From Podarcis cretensis (taxonomy: Eukaryota): a DNA stretch of 64,000 nucleotides. Shown here in pieces: positions 1-64,000 of the stretch; the stretch's first letter is position 1; every line of letters starts with the position of its first letter. A program made the translations under genes and the position numbers. The DNA is taken from positions 57,846,001 to 57,910,000 of the forward strand of contig OX638154.1 in the NCBI GenBank assembly GCA_951804945.1. Reading direction: 5' to 3'. The notes beneath the pieces were generated by a model. It did no database searches. It worked only from the letters and a program-made list of their open reading frames with translations, and had not been told where the DNA came from.

Positions 1-469
1 TGTGATTGGCCAGCCAATCAGGATTTTTTTTAAAAAAAAAAAGAATTGTTTTCCTTCACTTCTCACTTCCCTTTGTTGCCCTCTAGCCTTGTGCTGCAGC
101 CCCCCCATTTATGTGATGTTCACCAATATCTCATTTGGAATATCCGGGGTGGGGGCGGTTAGGAAACACTGACCTACAATATGGGGCTTGAACCCACATC
201 CCAGAGATTTTCTACCAATCTGAGTTCTTGTATAGAATTGGTAAATTAATAAGAATGATGATGATGTTTGTGAAAATAAATGCATATTAAGATTGTCTCC
301 TTTTGCCTGATACTTTACAAGGTATTTTTTCCCTTCCAGAATGGAAATTAACCCATTTGATTACAACACTCATTTCTGAAATAAATCCATGCACATAAGC
401 CAAAAGATAGAGCCAGACGACAGTAATTAAGCACTTGGCAGCAAGTGCAGAAATTGGCCAAATTCATAT

Positions 470-900
470 GCTTAGATTACTGTAGTGCTCTTTTCATAGG
501 GTTGCCTTTGACAACAGTCCAGAAACTTGGACTGGTGCAAACTAAAATACTAGAATGCATGTGAAAGGCAGGGCTTTAGGCAATTTTCAGTTGTGTTATT
601 CATCTTATGTCTGGAAGTGCTGACACTAACCTTTAAAACATTGACTGGTTTGTAATCAGATGATCTGAAGAACCCCTTCTATCTGTATGGATTTTTCTTT
701 GCAACCCTATTCACACTCACCACTAAGGTCAGTCTAGCAGACAGGTACCCGAGATAGGGCATTTGCTTGGTGGTACAAACCTCTTGAATTTAATTTCCCA
801 ATAACTCTGCTTGGCCTTTCTTGTGTCGTTAAGTAGACGACCCTAAAGACTTTTTCACATCATCAAAATTTGCATTTATTTTTAATTGACCTGTATATGA
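470..900 (+). mobile_element. Old L2-type LINE fragment
   Basis: LDYCSALFIGLPLTTVQKLGLVQ-like translation near 470-540 and VLTLTFK near 616; degraded. Confidence 0.55.
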
Positions 901-1966
901 TTTTGTATATAGCTATTTTTATCATATCAATTGTTTCAAGCTTAATTGCAAGCTAACTAGTGCAAGCTTTCCCTAAAAGTCAGAACCAGAATGTATGAAA
1001 TAACTAACTGTGGCTTATTGTACATACTGATACCAGCAGTCACTACAATCCCAGGTTCTGTTCACAGAAACAGCTACCACATTACTGCATTGGGTGAAGC
1101 TCATATGAATATACCACTTCTGTACATCATAATTACTATGGTTCCCACGATGGCTGTAGCATTTTTTCCAGTTATTGATATGACTGGACAACTAAGACAG
1201 GCGCCTACAGAGAGTTTACACAGAACTTCTGTTTTACAGAAATGGTGAGCCCAAACGAAGTATCAGGGCTATGATCTTCTGTGGATTGAGCAAATAAAAA
1301 TGGTACATAAACACACCATTAAATTTATTTGATAAATGCATGGTATTAATTATTAAGAGAGAATCTAATAGTGCCTTCTTGAGAATGTCATGCCACCTTT
1401 GGCCAAAGTATCAGCTGATTTCCAGATGTAGAGAACAGTCCACTAAACTAAGGCAGAAGAGTTTTTAAAATAATAAAATAAAATGATATATTGTATTAAA
1501 TGATTGAAAAATTTAATGTGTGTAAAGGCAACTCTTCATCAAAAAAAAAAGTTTTCATGGATGTAGTACATATAAAGTAATATCTGACCACAGCAGCTTG
1601 AATCTGCTAAAAACATACTATTTATGCCAGAAAGGGCTTTACATTTATGCACTGAAGGTTTTTTGGTGTTTTTAAAAAAACTTTTATAGCTCCTCATTCA
1701 ACATTCAGCAAGAAAGGCAATAGAAATCAGTTACCTATAGTAAACTATTATTTTACTGCAATGTTGTTGTTACGCTATTTTATTGCTGTAAACCACTTGG
1801 GAGATTTTTTTGTCTTGAAATGAAATGTATTGCATACCATTTCATAATTACATCAAGGAAAGCATGCCAGTAAGTTCACTATAACTTGCTAACATAGGAT
1901 TTCCCCTTGTGTGCAGTAAGTTGGTCACCCTTACTAAAAACTTTTTAAACAATTGTTACAAAGCTT

Positions 1967-2048
1967 GCAATCCTAGCCCCATTTACCTGGAAGAAAGTCC
2001 CACTGAATTCAATAGGGCTTACAACAGAGTATACATGGTTAGGATTGT
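1967..2048. repeat. Short palindromic interspersed repeat (about 85 bp); copies at about 5835, 18625, 19179, 21156, 24420, 29513, 35214
   Basis: GCAATCCTA...TTTAC...AAGTCCCACTGAATTCAATAGGGCTTAC...TAGGATTG, self-complementary around a central GAATTC-like axis. Confidence 0.65.
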
Positions 2049-2357
2049 GCTGTTACTGGAAGATGTGAGCGCTATTACTGTAGAAACATTAAAAGTCATT
2101 TTATTTTCATAATAACAGGCAAATTTGTTAGACCCATTCTCATTTAACTTTGCTGAATTAAATGCTTAGAAAATAGTGTTAGGTACACAACTACTGAATG
2201 TAATGAGATTTTTAAAAACTACAGATGTCTATGCATGAAAACATGTAGGAAAAAAGAATGAAACATTCAACAGTAACTTCACAAATTCAACATTATGCCT
2301 TTAGCCCCTCATAGAAGTTACTGTTATCTCAAAATGAAATGAAAAATAAAAATCCAT

Positions 2358-2363
2358 TTTATT
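2358..2363 (-). terminator. Candidate TXNDC12 polyadenylation signal (AATAAA on minus strand)
   Basis: TTTATT on plus, about 820 nt past the stop, followed on the minus strand by a U-rich tract. Other TTTATT hexamers exist (near 2960, 3013, 1324), so the choice is uncertain. Confidence 0.4.
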
Positions 2364-3185
2364 GTTTACCCAGATACAAAAATACAGTACAATATGATGA
2401 AGCAAGGCATCCACCGAGAACATTCAGCAAGTTAAGAGATTTTCACACTAAATACTTCATTACATTTTCTCTTCTATTCACAAAAGAATTAAAAGACAAA
2501 AGCACAAATGGGAAAGCTATGTTTCTGTCTAAATGTAACCAAAGGAGCAGCAGGCAATTCTGTAAGGAAAAGAAAAACAATTTTGTACTTCCAATGTTCT
2601 TCATGCTGCTCCTTGGGCAGGTGGGAAAATAACTCTACTTGGTGTAGCATTCATGACAGAATTATTAGTTTAGTACAGTGGGTTTGGTAAAAGTTCATAC
2701 TGAACAATAAAAGCAAGATTGTTGTAATCCTAAACATTAATATCTAGAAGTTCCTACTGAAATAAGCAAGACTAAGCCTGTTTATGATAAAAGGAATAGA
2801 TGATTCTATTAAGACCAATGTCCTCATCACAAACCAGATACCAGCCTTTACCTCATAGAGAATAAGCAATTTTAAAAGAGTTAGGCCTTAAACTCCACTG
2901 AAACTGTGGTTTATAATATGCTCAAGGTTGAAACATTCATTCATCAGTAAGTATTTTAGCTTTATTTATCCTATAAACAGGCATTTCAATGTAAACAAGA
3001 GAGGACAGAGTTATTTATTTTGATTTCACTGTCTGAAAAATTAGATAGTATTTGATCGAACAAGTTATCAGTAGGAAAAAGCTCGTATCAGTGCATCTAC
3101 AATTCCTCATTGGGGAAAAAGGAGGGGGGAAAGAGTCATATATCATTTTAGATTCTGAATTTATATAAAACAGATCCCCAGTGTA

Positions 3186-3265
3186 TTATAATTCATCTCC
3201 AAGATGTTTCTTCCTGAAAGCATCGCCTGTCAGCTTCTCTTGGGCTTCCTTCATGCCTTGGATGA
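3186..3265 (-). CDS. TXNDC12: TXNDC12 coding exon 7 (terminal, GDEL-stop)
   Basis: ttacag|TC ATC CAA... encodes [26 protein letters not shown] then TAA at 3188-3186. Confidence 0.96.
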
Positions 3266-4190
3266 CTGTAATATTAAACATAAAAGATGCTTAGTACTTG
3301 GTTCAGTTCAATTGACATGAATAGGAGAGAAATTCATCCAGTTTGCATTTAAAACTTGCCTAATTCACATTTTCTGAGACAATATCAAAACACAGCCAAC
3401 CTTCAAAATTTTTACTTCTCTGGATTTTGCAGTCCAGTTCTCTAGCGAAGTAAAACATATAAAAATGTATATACTAGTGTAAAGTGTGCATAAAAATGCA
3501 TATATTGGTAAAAACAGCCTATAAAATGCATTATATTTTTTGCTGTGCAAAAAGGTGTATATCATTTATGCCAAGGAATCTTCATGAGTATTTAAAAAAA
3601 AAATAATAATCACAAATTGCTGTGGAAATTTGGAGAACGGGAGAGATGAAAACATAAGAAACTGAGGGTGGAATTCAACGTTGCACTATGATGAACATCC
3701 CATCTGTCTAAGCATTGCTCTCTCCTCCCACAGTCTGCTGCTCTGAGGGCTCTCCACACTGCATCCCAGCCAATTGTGGGGGGCACAGGGGAAGGAGGGA
3801 GGAAAGCCTTGTGCAAGCAGAATAACAGGGCTTGTCAGATGAACCCTGACCTACGAGAAGGCAAAACAGACACATTCCCCCCATTTCTAGAAATGCCTCC
3901 CATTTCTTAAGCTCAATTATTCCATTATCCCCCTAACAGAAGATGTGAAAAAGAACAAGTCTGTCAAATCTCCTCTCTTTCGCCAATATTCTGATGTAAC
4001 TTAGGAGTCTGACAGAATCCTAAACGTGTACGCTTAAACTTACACCATTTATACACAATGGTAATCAGGTATAATTCAATATAGTTCTGAACTGCAAATT
4101 AATCAGAACACCTGTAGTGAAATACAAGAGCTGCCAGGGCTACTATAGCCATCTGAGATAATGTCCAATTTGAGCTTAATTCACATGCAC

Positions 4191-4274
4191 CTTGTTCAGC
4201 ATTGGTATAAAAGTACTTGTAGCTGGGGTTTCCTTTCTCATTTATGATCTCTGGATGGATGTTTCCGCTGGGAT
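4191..4274 (-). CDS. TXNDC12: TXNDC12 coding exon 6
   Basis: ttgtag|AT CCC... encodes [28 protein letters not shown]; G|gtgcat donor; 84 nt; lies inside track ORF 4099..4485. Confidence 0.97.
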
Positions 4275-4368
4275 CTACAAAAAACAGAGAGAACAAATGA
4301 AAACATCCATGTAATGACAACAGCAACGCAGTCCTCCAAGAGGGATAAGAAGCTGCCTCATGCCTCAC

Positions 4369-4438
4369 CCATGAAAATGATTCTGGGAATGTAACCACCA
4401 TCAGGACTAAAAGCTTCATCTTTGGGTTCCTCTTCATC
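4369..4438 (-). CDS. TXNDC12: TXNDC12 coding exon 5
   Basis: tttcag|GAT GAA... encodes [23 protein letters not shown]; G|gtgag donor; 70 nt. Confidence 0.97.
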
Positions 4439-4744
4439 CTGAAAGTTAAAAAGATAAAGTAAAGGAACATTAGGACTATTTCCACGGAAATCTATCTTTA
4501 TTGTTTAACCAAAGGGAAGATCCACAGCTCTGTGGAAGTGCAATTGCCTTGGATGCAAAGTTTCTCAAGCGCAACCTTTGGCATTTCAAGGTACAGAGAT
4601 CCATTCTGCAAGATGGATGCCACAGTTGGATATCACCCCTCGAAAGAAGGGCAAGTCACTGCAATTGTTCATCAGTAATATTTCTTTGTGAAAACAGCAG
4701 ACTATTACTTTGACAATAATAGTTTGTTCATTCATTCAACAACA

Positions 4745-5449
4745 CAGTGGTACCTTGGTTTTAGAACAGCTTAGTTTATGAACAACTTGGAAATAGAACG
4801 CTGCAAACCTGGAAGTAGGTGTTCTGGTTTGTGAACTTTGCCTTGGAAGCTGAACATGTTCCACTTCCTGTTGAGTGTGTTCTGTTTGTAAATTGAGTCC
4901 CCCACTGCTAATCAGAGGCTTCCTGTTGAGTGTGTTGGCTGTTGAGTCCCGAGCACCCACACAAAACAGAGGTGATATTTGGAGCTTTTGTTTTTGCTAT
5001 TTTTTGCATTTTTGTTTGTATGGCTTTTTTGTTGTTTTGACTGTGACTTGTTCTTCATTTTATGGCACTGACTTGTGACTGTGTGGAACCCAGTTCAGCT
5101 ACTGATTGTGTGACTGCAGAAATGGATAAAAGCCACCCCCATCCAAACAATGACTATCATCAGTGCACATAAGAATAAAAATTAATTTTAATTTTTATCT
5201 ACAATTTAATTTTACTTTTGTCTCATTTATTTTATAGTACAGTACACTGATTATTGCTTTAATTTTATGGATCAATGGTCTCGTTAGATAGTAAAATTCA
5301 TGTTAAATTGCTGTTTTAGGGGTTGTTTCTGCAATGGATTAATCCATTTTGCATTACTTTCTATGGGAAAGCACGCCTTGGTTTTGGAACGCTTTGGTTT
5401 AGGAACAGACTTCCAGGACGGATTAAGTTTGGGAACCAAGGTACCACTG
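4745..5449. mobile_element. Tc1/mariner-superfamily non-autonomous element (MITE), about 705 bp
   Basis: TIRs CAGTGGTACCTTGGTT...AACCAAGGTACCACTG; TA on the right flank; in TXNDC12 intron 4. Confidence 0.82.
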
Positions 5450-5631
5450 TACTAAGGATGTGCAATGTAAAATAATGGATAAATCAATGGAGGTGTCATC
5501 ATCCCCCCCCGAAATACAGACAATGTTTTATGTTTGCTTTCTGTATCTTAAATTGTCTCAGAAAGTTCCAAGGAAGAATATGGGGAAATGCTTCGTTTCA
5601 GTATCTTAGCAACTATCCAACTGAAACTTAC

Positions 5632-5705
5632 CTCAAGGTTGACCATCACGAAATTATGGGCAAGCTCTGAGATTTCCTTAGATTCCGAAAACTTTGGTTT
5701 TAAAG
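5632..5705 (-). CDS. TXNDC12: TXNDC12 coding exon 4
   Basis: cttag|CT TTA AAA... encodes [25 protein letters not shown]; gtaag donor; 74 nt. Confidence 0.97.
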
Positions 5706-6394
5706 CTAAGAAAAACATAGAAAGGAAAAATTAATCAGGAAAGAGAACAAGTGTCATAATTCTTATACACATGCCTCTAATCACAAGGGGCCCTAACCCT
5801 GCTAAATCAGACTCATGGGAACAATTGTCTCATACCTAAATTGCACTCTAGATTTCAGTAGGACTTAAGCATGACTAACTTTAGTTAGATCACAACCAGA
5901 ATCAGTCATCAAAATCTTCGCATTTAAATAAAAAGAAACAGCCCTTGTTACTTTTGTTAATATACCTAATACAAAGAAAAAGTGATACAAAACAGTTGTA
6001 TACAAGTATAAAAAGCCGAAGAAACATAAGCAATGCTCTCTTGATTTTTTCCAATAAAAAACACAAAATAAATGGTCACTCTTAAACTAAAAGTATTTTT
6101 ACATTTTCATTGGTGTTTGAAGTAAGTTTGTTCATCAGTGTAGTACATGTCTAATCTTTACTCTCTGAACTTTGGCTCACAGAATCCAAATAGTAAAAGC
6201 TTAGGCAGCTTTTCAGCTAGCATTTAGCCGCAGCTGTATCTAGAAAAAACCCCTACCTTATAAGTATAGTTTTATTTATGAAGACAATACATACATGCTA
6301 TACTCTGTAAGATTACACTTTCTCCTACAAATGTTATGTATCTATCTAATTAGAAGATTCTGAAGTGCTCTCAGGGAATGTTAATTTATCTTAC

Positions 6395-6447
6395 CTTTGC
6401 AAGCACCACACCAGGATTTGTGAATGATTATCATGAGAGGCAACCCA
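6395..6447 (-). CDS. TXNDC12: TXNDC12 coding exon 3 (WCGAC thioredoxin active site)
   Basis: tttttag|T GGG TTG... encodes GLPLMIIIHKSWCGACK; G|gtaag donor; 53 nt. Confidence 0.97.
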
Positions 6448-8835
6448 CTAAAAAAAAAGACATTGAAATGCTCCATTAATGTACTCCAGTACTCTTAAGA
6501 CTTACTTCTGAGTAAACATGCACAATATTGTTCTATACGGTGCAACTGCAGAATGAAATTTATATAAGGAAGGGAGTTCCATTGTAGCTTCATTAAGATT
6601 AAAGATTTATTAAGAACAAGGTTAATATGTCCTACTCTTTTATACTTAATAAAAGATTAGTCAATTGTCCACCTTACAGGAAAAGGAGGTCTAGTTTACT
6701 CAAGTGATTTCACTTTTAGATATGCAAGTGATTTATAGGATTAAACCTGGAATTCACAATGTGTAAAGCTTTCTTAGGCACTATTGTGTTTGTCAGAGGT
6801 GCGGTAAAAAAAATAAATCCAAGAAAACCTAAAAGGGAGCAATATTTGTAGGTCTAAGAGCTGCACACTAAACTCTATGGACAATGAACAAGAAGTGCAA
6901 GTCTTTCATGTGTTGCCTTAATTGCCCAGCCATCTTCTATCCAGCCCTCACTCATAATTGCCCATTTATCTAATGTTACATTTTTGCACATCACCTGCTT
7001 TGCCCACAACCCACATATACTTGCTATTATTATTTTGTTGTGCCTTATGGGAGGACTGGGGAACCTGTGGTCCTCAATACATTGTTGGACTCCAACTCCC
7101 ATCATCCCTGACTATTAGCCATGGTGGCCGGGGCTGTGCCCCACCATTCCTCCCCATTTGACCAAGGAGACTGCTTCCCCCCAAACCACGTCCAGCTGCC
7201 CCACACTTGATATCACATGTCCTGGATGGATCCTGCATCAACTGCTTACACAGCTGATCCCTGCAGAAAGCAAGACTGAGCATCAGCTGATGTGCAAGGA
7301 GTTCAGTGTTGTAATAAAGAAGCCAATTTTCTAAAGGTCTCTACATTTGTGAGCTAGTTGGGTTTTTCATTATCCAAAGTTCTTGTCCACAGCACAACTG
7401 TAACAGAAAAATGTCAGCTCCTGTTAATGGCGCAATAAGATAGGTCATAGCTGAATCCCTTTCCAAAGCATGGCAGAGGTCATCTTTACAGTTGGCCAAG
7501 GAAAGTGTCATTAGTCCCAGAACCTTTGAAGTTGAAGGCTTCTAACTCCTCACTGGAAGATGCACGTCAGGTATAGTAGCTGCCCATAGTAGCAGCCTGT
7601 GTGCAGTGGTGGAGCCATCATCCCAACATTAGTGCTACTGAAGCTGGGGGCTGCACAGATGCGCTAGCAGGAGGACAAGATTGACTCCACTGGTGCATCC
7701 ACCCCAATCTTGCTACCACCTCACCCCAGCCCTGTCCAGGTAAGCTGCAGTGACACCAGTGGAAGGAGGGCGGCCCCACACAACCACACAGGTCGCAACT
7801 GGCTGCCTAGCTGGGGCAGTTTCTTTTCTTCTTGTCTCAAATGCACCATGGCATAGCTGAGAAACCGCTGTGGAAGCTGCTATTAGTTCCAAGCACAAAA
7901 TAAGCATACTCTCTCCCGAATCTCAAACTCCTGACATTCACCTGTGAAAATCTATCCTCAAAATATGTCACACTAAAAGCTGGAAACAACAGAAGTTGAA
8001 AGGCACCATGTAGTGCTCACAACGTGCCACCCAAGTGTTGTAAATATGACCAAAGCCCTAATCTCTATGTCATTTTAAGCAAAACTGTACTCAGGTATAC
8101 CAGTGATCATCACTAAAACATTTTCATATCGAAGCACAGATTGTCCCTTTAAAAGGATGTTATTTCCATGTGCTAACTTAAAAAGCAATTAAAGAAGAAT
8201 ATCAATTAATTGCATGAAATCCCAGCTGTATGGTTGAACTCAAGGTCATCAATTTGTCAGTCTCTGAATAATTTCACATCTTCTTGTGTAAGGCTGGAGA
8301 TCAAGTTCTTACAAAAGGCTATTACTGATACTAATCTGCACCTTCAGGTTTTTAGGTTGTGACTGCAATTCTTTTGCTTAAGTAATCCAGTTCCAAACAC
8401 GTTTAGACAGGCCTAATTCTGCATGGGAGTCAACTGAGAGTTTTCCAGAATATTTTTTCCCTGTTGGTTTTAATTTTATTAGATTTTTTTGAAAAATACT
8501 AACAGAGAGGGAAAAGTTCAATTGAATTTCCTAGGACTACAAAACAAACTTGGTTTAGGTTTGGACTATCTATCTCATCAGAAGGGGAAAAGCAGCATAT
8601 ACAGCTCACAACCTAAAGCAAATTTACTTTGGTGTGGCAGAAGTTGTTTTTATGTATGTATAAACTCTGCATCTTTTGAGTGTAGCGATAAGCCAGGACG
8701 TTGTTTAATAGTAAGGCTAACCTTATGAAATTTACATCTCAGTTCACTTATTTGGAAGCAATTATTATGGATAATAGGGAAATTAACTTCCAAATAAGCC
8801 AGTTTTAAGGTTGTAGTCCCGCTTGCACAAGATAC

Positions 8836-8896
8836 CTGGCTGCAGCTTCCTTTTTCCCATCTTCCAGCGTCCTCCAGTGAATATGATCTCCAAAAC
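8836..8896 (-). CDS. TXNDC12: TXNDC12 coding exon 2
   Basis: ttcaag|GT TTT GGA... encodes [21 protein letters not shown]; AG|gtatc donor; 61 nt. Confidence 0.97.
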
Positions 8897-8970
8897 CTTG
8901 AAAGAAAAGGGGGAATATATGTTGCATAATTTAAAGCATCAGTTACAGAAGATAAAAACAATTTTCTATA

Positions 8971-9201
8971 CAGTGGTACCTCAGGTTAAGTACTTAATTC
9001 GTTCCGGAGGTTTGATCTTAACCTGAAACTGTTCTTAACCTGAAGCACCACTTTAGCTAATGGGGCCTCCTGCTGCCGCTGCGCCATTGCTGCACAATTT
9101 CTGTTCTCATCCTGAAGCAAAGTTCTTAACCCGAGGGGTTAGCGGAGTCTGTAACCTGAAGCGTATGTAACCTGAAGCATATGTAACCCGAGGTACCACT
9201 G
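8971..9201. mobile_element. Tc1/mariner-type MITE
   Basis: TA|CAGTGGTACCTCAGGTTA...TAACCCGAGGTACCACTG|TA; internal TAACCTGAAG repeats. Confidence 0.88.
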
Positions 9202-9595
9202 TATATCACCACATACGAAGAAATAAATGCTTTTAGAATGGCAATCTAAGATACCATTCCTACGAACATCAAGGAAGTTTGAAGTTATTCCAAGCAAGCA
9301 ATTCTCTTTCCTAAAGGATTTATACATATCTTTTTATTTGAACTGAACTCTGAAAACAAAAAGGGCCCTGGAAACTGCCACCCTGAGCAACTCATGGCCT
9401 AGACTAGAGAAACTACAGTACTCTCTTGAAATCAACTATTTTCCCAATAGTAGATGCAAACTATAAGAATCGTATTTGTTATCACAGATAGCTTAGGGAT
9501 GATCACACCCTAAACCTTTCTGCTTATTTTTTGCGAAGCACAGGCATTTGAAAACATCATTAAAACAAAAGAGGAAATGAGAATTGGTATCTAAC

Positions 9596-9680
9596 CTTTT
9601 CCTAATGCTTCCCCAGCAGAAACTGCGACAAGCAATTGGCAAAGCAGGAAAGTCGACAGCGCTGCTAACTGAACCTTCAT
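9596..9680 (-). CDS. TXNDC12: TXNDC12 coding exon 1 (signal peptide)
   Basis: agcATG start; MKVQLAALSTFLLCQLLVAVSAGEALGK-G is a hydrophobic leader ending LGK as in orthologues; G|gttaga donor, phase 1 matches the next exon. Confidence 0.9.
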
Positions 9681-10199
9681 GCTGTATGCCAAAATCTTCA
9701 CCAGGACAATTACTCCAGCTCTGCCCAGCGATCCTCTTAAGCAATAGTATCTGATTAACCCAAGTCAGCTTCTTTGTTTAAGAGGAAGTGATGTTATCGG
9801 AAGGATATAGGAGGCGCTTCAGAGATTTGGGTCCGGGGTATTATTATATACACACATGTATAGTTCTCATGCTGTGCAGAAGAGTGTCTTCCTTTTTCCG
9901 CTCGGAATCTACGTAGGAATTTCTAAGTGTCTACGGAGTTGTTCGTTTCTCGTGCATTTCTAAAAGGCGAACTGTCCTAACTCTGGTCCGACGGCTCATG
10001 AAAGGCAACTGTAACATCAGCTCCCCAGTTCGAAGTACAGTCCTGCAGCAGGCTTGCTCTCATGCAAGTCCCTCTGCGTTCAGCGAGGCCTGTTCCCCAG
10101 GAAGAGCCCACGTAGGATTGGGGCCGTGGGCAAACTCAGTGGCACTTTGAAGGGGAGAGTCAGAAGCGGTGGGGAACTGATTCTTGAAAGGCTTTATTC

Positions 10200-11160
10200 T
10201 GATCAACGAAAGGAGGAGGTTGCCGGGGGGGGGCAGTAATTCCAAAACGCAAACAAGCTCTTTCCTATCATGCGCTACAAAAATATTCTAAAGAACAGCT
10301 TGTGCGCATTGCAAAAAAGCACCGCTCCATTCCTGCTAGCTGCTCCTAAGGATGACTACAACTCCCAGCATACATTGCTTCAGAGGCATTTTTCCCTATG
10401 TCCCTCTTCCCCACCCCCGGGCACGTCTATCCTGCTGCGCTCACTGCATTGCATTGAGGGCTGCCGTTTTATTGTCTAGGTAGGGAAAAACAGAAAGGAA
10501 GAACCAGGCTGTCTTCCTCCGCCGCCGCCCGTGTTATGCAAACGAGCCTCGCTTTCTTCCAATCGGGTGAGGGGGGCGGGGCCATGGTCCCGTGGTCCGA
10601 GGCCTCCCTTCCCTGGGCCCCTTTCTACCCCCACCCCCACACCTAAGCCGCCATCTTGTTCTTGCCGCGTGTTGCCTTCGGAGGGTTCTTCGGACTGAGG
10701 TGAAAACTTCCTGCTTGACCCCCTCCGCGCCCCGTTGCCCTTGCGCCCCTCACGGTCCCGACAGGTCGAGATTGCGGTTCCTCCGCCCCACACTCCGCTG
10801 TGCGCGCGCGGAGCGCCATGGGCGGTGGGAGGGGCTGCTGGTGGGCCGGAGAGAGTGGGCCTGGCAACTGGGCGCCTGCGGGGAGCCCTGGCTCCGCTGG
10901 GGAACGCCTTCCCCGAGGTCCGGCCCTTGGATGCAGAGGCCCCCCCCTCCCGTCCGCCACAGCGCCCGTTCAAGTCCACCCCCCCGGGTCAGGGTTGGTG
11001 CGCGCGGACCCTCCATCGCGGAAACCTTCCCGCAACAGAATCAGGCTTGCTGAGGACTCGCTCCACCTCCTCGCCCAAAGCACTTTAGGGCCAGCAGGAT
11101 CCTGCGCTGGCCCAGGTCGCACTGCACCCAAAATGTGGGTTACGCCTGGGCGTAGGGCAT
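10200..11160. promoter_or_regulatory. CpG island / bidirectional promoter shared by TXNDC12 (-) and BTF3L4 (+)
   Basis: GC- and CpG-rich stretch between the divergent genes, with ACTACAACTCCCAGCA (ZNF143/SBS-type, 10355-10370), CCAAT (10559-10563), GC box GGGGCGGGGC (about 10573-10582) and YY1 motif CCGCCATCTT (10648-10657). Confidence 0.85.
10640..10699 (+). other. BTF3L4: BTF3L4 non-coding exon 1 (5' end approximate)
   Basis: YY1-type GCCGCCATCTTG near the start, ending GGACTGAG|gtgaaa at a donor inside the CpG island. TSS cannot be determined from sequence alone. Confidence 0.65.
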
Positions 11161-12487
11161 TCCTTACTGCCCCTTAGTGTATTGGGGGTGTTTCTTTTTG
11201 GAGAAATGCCCTTTATTCCCTTAGGGAAGCCCGCACCCCTCCTCCAACAGGAACTGGCAATCTGGAGCTCTTTCACCTTCCTGTGTAGATTTTACTGCTC
11301 GCTTAATACATTTCTGTGTTGCATCAGTTGCCATGTTTTCATTTTGGAGACCTTGGGGTTTTTTGTTTTGTTCATTGCTTGCAACTGAACGTTCCTTTGT
11401 ATCAAAGGCTGTATATTATCAGATTTGGTTCCTCTGCTGTGCAGAGTTAGTTGTTGTTCACACCATTTTCTTTTTAAGGGCATGGAAACCTACACTTCGG
11501 ATATAATAATAGAATAAGCGTCTGTGAAGCTGCAAAATTCTGAAATAAGGAACATGTCTACTGCTTCCAAAACTAAATGATGTAAATCTCCCCTTCCACA
11601 ACTCCTTGATTTTAATATTCTCAGTATCAATAGAGAATCAATCAGTATCAATCAAATGGAGATGAGACTCCCCTGCAAGAATGTTTTCCTCCATGCTGTG
11701 GTGGATGTTCTTGTTACCCAGTTCTAGCCATTAGTTTTTCTTTTTCCTGGTAGTACTTTTGCTGATTCCACCTCTTTTGTAGATGTACTAAAGGTTCTTT
11801 AGTTCAAGGTTGAAATAAAGACCATTCCTGTTGTGTCTTTCTCTGCTTCTACTAATCTGACCTTCTTTGTACTCTCAGGGTTGAATCCATCATGTGGTTC
11901 TTTTATCACATTCCTTGATAAAACAAATTATGGCTTGTTTCTGAGAACATATTTCTCCTTTTTCAACCCATCAAAGGGATAGAGCTAATGGGGGCCTTGA
12001 GAAAGGAAAGCCTTTCCATTTTCTTCATTGCCAAATGCTCAGCTACTTGTTACTTTCAACCTGCAGGAATTCTGGTTTGCAAAGTATAGGCTGCTGATTA
12101 CGGTAACTTAGTTCTGTTTAGTTCAATTGCAACATGACAACTGGTTATGGGTTAGAGAATAAAATGGCACACCCCAGCTTTAACTTTTCCTGAAGCATGC
12201 ACATGCTACTTGATATGGATTGTCAAATTTTAAAATGAAATGAAAACGAATCTGACAAATATCCCAAAGTAAACACATTGCAGACCAAATTGCTAGGTTT
12301 TTAATAGTTATTTGACTTACGTGTTGCTGCTGGTTGTTAACTCTCTCTGTCCTGGTCTTACACATAGTTGCATCTTTGGGACTTAATAGTGAGCAAAAAC
12401 ATAGATCTAAACAAATGTTTCCATAAATCTCATTTAAGCAGATAAGACATGGGATTGATTGGTCAAGTGTTTGTACCTTTGAAAGTG

Positions 12488-12994
12488 ACCCAGAAACTAC
12501 AACTAATCCAGAATGTGACAGCTACACTGGTGACTGGGGGCGGCCGCTAAGACCACATAACGCCTACACTGGCTCCCAATATGTTTCTGAGCACAATTCA
12601 AAGTGTTAGTGCTGACCTTTAAACCCTAAACGGCCTCAGTCCAGTGTACCTGAAGGAGCGTCTCCACCCCCGTCGTTCTGCCTGGACACAGGTCCAGTGC
12701 AGAGGGCCTTCTGGCAGTTCCCTTGCTGTGAGAAGCCAAGTTACAGGGAACCAGGCAGAGGGCCTTCTCGGTAGTGGCACCCACCCTGTAGAACGCCCTC
12801 CCACCAAATGTCAAAGAGAAGAACAACTACCAGACTTGTAGAAGACATCTGAAGGCAGCCCTGTTTAGGGAAGCTTTTCATGTTTAATAGACTATTGTAT
12901 TTTAATATTCTGTTGGAAGCCGCCCAGAGTGGCTGGGGAAACCCAGCCAGACGGGCGGGGTATAAATAAATTATTATTATTACTATTACTATTA
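12488..12994 (+). mobile_element. L2-type LINE 3' fragment with (ATT)n tail
   Basis: Degenerate ORF2 C-terminus (QKLQLIQN, LHWLPI, QFKVLVLTFK, YLKERL), ending GGGCGGGGTATAAATAAA(TTA)n. Confidence 0.8.
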
Positions 12995-14367
12995 TGGGTG
13001 TGGTATGTAACATAGGAAAGGCTCAATTACTGTATAATTTCATGATTTGATTGATTGCTTCCTCATTTGTGTACTAGGACATAATGCTCAAGTTGGCATT
13101 TCTATAATACAGTAAATGCATATTAGTAGTTTGTATTCTGAGAACAAAAGCATAATGGGTCAATTTTGCTTGCATGTATATGCGTTTTGGATTAGGGCTG
13201 TGTTTTTAGGACCACAAATTACCTTATGCACACTTTTTGGACTCTATGGCTAATATTCAACATTGTGTTGTTATGAACATTCTCTCTGTGCAAGCATGTC
13301 AGCTTGCCAGATGGAACAATTCTCCCCTTGCCTTGCCCTGCACACTACTTTGGGGTTCCCCTGACCCTTCCCAAACTAATTTTAGGGTGTTCTAAGGAGG
13401 AGTGGGGGAAAAACCTTGTGCAGGTGGAAGTCCTTGACAGGGCTTCCAATGATGGAACATGTTAGGTGAATCCCTTCCATCATAAATATTTTCAGAAAAA
13501 GTGAGCTTGCCTTATAGCTTGATAATTCTAGAGTCATATCTCCTCTCAGCTATAAAGGTCACCAGGTAGCCTTGGACAGTAAGTCGCTGTCTCTTAGTGT
13601 CAGTTACACCACAGGATGGTTTATGAGCCACAAAATACTGCTCTGAGCTCCTTAGTGAAAGGGTAGAATATAGATGTAACCAACATGGGTGTAATAGGCA
13701 GCTTCCAAGATTCATTCTTTGTCACATGCTCCCAACTTCCTGATATATACTATCATGACTAATAAATGTTATGTAGATGGAAATGCACAGACCAAGATGT
13801 GGCACCATGCAGATAGAGGCAGGCTCAGTTCTCAATAGCTTCTGTAGTTCTGTGAGAAAAAATAAACAGTTCAGTTTGGGATATGGAGGGCAAACATTCC
13901 AGATATGGGGATTGTACTGTCACATGTCAGATTTAGCATGTGTGCATGTACATGCACACTGGTATTCCTAAGTGCATGCCTTTACTTTCTCTCATGAGCA
14001 AATGGCAGCTGCTCATTCCTGTGTGAAGAAGTAAGTGCTGGGAACCATGATATGGTGACTGCAAAACCAGTTACCAGCTGCAGGGATAGGGGTAGTGTGG
14101 AAAGCGATGTCTCCTCTTCTTGAAGGCAGTCCAGGGGCATGAAGGGGAAGAGCCAACATGATTTCAATGCTTTTACACCCACCCACCCCCTGAGATAGTT
14201 TGAGGAATTGGAAGAGAGGTAACGTATCTTTTATTGATAGGTTGTTTGTGTGTATTCAGATACGGATGCTTGGTATTTTGAAAGACAGTGAAGTAAAATT
14301 TATTAAATAAATCTGAATATGTTATAAGCATTTATGTTGTTTGTATGTATTTTTCAGATAAAGCACG

Positions 14368-14421
14368 ATGAATCAAGAAAAGCTGGCTAAACTTCAGGCG
14401 CAGGTCCGAATAGGTGGAAAG
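14368..14421 (+). CDS. BTF3L4: BTF3L4 coding exon 1 (exon begins 14358)
   Basis: ttttcag|ATAAAGCACG ATG; MNQEKLAKLQAQVRIGGK|gtatg. Confidence 0.97.
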
Positions 14422-14485
14422 GTATGAATGCAAGAATATAACTTCCCCCACTCCATTTATAATTACTGTATGTGTGTAAATAGAA

Positions 14486-14491
<6 letters not shown>

Positions 14492-14542
<51 letters not shown>
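14492..14542. repeat. (TA)n/(CA)n microsatellite
   Basis: About 22 TA units followed by CACACA, abutting the MITE TIR. Confidence 0.95.
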
Positions 14543-14544
<2 letters not shown>

Positions 14545-14768
14545 GTGGTACCTCGGGTTACATACGCTTCAGGTTACAGACTCTGCAAACCCAGAAATAG
14601 TTCTTCAGGTTAAGAACTTTGCTTCAGGATGAGAACAGAAATCGTGCTCCGGCGGCGCGACAGCAGTAGGAGGCCCCATTAGCTAAAGTGGTGCTTCAGG
14701 TTAAGAACAGTTTCAGGTTAAGAACGGACCTCTGGAACGAATTAAGTACTTAACCCGAGGTACCACTG
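14543..14768. mobile_element. Tc1/mariner-type MITE, same family as 8971-9201 in opposite orientation
   Basis: Reverse complement aligns along its length with 8971-9201; same TIRs. Confidence 0.88.
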
Positions 14769-15417
14769 TAATATAAAAGTAATACATATGTAAGTATTTT
14801 CCATAGTTTAGGGGTTTGTAGGGAATGTCTGTTTTCCTCAGACTATTGCCCATTCTGATGTGCTGAGGCTGTTTCTGAGTATATAGCCCTAGTACTGGTG
14901 GCTACATTCTTTCGAGAAGAAAAAGGTTCATGTTATATTCTTGAACTGTTTTCTTAAAAGATGAACATTTTTTTAAACAAAGGCGGCATATTATGTAATT
15001 TTGAATCAGTATAGTTTAGGTGCCGAAGGGGTTGTTACTGGCATTTTGATACACAAGGCTGAAAAGAGGAAGGGCTGCAGAAATGGAATTGGTCCTTGCA
15101 GCAGGAGGTGCATTGTGGCCTGCTATTTTGCACCCTCGTGTTGCCTCCTTAATGATCCCCATGAAAACTGTCACTGAATCAAGCCTCCCTTCCTTGGTGG
15201 CAATAAGTGAGAAAATTTGGAGTGGAAAGTTAGAGTAGGATTATACAAACTATACATTAGTGAAACAGGTTCTTGCCTAAAAAAACCCCTCCTACTGCAG
15301 TACATGTGTTACATTTTAAGGTACTTTGAGATTATTTTGTTTTTGATAAGCATTTGTGTAAGATGCATTTTTCTTCCTCTAGGAGCAATGATTTATTTTC
15401 TCCATTCTGTTTTTCAG

Positions 15418-15531
15418 GGCACAGCTCGTAGAAAGAAGAAGGTAGTCCACAGAACAGCCACAGCTGATGATAAAAAGCTTCAGAGTTCACTCAAAAAATT
15501 GGCAGTAAACAATATTGCTGGGATTGAAGAG
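15418..15531 (+). CDS. BTF3L4: BTF3L4 coding exon 2
   Basis: ttttcag|GGC; [38 protein letters not shown]|gtacat; 114 nt. Confidence 0.97.
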
Positions 15532-15948
15532 GTACATCAGTATAAAACATTTTCAGTCATATATACGTGATCTCCCAACTGATCACAGGAATAATGTGAA
15601 ATCTTTCTGATTTAAAATGGGATTATCAGGGGGGGAAACATGGGGCCTGTGGGCCAAGTCAGACCAGCTAAAGTGCCTGACCTCTGGCAACCTTACCTCA
15701 TTTTAAATGAGGTGTGGCTCAGAGTTTGTTGTGATTTCAGTGTGTGTGTGCATTGTGTGAGAGATCCTTTAATAAGACGTCTTTTGGAGTTTCATGCATG
15801 ATTTCCCTTGTATAACTGAGGACATTTGTTCCATAACTTTGTGTGGGATGGTGCAGATATTACAGAGTCCCATGGAAGGGGCAGTTCGTGTGACAAAATA
15901 CTCCACTTCTATCTTTCCTACCTTGCTCTCTCAAGATTCAACTTGGCA

Positions 15949-16031
15949 TCTGATAAAGTAGGCTGTTGGCTATGAAAGCTCATGCCAATTTGCAATAAAA
16001 AGCTTACTAAGAAGTAATCTCAAGGTGCTAT
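15949..16031 (+). mobile_element. Penelope-like element terminal fragment
   Basis: CTGATAAAGTAGGCT...ATGAAAGCTCATGC...AATAAA...TCTCAAGGTGCTA resembles reptile Penelope termini (degenerate CTGATGA...CGAAA hammerhead core). Confidence 0.5.
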
Positions 16032-16039
16032 CAAATATG

Positions 16040-16043
<4 letters not shown>

Positions 16044-16091
<48 letters not shown>
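16044..16091. repeat. (TAA)n microsatellite
   Basis: About 16 perfect units. Confidence 0.95.
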
Positions 16092-16092
<1 letters not shown>

Positions 16093-16744
16093 CTAGCACA
16101 ACTTCCATATTACATAAATCAGGGTATTTTTATTATGAGAATGAGCAGTAGAAAGTATTGGGCTCACATGCAGCCTCCTTTGCTCCACCCCCCCCCCAAT
16201 CCCCTTGTTCTAATATGAGGGAAGAGTAGAAGTGTCCTGTTCTGGCTTGCAGCAAATTGTGGTTTGTCCTCAAAACAAGGAGACACACAAACCATGGTTT
16301 ATCTTCACCTCCTGCTCTGCTTTTGGGATCTTCACTTGACAGCACACTACGGGTTGCTGCAATCTAGAAGCAGAAGCTTTACTCTCATCTCATGTATGAA
16401 ATAAGAGAGAAGGGTTGGAGGGCATCTGCAAGCCTGACGATTGGCACTGCTCGTTCTCTAAAGGACAAACTGTGTTTTGGCATTATGTCTGAATTAAGAT
16501 ACACACAAGATGCAAAGTTTTAATTGGAAAACACAAGTCAGATTGTTGCTTAACTGTGATCCTGGGCACATTTACTTGGAAACAAGTACCTTTGAAACAA
16601 AAGGTTTTATTCTAAGTAACTTTACGTCCCTTTTCTAAAGGCATTTTGTATGAAAGTAACTGCGAGTCTTCTAGATGAGTAAGTAGAACCTTTTTGCTCC
16701 ACTATCTACATGTGGAAATAGTATTATGTGGAATGGTATTATAT

Positions 16745-16860
16745 TTGTTTACTATATTACATTTTTCCCCAAAGCAGCATGCATAGAGTTTCCAGGCAGT
16801 CTTCCATCTAGAAACTGGCTGGATCCAGACCTGCTTAGCTTCAGCAGGGTCCAGGCTATG
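16745..16860 (-). mobile_element. 5S rRNA-derived SINE fragment
   Basis: Reverse strand GAAGCTAAGCAGG-TCTGGATCCAGCCAGTTTCTAGATGGAAGACTGCCTGGAAA matches the 5S internal control region; the 5' half of 5S is absent. Confidence 0.6.
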
Positions 16861-18071
16861 ATAGGGAGCCATTCCTTCCACTAGGCAAGTTGCTTTAAGC
16901 AGATATTTGAGAGAGCAGGGAAACAGCTGCTATCTTGCTGTAACAAGTCTTGTTATTGTGTTGAGTGTTTTGGCCCACTTCCAGAGGACAGCCCTGTTCT
17001 ATAGTGGTCACAATGTTCTGAAGAGGACATGATGGGCCTCAATATGGACTGGAGAAAGAGTATGGGTGGCACTTGGACATGTGTCTATATAGGAGCAATA
17101 AATAGGCGCATTAAACAAAGGGCAGAGTGGAGTGCTATCCAGGGGACACCCATCATTTAAACCAATTTGAAAGTCATAGTTTCTCCAGAATTGTAGTTTT
17201 GTAGATCCTCAGAGCTCTTTGTTATTTTTGTGAGAAAGCTGAGGATATATCAGTGCAATGGCATAGCTCAGTCTTTCACAATGATCATGCGCTTTTTCAG
17301 ATAAAAACCAAATACACAACATTTCTGGACTAATATATAGTGCTCATTTTCAGACATTGCTGTGCACATGCATATCTGATTGAGCATGGCATAACACACC
17401 CATAGTATAATTGTGCGCTTTTTAAAAAATAGCACCAAGTTTACACCATCTGTGGACCAATAAATAATGATCACTTATATAAAGTGCAGAATTTTTTGAC
17501 TATTCCACTGTATTATATTACTTTCCAGACTTCTTTGCAATGGAGGGAAAGCAAGGGCAGTTAAAACATGTTTGAAACAAGTTTATTTTTGTATTGTAAA
17601 GATGCCTAATGCCTATATGCCTTATGTTTCTTAGCTTTGAAGTGTAATAGTTTATTTTAGATGTACAAAAGTGATATTTACATCAAAATTCCAGAGTATG
17701 AGAGCTGTGCCTCTCATTTCTTTTTTTATCTTGAGAAATGTTACTTTCCTTTCATATTGTTTTTGGAACTGGCATGACTTAGTTAAATGCTTAGGACGCT
17801 GATACTTCAGTTATGTGTTAATCTGAATTCTTACTGCTTTACAAAATCTTACACTTTCAACTGATGTAATTTTAAATTATATACATTGATGATAGTGTTT
17901 ATAAATCTGTTTTACAGTTAGTCAGGCCTAAAATTGGGTGTTCAACTCCTTAGAGTGGATGCTAACTATTACAAAATAAAAAAATATTGGTGGTTCTTTT
18001 CTTCCTTTATAGTACTTTTAAAAAATATTAATTAAGATGAATGAATTTTAATAGATCTATGTTTAAAACAG

Positions 18072-18273
18072 GTGAATATGATAAAAGATGATGGAACAGT
18101 TATTCATTTCAACAATCCCAAGGTCCAGGCTTCGCTTTCTGCAAATACATTTGCAATTACTGGTCATGCTGAAGCTAAACCAATTACGGAAATGCTGCCT
18201 GGCATCTTAAGCCAGCTGGGTGCTGACAGCTTAACAAGTCTCAGAAAGTTAGCTGAACAGTTCCCAAGGCAAG
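18072..18273 (+). CDS. BTF3L4: BTF3L4 coding exon 3 (NAC domain)
   Basis: aaacag|GTG AAT ATG; [34 protein letters not shown]...FPRQ-G|gtagg; 202 nt. Confidence 0.97.
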
Positions 18274-18465
18274 GTAGGTATCCCTGTCTGAGACATGGAG
18301 CTGGTTTTTTTCAGCTGTGTTTGTTTGCATAAAATTCCTGATCAATAGTAAGGGTCAGCTTTTCTTACTCTGAGTAGCTTTTCTTGTGCACAGGACTTTC
18401 TGCTTTTTATTCCACCCTCCCCCATGCATTCCTAACTTCACTAGAGCATTTCTAATAGTATAGAA

Positions 18466-18572
18466 CAGGGACGTCCAACTCCTAAGAGACTGCGATCTAC
18501 TCACAGAATAAAAAACTGGCAGTGATCTACCCCTTGGGGGAGTTCAGGTCAAAGTTGTTGAGCTTTTTTTAG
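18466..18572. mobile_element. Fragment of the same hAT family as 40470-40650
   Basis: Shares AAGAGACTGCGATCTACTC...AAACTGGCAGTGATCTACCC...GTTGAGCTTTTTT. Confidence 0.7.
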
Positions 18573-19879
18573 GGCTCCATCTTCCTTTCCAGTGGAAATG
18601 GGGGGGGGGGGCAATTCTGAACTCTGCAATTCTGTGCATGTTTATTTAGAAGTCCCACTGTGTTTAGTGGACCTTGTGGATAGATAAGTATGCATAGGAT
18701 TACAGCATTTACTTAATATCAAGTTTTCCATAATTTCCTTATTATTGTTAATAATAATATTGTTGTAGTTTATTATTATTTGTACCCCACCCTTCACCCA
18801 TAGATCTCAGGGCAGTTCAAACATAAAAATACAAGATAAAAACATAACATAAATAATAGATACAAGAACAAAAAAAAAAAAAACCCAAACCAATAAATCC
18901 ACCACCCCCTCCCTTACTTTCCTCATTAGTAATAACTATATGGATACCTTGTATTGCTTTGTCCTTTCCCCACACCATTAACTAAAGGCTTCTAAATGTG
19001 GGAAATGCTTTGAAAATTGCATTAACTAACATAGCTATGTGAATGTACTTTGGAGCACCATGAACAGAATGTTGTAACGGAAGGAGAACATGAAGGTTTG
19101 GGGTATAACCTGAGTGTTGAACTTGTGTCTGATTAAAAACAGTATAATAATTGTCAGTCTGATTAAAGACTTAACAACACAATCCTGTGCCTGCCTACTC
19201 AGAAGTAAGTCCAGTTGACATGAGTGGGACTTGCTCCCAGATACATGTATAAAGGGACCTATCACAGATGCTGCTTTTCAAGAGCTCAGGGTGGCAAGCA
19301 TTGTAAACCCTATTTTGTCCTCATAGCAATCTTATAGGGAAAGTTAGGCTGAAAGATAGTGACTTCCCTTGGGGCCATTTAATGAGTTTCATGACAGGGT
19401 ACATTGAAAGGTAAACAGAGTTCTCTTTTTTATTATTTTGATTTATTAGATTTATATACAGTACTGCCCTTCATCATAAGGTATCAGGGTGCTTCACAGA
19501 ATAAAATCATGAAGGCAGTTCCTTTATCACTTGACACTTGTACAGAGCAATGGAAGCTATTATAAAAATATTACCCTGATAGAAGAACAAAAAACCCCAC
19601 CATGTTGGTTACATGGTTATGGATTTTCTCACATACTTCTATTTGAATTATCTCTATATTAGTGAAACTTTCCTCAGTTTTTTGTATTGCAGCCTCACAG
19701 CCCAATCCAAAGACTTGCTCCATTGGCATTTAGGATGGGAAGTACTAAAACCTACATCAGCATAGACTGTAAAGATTTTACACCGAGAAAGCATACTGGG
19801 TAGACTGTTACATGGAAATGTTGTAAGATGTAGGGTATAATTCAGGAGAGATGCTTGCTGCTTGACTAAATTGGAGATA

Positions 19880-20089
19880 CAGTGGAACCTTGGGTTTCGA
19901 TCGTCTCCACTGACAAATGTATCAGAAGCCGAACGCCGAAAACCCGGAAATAAATGCTTCCGTTTTCAAACGTGCCTTGGAAGTTGAACTTCCGAAACGG
20001 CAGCTTGTTTGAGTTTTCAGTTTTCAAACATTTCAGAAGTCTTAACAGTCTCCCGGAATGGATTACGTTCGAAAACCGAGGTTCCAGTG
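19880..20089. mobile_element. Tc1/mariner-type MITE (diverged)
   Basis: TA|CAGTGGAACCTTGGGTTTCGA...TCGAAAACCGAGGTTCCAGTG|TA. Confidence 0.78.
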
Positions 20090-20448
20090 TAATATTCTAT
20101 GTATTGGTCATTTTGTGTTAAATATCACAGGGTATATGGCATCACCAGTTGTGTCTGCTGCACTACTTATAAAGAGGTTTTATTCAGTCAGAACCAGTAA
20201 TTGTTGTCTATAAACATTTGAGTGATAACTTCATAGAAGTTTGCAAAAATAATGATTCTTGTAAATTTCTGCTTGTAATTTATTAATTTTCCACTGCCAC
20301 TGTTTGCATAAAACCTATTTTATTTGCAAAGTTGCGCTTCTTTTTTGTGCTGTAAACTGTGACCCTTTCCTTATGCATGCTGAATTGGTTTCTTAAATTG
20401 ATAGAATTTTGTTAATTACTATATCAATAATTGTATTTTTTTTTCTAG

Positions 20449-20508
20449 TGTTGGATAGCAAAGTACCAAAATCAGAAGATATTGATGAAGAAGATGATGA
20501 CGTTCCTG
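20449..20508 (+). CDS. BTF3L4: BTF3L4 coding exon 4
   Basis: tttctag|TG TTG; VLDSKVPKSEDIDEEDDDVP-G|gtaag; 60 nt. Confidence 0.96.
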
Positions 20509-21566
20509 GTAAGATTATTCTACTTAACCTTTAAATTATTTACCATGTATCTGCTTGACTGAGCACGTGACAATGTTTTTGTTAATTTGAGAATCTACTT
20601 GGTGGGCTAATCACAGATACAAAGGGAAAGTGCTTCATAAGAATTGCATGCTGGAGCACATAACTGTCACAGGACCGACCCCAGGAAACCACAAGCTTTT
20701 GCAGAAGGATTTGTATCTGCTGCTATGCCTTTGGTTCCTAGAGACTTAGGCACCTCTCAGATGGGGTGAGAAACTTAACTAGTGGATTCTGTGAGGGAAT
20801 AATATTTTAAGAACAAGCAGAAAAAGAGGTTTACTGTAATGAATAGGAGGGCTATTAATGGTTGTATCTGTGTTGTATAATCTGTCTTTCAAAATCCTTT
20901 TAAATATTGCTCGCTACATAAATTAAATGTTGAGTTGAGTTTGAGTCATTTAGCCCCTCAATTTTTTAGAAGGGTCTTACACAAGATTGCAATAATTTTG
21001 CAAATAGGTCTAGATTTCATGAAGTCTAGATTTCATCGTTGGTGAACATTTGAGAAATTAATATGAGGCAAAATACAGGTTGCATTTGTTGATTGCAGCT
21101 CAGAGGTCAATTGTCTATAAGCCATAGTTGTTATCATCCTGATTTGATTAGGGGTTGCAGTCCCATGCACCCTGACATGGGAGTGAGCTCTGTTGTACAC
21201 GGGGGGGGGGGGGGGGCCTTACGTCCTCGTAAGCAAGCATAGGATTGTATTATAGATCATTTTTGTTTAATGCCTACATGTTTGCTGGCATAACAACAGA
21301 CATTAGTCTAGGAGCTGCCATGTTGCCTGATAGCAGGCATAGGGAGAGACTAACAGAACTATTTTTCCAGTGCTGACCAGATGTAATTGTAAGTCACCCC
21401 ATAGAAATACTAAGGCCTAGTCACCATTGAACAAAAGATAAAAATGATGTAGGAATAATGTTCATTATACCATAGTCTTTTAGATAAAAAATTCATTTTA
21501 ATAAAAAACATTTCTCTTTGGCTCTCCTATTGAATGTTACTGTATTATACTTTCCATGTTTTTCAG

Positions 21567-21613
21567 ATCTTGTAGAAAACTTCGATGAAGCATCAAAAAA
21601 TGAAGCTAATTAA
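21567..21613 (+). CDS. BTF3L4: BTF3L4 terminal coding exon
   Basis: tttcag|AT CTT; DLVENFDEASKNEAN then TAA at 21611-21613. Confidence 0.97.
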
Positions 21614-23443
21614 TTCATTAATAGTTCTGGAAGTTGACATGGACTAGATTTAAGAAATCAGCTGTGTGGTTCCAAAGTTTTACAGAAACAGTGAACATTA
21701 CCCGTTTAATAGTTCAATAATATAAAATATTTTGTATTTTAATTATGCTGCTTGTTCAGCAATTCCTGTTGGTTGATTTTTGCATTTTGCACTTACTCCC
21801 AGGATCTACCTTTTCAGTTAAGGAAAAAAACAAATAATACATTTTCAGTGCAGATTAAGGGGTGTGTGCATGTGTGTGTATGTGTGTATGTGGCTTTGCG
21901 TACAGTGGAGAGGAAATCGGTGAACAGATCTATTCGACTTTCCCTTCCCCCTTGAAAGTAGAAATAAAATGAGTCTTTAACTTGGTTAAAGGAACCTTTA
22001 TTGTTGCAACCAAACAGTTCACATACAATAGTGATAACTTAAGTCTTGCTTTTCTACATTTCATGAACTCCAGAAACCATTTACTAATTAACATTTGAGT
22101 TTAATTTTCTTCATTAACTATTGTATTTACATTTGTATTTCTCTTCCATATTCACAGTGTATATGTGCAGTTTCCTACCAGCCTCCTTTTGATTCTAAAT
22201 TGTACCAAAGACAGGGTATTAATTAACAAACATGTTTGTTGCAACATTTTAAAAAATATATATATACTTAAGAGCTTGGTTTTCCCCATCCCTTTTAAAA
22301 CCCTTCGCTCATTCACCTTAATATTTAACTTGGGTTGCATTCACATGTTATGGAGTAATCTGCTTTGCCTTGGATAAACAGCCTATTCTGTGAAGTCCTG
22401 CCTGTTTATGCCGAGGAAGTGTCAACCCTGCTCTTACGGCATAATTTTTGTAAAAATCTGTAAGAAGCCTGATTATATTCTTGCTCTGGGTTTCTGGGAG
22501 AAGATAAGAATGTCCTAGACTTTGATAAAGGTTGGAGGCTACAGTCTACTCAAGTGCTGAATCAAATGCCTTGGTAGCTTCTCTTTGGTACAATTAGCTG
22601 TTTTTCAAACACACCTCTCTTCAAAGCATTGAATGCTGTTTGACCCTTTTCATCTCAGATAAGCAGTGCCTCTGGGCATATTTTCCAGTGGTGTTGCTTA
22701 CTTTTAGAGGAGTCTGTTTCATATCCTGTTTTTCAGTAGGTGATAGTGCATCATGGTGCACTGTAAAATAATTTTATTGGAAGAGGTAAAACTGTTGCGG
22801 ATGTTACCAGACAGCTCCCAAGAGCGTATGACCCACTGTCATATTTCAGGACACTAGAATCTGGAAGTGTAGTTTGGATTATACAGAACGGACAAGGAAA
22901 GTGCCATTGCTTGTATTGTGTTGTGTTTTGCATAAATTGTCCAGCAACAGGCTTAAAACATTAATTTTGAGGTTTGAAACCTGTTATCTGCAACCTACTT
23001 TGGGTGGATACAATGGTTACGGTCACTTTTGAAAACAAAAGCCCTCCTCTGGTGGCGCAGAGGATAGTGGCTATATCACAGGTACAGTGCAGTATTTTCT
23101 GAACCTTCCTTCAAACTGCTCAATGTGAAGCTCTTCCTAGCAGTTCTTCAAAGGTGATTGGTGTAATGCAGTTGAGCATCGTTTTAACCTTTGTCAAGGG
23201 CAGCTGCGGCGCAGGAAAGCCATCTTTCTTACCTTTCTTTGGTGTACTTTTGAGACATATCTGCTTTCTGTGTATATACACCCAGCGACTATAAAGTTTG
23301 AGGCTATCAGTATGTCAGCATTCTAGTGACATCAAGCTGAACCACGAAAGCAGAGCTTTTAGTGGTTTGTCACCTGGACTGCTCACTTGATTTTATAGAT
23401 TTGTTTGGTTTTCTTGTTCTATTTTATATAAAACGTGGATCTT

Positions 23444-23449
23444 AATAAA
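23444..23449 (+). terminator. Candidate distal BTF3L4 poly(A) signal (a proximal AATAAA is at 21963-21968)
   Basis: AATAAA preceded by U-rich sequence and followed by the GU-rich TGTTCCCTCTTGTGTGTT. Confidence 0.55.
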
Positions 23450-26087
23450 ATAATTCAAAAGAGGCAATGTTCCCTCTTGTGTGTTATCTCCTCCTAACAA
23501 CAACACTGATAGAGGGACAGAACGTGGTTACAGGTGATGCTTTAACCAGCAGTACACTTGCCATGCTATATTTTTTGAATATTTCTTCTTTCTGCACATG
23601 TGCAAATAATAGGCATAGTTCCTTTAAGCATATTTGCTGTCCCATGAGACAGCAAATGAACATGTAGAAATGTTTTTGCAGAGAGTTTTTAACTGATCAG
23701 TATGGCTGAAGCTCACATAATTTCACAGTTATTCTGTCCTTATAACTAACATTTTTAGTTCAGCTGTTAATAATTTACTTAATGAAGATCGGAAACATAA
23801 ATTTAATTTCTTGTCCAGAATTAGGAAATACTTCAGAATAGTAAAGGGCAGGCATTTGGAATAAGTTTCAATTCCTTTTACCAACAAAGCGCACAACCAC
23901 AAATCTCCAGCTTTAAAACTTTCCATTTGCCAATTTATTTGTAATCCTTATTCATACTTGTGTTTGGAAATCAGCAATTATCTTGCATAGTGATTACTTT
24001 TTACTGTATGCCAAGAACTGTTGACCACTTAATTGTTTTTTTGCCGACGTTCTATAGCTTATTGAAAACCATTAAACTGATCATAACTGAAGACGTGAAC
24101 TATTAAGACTGTTCTGATACCACCTAGTCTCCTTTTGGCACTTGAGACCAACAGCCTACTGGAGCGGACCATCAAGGCAAACCTTCCACTTGCAGTGCTA
24201 TGAGATGCATTGATTAGACACAGCAACACAGTTGTAGAGGGTTTGTTTGCTTTTTTGTTCATGTCAAATATTTGAGTAAATAATAGAATTTGTAACCCCC
24301 ATAAAGTTTTAATTAATTTAGCAATGTACTGGCACCTATGATACTGTGTAGTGTCTTGAAGGTTAAACAATTATTAAAGCAATTCATTGAAATATAAAAT
24401 ATGCGTTGCTGGCACCCTGATCTTAGACTTCTAAATGTTGAAGTAAGTCCTATTGATGTGAATGGAGCTTACTTCTGAGTGTGTTTTATTTGAATCAATA
24501 GTCTAATAAGCGGAATCAGTTTAAATAGGTTTTCCTATGACTCTTAGAACCAGGGGGCAGGATGCTGCCATAGGATCCTGAGAACCTCTATGAGCATAGG
24601 GCTCCCTGGAGTGGCAGTGTCCTGAGGCCAGTTCAACCAGAAATGGGGGGTTTGGGGGAGGCCTTGGAACTGCTAGTTCCAAGCCCTCCTTGTTCCCCTT
24701 GCACTGAGTGTACTTCTTTTCCTTACCATTAATGAAAATAGGAAAGAGGTTGATGGGAAGAGGAAACCTTGTAGGTCTACATCTGCCACATTCTCCCCTG
24801 GTCACAGGGCTATGGTTGTAGCAAATACTCCACCACAGATCTCCTCCTTATGGGAACATAGGATTGCTCCGTTTGTTAGCATAGTTTAACCTCAGTGCAG
24901 AGAGCCATAATATATTTTAAGCCCTCTGCAGAAGCACTTGTGTAGTCCCACTTATATCTGAAACAAACTATTAGATCATAGTACAGTCGACTCTCAGCTG
25001 ACGCAGGGGTTACTGGGGTAGCCGATATAAAGCCACAATTGCCTATACAGTAGTCAAAACACACTCCTTACACCTCCAAACATGCTCAAGGCCACTAAAC
25101 GAACTCCCTGCATCTCCCAGTGCTGTTCCAAGGTGAGTGCGATGGTGGGTGGGACTGCCAGTGTTCCCCCCTCCCGATAACCCCCTTCTTATTTTTATGG
25201 GGTCAAATACATAAAGCTGAATTTGCACAAGTTAAATGCTTGTAAGTTGCAAGGCAGCTAGTTAACTAGCTTGTTGGCAACTTGTTTCCCAGCATCTCAG
25301 TAGAATCAATGTGTGTTATTTCTAAAAGAATACATTATTTAGAACACAAAATTATATTACACTCAGTCCATTGGTCCATCTACTTCAATATTGATGAAAC
25401 TGATTGGGTAAGGGGCTTCCAATATTTCAGACAGGATTCTTTCCCAGCCCTGCCTGAAGGTGCCAGGAATTGAACCTGGGATGTTTTGTATGCAAGGTGT
25501 GGGCTGTTTCACTGAGATACACAGCCCGTCTTTGTAACCTGTGGAAACTCAAAAGAGCCAGAGAGCACATCTGGATGCTAAACATCTTACTGCTGAAATC
25601 TAGTTGCTGTGCATTTTTCATGAAATGTGGTTTTAGGACAATATGGTCTGAAGAATTCTGATTATGCCCTGTGTTTATGGTATCACATTCTGCTAGCATA
25701 ACACTGTTATCTGTGCTGTAGTGACTGCAGGAGAACTTAGTTTCCCTTCCTGTCAGCAGATTAGCTTTATTTTGCCCTTGTCCTTTTGTTTTATCTTGTG
25801 TTCCTGTTCCTTCACTGATATTAATTTGAGGGAAAGCGGGTTTAGGGATAGAAAGACAGTATAACCACTACACATTTTGAAAAGGGAGCAGAAGGAAAGA
25901 ATAATCATGTTTATTGCACATAAGAGCTGATACAGGTTATATATTGTACGGTTGTTAAGATCCTTGAATAGCTGTACATGTGCAAATAAGACACAAAGCT
26001 ACTGCAAATAAAAGTGCAAAATTAAAATTACTAATTGTGTGTGTGTTCTTGCAGATTTTTTTTCCTGATTGTAGGAGAGGTAACAGG

Positions 26088-26550
26088 AAATTGTAGGGAC
26101 AGAACCACTTAAACCGTATAGAAACTTATTCATGTATGCTACTACAGCGGCAAGAATATTACCCCAAAATGGAAAGAAGTAGAAGCAAAGGAAGAATGGA
26201 TACAAAAACTTATGGAATATGTAGAAATGGCAAAACTTACCAGAAAAATAAGAACTCAGTATAACAAACTTTTTATAAAAGAATGGAAAGGGAGTATTGA
26301 ATATTTACAGATACGGTAAATTGTAAACAGATAAGAACATTGGCAGGATTATAGTAATAACCTGCAGTTTCATCAGAGTATATATTTAAAGTAGATGAAT
26401 AAATGAACATATTAATTAGGATATGCAAAAGACATTAAAAAAAAAATTAAGGAACCGCAGAAAAGAGGGAAGGAAGTCAAGTTTTGAAATGTTATAATTA
26501 TTGTTAAATAAGTGAAATGTATAAACCTGAAAATCATACATTTTTTTTTT
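26088..26550 (+). mobile_element. Squamate L1-clade LINE 3' end
   Basis: A-rich; frameshifted translation NLFMYATTAARIL / KWK / EEWIQKLMEYVEMAKLTRKIR...FIKEWK resembles the squamate L1 ORF2 C-terminus. Confidence 0.65.
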
Positions 26551-26999
26551 AAAAGGCAACAGGAAGCATGGTGCAGATACATACACCACCAGTGCCTGTA
26601 CAGACCTGCAAGTATTTTCCAAGCTACATATCAGAAAAAGAAGGGGTAGTAAAATTATGCTTATCCTGAATGGACACACTTTGTGGTTGGTGACATAAAT
26701 TAGCCATCTGGAAAACATCCATGGAGAAAACACAGCTTCCCAATTTACCACTGAAATATATTTTCATTTAAAATGATGACAGTATATTCTGGATAAGCAT
26801 TATGTGTTGTGCGTTTTATTTGTATAATGTGGTAACATCTGAGGCAGATATGGTTGATTTTGGACTGCTTGGAGCACAATATGGCAGCTGAGATCAGCTC
26901 GGCAATTTTCTTTACTGTTAAGCCTTCTGTAGGGTTACATTAGTTCAATACAGGAATTTTTGCAGTAATATGAATGAATTATCTAGCCACCAGATTAAA

Positions 27000-27640
27000 T
27001 ATTCTCAACATAAGAAGCACCTCTTGCAGCAAGTACAGCGTTATTCCCTTAACAGTACTGCACTGGAGGCTGTGTTTGTTGACCTTGAATGATCAGTGCC
27101 ACAAGTTCATGCAGCAACAGCCTTTTTGCTGGCTTCACACTTCCCCAGGGTACTTGCACTGCATCTTTTGGATCCATATGATGTGGCTTGGTTGGTTGGC
27201 ATCTGTTTTGGGAGACTGGAGGAGTGTGCCTTTGTGGATGAGGTCAAGCTGTTGGAAGGTTGCAGCACCTGCCGTGGCTGTAGAGACCAATGTGGGAAAG
27301 ACATGTTTTGTTGCAGCTGGGGAAGATGAAGGCATCCAGTTGTGCTGCTGCACGTGCACCATGGTGTTTCTTCTTTCTGCACTCCTCCCAGTGGTCATTT
27401 CTCCTCTGGTCACTGCTATGGATGCATGACTGCTTTGATCTGTTTCCTCTGATGTTGAGATGTTCACCAAAAGCAAGTCTAAAGAGAGATCACTTTGTTG
27501 GTAAGCTTCCATCATACTGCTTCTGCTTTGGGCCTTGAGGCATAAGTGTTTCAATGTTGTAATCTGCCCCCTGGGACCACAGGAGAAGTGGCAGTGGCAA
27601 AAGTCCCAGCTTGATAAGAAGCTATAGATTGTTGTGCATG
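27000..27640 (-). mobile_element. Degraded LINE-related repeat (possibly Vingi/Ingi-like)
   Basis: Minus frame SWDFCHCHFSCGPRGQITTLKHLCLK resembles a W..C.CG...QT..HL..C zinc knuckle; family assignment is weak. Confidence 0.3.
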
Positions 27641-27963
27641 TAAGCCTCTGGGGATGGTTTTTGTAAAGGAAAAAAGCAAATAACAGGCAAAAACCTTCAT
27701 AGTTTCCTCCTCTCTTTAAATTAAGGGTTAAATCGGATGTATGAAGGTTGCAACACAACATAGTGAGACTTGCTTCTATTTGGAGTACCATTTGGAAGCT
27801 GATGAAATCAGAATCTCAAACAATTGTCTGAATAAAACTGAGCAAACAAAATCCTAATGCTAAAAATAAGCAAAAGATCAATGTGTATTTTTCTGTATTC
27901 AGAATTTTTTTTACCCCTCATTATAGTAATTCATATATAGTATAGTAATTCATGTATAGTATA

Positions 27964-28326
27964 GGGACGCAGGTGGCGCTGTGGGTTAAAGCCTCAGCGC
28001 CTAGGACTTGCCGATCGAAAGGTCGGCGGTTCGAATCCCTGCGGCGGGGTGCGCTCCCGCTGCTCGGTCCCAGCGCCTGCCAACCTAGCAGTTCGAAAGC
28101 ACCTCCGGGTGCAAGTAGATAAATAGGGACCGCTTACCAGCGGGAAGGTAAACGGCGTTTCCGTGTGCGGCTCTGGCTTGCCAGAGCAGCGATGTCACGC
28201 TGGCCACGTGACCCGGAAGTGTCTCCAGACAGCGCTGGCCCCTGGCCTCTTAAGTGAGATGGGCGCACAACCCCAGAGTCTGTCAAGACTGGCCCGTACA
28301 GGCAGGGGTACCTTTACCTTTACCTT
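27964..28326 (+). mobile_element. Sauria SINE, full length
   Basis: tRNA-like head GGGACGCAGGTGGCGCTGTGG (A box) ... GGTTCGAATCC (B box); (ACCTTT)n tail; TTATAGTAATTC occurs on both sides. Confidence 0.92.
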
Positions 28327-28979
28327 TTATAGTAATTCTAAAAACAGCCACCTTTCAGGGATATATTCCCAAGGGAGAAAGCTAACCACCATGTTTCATT
28401 GTATGTTCCCTGCCATGTTTGTATATTCACCATGGTGTAATCAAAGAGCTGTATTTCACAGTCACATCACACACAAAACCAGCCAACAAGCTGATGCAGT
28501 AATAGTAGATACTTATAAACTTGTTTCCTTGAACGTGGCCTTTGACAGATGCCACCTACATTTTGTTTTCCAATTTCATTCAGAATTTCCCAATACAAGC
28601 TTTACAACAGTCACAGAGTTTCAGTGGGTATGATTTAGCTGCTGTATCTGTAGATGCCGGAAACAGCTGTTCACTATATTTTGTAGGGAATTCTATACTG
28701 TACTGTATATTTCCTAGATTCTATCGAGAAGCAAACTAAGGTTCACAAAACATCCCAGTTCTAAATACAGTTATTTGGAAGCAAGTCATGATATGGTCAT
28801 ATTGTTATTAAGGCTAACTGAAATGCCACAAAGTCATAAGTAAGCTTTTGAATTTGCAAAATTTATTCAGGCTGAAGGATACTGGCCCCCTGCAATCCAT
28901 CTTGACAATGTTACAAACTATAGGTTTTCAGGTTTTTACATCATGCCCCACTTTCCTTCCTCCTCTTATGATATTATTT

Positions 28980-28985
28980 TTATTA

Positions 28986-29026
<41 letters not shown>

Positions 29027-29410
29027 TTGCCCTTTTCCCTGACAGGGACTCAAGGTGACTCAAAATCTATGAAAAGCATACAAATAATTTCAATAAAAAC
29101 AATGGCACCAGCCTTTTCATTAAAAGCAGTCAGTTCTCCAAAGCCTGTTGGAACAAGAAAATATTAATTTGGCCAAAGGACAGCAAGGGAGGGTGGGGAG
29201 CCAGTCTAGCTTTTCTAATGAGGGAGTTCCAGAGTCTGGGAGCAGCCACCAAGAAGGCTCTCTCCCACATCCTTTCCAAGCATGCCTGTGAGAGTAGCAG
29301 GACTGAGAGAAGGGTGTCCGCTAAAGATATCAAAACCCAGGCAAGTTCACAGGAGGGAATTTGGTCTTTCAGACAACTTGGACCTAAGCCGAATAGGACT
29401 TTATAGTATA
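28980..29410 (-). mobile_element. L2-type LINE 3' fragment (minus) with expanded (ATT)n tail at 28980-29024
   Basis: Minus ORF ERAFLVAAPRLWNSL is the classic L2 C-terminal motif; microsatellite at its 3' end. Confidence 0.72.
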
Positions 29411-32299
29411 GGGCTCACACTCTCCCCAGTCACTACTTATGAGCTTAGTAAATATGGCATGAGTCACTAATCCTTTGCCATTGTATATAATGCATAAGTT
29501 AACATTTCGGGTGCAATCCTAGTATACACATACATGGGGCTTTCTTCTGAGTAGTAAAACAGCATAGGATTATGCTGTTACAGTAAAATTTATAATATTG
29601 AAGGGATGGTCATTCTTTCCTTTTGATGAGAGATGAAAAACTGTTATAGGGTGCATCTATTTGAAAGGTTTGTCGTCTAAATTTATATATTTTTATGAAA
29701 TGTATTTCTGTGATAGTCCCTCAAAGCCACAATTATGGAGCAGAACTCCTCTTCTGCTACATGAGTAAGCACAAGCTGACAGAATCTGTTCCAAAGCCAC
29801 CAATCTTTTGCAGCATATAAACTCCAGCTGGGGGATGCTGAGGAGATGAAGATCAGTGAAGAAAATACTGAAATGTGAGTCTTTTAAAAAGCATTAATTT
29901 AAAGGCCTGTTAAAATTTAAAAACCATTCTCATAATGGAAGGGAATGCTTAAGACATGCTTGGAGAAAGAGCAAAATGGCTTAACGAAGGCGATGATGCT
30001 ATTTCCCTCAAGATTACTACAAATTGCATCACTGTCCCAAGCTACTGTCTGTTAGTGAATGGTTTATTGTAGTGGGTTTCACCCTGCCCTTTAACGAGTT
30101 CCAAAAATATAGGCAAGCTAGTAGATATTTCTAGGAAGAAAACAATAATTATCAGTGCTTTAGTTTCCTAAGTTATTCATTCTAAATAAACTGTTGGGTT
30201 TGTGCTATTAGTATGCAGTCGCTGGTTGCCCACAGATCTACCCTCTCCCAGTTATGTATGGCTAGAAGAGTATGTCTGATCAGGATCCCTGAGGCAAATG
30301 GGACACACCCCAGATACAACAAGATCTATGGGGATCTATACCACCTGCTGTGTATAGACTGGTTAATAATGTGTCAGGTGTGTGAAGCAAAGCAAAGTCA
30401 CTTACCTGTAAAAATAAATCTTTTAATTCTCATATGTAGTTACATACCTAGCTGCTTCTTCCACCCCACTTCTTTGTCTCTTTGCACTATGATTTTCCCA
30501 ACCCCTCACATTAAAAGTTGTCAAATAACTATTTTCACTCCTCAACATGACCTAATGTAGGGGTGAGGAGTCTCTCGTGGATTTCAGTGGGACATATGTC
30601 TTAGGAATAGGACTTTCAAGGCTGAAATCCTAAACAAATTTACTAGTTTGGGGACTGTTTATTGGACTGGGGAGAGGGCTACATTCCCTTGTTGGCAAAT
30701 TTTGGCATGGTGGTGGTGGACGACATGCCAGTGGTGGGTAGGACCAGAAGGAAACATGGGCAGAGCAACAAATATGAAGTGTAGCTTTGTACAGTAAGCT
30801 AGTTCTTCTGTCTTCCATCCAGGCAAGCAAGAGGTATTATTGGAGTTCAAAAACACATTCTAGTCAAGCAAAAGCATTAAGCTGTCATGGAAAGAGTTGG
30901 TGGTGGCCTGAGGAAAGGGCATGTGTCTGGGAAAGGGGTGTGGCATGGGGAGAGCCCCCGAAGGGAAGACAGGCTTGGAGTGTTCCCCACCCTGTTCTAA
31001 AGACCGCTGAAATACTTGTCCATGCTCAAGTAACCACCTCCTTACTCAATTTCCTCCCTGGCACTTCCTATAATTACAGGATACTTCAGAAATAAACTTT
31101 TCCTCTTGCTGCTATGATTGTACCACTCCTCTATTGAATTCCATTATATGTCTTCCTATAATTATCTAAAATGAACCTTAACATGCCATTCCACTCAAAA
31201 TTACTCAACATTGATGACATATCCTTGAAGATCCTTTATCTGTCTTGGGTGAAAACCAGTGTGAGGTTGCCGTGCAATACATTTCTGTGTTTGGACCTAA
31301 CTAAAAGGGCTGATACGTTCAAACATTTACACACACACAGTATCATTTGATGATTGCAACATTGTGTGATGTGTATGCAATTGCACCATCTCAGAGTCGG
31401 ATCGCCCACCATGTCACAGATCGTTGCAATGCTTTTAAAGAGACTCAGTTTATTGTGAGCATCACAAGTGTGCTAAAATCAAATACAATACAAGGATATT
31501 TTATTGTACCACAAAATATAGCCTTGCAATACATTGCAGACAACCAACCAGATCCACAAGGATAGTATGTAATAATTTGATATGCATTATTTATTTACAA
31601 CATTTATACAGCGCTTTTCATAATGACTTCAAGGCAGTTTACCAAAATGTCAGCATATAAGCTAAACTTAAGTCATACGCAGCATGACTCACCTTTACAG
31701 TTCATCCATTAATTGCTTAGGATTTGCAGACAAATCTTATCTGTGTCCACTCCAGACAAGCTTACTTTAAGAATTAGATAGCAGACATCGAGTTGAAACT
31801 TTGCAGGATAACCTGATTATTTTGACCAGATATGCACCAAAAGGGGCCAAGGGATGATAAAGCACACACTGGCCGATCTCTTAGGAACAAAGGGACGCAA
31901 CGCAAAAATAAAAAAGGGGTTTGGGAAAAGCAAAGGGGTGCTTGCATGAGAGTTCAATCTGCATCAAGGAACAGGAATCCTGCATGAACTAACGTGCAGC
32001 ACATTATTCCGAACGTGAGCACACCGCGGCGCGCGCGCGTAGCTTACACGCGCAGAGATTTCCAGCTGCGTCCTTGCTTGCGACGGAAGGTTGACGCCTC
32101 CCCCTCCGTCTCTTTGCAATGTCCGAGTCCTCCCCTCTTAGGCGGCTGGCAAGCCAGTTGTTTGTCCTCCTCGCGCGCCGAGAGGGGTTTTCCCAAAGCA
32201 TCCAAATTGCCCTCTGGCGACTCCGCCTCCCAGAGGCTCGCGCGGCTGCTTGCTCCCTAGGCGGACGGTGCCTACCTAGCAAGCCTCGCCTGGGCTTCC

Positions 32300-32686
32300 G
32301 CTTGGAAACGGAGAAATAAACGAGGAGCGGCGGCAGCGGCTCCCTCCCCGCGGCGCCGCTCTACCACGCAGCCGCGCCTGAGGAGGCCGGCTAGGCTTCC
32401 CCGCTTGTGCCGCAGTGCCGTGCGCTGCCTCTGAGGCCAGCCAGGGGGCGCTGGTTGCCGGCAGCTGAGGCGGCCTCGGAGCGGGCGAGGGAGCCCAGCC
32501 AGCCAGGAGAGGAGGCAGCCCTCGCCGTCGGGAACAGGCGGGCAAGCGGGAGGCCGGGCAGGCGCCGCGCTGGCCTTCCTCGAGCTCGGGAAGAGGCCTG
32601 CCCGGGAGCCGAGCGAGGGGAGCCTCTCCGACATGCAGGCCCGGCGGCGCTCGCTGCTGCTGCTGCCGCCGCCGCCGCCTCCCGAG
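32300..32686 (+). other. ZFYVE9: ZFYVE9 leader exon 1 (5' end approximate)
   Basis: Ends at the consensus donor CCCGAG|gtgagt inside the CpG island; contains (GCT)4(GCC)5. Confidence 0.75.
32653..32679 (+). repeat. (GCT)4(GCC)5 trinucleotide run in ZFYVE9 leader exon 1
   Basis: Read directly from the sequence, just upstream of the exon 1 donor. Confidence 0.9.
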
Positions 32687-35600
32687 GTGAGTAAGCTGCT
32701 GGCCGCCTCCCGATTTAGCCGGTCTCCGTCGGGCCGCTAAGGCCGGGCATCCTCTCCCAGGCCCCTGTGGGGCGGCGTGAGAAGGGAGCCTCTCTTGGTG
32801 GAGGGTGGGGGGCTGCCCCACGGATCCTGAGGAGAGGAAGCTGAGGGAACCTTCCCCCAGGGAGGGTGGCCCGAAAGGGGCGAGAGGCGACATAACTGAG
32901 GGTCGGAGCGCGTTCCCCCACAGCACACCTTGGGTCAATTCCGCCGCCCCCCAACCTTAGGGGCGCGACTTTCCCTCCTTCCTACTAGGGACCATGAAAG
33001 CCTTGGGACCTTGAGAATAAAGAAGCAGGCGAAGAGCTTCTCGTCCCTCCTTATCCCTCGCCTTGTTTGTCTGGCTTGTCCTGATGGAGCGGCTTGGGGG
33101 GAAGAGAGCCCTGTTCCCTTCATGGCAACCGGGAAGCCTTCGGCGAGGAGTTCCTGGCTTCCCATTTAGAGCGCTTCCCACCCCTCTTAATATCTCAGGG
33201 GGCGAGCGAGAAGACGTGGCAGCCCCCCGCGCCTCCGCCCCAAACAAACGAGCGAGCAAGCCTTCTCCTACCGCTTCTGTTAATTAGTAGATTCCCCTCC
33301 CCCATACATCCAGCCCCCCCCCCCCACCGTAGAGCATATGCATCGCTTTTTCCCAGTCCTTGCTTGTTTTTGCAGTTGTGCATTCTTGCATCCCCTTTCT
33401 TTCCTGTCCTGCTGCTTTACAGGCAGCTCCCATTTGTTCGCAGCCCAAGTTTCTCATACTGGATCTGACGGGAATATTGCTGTCAAGGTGTCCTATTTTG
33501 TGCCCGAAGTACCTTCCTTTGCTCTGGCGTCGTTTGTTGCAGTCTGTTCACTATTTAAATAATTTGAAACGTGCCATAACTGCCGAACTAGAGCGCTTAT
33601 CAGGAGGCAAGGTTACTTTTAATTGTGTTTGTTGTTGCGCTCACTTAAGTGATACTCACCTTGGTGATAAAATTCAGGTATTTTTTAGTTCTGTGGATGT
33701 GGGTAAGTAGGTCCAGATGACTGGTTGCAATGGAGGGAATGCATATCTTGTAACATGAATAACTGGTGGGAGTTACCTTGATAAGTTTGAATGTTTAGGT
33801 ATTTTGCATATATGTAAACAAATAGTATTTTCATGTACTGAAATAGAAGTATATATGACAACAGAATATATTTATTAATATATTTAAACAAGGTGAAGTT
33901 CCACATGTAAAATGTCCACAAAACTTGAATGGTCTTGTGGTGTTAGTGCAGATTTTCATATATGAACCTGCTGCTATTTATTTGTGACTTAAGATGGATG
34001 CAAAATTTCAAACAGCCTGGTAGAGTGAGTAAGGGAAACATGGAGGTCACACTAAAGGTTATAAGGACAGCAGGTTGATTATTTTTAGCACATAGACATC
34101 TAGAAGGATAATATATTTATTATGTAAAATATCAAAATCTGAATATAGATGCATGAAAGTGGAGTGCTTATTTGGATTGTACTGAAAACTGTTAGGTTGT
34201 CTGAGCTTGGCCCAACATAGATAAAACTGCTTTTATTGATCAGCAACACAAAGATGCACATATGTGGTAGTGAATTAATGTTTGTTTCTCTGGTGTGGAT
34301 TTAATATCACATGCCTTATATCAGTATAATTTAATGGCCAGGATTTACTAAACTAAAAATGTAATTACACTTGATTAAACTTAGTACAGTAGACAAAAAA
34401 CTTTAGATTTTGATATCTGGTAAATGCTGGCACAATTAAGAGGGTTCTTCAGTGGCCCAGAGGTCCTTTAAATGTTGCTCAGCTGCACAGAAGCATTTCA
34501 TTAAAAAAGCAGTCCTCACTTGACCAAAATTTAAAGGGCCCCATAGAGATCTGATTTTTTAAAAGCAACTTTACTTCACTGATAATTGCAGCGTGTCTCA
34601 TGGCATCAAATCTAGGCTTTGGTTTAGTCTCATGCTTGAAATCTTACTGAAATTTATTTAAAGATTGTGAATGTCTAGGCTGTTTCTTTTTAAAAATGCA
34701 AAATATTTAATCCTTCCATAATCCATGCAGCTCTAAATCTAAGCAAATAAAATTTAACATATAACTTAGACAGGCTTTACATTATTTTAATAAATTAATT
34801 CTTAGTGCATAAGTAAAGGATGAACTATTCAGAGCAGATGCTTTTCAGCATGTATTCTAGCATTTATGTTCTCATTGTTCTTTTACATTTGAAAATGATA
34901 GTGTATATCTAGACCACTGGGCTCCTTAGATGAAAAATGTAAATGGATGCAGAAATATATGCTGAAGTCAACAGGCAAATAATATGCCTTACTAGAGCAG
35001 GATTGCTAACAGCTAAGAATTTTTAAGCCAACATCTAACTGTTTGGATAAAGTATAACTAACAATATTTATTTTGGAATAATATTTCAAAACAGGCTTGC
35101 AGGTAAATATTTAGGATTGGAATAGCAGAAACAGTGATAAAAAATGTATGTATCCCTGTAGTTGTGAATGGTCCTGTGCGAAGGGTTATGGAAGTACTTT
35201 AATCTACTTAAGCTGCGGTCTTAACACACACCTACAAGGAAATAAACCTAATTAAACATAGTGGGATTTACTTTTAGGTAAATATGCATAGAATTGCTTT
35301 GTTAGAGCTAGAAGGTTATAACTTGACTAATCTTCTTCATTTTAATAAGAGCATAAGAGCCTGCTGGATGTAGTCTAGCACCCTGTCTCATAGTGGTCAA
35401 CCAGATGCTCTAATGGAAGCCCATAAGCCATGTTAAAATTCTCAGTTTATACCACCTTTGTATAAGCAAAGTTATGGATATTAGGGCGCTATACTTTTTT
35501 CATGGTGCTGGTATTAAGTCAGTTTTTAAGCCACCAGCCCAAGCATGCTTAAGTTAGTAGTTTGTGGTTTAAAGTAAAAATAAACACAGTTTATTTGTTG

Positions 35601-38600
35601 TAAATATCCTTATCAAGTGGCTTGAAGGCAATTTTTACTCACACAGGAGACCAAGTGGCTATTTACAAGCCCTATACAAAGGTGTTGAAACAAGTCTCTA
35701 GTAATTTTGACTTCGTTTTGCTAAATGAAACCAGGTGCAAAGGTTTTTGGAGCATGTGGCCAAGAGTGAAATTGTGGAAACTGTTTGAAATGCTCAGTGA
35801 ACAGTAGTTGCCTAAACCTTTTAATTTATGTAAGAAGATGTGAAAGATGGAAGCAAACAGTGTTTCTCTGCCGATGGAAGGCATTTGTTATAGAACTAGA
35901 GGGCCGGCAATTCTTCCTCCCTGCCTTCTCCGCAAAATTTGCTGAGGTTTTGGGGAACCCCTTGGAGCAAATTTCTGGGGGTTTGCAGGAGGGAATTTAT
36001 TTCCTCCACCAATGAAGCAACAACAACTGAATTCTATTCAAAGTAATACAGTATTTAATTTTCTCCATCATTGTGTGTTTAGAAGGACAATAGGTAGCTG
36101 TCTTATAGAAGTCAGACCATTGGTCCACCAAGCTTAGTATTGCTGCTAATGGTGTCTCCAGGTAGGGCTGGAAAAGACTCCTGACTGAAACACTGGAGAG
36201 CCAATTCCCTAGAGCCAAGCTCTAGCAGCTATGTAGCTTAGGATGCAGGTTTAGCTGCTACTGAAGTAGAGTCATAGGGTGTGATTGATTATGATTACAT
36301 GTATGTTTATTTTAATTCCCAGTAAGTCTCTCTTCAAGATGACCAATCACAATAAGCATATGAGGAAAATAGTTGAGTCATAAGTACTGTGACCTATTTA
36401 TTTGTTTAAAGTATTTATTTCCTGCCCCTTCATTGTAAAAGCAGTGCTCAGGATATGAAAGAAACAAAACAAAATTGCATATTTTTATGCAAGCAAGATT
36501 GGGGAATATCACAGCAGGGTTGTGGGGTCAGTACAATAAAAGTGTGTGGAGTCAGTACAATAAACACATCCGTCCAACAGGCCAAACTTGCCCCAGAACA
36601 GTGTCTTCACTATGTACTAGACAATTATTTGGGTGAAACAAGCCTCCTTTGAGTAAGAACTTTCACAGCTTAGATGTGATCCCAAGAAGGTTGTCTTCCA
36701 CATCTCAACCAGGAACCTCTCTTCCACTGGTAGAACATAGAGAAGAATCTCTCCTGGAGATGTTAATGAGGACTGCTCTGATTGGAGGAGGCAGTCCTTT
36801 AGATTAAATAATAAATCTTTAGATAAAGGTAATTAACAGTAGCTGGAATTGTAAAGAAGTCTGCGCAAGTACGCTTTCCCAACGGAATATATATTGTATG
36901 TTTTTGATTAAACAAAAATAGCTTTTAAGAGCAAGACCCTAATTATATACAGACTTTGCAAGTTCCTGTCAATGGGACTTGCTTACCAGTACTTCAAAGA
37001 TTCAGTACTGGTAGGTTAAGCCTATTTTGAATAATGGGGAAATAATGGACTTTTGTAGAAAAAAGAATGCTTTGCTCTCAAACTCCTTAAAGGCATCTGG
37101 CCTCAGAAGGTCCGGCCTTTGTACTCTGTTTGTAGACATCTTTTTAGTAATAGCTGTGGAAATTGAGCTTCATTAAATGACCCATTTAATTTTTTTTAAA
37201 CCAAACCTTCACTGCCTCCATCTAATTAACTAAGAAGTTGAGTGGAAGGTTTGTTTTAGTTCAGTCTGTCAGCTCCTACAGTGAGATTGTACTGCTACTT
37301 TACAAATTATTTTTTTAAAAAACAGATTAGTTTATGTGCTGTGGAAAACAAAGCATGTATCCAGAAATGTAATAAAAGGCAGTGTGTGTTTTTGTCTTGG
37401 TGCAAATGTTAAGAAAGCTGGTCCATATGTCAGCTTCTTAGTGAGTGTACCTGAGGCAAGTACTCCTGCTGCAAATTTTGCATAGTGTGTATGTGGGGGG
37501 AGGATAATTCCTGTCTGGTTCACCTCATACAGTTATCTGTCACATTTGTTTCAGTTGAGAGGAACAGCTGGCCTAGAGGTGCTGTTTTTACTGCAACTGG
37601 TGCTTATAAACTAAAATAGGAGGTCCTATATATTTTTTGTGTTTGCATACTGTTGTGACTTCTTGGATAAGCATTGTTTACTTTTTGTGGTCCATTACTT
37701 TCAATTGCTTTAGTGCAGATCTAGGCCAGTACAAAAGAAGAAGGGTTAAATGCATGTCTCAAGCACAATAGCTTTTGTTTTGTCACTGGAGTGGCAGATG
37801 GGAAACCAGAATCTCTTACATTCCCGCATACATTGACTATGGGGGAGAGGCATTTACCATCAGATGATGATCTTAAAATTAGACTTCATTTGAGTCTGTG
37901 CTTCTTGAGTGTTCTGTAATAAAAAGCATGTTTATTGTATCAATGCACTCTTAAAATTTTATACAGATGATTACATTTTGAGCTAATGTATGCTGTAGAA
38001 TCATCTTCTAAATTGACTGAAATTCATATAAATATATGAAGTAAACCTATGAATTGGTTGTATTTTGCTTTATTGCACAGTATTCAAATACATCAATTTT
38101 CTAGATACGTTAAATGTCTCTTCTGGTATATAGCCTTTTTTGTTAGAACATCTGTAACTGTCAGAAACCGCTGTGTTGATCCCCCCCATAATATAGCAAA
38201 CATAGAAATCCGTAATGTTCCCTGTAAAAGGCAGATCAAAATACTGTACAAATCTCCTAATAGCTGTGCCTAGCTATGAATGACACTTCCTCGTTATAAG
38301 CACTTTCATATTTTCTGATTTCACTTTGCTGTGTCAAAATTTTGCTTTGAACTCACTCCTAGCTGTGTTCACCTAGCTGGCTGTACACTGTTTGGTATAC
38401 AATTACTATGTAGGATCAGTAGGATGAAAGCTTGTTTAGATGTTTAGTTGTCTTATGTTTGCAGTACTGTTCGCACCAACATTCAAAAATTCATAAGACT
38501 GAAGTTAATTATTCTGCATCTCCCAGTCCTTACATCGCTCCCTGTCCTCCTATTCATTCTGCTATTAAATTGAGAGTGAAGATGGCATAATGATTCTTTT

Positions 38601-38953
38601 GTGTTGTTTATCTCTTCACCTTGTTGTCATGCTGCCATGCCCTTTTGCTGGATATTCTGCATCCTTGGTGTACGTTGGCTCATGGGACTATTGGGTCATG
38701 AATAATCTTCATGAGAAGAAAAGTTTTATGTATATGCCTGCTGCACATTGAAACGCCAAAATAAGCCATTTCCCAGATAGCCTTTTAGTAAAATGTCTAC
38801 TCACCACAAAATATGCACACTACTCAACTTATCACCACTTTGGCATAACATCCATCACTCATTTTCCCTATATAATTGCAGTTTGCTCTACTCATGCTTA
38901 ACTCTGATCTAATTTCTCTCCACCTCTCCACGTTTGGTCTCCGTAATTATTGA

Positions 38954-39080
38954 TCATAGAATTGTAGAGTTGGAAGGGGTGACAAGGATCATCTAGTCCA
39001 ACCCCCTGCAATGCAGGAATATTTTGCCTAACATGGGGCTCAAACCCATGACCTTGAGAGTTTCATGTTCTACTTACTGA
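38954..39080 (-). mobile_element. tRNA-Lys-derived SINE with CR1-type tail
   Basis: Reverse strand: degenerate tRNA-Lys(CTT) head, then GGGGGTTGGACTAGATGATC...CCTTCCAACTCTACAATTCTATGA. Related pieces lie at about 180-225 and 50165-50240. Confidence 0.7.
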
Positions 39081-39150
39081 GGAAGGGAGAACAATGTTGA
39101 AAGTCTCTATTGATGATGGAACCAGGAATAGGAAAAAGCAACACAAAATA

Positions 39151-39318
39151 CCGTATTTTTCGCCCTATAGGACACACCGGCCCATAGGGCACACCTAGGT
39201 TTTTTGGGGGGAAATAAAGAAAAAAATTTTAGTTTCCCCCCCACGCTACTCAGTGCGCCCCAGGCTTCGGGGTGCAGGCTGCTATCCGCAAGCCTGGAGA
39301 GCCCGGAGGGAACTCCCA
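39151..39318. mobile_element. Truncated relative of the 61061-61648 MITE
   Basis: TA|CCGTATTTTTCGCCCTATAGGAC terminus, GGGGGGAAATAAAG segment and GCTGCTATCCGCA unit are shared; second terminus not found. Confidence 0.75.
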
Positions 39319-40469
39319 AATCACACACACACAAGTTTGGAGAGGGGCAGGCCAAACAGCGCACCGCCATCTCCCTGCTTTGCTCGCTTGCTCGCCTCTC
39401 TCCCCAGCGCCACAGTCCCTTCTCCTTGCACTGAGGGAGGCGGCAGACGTGCATCTTTGCCTCAGAGCTGCTCCCCCACTACCACCTTCTGCTCCCATCC
39501 CTGCTACTACCTCTTCTCCCATGCCCTCAGTTCTGTGGTCAGCTTTCCCGCAAGGTGGGAAAAACCGTGAAGCTAGTCAATGCTTCTCAATTCCTGTTAC
39601 TGTCTTCTGCATGTGTCTTCTGCATGTGCGTGTGTGTGCATGCATGCATGTGTTTGTCTGTCTCCCTGTGCTATGACTCTGAATATAGGGGTGGGGGTTC
39701 CCCCTCCAGGGTCTGTCTCTTCTGCTTTCCCTCTCTATTCCACCCCATTCAGAAACTGACACGAGGTTCCATCCTTATTTCAGGCATCGTTATATATCTG
39801 TATATCACAGCATTTAGCTGGTATATCACGATGGTGAAAACCAGATATCATCCAGCCCTAGGGAAAGAACAGTGTGTAGGAATGAAGTGATTAGGGCCCA
39901 TTCCCATTGACATAATTTCTTGTTTTATTGTAGTCGGTGAATACACACAGTGGTTCTGTGGTGTTGAAAATGTATTTTTTGTAGTGTGGTGGGCACATAC
40001 CCACAGCCTCGTGGTACATCGTCAGGAGAAGAAAAGACTAAGGAGTAAACCCTACACCTATCTGGAATGGAGTCTGTAAGATGATTGAATAATGTTTTGT
40101 ACACCTCCTTCTGGCAACTCCTGCAGCCAAGCTGGTACCAAACATATTGCTCTGCTTTCCTTAGCAAGGCTGAGAGGGGGTCTTGTTGTCTGGGCAGCCT
40201 AGGACCTGCCCAGACTTTTGCCCTGGAGAAGTCACTTGGATCTGCCATTTTTAAAATGTCTGCAGGCATCGAAGTATGCCAGTCAAATTGATACTCCTGT
40301 TCTGTATGATTATTTTCCATTACACATTACACATTTGTATTTATTTGGTTTTGGTATTTAATTTCTCATGTCACACTATTAATTTGAGTCAGAGAGGAGG
40401 GAAGGTACACTAACCAGAGGGACAGTCACCAGGTGGCTTAGTTGAATGCTTCTGTGGAAAGATGTACAC

Positions 40470-40650
40470 CAGGGGTGTCCAAGAGACTGCGATCTACTCC
40501 CACTATAAATAAACTGGCAGTGATCTACCCATTGGATTTGACCAGAGCTGTTGAGCTTTTTTGGGGGGAGAGATCAGAGTAGTTGAGCTTTTTTTAGGGA
40601 CAGAGGTCAGATCGACCGGTAGATCGTGATCGACCAGTTGGACGGGCCTG
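40470..40650. mobile_element. hAT-type non-autonomous element
   Basis: Termini CAGGGGTGTCCAA...TTGGACGGGCCTG; 8-bp TSD ATGTACAC/ATATACAC (1 mismatch); internal GATCTAC/GATCGAC repeats. Confidence 0.78.
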
Positions 40651-41514
40651 ATATACACAATCTAGCAACAAGGATACATTGAAGAGCTCAAGTTGCAGCC
40701 CTCATGTTTTGCCATCTTCTGCGTACTTGTAGCAAAAACGTATTCCTAGTTATTTCCTTAAGACTATTTCCTCCATACTTTGGTGTTAGTCTCCAGCTAG
40801 TCTGGTAAAACGTTAATCCTATCACAGAAAACTTGGTTTATTATAATAAGAAAGTAATGTTTCCTAATGAAAGTGAGAACCACTATAGATTAGGTGCTAT
40901 AAGGTGCCCAAATCTTTTATTACCTGAGATGAATAAGTACAAATTTCTATTGTAGGCATAAGCAAGTGTTACCAGTTAAGCTAGTGAGAAAATGGCAAGT
41001 CTTTTCAAGTTTGTATCTAGCAACTTATTGTGATGCCTTTGTAGTCTTAGGGCTTGGTTACTCTTCTAAAGTTGCTTTTGACTGTGTTTCAGGAAGCACA
41101 TTTACACAAGGATGCATGGCCTCATAAAGAAACTAGATGCAGTTCAGGACACTGATAATAAACTAGTTTAAGCCCATCTTACCTCCTGCCTCTTCATGAG
41201 ATCAGATGTGTGCTGTCTACACCTTATTTGGGAAAGGATAGTTGATAGTTCATCTGTGTAACTGCTGTGGAGATTTGGGAGCATGTGTTGGAGACAGGGA
41301 ATAATTGGTATCTATTTGGTGGGGGGCTTTCTTTGGTGGCCACTTAAATGTAGTGGAGTGAAGGTTGTGTTATCAAATTGTTTTTAATAGGTTTCAGAGG
41401 GGGAAAATCTTACCCTAACTTGGATTTCAAGATGAGGCAGGCTGAAAATAGCTAAACTACATACAACTAATAGCTGCTTTAGGAATTCTAATGTGGTGTT
41501 TGTTTCATTTTTAG

Positions 41515-41619
41515 GATCAAGCAGAATATACAGATTCAATTCAACTAGCTGATTGGGCAGTGTATATCATGGATAGACATTGGTTCATTCGTTTCTTTAT
41601 GCATGTGTAGGAGAAAAAG
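41515..41619 (+). other. ZFYVE9: ZFYVE9 leader exon 2 (105 nt, upstream of main start)
   Basis: Acceptor tttgtttcatttttag|GATC and donor AAAAAG|gtaaga are both strong; non-repetitive sequence lying between exon 1 and the ATG exon. Confidence 0.72.
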
Positions 41620-43430
41620 GTAAGAGGATGGCAAATGACAGTATACATCTGGAATATTTGAATTAAGAGAGCGCCTTTAAATTTGCGTCCTTGGTATGCT
41701 TCTTATATTGCAGTCCTAAACAGATCAGAAATTTATTTATTTATTGAGTTTCTGGCCTGCTGTTCCTTCTAGGGCAACAAACAACCAAGCAGGAAAACAT
41801 TTTTTTCACCCCAGAGCCTTCCACAATAAGAGTTATGAATCAGTCTAATTTCTAGTAATGTTTCTAGGGTGTTTTGTTTAAAGCAAGGACAAGGAAGCTG
41901 TGGCCCTCAATATATTGTTACTTTTATCATTGCTGGCCACAATAGTGTTCTGCAATAGAATCATTCATTTAAAAATTTAAAGTTTAGAGTTTCCTGTTTG
42001 TAAGAAAATTATTATGGGTGGCGACCGGTTTGGGCATGATTGCTGACGCGCTGGTCCTTTTGGACCCAGAAGAAGGTGGAGGGGTGGTGCACTTATATGT
42101 GCTATGCCGACGTACACAGCAGGTTAGAAGTGGATCGCCCACATGAAATGGTTGCCATCTGTACTGTAAATTTAACAACTTTTAGCTGTGCTTTTGCAGT
42201 AAATGGGTGCTGTGAATATTACATACGTACTAATCGGATTGTGAACTGAAGTGTATTTAAGGCCAAGTTTGCCTGCTTTTTCTTTAGACTTCTGGTTTTT
42301 TCCTTGAAACCTAGCTGTGGAATCAGGCACTGTCACTAAGTTCTTGATTTAATGTATTTTGGTTGCCTTCTCCAGCACAAATGTTTGTGGGATAGATTTG
42401 GGAGAAAGTTTTAGAAAGGTGCACATAACAAGCTAGCTTTTTTGTTTCATTTGTGAGGCTACATATATTGAATGACTGGGTTGTCTGGTTCATAGTCTGC
42501 ATGCAAGGCCTACAATTTTGCACACCAGCACAGACTTCTTCAATGTCTATTTGGATGGTGGCATTAAAAATTGCAGGCTTTGCTTCTGGTTAAATAATTG
42601 GTTGATCCCTTGACTGTGTGCAGGAACGGGTCAGTTGTGTGTACTACACTTTATCGTTACAGTGTTAATTTTAAAATTCTGTGTTCAGATTTCCTTCCCT
42701 ATATAATAAACACTGTTGTAAGATATTCAAATCTCTTTTAATTTCTATAAGGTCCTTGATCTTGAATAAGTCATATCAGTCACATTACATTTAAGACTTT
42801 AGTGTGAAATAGTATTACTTCCTTGGCTAATATGTTGGCTTGTTTTGAGTTGTTGTTCCAGTCCACCAGGATTATATGGTTGGCAAACCTTAGGCTAAAT
42901 GCTGTTTCCTGTCATGCATTAATCTAGGTTAGATACTGTAGATGCTGCAGATTCAAGAATTCAAAGCACAATAGACAAAATATTATTGAAGTAACAGGAG
43001 TCATCTTTTAAAATGTCCATTATATAATTTATTTGACTGAAATGGTCAAGAGCCCATACTATAGTAAAGCTCACAAGATAGTTTTGGACAAGTCAGTGAT
43101 TTTCAGTATAGCTTTGTTTCCTGTGGGGTTGTTAAATGTTCTGTGGAAAAGAAAGGAATATATATTTGTATAAAGTAAAGATTTCTGAACTGTCACATCT
43201 ACTCCTCTTTGCAATTATTGTTTCACCTCATCCATTCAAAACTTTTTTATGTAGAGATGGTTTATAAAGTTACTTGGCCATTGGGGAGTTACCAAGATGA
43301 TATATTTATTAGGTAACATCTCCCAATGCGTCCTTGTAGTTCAAATCTGTTATATGGATGAGAAACGACTGGTAGCATTCTTGGGTCAAGCATAGATATC
43401 GAGTTGTGTGTGTGGTCAGAAGACTGATTA

Positions 43431-43600
43431 CCATATTTTTCCGTGTATAAGATGCCCCCATGTATAAGACGCCTCCTATTTTTGGGGACTCCAAATTAAG
43501 GAAACACCCCTCAGCATTACCCATGTATAAGACAAGCCCCAATTTTAAACCTAATTTTTTGGTAAAAAAAACCCTAGTCTTATACACGGAAAAAATACAG
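43431..43600. mobile_element. Short mariner/Tigger-type MITE
   Basis: TA|CCATATTTTTCCGTGTATAAGA...TCTTATACACGGAAAAAATACAG|TA. Confidence 0.8.
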
Positions 43601-43694
43601 TATTTTTTCCTGATTTGATACTTTAGTCACTACTAATTGAAATCCTGCTGATTTCTGTCTGAGTTAGTAACTGGATGCAACCCTGAGCCTGAGT

Positions 43695-44215
43695 GCCCAG
43701 GTTTCTGCAGTGGCCAGGAGTGCATCTGCATAGCTAAAGCCAGTGTGCCAGCTGTGCCCATTTCTGGAGATATCTGATCTGCCCACAGTGACACACACCT
43801 TAGTTACATCCCATTTGGATTACTGTAACATGCTTTACATGGATCTGCCTTTGAAAAGTGCTAGAAAACTTTTAAAGGGCCCAAGGAGCTCCACTGGCTA
43901 CTGGTCTGTATCCGGGCACAATTCAAAGTGCTGGTTGTGACCTATAAAACCTTATACTGCTTAGGCCTAGGCTATCTAAAGGCCCAGGGTATTTTCCTAT
44001 ACAAACCTATCTGGGCTCTTGAGATGTTCGAGGTGGCCCTTCTCTCATTCCTGCCACGCTCACAGGCACCTTTTGTGAGAACGCCGGAGAGGCTACTCCC
44101 AGACTTTGGAACTCCCTTCCTGGTGAGCCTAGACTGAACTCTGTCCTTGTGGTCCTTCCTCTGGCAGGTGAAGATTGTTTTATTCCAGCAGGCCTTTGGG
44201 AGCTGATTGCTTTTA
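43695..44215 (+). mobile_element. L2-type LINE fragment
   Basis: Track ORFs read DLPTVTHTLVTSHLDYCNMLYMDLPLKS and VVTYKTLYCLGLGYLK, typical post-RT L2 motifs. Confidence 0.78.
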
Positions 44216-44890
44216 AGGAAAGGGTTTTTAATAGTGTTGTGCTGTTTTTACCGTCTGTATTTTAATAGATTTATTTTTTACATTGTTTTAATTCCATTGT
44301 TGTTTAATTACTTTTCAGCTATTGTTGATTATAACTTTTTAGCTTTCTGTGTTTTAGCTGTGCTTGTACAATCTGGACAAATCTAGTTTTTATTCTTTTG
44401 TCTATTTATTCCCCACCTTTCCCCCCAAAACCAGGGCTCAAGGCAGCTTACAAAAATTAAAACAACACTAGGCGATGCAGAAGGTGGGGTCTAGATTAGG
44501 ACTGATGCCACCGTGATGGCACTGGGGCTCGATGAAGATCCAGTAGATCCCGTGCTAGCTCAGTGCCCTTCCCCCTCTCCCACTAGAGCACACACACCTG
44601 ATCTGGTGGGTAGAATGGGGGAGCTCTGCTTTGGTAGAAGGAGTAGATACTAATGGAGGCTGGCAGTGTTAGGCAGTAAATTGGTTTCAGTAGTTGATAC
44701 ATATTAATTTTGTTTCAAAGTTATTAATAATTGCCATTGTGAAGCCCACTGAATGTGTTCATTTAGGAAGTCCTGCAATGTTTCATATTTTACATAGGAT
44801 CTTAGTTTTAATGGATACATAAAAGAATAGATTGGTACATTTTCTATCATCATGCCAGTCATCCTGCTGTCATTTAACCAAATTTATATA

Positions 44891-45131
44891 CAGTGGTACC
44901 TCGGTTTACAAACTTAATCCGTTCTGGAAGTCCGTTCTTAAACCGAAACCGTTCTTAAACCAAGGCGCGCTTTCCCTAATGAGGCCTCACATTGCCGTTG
45001 CCCTTCCACCGTTCGGATTCCATTCTTAGACAGAGGTAAAGTTTGCAAACCAGGACACTATTTCTGGTTTTGCGGAGTTTGTAAACTGAATCGTTCTTAA
45101 ACCAAACTGTTCTTAAACCAAGGTACCACTG
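44891..45131. mobile_element. Tc1/mariner-type MITE, sister family of 8971
   Basis: TA|CAGTGGTACCTCGGTTTA...TAAACCAAGGTACCACTG|TA. Confidence 0.85.
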
Positions 45132-46021
45132 TACTACTCAACTCAAACAAGAACTCTCTAAGTTGCTTACAAAAGACTTTTATTTCCAAAAGTTAGCTAA
45201 GAGTGTGATTCCAAGTGAGTTGTAGGTTGGGGTGTGAAGTGACAGATTGTATTCTATTTTTAATCCCATGTTGGCTAGCACTGGCAAGGTTGGAGGTGTA
45301 AGGACAGACTTGTCTTCTTCTTGGCTCCCAGGGAGCCTTTTCTTTTTTAAAAGAATCACCCCATTGGTTCTAATGGAGAGGGAAATTAGATATACCAGTT
45401 CCAGAGTGGCATGGACGCAGACCTGATCATGTCTCGGCCAGTCATACTCTGCCCTTGGAGTGCCTTGTTTCAGGGCCTAACATTGATTACTGCTAGTGAA
45501 AATAGAACTGTGCCTATGGAGCTTTCCCACATAACGTCCCCCCTCCCCATTGGAGACATCTTCACTGCCATCAGAGGGGCTCCTCCATGCAACCCTAACC
45601 CCTTCCATCCATTAGATCTGTGAGTTAGGTTTCCCCTTCCCGTCTTTAGAAAGAAAAGGAACAATATGATTTTATTAGGGTTTTAAAAAATAATAATAAT
45701 AATACTTGCAGCAAATAACTGATAAAACCAAAATAAATCCTTAAGTCCCTTCTTAGTCTAGAAGGCTTCTAATTTATTTGTATATCTGGCTGATATGGAC
45801 GAGGTATTAGGAATTAGAGGATCAATACAGTTTCATCATCACAGTTTTGTAATACTGGGAAATGCTTTTGATTTTATAGGAAATAGTCAAACTAGCTTAA
45901 ATTTTAAGCTTGGTAATAATCTCTAAATCTTATGATGGGACATTGGAATATTGCTAGAAGTTCATAACTGGCTGTCTGCTTGACAGGTTCAGACAAGGAG
46001 CTGGGTGGCATTTCCTGACAA

Positions 46022-46091
46022 ATGGAGAACTATTTCCAGGCAGAGGCTTTTAACCTTGATAAGGTTTTAGATGAATTTGAACAAAATGAAG
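46022..46091 (+). CDS. ZFYVE9: ZFYVE9 (SARA) first coding exon (exon begins 45987)
   Basis: MENYFQAEAFNLDKVLDEFEQNE-D is the SARA/endofin-type N-terminal helix; in-frame TGA two codons upstream; G|gtgagt donor. Confidence 0.96.
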
Positions 46092-49000
46092 GTGAGTAAC
46101 TTTTGTTAGGGCTGGAGATGCAAACTAATATCTGGATCTGTGACTCTGGTTGTATTTCTTCGTATTTCCTGTTCAATTGTAACTAACATCTGTTATGCAT
46201 TTGCTGGGAATAAAAGTCTGAAAAGGATATTGAGAAATCTACGATTTTTTTCTAGGTAGAAACAGTTAAAATAATTGTCTTAAAAATTTCAGTGATTACA
46301 TGAATGATATCCCTGTATTAATTGGGTGTCAAACATTGGCACAATTGCATAGATATATAATTCACAGGTGAGAATTGCTTGCAGCTAGAGCTAGTACAGA
46401 TAAGATTAGCTGTCTGTGGATAAGAAGTAATCAGCTTCCATCTGCTCTTTTGCCACCTAGAATGCACATACTCCCAGATCAATCCCCCATTTTACACTAA
46501 GTTCAGTGTTACATTTCATTGTGTTCCTAGTTAGCTCAAGTCTTAACTAGCTTTTACAACACTGATTAATTGTTCGTTTCCTATACCTATGACTTTGCTG
46601 ATGGCTAAAATTTGCACATAATACTAACATAAACTGTGGCTTAGCACAAATGAGCAAATGTGTGGGTCCAGGGGATTGTGACCACTCCCCTTTTCCCCTG
46701 CTCCTGCTGCCACTGCGCTACCCAGGACTAAGCCATAGTTCGGCTTAGCCTTGCATTTGAACCCAGGCTCATGGTCTGTCTCCTCCAGATGAACCATGAG
46801 TGGTAAACCAAGAACAAATATTGGTTACAGCTTGTCGTTTGTGTTAGCATTTAGTTTACATCACAAAATAATAACAGTAAACTCCCTGAGTAATCACAAA
46901 TAACTAGGGGGGAATTCAGCTTCACGCTGTTACAAATGTTCCATCTGTACAAGCATATCAGTTTCCCAGATGGAATGATCCCTTGCTCTTGTGTGCTGTT
47001 TTGGTGATTCTCCCAACCCCTTGAGCAAATTATAGATGTTGCATGTGTGGGAGGGGAAAGCCCTGTTGTGGAAGCCTTCCTCTAATGGGGTTTGGTAGGT
47101 GTATTCCTCCCTAGGTTCTGTGGGTTGTTGTAGGAATACAAGAGCTTATGAACTTGCTAACTACATTACTAAATGTGTACATTGAGGAGAGAGAAGAAAA
47201 AATGGCATTCACACAATACTGAAACATCAAACATGTTTTGTAAAATTAAATTCCCAAGTGGTTTGTTTGTCTGTGATTGCTGTATTCCCTGTTACGTGAT
47301 TTGTATGTAGCTAAGTCACTTTCCTTCCTATACTATGCTACTTCACTGTTCCGCTGTTGTGAATGCGTGCTATAACGATAGGATTTATCATTGTATAATT
47401 TGTACAAGTAGGGCATTCTCTGGCATGAAAAGTGTAACAATGGAAACAGGCAAACCCAAAAAGAGCTTGGCTGGATTAGATGAAAGGTCTGTCAAGTTCA
47501 GCATCCTGTTTCTCACATAAACCAAAGAGGTGCCTTTGGGGAGATTATAAGTAGGCTATTTCCACGCCCACTTTTTCTCCCCAAGACCTAGTAATGTGGT
47601 ATACTGCTTCCAGACATGGAGGCTTCATATAGTCATCATAACTAATAGGCATTGTTAGACTAATTGATGGAAGGTCTAATCCCATTTTTAAAGCCATCAC
47701 AGCTAATGGTCATCTTGTGGCACCACATGCCATTAATAAATAAATAGCTTTTATAAGGAAAAACACAACCTTTGGTGTTTAATGACTCCAACTACAGAAG
47801 CAATCAAAGTGCTATTTGAGAGTTAATGTGATTTGGTTACCTTTTTTGGCCAACATTTATTCGCTAGTTGGGCTGATAGAAATGGCTTTCTTAGGACTTA
47901 TCCACGCTGTAGTATTCTTCTGAGAAACGAAAATGGTTTTAGTCTGTGGGTATAACTCATAGACTAATTGCTTTCCTAAGTGGTTTCCCTTTTTACGGTG
48001 CTAAATGATGTATTTGCAAAAAGCAGATATGATTCCTGGATTGCTGTTTGAGAAAGCACCACAGCAGCCTGAAGGGCGGATGCTGGAAGAAGGACGGTTG
48101 GAGAGGCAAAAAGCAGCCCCTTTTGGGGAGTGTGAGGACTAAATTTTGAGAGGATTTTTGCTTTTGCTGTTGCTGGCTTTGAGCATTGTGTGCCAAGACG
48201 ATATCATCGTCAGCCACATGTGGCTGAATTGGGTGAATCTGTCTCTTTATCCAGCCGTTCTTCAGTGGGTGGAGAAGTTGCAGCTCTTCATTTATCATTT
48301 ATTATTTATATTTACTAATTTTGCATACTGCCCTTCACCCACCGATCTCAGGGCAGTTCATCTGAATGCTGTAGTGACAGATTTTGCTCCCCAGAAAGGG
48401 TCTCTGCTTCCTCCCCAGTCACTACTGCAGCTGAAGAGTTCTTAAAACACTCACCACCTTAAACTGGTATAGCACTGCAAATTTGTTACCATAAGAATGC
48501 CAAAATAGGTTTGATTGGTTTATGTTTGTGTGTGTGTATAAAAGGCAGTAGGTGCACTTTGATGAAGTATTTATATTTCGGCCATGGTTTAGATTGCAAA
48601 CTGGCAGCCAAGCTAGATGATATTAGAAATGCATGTTCTCCTTTAATGTGGCCTGCTTTAAAAAAATAAATTGGGGGGAGGGGGAGGGGGTGTGAACCCT
48701 CCACTGCTATTTGCCCTGAGGGAGAAGCTGCCATTGGTGACAGTGGCAACTTTCCTTTCTGGTAAATAGCAGCATCTGTAACATGTATATAAGAAGAACC
48801 ATGGTGCGGGGGAAAGGGACAAACTCCAGTTTTTAAGCATTGCAGCTCCAGTCCTGATGAGCTTCTTAATGTTTGCTATCCCCCCCTCCCAAAAAAAGAC
48901 ATGTGAAATGGGACCATGCATTTCTCATTTTGTCTAGTTTTACCCAGAACAGTATATACAGTTGGCAGTAGTATACTAACTAATGGACTTTCTGTGCTTG

Positions 49001-50378
49001 GGCCCTATTACCTTTACAGAGATTTTCAATATAGCATATGATTTTTTTTTCATTATATGTGGAACAAACATGCATTTATTTAATTTTACATGATCTCTGT
49101 TTTGATTTTGGCAACTGGAGAATGTATAAAGCAGTTTATTCGAGTGTTTCTGCAGTGTTCCTAAGCTATATAGTTATGTAAAACACTTAAGAATTGGAAT
49201 ACTGTTAACAATGCCATCTACAAAGGGAACAGTAACTAGAAATGCTTTTGCTTCCACAATATTTTTCAGTATAAGAAGCTATTTGCAATTATTTTAATCT
49301 CATTTATGCTTACGATAATTCTGTGAAGTTAGCTAAAGCTGCAAGATTATGTCTTGCCCAAGGTCACCCAGTTAGCTTTAAGATTAAACAGGAATTTCAA
49401 TGTGATTTTGAGTCTCCAAAATTGACATTCAGTTCAGTTTGCTGTGCTATATTGTCCCCAGCTTCTTTGAATAACTTGTATGATGTCAGTTCTTGTTTGG
49501 GTTTTACATGTTTGTCTTAATTAATGCTGTTGTTTTGTACTTCCTCTGGTCTGCAGCTAAATATATCAATCAAGATGTTAAGATGATGTATTCCCATAAG
49601 ATGTGTATTATAAAGAAATACTTCTGTTCCAGGCCTTAGAGACTAATCAAAACCAGAAATCTAACTTGGGAGCCAAACTAATAATCTAGAGAAATGTATG
49701 ACTGCATTTTCATCTTTTTGAATTTGATTTAAAAAAATAGCAGTTGTGGGAGTACCTAATCTGCATTGGGTCTCCAGCACAGGGTAAGGAATATTTTAAT
49801 ACTTTGTCTCTGTGCTTTTTTCCTAACAAAATTTCTCCCTTAAACTGCTATTCACTCTGGAATGAAAAACATATGACACCCATTTGTGTGTTCTTCTAGG
49901 GTAAATAGCAACTTATGGGTGGTTTTCATTGGGAAACTTCAAGAGGTAAAGTGTTAAACCAACCTACACTGTGGTTCTGATTTAGACTGAGACCTTTGTG
50001 ACTGTAGAACTGCATACATTTCAAAAGATGGAAATACAGTAATTTTCATGCAAACTGGGATCTTGTCTGACCCTGGGTTTAAGCTAGTTTAACTGTAATT
50101 GCTTCTTGCAAAATAAGATAATAATTATTGTTATGCAATACACTTGCAATGTAGTACCCACACAGGGGTGAAGGATTGCTGCACTTCAGGGGGTTAGACT
50201 AGATGGCTCTCGTGGTTCCTTCCAACTCTGCAATTCTGTGGTCTACAGTTCTTGGAATTCTTTGGAACATACCATGATAATGAAATGAGTGAATGTCTAT
50301 AGTGTAAGACCTAATTAAAACAATCCTTCCAACTGCTGATAAACAAAGCTTAGGTGTGTGTTGCTGCCTCTACTAGTA

Positions 50379-50646
50379 CCGTATTGGCCCGAATGTAAGC
50401 CGCACCCGAATAAAAGCCGCATCTTTAAAATTGGGGGGGGGGGGAGGAAAAAAGAAAATACCTGAATACAAGCTGCTCCCTTAAAATTCCGCAGGCATTC
50501 ACACCTGTTCCGTTTTACCATATATCTGTTTCATCAGCAATATCATAAAAGCCAATTTTTGTAAGGTCGCAAATTTAAGCCATACTTTAAACTTTCCACA
50601 GCCAGAATTTGGAAAAAAAGTGAGGCTTATATTCAAGCCAATACAG
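50379..50646. mobile_element. Mariner/Tigger-type MITE
   Basis: TA|CCGTATTGGCCCGAATGTAAGCC...GGCTTATATTCAAGCCAATACAG|TA; ends about 110 bp upstream of the big ZFYVE9 exon. Confidence 0.8.
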
Positions 50647-50754
50647 TATTATGTATTTTTCCTTTGATATACAAACATTTGAACTTCTTGTGCAAAGTAT
50701 AAGTTACATATGCTAAATTTATTGCATATTGATTTAAGTTACTTATCTTTTCAG

Positions 50755-52832
50755 ATGAAGCTATTTCACCTGCTTTGTTGGATGCAAAGTGGAATAAGAT
50801 CCTAGATCCTCCTTCCCATCGGCTGTCTTTTAACCCAGCTCTGGCCAACGTGAATGAATCCACAATTCCTAATGAGTGTCCGCAAAAGTTGAAGTCATTC
50901 TCCCTGTCTGAGTTAGCCACTGCATCAACAGGAGGAGGAGATTGCTGTTCTAATGGAAAGAATCTTAATATAAGACAAGAAAGCCCAAACATGTGGATTG
51001 ATGATCAGGCAGCAACAGATGATCATCAGCTAGTTAAGAGAAATAGCAATCGAAATGCCCTGTACAATTTGATGGATGAAGAAGGAAGGAAAAAGAAACC
51101 AGAGGAAAAAAACGTTCTTGTAGTAGCAGTCATGCATAACTGTGACAAAAAAGGACTGCAAAGTGATTTGTTAGATTGTAGAAATTACAGCAATTCCCCC
51201 AGAATGGATACGGTTAGCTTTACACTGGATAATGAAACCCAACAAACTGATCACATTGATGTTACTGTAAACGGGTCCATTGAAAAAGATTCAGATACTG
51301 AAAAAGATGCAGTACAAGCAAACAGGCTACCTGCAGAAGAAGATTTTTTCAACCATTGTAGTGTTGCTGCTTCTGCCTGCTTATCCAGTGGATATTCTTC
51401 TCGGTTAAAGGAGAATGATAATTCAAATAAAGACCTTCATTTCTCAGAAACTGCAGCAGCAGGGATGAATGTAATTACATTGCAGAGGCCATTTGGCCCT
51501 AGTGTTAAAATACAGCAAAGCTGTGCGTCAGGTGAGGGTTTTGATACTGATGCTGTTGCTCAGCTGGAAACTAGAAACTGTTTACCTAGTTCACGTAATG
51601 GTGGTTTCTCCACAGAGGTTTCTGTTGCAGAACCAGCAGCCCAGCCATTTCAGTCAGGGATATGTGAGGTCTCTGCAACTTGTCAGCCAAATACGCTTGA
51701 AATTGGTAATCACGGTGAAAGTTCTGACGGACATTTGGCCTCTATGGATGTTGGTGCTGCTGACAACGAAGCTGACAAATATGAAAAAATACTCAGCTCA
51801 ACTGAATTGCTCAGCACGACAGTTTGTTTATCAGAATCTCAGGAGATGGCAAATGGGGAACTGACTAAAGAAAATCAGATCAGTAATGAGCAAACACCTG
51901 GGGAGGATGAAACACTGTTGCATACAGCAAAGCGGGAGGAAGCATGTAGTAGTAATGGAGATAGCAGCGATGGCATGACAGTAGCAAGTCAGGACTTAAA
52001 GGGAGCATATATGGATGAGTTTGAAGATTCCAGCCCCACTGATGTCATGAGTACATCGGCATCAAGTGCTCTGCTCAATTGTTGTGATTCCTATGGAATA
52101 CAGAACCCAATTCTTGCTCATATTCCAAAGACTTTACCCTCCAAGGAAGACTCAGTGACTGAGGAAAAGGAGATAGAGGAGAGCAAATCAGAATGTTACA
52201 ATAATGTTTATGAACAAAGAGGAAATGAGGCCACAGAGAGAAGTGGGCTCATTTTGAACTGCACTGGTGACCAAATAAAAAAAAAACATTTACATAATCT
52301 CTGCAGTCAGGTACCATCCGAAACAAGTCAAGCATCACCAAAACAAACAGCTAGTCTGCAACCTCTCAGTGTTCCTTTTGGTGGTGCCCGACCCAAACAG
52401 CCTACAAATCTTAAACTACAAATTCCAAAGCCATTATCGGACCATTTACAAAATGATCTGGTTCCCCCAAACTGTGGAGGAAACAGTAAAAACAAAAATG
52501 ATGTATCTGGAAAAGTAAAAGTAGGTGAAAACATAGCAAATGTATTTTCTGATGAAACATCACTGAGTGCATCAGTCACAGATATTGGCGGGGAGCATTC
52601 TGATGATTATAAGTCTGGGGTTTCTAGTAGTTCGTGCCTTGCAGCAGCTTCAGATAGTCCGGACAACGATCTTGGAGCTGGCCAGTTTGGAGTTCCTACA
52701 AGAAAGCCATTTACTACTTTGGGCGAAGTGGCTCCGGTCTGGGTTCCAGATTCTCAAGCACCAAACTGCATGAAATGTGAGGCCAGATTTACATTCACTA
52801 AAAGGCGACACCATTGCAGAGCCTGTGGAAAG
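50755..52832 (+). CDS. ZFYVE9: ZFYVE9 large exon (2078 nt; disordered region and first half of FYVE domain)
   Basis: Track ORF 50775..52868; acceptor ttttcag|AT; WVPD and [14 protein letters not shown] signatures; AAG|gtatg donor. Confidence 0.98.
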
Positions 52833-55800
52833 GTATGTTTATATTTAATGGAATATTTTCACAAATGATTGAAGCCACAGAATTGGGGGGATATTTTTGG
52901 TAAGCATTTTGTAGTTTTTAGCAAATTAAGGTTAGATATCTATTTATTTTAATGGCTACTGAAAATAACATGAGTGTTAAAGGTATTATTAATTGTTATT
53001 TTTGCGTCAAGCTAGAAAACAAGTACACACCCCAAATAAATAACTTCTTGAATCTTATGGGGTCCCCCCCAGCACACTTTGTGATTAAGTACAGGCAAAA
53101 GCAGAGCTGCAGCACTAGGTTTCTGGCAGCGGTGTTGTTGCTGCAGTTTACTGGGAGGTAGTGGAGCAAGGTGACAGAGAGGTCAGTGTGGTGTGGCTCA
53201 ACTGGCGGGAATGCCAGATTGGCTTTGCCAGTGTGGACGCACCACACCAACTTCTGTGATGCCTCATACCTTGGCTTCCTCCTCCTGATAAGTAGCAGCA
53301 GCAGCCCAGCTGATGGGAATCTAGGGTGCTGCTCTGCCCCACTGGGTAAAAAACTTTTCACTATAGGCTGCTTGCCGTGGTGAGTGTGGCATCACATTCT
53401 GGCAAGAGTAAGAAACAGCCAACCTTCACCCCAGCTTTCAAGCTGCGGGGTGGTCCATGATGAGAGGTTGGGAGGTGGTTTGGCAGCTGGTGAGTCCGGC
53501 CATGGAGACCAAATTGGCAACCCTTCTGCTGGCCTTTCCTGCTCCAGATCAGAAAGGGTGAAAGCAGAGGGAGGGGGAAAGAGGTGTCTTCAGGCAGTGG
53601 CTGTTTCCTGACTTGCCTTTTCCTTTTTAAGTAGAGTGTTGTATATCGTTCTCTAAAGGTGCTTGCCATACTTTCAAGCCGTTGTGGCAAACAGTAAGCA
53701 ATCTTTGCCCTGAATGTTTGATCAGCCAAAAATTAACTGATTTGCTTGTTATTTAATACATTTGTGGTATCACTATTACAATATAACACCACTCCAAATT
53801 CTTAGAAGACTCTAGGGTTGAGAGGGAATGTTGTGATAGCTAAAAATACATGATGTTGGTTATGGGTAAAGCACTTCTCTGTACAAGTGCTTCTTATATA
53901 GGTTGGACCATTTTACAAGTGGTTTTAGCACACATAAGTAGAAATAAGCCCACAAACATTATGTTCCCACAATATCTTTATATCCCACCTGCCTGCATGT
54001 AACTAATTCATTAGCAGATTTAGAGACGATGAAAAATATTTTCTGTCTGGTTGCCTGAAAGGAATGCTGACTTAGCATAAGTGACCAAACAAAAAGTCAT
54101 TTGTAAGCCTGGCTTTGTATCATGTTATCTGGTTTTCAGCTGAAAAAATACCAATATTTTGTTTTTTAAGTATTCCTGAGAAATGAGTAAATGTGTGGCA
54201 TTTAGGATTTCTGTGCTTTCATTTTAAATTGGATGTAAAATAAGCCTGATATCTTGGGGCCTTATAAAAATACAGACGAATATTGTTCTCAGCTAAGACA
54301 AGGTAAAGTAGAATTAAGTGAATAAAAGATCTGTAATCAGCACAGCTGTGCATGGTGCTGTAGAAATGGAATATCACAGTGTTTTATTTAGCAATTATAC
54401 ATTTTATTTATCAAAGAAAGCACAGGGGCTTTTTTTTCAGTGGGATTCCTGCTTGTAGTAAAACATTAGGCCTTTTTAAACCATTTAACTGTAATAGACA
54501 CCTCTTTCTTCCCATTTGAAACTTGTTTTACACTGAGAGCCCCTTCAGGCTGGTATTTTATCACAGGTTTATTCCGCAACGTATCCTTGGCACAATAGTG
54601 CAAAAGTGGTGGATTTATTTTGCTTAAATTTGTTCTGTGATGCTGCCCTAGTGCTACCTCATTATTGTTGAACGGAGGGGTGTGGTGCAACAAAATCAGA
54701 ACAATTGCAGTATAAAAAGTAACAGGGTTTCAACAGACAGTTACAGGATATGCACTGGTTGAAAATGAAGAAATGTGGCTGCCCCAAAACCTTTGCAGGT
54801 ACAAACAGTATTGAAAGTGGGATTGCATGTCACTGCCCTGATAGCACCACTGTAGTTTCTTGCTGTCTAAGAACGTCTCTCTCCCTTAATATTTCATGCT
54901 GATGCACAAATTGGTATAGGTAATAATCACTATAATACCCAACACTATGCTGATGTTTTCCTTTACATGAAGTATTTTGGCATTGCTTTATTTACAGTTC
55001 ATTTCCTCTGGGCAGCAGATTTTTCATTGACCTTGACCTTGATGAATAAGCATTACTGTATCCAGTGTGATACTTTTTCCTCCAGTGAATAAGTTACATA
55101 AGAACTTGCACCTTACTAAATTCAACTTTAGCAAAGATTGTCCTGAACATGGTTTAAAAAAAGATATAACAATTGATTTGGGGAGATCCTCTGTAGAGAT
55201 TAGGCCAGTTTGTATTTTTCTTTCTCCATGAGATAATGAGGGAAGAGACATCTTGCATACATGCTACAAGAATTTTCAGCAGTTAATCTAAAGCTTTCAT
55301 TTCTATAAAAGGATTATTGTTAAATATTTGGTTTGTTTAATGTAGTTGGAACATTTGGAATAGTAAATTATGAATGAAAAGTTAACATTTCATTTCCCAG
55401 CTTAGGGCACTGATTTTTTTAAAATAAATTTAAATTGCCATCCTAGTCTACTGTTGAGCTGAATTTTCCAGCAACAACCCCTCCATGAGTGTAGAAATAT
55501 AAAATATTGTATGTTTTTTTTGGAGTGTGGAAAATTTCATTCAAAGTTGAGTGGCTGTTTAATTTTTCATTAAATATATATTGTTAGATCACAGGAAGGA
55601 AAGAGTACAAGAACCTCATTAGAAATTGAAATGCTACCGTCTATGCAATATAAGGCAGTAACTAATAGGACAAAACCAGCCTTACTTCCTGAATTAAAAC
55701 CAGGAGCTATTTTTGGTGCATTTTGACTATGCTTGAGTATATTTGCTGTTTGATAAAGTTGAAGTAAAGCTTGGCTGCTATGAAACTGTAAATGTTGACT

Positions 55801-56299
55801 GGCTAACTGTTTCAGTGTAGGTGCATTGAGACCTCAACACAGAGTTGAGGGCAAGTGTGTTCAGACCTCTAATGACTTAATTTTATGAAGTGGGAAAGTG
55901 GCCAAGGTTATAAAGACTGTAAGATTTTGATATTCTGCATAGGATGATCACTTGCATAGCACAATATTAACTCAGACATTTCCTGTTTTCAGCATAATCA
56001 AATAATGTGAATATTGGGTGCCTCTAGTTTTATTATATCCCATTATGTTATATTCTGTCTGATCAATATAAATCCCATAACTCATTACAAGACAGGAATA
56101 TTGTACTAAGGTTTATTTGGGTTGTTGTTGGTGGTGGGGTTTTTTTTTTTTTGGGGGGGGTGTCATTCTAGCACTTTTCCTGTAGGATGAGGATAAAGCA
56201 GCACTGGTGAGTGTTGGCTAATTAGGTACAGAATTCAATCTGAAAACTTGTAGTCATAAAAGAGTGCTAAATGACTATATTTTTCCTATTTTACTTAAG

Positions 56300-56399
56300 G
56301 TATTCTGTGCAGCCTGCTGCAGTCTAAAATGCAAACTGCTGTATATGGACAGAAAGGAAGCCAGAGTGTGTGTAATTTGCCATTCGGTCCTAATGAATG
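56300..56399 (+). CDS. ZFYVE9: ZFYVE9 exon, second half of FYVE domain
   Basis: VFCAACCSLKCKLLYMDRKEARVCVICHSVLMN (RVC motif); ttaag| acceptor, G|gtaag donor; 100 nt. Confidence 0.97.
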
Positions 56400-57273
56400 G
56401 TAAGTAACAGGGTAGGAACCAAATGTAAGTTCCACTAACATTGTGCTGTACAGAACCAACCATGTACATGAGTGGGATAAATAATGTGGCCTAGTGCGTT
56501 TTGTTTCCCTACTGGAAATTATTTCAATATGGATAATTATTTTCTAAAGTGATGTCCCAATCTAAAGCCTATCTGTACTCATGAGCTATTTCAAAACAAA
56601 CCTGTTTCCACAATTCCTGATTTATAGAAGAAACTAGGCAGGCTCAATGTTTGTGCATGGAGTGTGATTGATCTGGATCCCATCAGAGCTTTAAATAGTG
56701 TCAGATGACTTGAACTCACTTTTTCAGGTAGAAATCCGTGTACCTTTTATACAAGTAGAGGTAGAGGTAGGTGTACGGTTTGTTGCAATTTAATCTTCTG
56801 TCCCAAAACAGTGTTCCTGGTTGTGGGAACTCCTTTTGAGCACACAAGTAAATCTTGCTTTCATGACTTAGAAGATGAGAGAGAATAAACGCTTGCAAGT
56901 GATTTATGTAAGGCAGTGATCTTGACAGTAGCTCCAGACATTTTGTGCTTCGTACATTACATTTTTGGTGCCTGAAAAGATGCCTGGCCTGAAAAGCTGA
57001 GTATATAAGCTCAGAAATGTCACTTCTTATCTGTCTCAAAAGGGTTCTAAGAATTATGTTGTTAAAATTTGTACTGCGTTTTGACAATGAGCTACCGCAG
57101 TTTAAGTACAGTGCTATTTAAAGCATTAAATATTAACATCTCTCCCTATAGGCTGATAGAAATGTGACAGGAAATGGTGGGTTTATTGCAACTATGAATT
57201 AAAAAGTAGTGACTAAAGTGACATTGATTTTTGAGGACAAGAAATATTATTCTCTGAGAAGAGGGGGGAGTTG

Positions 57274-57460
57274 CATAGGAAGCTGCATTATTTCAAGTCA
57301 GACAAGTGGTCCATCACGCACAGTGTCATCTGCATTGAGTAACAGCAGCTCTGCAGGCCTTCAGGCAGGTGACATTTCCAGTCCTTCTTGGAGATGGCAG
57401 TGATTGAACCTGGAACCTTCTGCTTACAGGGCAGATGCTTTACCACTGAGCTAAGCCCTT
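57274..57460 (-). mobile_element. tRNA-derived squamate SINE (Squam3-like); relatives at about 25362-25527 and 36089-36215
   Basis: Reverse strand reads GCTCAGTGGTAAAGCATCTG...AGGTTCCAGGTTCAATC (A/B boxes), followed by a CR1-like tail ending CTTCCTATG. Confidence 0.65.
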
Positions 57461-58703
57461 CTTAAGGATGCCCTGAGTATATATGGTGAAACACCCTTGC
57501 TTTTGTAACAGAGGTAGCTGACTCCATTCGGTTAATGAATAATACTTTTGGACTGTACTTGTGCAAGGTTGGAACCTGATATAGGTTCATTTGTATCTGA
57601 ACGTTTTTTGTTAACAAGGTCTAATAAAATTAATTGAGCTGTAATTTCCCTTCAGAAGCCTTTCCTTTCCATTACTCATTAATGATGGGAAAGAAAAAGT
57701 ATTTATAAGAGGGTCCACATTGTCTGTAGGTGCATGTATTTCTGTGCCTGGAACCAAGCTGCTGCTTTCCTGTTGTTTGTAATTTGGTTACTTTGGTGTA
57801 TTTGGGTACAGTATAACAAGTACTTCATCGTTCTTTGCTTCAGGAGGCTGAAGTAGTGTTTGTTCAATTGGTGACTGACTTGTGGGAATGTTGAAGTGGA
57901 TGGGGTGGAAGAGAGAAGTGTGGTATTTGTGTTTTGGTGCTCATCTACTTACAGTCCCAGACACGTTCCTACTTTTTAAAAAATCATTGCCAGACAATTC
58001 ATAAAGATTGTAAAGGAAAGTTGGATAGTTGGATGGGAATCCCTTTTACAGTGGTTATATTTTTTCCAAACCACAGAGGCCCAAGAGGAGATAAGATCAG
58101 ACTCTTGAACATGCCACCACCTTTTAGGCATGCTTTGAAGCTCTAGGCTGAGTCAGTATTTTGTAGTAAAAATATTTTTCCAGTATTAATAATAATCATA
58201 TTTCTCAGTTACACAACATATCATGCTAAAGGTGCCAACTATTCAGTGGATTTCATCTAATATTTTGAGATTCATCTTTATTTTTGATTTTTGACTTTGT
58301 TAAAGTTATAATCTAGTTCTGTGCTTTCCTGAGCATGCGGTACTGGGCTATCGGCATAAGTGGACAGCTCCACTATCTCTGCCAATCATCCAGAGGACAT
58401 CCAAGGAGCAGCTCTGTCCCAGTATTGCTGATGAAAAAAACAAGTATGGATGTGAGCATGAAATATTTTAGAAAAGGCAGAGCTGTCTACATTGCCTCCT
58501 TCAGATTGCTACTTCATCTTAGGGAGCAGAGGCAGATGTTTAGACCACACCTGAATAGGTTCAGGACTTATAGTTGCATAAATATATTTTCTGATGAAGG
58601 AAAAGAGCCATTAATCTGATATATCACAAAACTTAGAATTGCAGTGGTTGCATGATTTTTCTGGTGTACTGATTGCCTTTTTGTGTGTTTTGTGTTTCCT
58701 TAG

Positions 58704-58880
58704 CACAAGCCTGGGAGAACATGATGAGTGCCTCAAGCCAGAGCCCTAATCCTAACAATCCCGCTGAGTACTGTTCTACCATTCCTCCCTTACAGCAAGC
58801 ACAGGCTTCTGGAGCTCTGAACTCTCCACCACCTACTGTTATGGTACCTGTGGGAGTCCTAAAGCATCCAGGTGCAGAAG
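58704..58880 (+). CDS. ZFYVE9: ZFYVE9 exon, Smad-binding domain
   Basis: AQAWENMMSASSQSPNPNNPAEYCSTIPPLQQAQASGALNSPPPTVMVPVGVLKHPGAE; 177 nt, phase 1-1. Confidence 0.97.
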
Positions 58881-59074
58881 GTAGGGATCTTCTTTTCTTC
58901 TGCTTAGATTCCATCTCCCTACTCCCCCTCTTTATGAGAGGGGGTGGTCCCTTCCTGTTTGAAGGAGGCAGTGGTGAAACCATTCCTTAAAAAGCCTTCC
59001 TTGGATTCGAAAAACCTAGCTAACTACCAGCCAGTTGCTAAATCTCCCTTTCTTGAGCAAGGTTCTGGAGCAAG

Positions 59075-59198
59075 TGGTTGCAGACCAGATCCAGGCACTT
59101 TTGTAAGAAACTGAGTTTCTGGATCCATATCAATCGAGGTTTAAGCCCAGTTTTGGCACAGAAACTGCTTTGGTCACCCTGTATGATGACCTCTGCCA
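59075..59198 (+). mobile_element. LINE (L2/CR1 clade) reverse-transcriptase fragment
   Basis: Translates ETEFLDPYQSRFKPSFGTETALVTLYDDL (QSGFR..TETAL motif). Confidence 0.7.
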
Positions 59199-60186
59199 TC
59201 ATACAGAGTACTTCTGAATTCTAAGTGTGTTATCAAAATGCTGATTAGTGTTAATGCTGATTAGTATTATTTACTTGGGCTGCAATCCAAAGAAGTGACA
59301 TGCACACATAAGGAAAAACTATTTGCGGAGCCTGAACTTCATTTGTTGTTTCTGCTGTAGCAATTTTTCCTACCCAAGTGACTTGAAAAAAAGACATCTA
59401 AGTCAGTAGTTTATGTCAAGTTTCCCTTTGATACTTCTTCATATAATTCCAAAACAGTGGTGCAAATCTGACCACTCAACCATCTTTGTTGCACTGTCTA
59501 CATTTTACAACCTTACCTGTTTTTACCTATGAAGAGATTGTTGGCATATAGGGTCTTTCAGATGACCAACACCTGTGATAGTTTGTGTAAAAGTAACAGT
59601 AGAATCCTAATTCAGTGGGATTTACTCAAAGGCAAGTGGGTATATGAAACACCCATGGCTGATGAGAAGCGTGGTCTGATAGTTACTCAGCACTCTAAAG
59701 CAGTTTATTTTCATCAAGTGAAAATGAAATGGCTATATCTGCCCGTGTAAATGTCAGTGTTTGAGAACTGCTCAAACTGGTTCTTTATTTGCATAGGAAA
59801 GCCTCCTTAACTCAATGTATCTGGTGGAGGTATTTATTCAGTTTAGAGATTAACTATAGGATCAAGATGCTTAGATCTAAATGATTGAATATTAATCTGG
59901 TTATCACTAAAGATAAAATTACTATTTACAATGTTCTTTTTTAAAAATATCTTCAACTGCTGATGAAAAAGATAAGCTGCCTTTAAAAACAACCACTATG
60001 GGAACTGTTGAACCAAAATCAGATTATTCTTCTTCTTTTGGTTGTGGCCTTAGAAATATTCCCTACTGCTGCTGCTTTTTAGTTTGTGTTTCACTGTATT
60101 TCTGTATCTCAATTAAAGCCAGCTAGCTTCACTTCTCTTTTCATGCATGCATTTCTTTTGATGAGTTGTTCCCATCTCTTCCTTAG

Positions 60187-60356
60187 TGGCTCAGCCCAGA
60201 GAACAAAGACGTGTTTGGTTTGCTGATGGCATCTTACCCAATGGGGAAGTTGCTGATGCAGCCAAATTGACAGTGGCTGGAACAACCTCCCCTGGAGCGC
60301 TAGCAGTGTCACATGATCCAAGCAAACCCATGAGCAACACTACTTCACCCGTAGAG
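60187..60356 (+). CDS. ZFYVE9: ZFYVE9 exon with RVWF PP1-docking motif
   Basis: [28 protein letters not shown]...SPVE|gtgagg; 170 nt. Confidence 0.97.
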
Positions 60357-60563
60357 GTGAGGAAAAGCTCTGATTTTTGTTGTAATATGTTGGACATGTC
60401 TCTTGGTCAGAGGGTACAGGCAGAAGTAGCTTCCCTAGCAATGTATTTTTACATGAGAGCCTATAGTACAGATTGTTTTTTGTATCTTGTATTTTACAAA
60501 ATGAAGAGTAAAATATGTCTAGTTATGCATTTACATAGTGTTGTTGTTTACTGCTTCTTGTAG

Positions 60564-60687
60564 ACTGAAAACACACTTGCATTTTCAAGAAGCATTACTC
60601 AGGTTGGAAGTCCAGTTGGCAGTGCGATGAATCTTATTCCAGAAGATGGGCTTCCTCCAATTCTTATTTCTACGGGGGTGAAAGGAG
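60564..60687 (+). CDS. ZFYVE9: ZFYVE9 exon
   Basis: ttgtag|ACT; TENTLAFSRSITQVGSPVGSAMNLIPEDGLPPILISTGVKG-G|gtgaga; 124 nt. Confidence 0.95.
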
Positions 60688-61060
60688 GTGAGAATTAAAC
60701 TGTGGTGTGTCTGTTTTTGGGTTTAATGAGTAACATTCCATCCTAGAGCAGTCCATATTGAAACCAAAGTCTTCTGGATCAAGGTCAAATAGTCTTGACT
60801 GTCAGTGGGCTGAATATTAACAGGCAAGGTCAGGCTTAATAAAATATCTGTTATCTCTAACACAAATGGGGATTCTGTGTACATATAATCATTCAGGTGT
60901 ACTGAATAGTGATGGGAGTTCAAAAGGTTGGCTTGGATGCATGTGAAATTGGAAGAAGGGATTGCATTTCTAGGAAAGTACCAATTTCTGGGGTAGTCCT
61001 TTTCTGAGCTGGGCTAGACGTTATCAGCACTACGGTGTGTGGTCACACATACAGCAAGTA

Positions 61061-61648
61061 CCGTATTTTTCGCCCTATAGGACGCACTTTTCCCCCTCCA
61101 AAAATGAAGGGGAAATCTGGGTGCGTCCTATGGGGCGAATGCAGGCTTTCACTGAAGCTTGGAGAGCGAGAGGGGTCGGTGCGCACCAACCCCTCTTGCT
61201 CTCCAGGCTTCAGGAAGACATCCGCAGCCTAGGCAGCCCTGCGGGAGTTCCCAAAGGGCTGTCTAGGCTGCGGATAGCAGCCTGCCGCCCGGCGTGCGGG
61301 ACGCCCAGAAGCAGAGCGCCCGCGCGCCGGACAGACATCCGCAGCGTGGGGAGCCTTGCAGGAGTTCCCTGCAGGGCTCCCCACGCTGCGGATAGCAGCC
61401 TGCCGCCCGGCGCGCGGGGCACCCTGAAGCAGAGCGCCCCTCGCACTGGGCAGACATCGGCCAGCCCCACAAGCTCGGGGGACAGCAGGGAGGCGCAGCG
61501 CCGCCATCCCGCTGTTCCTCGACCTTGTTCGGTTTCCCTGACCTGGTTTTGGGGGGGAAATAAAGGGAAATTTTTTTTCCTTTATTTCCCCCCCAAAAAA
61601 CTAGGTGCGTCCTATGGGACGGAGCGTCCTATGGGACGAAAAATACGG
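61061..61648. mobile_element. GC-rich mariner/Tigger-type MITE with CCGTA termini
   Basis: TA|CCGTATTTTTCGCCCTATAGGACGC...GCGTCCTATGGGACGAAAAATACGG|TA; internal 117-119 bp repeat units made of hairpins. Confidence 0.88.
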
Positions 61649-63018
61649 TACCTAATATCCAGTCTGATCTGTTGGCATACTGCCAATTTTTCTTGTTTAC
61701 ATCTTCCATATCAATGTCATGAAGTGTCTGCAATTTGAAGCAGTGGAGAATAATATCTCTGTGTAGCTACTTGTTTGCAATAGATAAAACTAAATGATTG
61801 CCTGTGAAATAAGACTCTTCATAAAATACTACCACGAGTTGCAAGTACTATTTGTTTAGTTATTTAAACAACTACAACTGACCAGTTTATAAACTCACTA
61901 ATTAAAAACCAATGACTATGGATATATTCCAAATTTATGGATAAATTCCAAGTTATTTTTTGCAGTAAATCTTATACCTGACAAACACTTCATTCTGTCA
62001 AAAGTCCTGATAGTCAAATAAAGTTTTTTAAAAAGGAAAACTAGAAGGGCTTCATGAATTTGTGTTTATGGGAATGCTTCAGAATATAGCCTTTAAATAT
62101 GATTTCATTAATTGATATTGTTATATATAATGGCACTGTAAACATAAGCAAATAAAAGCCACTTCCCAATATTCCATCATACTCTAGCATGGAACAGAAG
62201 AAAGGCCAGGGCTATGCAGATAGAAGAAGGCTTGGTGATCGGTGGCTAGGGTCCGCAGTTATAGGGAGAAAAATTATATCTTACCCAGTGGTACCCCTGT
62301 GTGCATACCTTTAATATCTCCCATGGCAGTAAAGGATTCCCATTTGCTCCTCTCAGGAAAAATGAAGGACTTTGATTGAGGAGTGAGAACCTGCATTCTA
62401 CCCCTTTTATTGAACTTTTATTGACAGGATCACACAGGAATGTATATCTACATGCAAAGCACATAGTTATACTGCACCCCGTGGCTTCCTTAGCATATAT
62501 AAACTGGTCTTCCCCATGGAAACCCCACCAATCCTTTTGAGGGTCGGCCTGCATATATTTGCAATACATGACGGGAGATGCCAAAACTGGTTTATAATGG
62601 TTATGTTTAATGCCGTATACTGCGCTTGACATAGAGGTATGTTGTGTAGAAGCCCCAGGGTAGAAATCTATTTTTGTTGCACTATCAAATAAAGATTTAC
62701 AAAGGTATTTATTATGGGTCTGTTAAACAAATGCTATTTCATTTTTTAAGAACAGGCAATAGTATTCAGTAATTGATTTCACAGTAATACTTTCACTGTT
62801 GTTGTTGGTATTACTAATAGCATGCATTTTTCAGATGTTACCTAAACCCAATGAAATGTTGGGGGGGGGGGGGGAATCTCATTTTTTAAAAATCCTCCAC
62901 CCATCCATTTGAATAAGGTGACAGACCACACAGTACTTAAATATGAGAGGTATGCTATTGCCAAATTGCATAAGAAACTTGACAACCATCATTTGACAGC
63001 TACCTTTTTTGCTTTCAG

Positions 63019-63141
63019 ATTATGCTGTAGAAGAAAAACCATCTCATATATCAGTGATGCAGCAGTTGGAAGATGGTGGCCCTGACCCCCTTGTGTTTGT
63101 TTTAAATGCAAATTTGCTGTCCATGGTTAAAATTGTGAACT
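63019..63141 (+). CDS. ZFYVE9: ZFYVE9 exon (last in window; gene continues)
   Basis: tttcag|AT; DYAVEEKPSHISVMQQLEDGGPDPLVFVLNANLLSMVKIVN-Y|gtaagt; 123 nt. Confidence 0.96.
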
Positions 63142-63511
63142 GTAAGTCCAGTTTATTTGGATGATGATAAAACGATCTTGCAATGAATCAATTTCCTTTG
63201 CTTTATAAAACATTTCCCTGTGAAAAACTTCTTGCACTGCAGAAAATCACCTTCAAGTAACAGTGGTGAATTGTCTTTCTGGTCTGTGTCTTGGAAGTGA
63301 TTGTGTGCCAAAATCCAGGATATTATTTTCTGAGGCCCAATATATGAATTCACATATTTAAAAGATGTGCTGGTCTTGATTTAATAGCAGCATATATTAC
63401 AGTGGAACTTCAGTACGCTGAATGATGGGGTTTATCAAACCATACTTCCTATGAGCATAACAAGATGCAGTTCAGACTATCCAGGATTTAGGATTATCTA
63501 TGGTGTAATTC

Positions 63512-63880
63512 GGGACGCGGGGTGGCGCTGTGGGTAAAACCTCAGTGCCTAGGACTTGCCGATCACATGGTCAGCGGTTCGAATCCCCGCAGCAGGGTGA
63601 GCTCCCGTCGTTCGGTCCCAGCTCCTGCCCACCTAGCAGTTCGAAAGCACCCCTAAGTGCAAGTAGATAAGTAGGTACCGCTTTATAGCGGGAAGGTAAA
63701 CGGCGTTTCCGTGTGCTGCTCTGGTGCTGGTTCGCCAGAGCAGCTTCGTCACGCTGGCCACGTGACCCGGAAGTGTCTACGGACAGCGCTGGCTCCCGGC
63801 CTCTAGAGTGAGATGAGCGCACAACCCTAGAGTCTGTCAAGACTGGCCCGTACGGGCAGGGGTACCTTTACCTTTACCTT
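63512..63880 (+). mobile_element. Sauria SINE, full length
   Basis: Closely similar to the 27964 copy; perfect 13-bp TSD TATGGTGTAATTC at 63499-63511 and 63881-63893. Confidence 0.93.
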
Positions 63881-64000
63881 TATGGTGTAATTCAGCATAA
63901 CTCTAAGAGGGGTACACCTACAGGGAACAAGGTCTACTCATGCAGTGGGACTTCCCTTGCTCTTCTCTCCCCATTTGTCCCCTAAACCTGTTCTGATGGT

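What the first reader, a model, noticed from the sequence alone, without database searches (positions are those of the whole stretch)
32633..41610. Spliced 49-aa upstream ORF with a Leu4-Pro6 run in the ZFYVE9/SARA leader
Seen: ATG at 32633 (gacATGc, purine at -3) reads MQARRRSLLLLPPPPPPE exactly to the phase-0 donor at 32686. It continues stop-free through the candidate exon at 41515 as DQAEYTDSIQLADWAVYIMDRHWFIRFFMHV-TAG (41608-41610), ending 44 spliced nt before the main ATG (46022). The ORF track cannot show it because it spans an 8.8-kb intron. Known: consecutive prolines stall ribosomes and need hypusinated eIF5A, and stalling uORFs act as metabolite sensors (for example AZIN1). Inference: a microprotein or eIF5A/polyamine-sensitive translational switch on a TGF-beta/Smad adaptor, tunable by the length of the (GCT)n(GCC)n repeat. 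From memory only and unverified, the human leader exon has a similarly placed ATG...GTG-stop just before its donor.
Basis: partly seen in the sequence, partly recalled or inferred. Interest (0 to 1): 0.72.

Follow-up and report, generated by a model that had tools for sequence, protein, structure and literature searches.

The report
Conserved upstream brake on ZFYVE9 translation
A short upstream reading frame in the leader of the TGF-beta adaptor gene ZFYVE9 has the same start, splice phase and stop here as in humans, where it is already catalogued as translated; it likely damps output of the main protein, but its proline run is absent in humans, so a conserved polyamine switch is unlikely.

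Summary
ATG 32633, donor 32687, exon 41515-41619, TAG 41608-41610 and the 44-nt gap to the ZFYVE9 start are as described. RNA shows the 41619-45987 joint and sense reads upstream of the ATG; the 32686-41515 joint itself was not seen.

The ORF is the ortholog of human Ribo-seq ORF c1riboseqorf100 (41 aa). Shared: exon-1 start, phase-0 junction, 31 ungapped exon-2 codons, an inner in-frame ATG (13-codon ORF, translated in human) and the stop position. The peptide is not detectably constrained (12/31 identical in exon 2, neutral P 0.11-0.25; PhyloCSF mammals -444). The Leu/Pro run is an 8-codon repeat block that human lacks, and the AZIN1 hallmarks are missing, so the eIF5A/polyamine switch is not supported.

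Most likely this is a conserved repressive uORF pair that throttles SARA. One new lead: a published autism-proband leader variant that roughly doubles reporter output is Arg4Gln of this uORF, in the shared RRR motif. It also breaks a predicted hairpin just 3' of the uAUG. The authors' table scores it as not affecting a uORF.

The parts
32000..32800 (.). CpG island / ZFYVE9 promoter and exon 1 region; exact TSS not mapped
   Evidence: GC 0.61-0.76, CpG o/e 0.74-1.18; RNA reads in both orientations at 32581
32633..32686 (+). uORF part 1 (18 codons), from uATG1 to the phase-0 donor
   Evidence: human counterpart has 10 codons, 7 identical (by hand)
32642..32650 (+). Arg-Arg-Arg, codons 4-6; shared with human, with synonymous differences at codons 5 and 6; codon 4 is the site of the human reporter variant; predicted 5' arm of a hairpin
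32654..32683 (+). CTG/CCG repeat read as Leu4-Pro6; 8 of these 10 codons have no human counterpart; predicted 3' arm of the hairpin
32687..41514 (+). intron 1 (8828 nt, GT..AG), repeat-rich; splicing at these exact ends inferred
   Evidence: human intron at the homologous place
41515..41619 (+). leader exon 2 (105 nt; human 106 nt by hand), single copy in the genome
   Evidence: RNA joint to exon 3 in 4 of 4 runs; 1 match in G000
41569..41571 (+). inner in-frame uATG2 (A at -3, G at +4): 13-codon ORF sharing the stop
   Evidence: human 13-aa counterpart translated, 540 P-sites, 78% in frame
41599..41605 (+). two further ATGs in weak context (41599 in frame, 3 codons; 41603 out of frame, 27 codons, overlaps the main start); not in the human leader
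41608..41610 (+). uORF stop TAG, codon 32 of exon 2 (TAA at the same codon in human), 9 nt before the donor
45987..46091 (+). exon 3 with the ZFYVE9 main ATG at 46022 (C at -3, G at +4, as in human)
50733..52868 (+). open frame holding the large ZFYVE9 coding exon, ending in the first half of the FYVE domain
   Evidence: PF01363, E 3e-12

Best explanation
This is a spliced upstream ORF of ZFYVE9 with two in-frame AUG starts and one stop, laid out as in human, and it likely represses the main ORF by capturing scanning ribosomes, with selection likely acting on its start, frame and stop rather than on its peptide. Shown: the anatomy here, the matching human anatomy, translation of both human ORFs. 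Inferred: ribosomes that start at uATG1 read 49 codons (41 in human) and stop 44 (46) nt before the main AUG, a length at which reinitiation is poor (general knowledge). SARA would then be made by ribosomes that leak past both uAUGs or reinitiate after the 13-codon inner ORF, onto a main AUG with C at -3 in both species. Inferred: capture at uATG1 is tuned by the GC-rich first codons, most simply as an RNA hairpin in which the CGG Arg codons pair with CCG Pro codons. On this reading the proline run is a lineage-specific repeat tolerated because it keeps the frame.
For: Human ortholog c1riboseqorf100, 'conserved', 1 MS study; inner ORF 'vertebrata', translated in human and rat. No gap in 32 exon-2 codons. 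Given 37 of 93 nt changed, neutral simulation keeps open frame, inner ATG and stop together in 1.6-1.9% of 40000 runs per kappa, without counting indels or uATG1. Peptide not above neutral: P(identity>=12/31) 0.11-0.25; changes by codon position 12/10/15, chi-square P 0.60; PhyloCSF mammals -443.81. This is the usual pattern: 45.8% of human uORFs show ORF-level constraint, 2.5% PhyloCSF>10 (PMC13275300 passages). A human G>A at nt 11 of the uORF raises NanoLuc by log2 1.08 (P 0.029, FDR 0.047), and the direction holds in the full-length leader with RNA unchanged, so the first codons bear on output. Here G+11 is paired with P 0.99 in a -26.7 kcal/mol hairpin at +5..+48; the authors list ddG +2 for the variant in the short construct.
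Against: No uATG knockout was seen in any paper, and no Ribo-seq exists here for this species. The exon 1-2 joint was not observed in this species. Only two species could be aligned, and the human comparison is by hand. The rodent counterparts of the inner ORF are 9 (mouse) and 8 (rat) aa, so start or stop has moved there. The hairpin is not beyond composition (z -1.17; 25 of 200 shuffles fold as well), begins closer to the AUG than the ~14 nt recalled as optimal, and ddG is only +0.4 in the second human construct. Nei-Gojobori omega ~0.42 (Fisher P 0.13; simulation P 0.04-0.26 by kappa) leaves weak peptide constraint open. The reporter used 4 wells per allele, and the MPRA measures for the variant were mostly null.
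Confidence: 0.6

Rival explanations
1. Sequence-dependent (conserved-peptide) uORF: the nascent peptide, in particular the N-terminal Arg triplet and the E|D-Q-x-E-x-T-x-S stretch at the junction, slows the ribosome and blocks scanning; the human Arg4Gln variant weakens it.
For: 7 of 10 human exon-1 codons keep their residue, 3 of them through synonymous change; omega ~0.42 in exon 2; the missense variant doubles output with RNA unchanged, is synonymous in the overlapping primate ORF c1riboseqorf99 (by hand), and acts in the short construct that lacks that ORF. 8 of 17 tested animal CPuORFs were sequence-dependent (PMC7530721 passages).
Against: PhyloCSF mammals -443.81; identity within the neutral range; the C-terminal 12 codons, where stalling peptides usually act, share only 2 residues; the 8-codon block moves the RRR motif relative to the stop; the variant also disrupts predicted pairing.
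Confidence: 0.2
2. One reading: the Pro6 run stalls ribosomes when hypusinated eIF5A is limiting, queues scanning subunits onto uATG1 and makes SARA output polyamine-sensitive; possible only in the lineage that has the run.
For: The run is there. Polyproline stalls are eIF5A-dependent, and pauses near a suboptimal start raise its use. A stall at codons 12-17 would place a queued subunit near uATG1 (inference from a ~30-nt footprint).
Against: Absent in human. The start is an AUG with -3 purine, leaving little range for queue-driven gain. No PPW at the C-terminus. The run is a CCG repeat in a CpG island, which reads as Pro in one of three frames. ZFYVE9 + eIF5A search gave 3 papers, none on this by title or abstract start (listing only).
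Confidence: 0.07
3. The uORF encodes a microprotein that acts in trans.
For: 1 MS study listed for the human ORF; PhyloCSF primates +9.58; a class-1 PDZ ligand motif is predicted at the human C-terminus and the last Val is shared.
Against: Mammalian PhyloCSF strongly negative; no Pfam match; no spliced relative among 1.84 billion representatives or 5.8 billion clusters, though such short spliced ORFs are rarely called.
Confidence: 0.06
4. Exon 2 is kept for reasons other than translation (splicing, RNA elements) and the ORF features ride along.
For: 60% nucleotide identity alone keeps each single feature with probability 0.2-0.37; rodents differ.
Against: Joint retention 1.6-1.9% before counting uATG1, phase and the absence of indels; both ORFs are translated in human.
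Confidence: 0.07

Closest known systems
Human ZFYVE9 uORF c1riboseqorf100 (GENCODE Ribo-seq ORF set; rows seen in the supplement of PMC10032668) and its nested 13-aa sORF
   Same: Host gene, exon-1 AUG with G at -3 and C at +4, phase-0 junction, 31 ungapped exon-2 codons, inner Ile-Met start, Val-stop position, 44 vs 46 nt to the main AUG, RRR and LL-E residues.
   Different: 49 vs 41 aa because of 8 extra Leu/Pro codons; 12 of 31 residues identical in exon 2; intron 8.8 vs 74 kb; human has an added primate ORF (c1riboseqorf99) whose upstream ATG has no counterpart in 32300-32632 here.
uORFs with constraint on ORF structure but not on peptide (ORBL class, PMC13275300)
   Same: Start, stop and open frame kept; negative PhyloCSF.
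   Different: The ORBL score for this ORF could not be seen; the comparison here reaches outside mammals.
AZIN1 uCC (polyamine / eIF5A ribosome-queuing uORF)
   Same: Inhibitory uORF of similar length (~50 codons) containing prolines.
   Different: AZIN1 starts at AUU and stalls at a C-terminal PPW; this one starts at AUG, has its prolines at codons 12-17 and in one lineage only.
Animal conserved-peptide uORFs (ESUCA CPuORFs, PMC7530721)
   Same: Position and length conserved over a wide range; partial residue conservation.
   Different: Ka/Ks not significantly low on two sequences; C-terminus poorly conserved; sequence dependence untested; their list could not be read.

Membership tests
Ortholog of human c1riboseqorf100 | Same gene and leader exon structure | tested here: met
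   ZFYVE9 start and FYVE domain; BTF3L4-type NAC exons upstream; exon sizes match
Ortholog of human c1riboseqorf100 | Start, junction phase, open frame and stop at homologous places | tested here: met
   By-hand codon alignment of the window with the human leader printed; coordinates
Ortholog of human c1riboseqorf100 | Exon 1 spliced to exon 2 in this species | tested here: inconclusive
   Acceptor use and donor rank fit; the joint is not among the rows shown
Ortholog of human c1riboseqorf100 | Translated in this species | not testable with these tools
   No Ribo-seq available; shown for human only
AZIN1-type polyamine/eIF5A uORF | Near-cognate start codon | tested here: not met
   AUG with G at -3 here and in human; feature
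AZIN1-type polyamine/eIF5A uORF | Conserved Pro stall motif (PPW) at the C-terminus | tested here: not met
   No Pro in exon 2 here; Pro run absent in human
AZIN1-type polyamine/eIF5A uORF | Output responds to polyamines or eIF5A | not testable with these tools
   Needs reporters
Conserved-peptide uORF (CPuORF) | Ka/Ks significantly below neutral | tested here: inconclusive
   omega ~0.42, Fisher P 0.13, simulation P 0.04-0.26 on two sequences; PhyloCSF mammals -443.81
Conserved-peptide uORF (CPuORF) | Repression depends on the amino-acid sequence | not testable with these tools
   One missense variant derepresses but also alters predicted RNA pairing
Protein-coding microprotein gene | Coding-type substitution pattern and peptide evidence | tested here: not met
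   Codon-position changes 12/10/15, P 0.60; PhyloCSF mammals negative, 1 MS study

The most novel reading that the evidence does not exclude
The ZFYVE9 uORF is a deeply conserved, sequence-dependent brake whose Arg triplet at codons 4-6 sets the dose of the Smad adaptor SARA; the de novo autism-proband variant chr1:52142384 G>A is a missense change of this uORF (Arg4Gln) that releases the brake about twofold, and the repeat-born proline run in this lineage is an added dial on the same element.
Probability: 0.18. Interest if true: 0.62.

Novelty: new member of a known kind. Interest (0 to 1): 0.36.

Why it matters
It carries a catalogued human uORF well outside mammals and shows which of its features last: start, frame, inner start, stop and an Arg triplet, but not the prolines. 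It also gives a concrete, cheap test: a published leader variant with an unexplained twofold gain sits in codon 4 of this uORF, so a handful of codon swaps would tell a nascent-peptide effect from an RNA hairpin. If it is the peptide, uORF missense variants, which current annotation ignores, can change the dose of a TGF-beta adaptor. If not, this is an ordinary conserved repressive uORF.

Tried and rejected
Protein searches with the exon-2 peptide: 3 hits among 1.84 billion. P0001 is a gene call on unspliced exon-2 DNA of a close relative with both TAGs read as Gln, so it says nothing on the stop; P0002 and P0003 are repeat-protein chance hits. The 5.8-billion search gave only P0001. The metagenome scan gave 1 of 76 candidates, a 10-residue match taken as chance. 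No Rfam match in 31500-46500, no Pfam match for the peptide.

Paralog: 60 kb upstream of the ZFYVE16-like gene (G000:C11) holds no counterpart of exon 2 (protein score 36 vs null 30-44; DNA 46 vs null 34.5-49.5).

Run search: no RNA holder listed on record; runs were laid instead. A second laying of reads gave no result, which leaves the exon 1-2 joint and repeat-length variation open.

A cryptic splice acceptor created by the human variant (new CAG) was considered and rated low: the methods describe a CMV-driven reporter with no intron upstream of the insert, RNA unchanged; not excluded.

Literature: ZFYVE9+uORF and ZFYVE9+'upstream open reading' each gave 1 paper; 'c1riboseqorf100' 0; two searches listed nothing on this leader besides that paper. 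Supplements: PMC4568590, 9 of 16 files searched, 0 hits; PMC10690280, 1 file, 0 hits; those of PMC7530721 and PMC13275300 could not be seen and may list this ORF with Ka/Ks, ORBL and peptide data. PMC9757701 and PMC5916843 are not held. Earlier findings of the scan: none.
Full report
Observation. The coordinates are right. ATG 32633 reads 18 codons to a phase-0 GT at 32687; exon 41515-41619 is open for 31 codons to TAG 41608-41610; 44 spliced nt follow to the main ATG 46022; the ORF is 49 aa. The gene is ZFYVE9 (start peptide against the human text; FYVE domain), with NAC-domain exons of a BTF3L4-type gene upstream (the gene name is recalled). The genome is 1.5 Gb in 51 contigs: a non-mammalian vertebrate, probably a lizard (inferred from size and repeats, not tested). 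The three donors rank 1-3 of 835 GT sites.

Transcription. In one search all 4 runs show the GT..AG joint 41619-45987. Joint reads lie on the first-mate-minus side (3 of 3 in X24, 5 of 5 in X22), which fixes the sense orientation; reads of that orientation cover 32581 (5 and 3), so transcripts begin upstream of the uATG. Two RNA-like contigs leave the genome exactly at 41513. The exon 1-2 joint is not among the rows shown: 19 rows were hidden and rows at the repeat 32642-32689 are dropped. It remains inferred. The runs carry a species label shared with the best holders and differ from the window at 32581, so they may be a close relative.

Chance. On the window alone the ORF is unremarkable: 12% of shuffles of exon 2 are open as long in this phase.

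The human ortholog. The supplement of PMC12859497 prints the human leader. The supplement of PMC10032668 lists ZFYVE9 uORF c1riboseqorf100: 41 aa, 30 nt in exon 1 plus 96 nt in exon 2, 'conserved', 1 MS study, PhyloCSF +9.58 in primates and -443.81 in mammals. It also lists a nested 13-aa ORF from the inner ATG: 540 P-sites, 78% in frame, class 'vertebrata', 9 aa in mouse, 8 aa in rat with rat P-sites. By hand, exon 2 aligns without a gap: 12 of 31 residues identical, 37 of 93 nt different (12/10/15 by codon position), Ile-Met inner start and Val-stop at the same codons. In exon 1, 7 of the 10 human residues are identical (Met, RRR, LL, Glu); the window has 8 more codons, two Leu and all six Pro. 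Both uATG1 contexts are G-3/C+4, both inner ATGs have A-3, both main ATGs C-3/G+4.

What is selected. Neutral simulation from the window exon to the same divergence keeps open frame, inner ATG and stop together in 1.6-1.9% of runs (4 kappa values, 40000 each), before counting uATG1, phase and the lack of indels. Residue identity (P 0.11-0.25) and synonymous excess (omega ~0.42, P 0.04-0.26; Fisher 0.13) are not clearly above neutral (the observed values are hand counts). This is the common pattern in human uORFs: 1335 of 2915 with ORF-level constraint, 74 with PhyloCSF>10 (PMC13275300). The rodent lengths show that the layout is not fixed everywhere.

The proline idea. AZIN1 control needs an AUU start and a C-terminal PPW stall (PMC9082881). 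Here the start is AUG, exon 2 has no proline, and the run at codons 12-17 is a CCG repeat that human lacks. With two species the direction of change cannot be told. A lineage-limited eIF5A effect is not excluded but nothing supports it.

A functional lead. PMC12859497 tested a de novo proband variant chr1:52142384 G>A. It is nt 11 of c1riboseqorf100, codon 4 CGG to CAG, Arg to Gln, the first Arg of the shared triplet, and synonymous in the overlapping primate ORF (by hand). NanoLuc rose by log2 1.08 (P 0.029, FDR 0.047, 4 wells per allele). The text says full-length leaders reversed direction only for SMC5 and NSD2 and that RNA never changed; the '**' for ZFYVE9 is read from the order of machine-read figure text. 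The authors' columns give no change of uORF count and no uAUG-context change, and the 2 main-text mentions do not link the variant to a uORF. MPRA measures were mostly null; 40S/total was -0.22, q 0.026. Two readings fit. Peptide: the Arg cluster matters. RNA: here the Arg codons pair with the Pro codons in a -26.7 kcal/mol hairpin at +5..+48, G+11 paired at 0.99, and in human a 5-bp stem with G+11 paired to the Pro-7 codon can be drawn by hand, with ddG +2 and +0.4 listed for the two constructs. The hairpin is not stronger than shuffles (z -1.17), though stronger than 99% of GC3-biased synonymous recodings.

Mechanism committed to. Two in-frame uAUGs capture scanning ribosomes; the long ORF is unlikely to allow reinitiation (general knowledge), the short one may; SARA is made by leak-through and reinitiation; the first codons tune capture, more likely as RNA structure than as peptide. 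Shown: anatomy, orthology, human translation, one variant effect. Inferred: repression by the uAUGs, translation in this species, the tuning mechanism.

Papers seen. PMC12859497: passages, sections 14 and 45, supplement rows. PMC10032668: passages, supplement rows (ZFYVE9 absent from main text). PMC7530721, PMC13275300, PMC9082881, 10.1101/710061: passages only. PMC4568590 and PMC10690280: supplement searches only. The supplements of PMC7530721 and PMC13275300 were not seen and may already classify this ORF. No paper on this uORF's function was found, in a library that lacks most subscription journals.

Verdict. Real, orthologous to a catalogued human uORF, a new member of a known kind. Interest 0.36, carried by the depth of conservation and the testable Arg4Gln link.

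Noticed in passing
window 31900-32861: RNA reads opposite to the ZFYVE9 orientation overlap exon 1 (at 32581: 4 of 9 reads in X24, 14 of 17 in X22). No Pfam match in the minus-strand frames scanned between 24 and 32.4 kb; a minus-strand donor-like site lies at 31695. Likely a divergent or antisense non-coding transcript.
   Followed up: partly
window 32633-32686 joined to 45987: If exon 2 were skipped, uATG1 would read a 45-codon out-of-frame ORF that overlaps the main ATG, so skipping would also be repressive here; in human the skipped form stops at once (by hand). No skipping joint was seen.
   Followed up: partly
window 46019-46025: The main ZFYVE9 ATG has C at -3 in both this species and human, while the uATGs have purines at -3: a layout that could make output sensitive to start-codon stringency.
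   Followed up: no
window 4099-4491 (-), 10000-11100, 15211-15567 and 18045-18329 (+): A second GC-rich island near 10.5 kb, NAC-domain exons on + and a minus-strand frame resembling TXNDC12 (recalled): the neighbourhood matches the recalled human order TXNDC12, BTF3L4, ZFYVE9.
   Followed up: partly
window 27135-27815 (-): A 226-codon stop-free frame between the NAC gene and ZFYVE9 with no Pfam match.
   Followed up: partly
window 38950-39220, 40100-40600, 43430-43950, 44890-45110: High-copy interspersed repeats in introns 1 and 2 that draw most of the laid reads.
   Followed up: no
P0001: A public gene call made with TAG read as Gln on vertebrate intron-exon DNA; an artefact that can pass for stop-codon loss.
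   Followed up: yes
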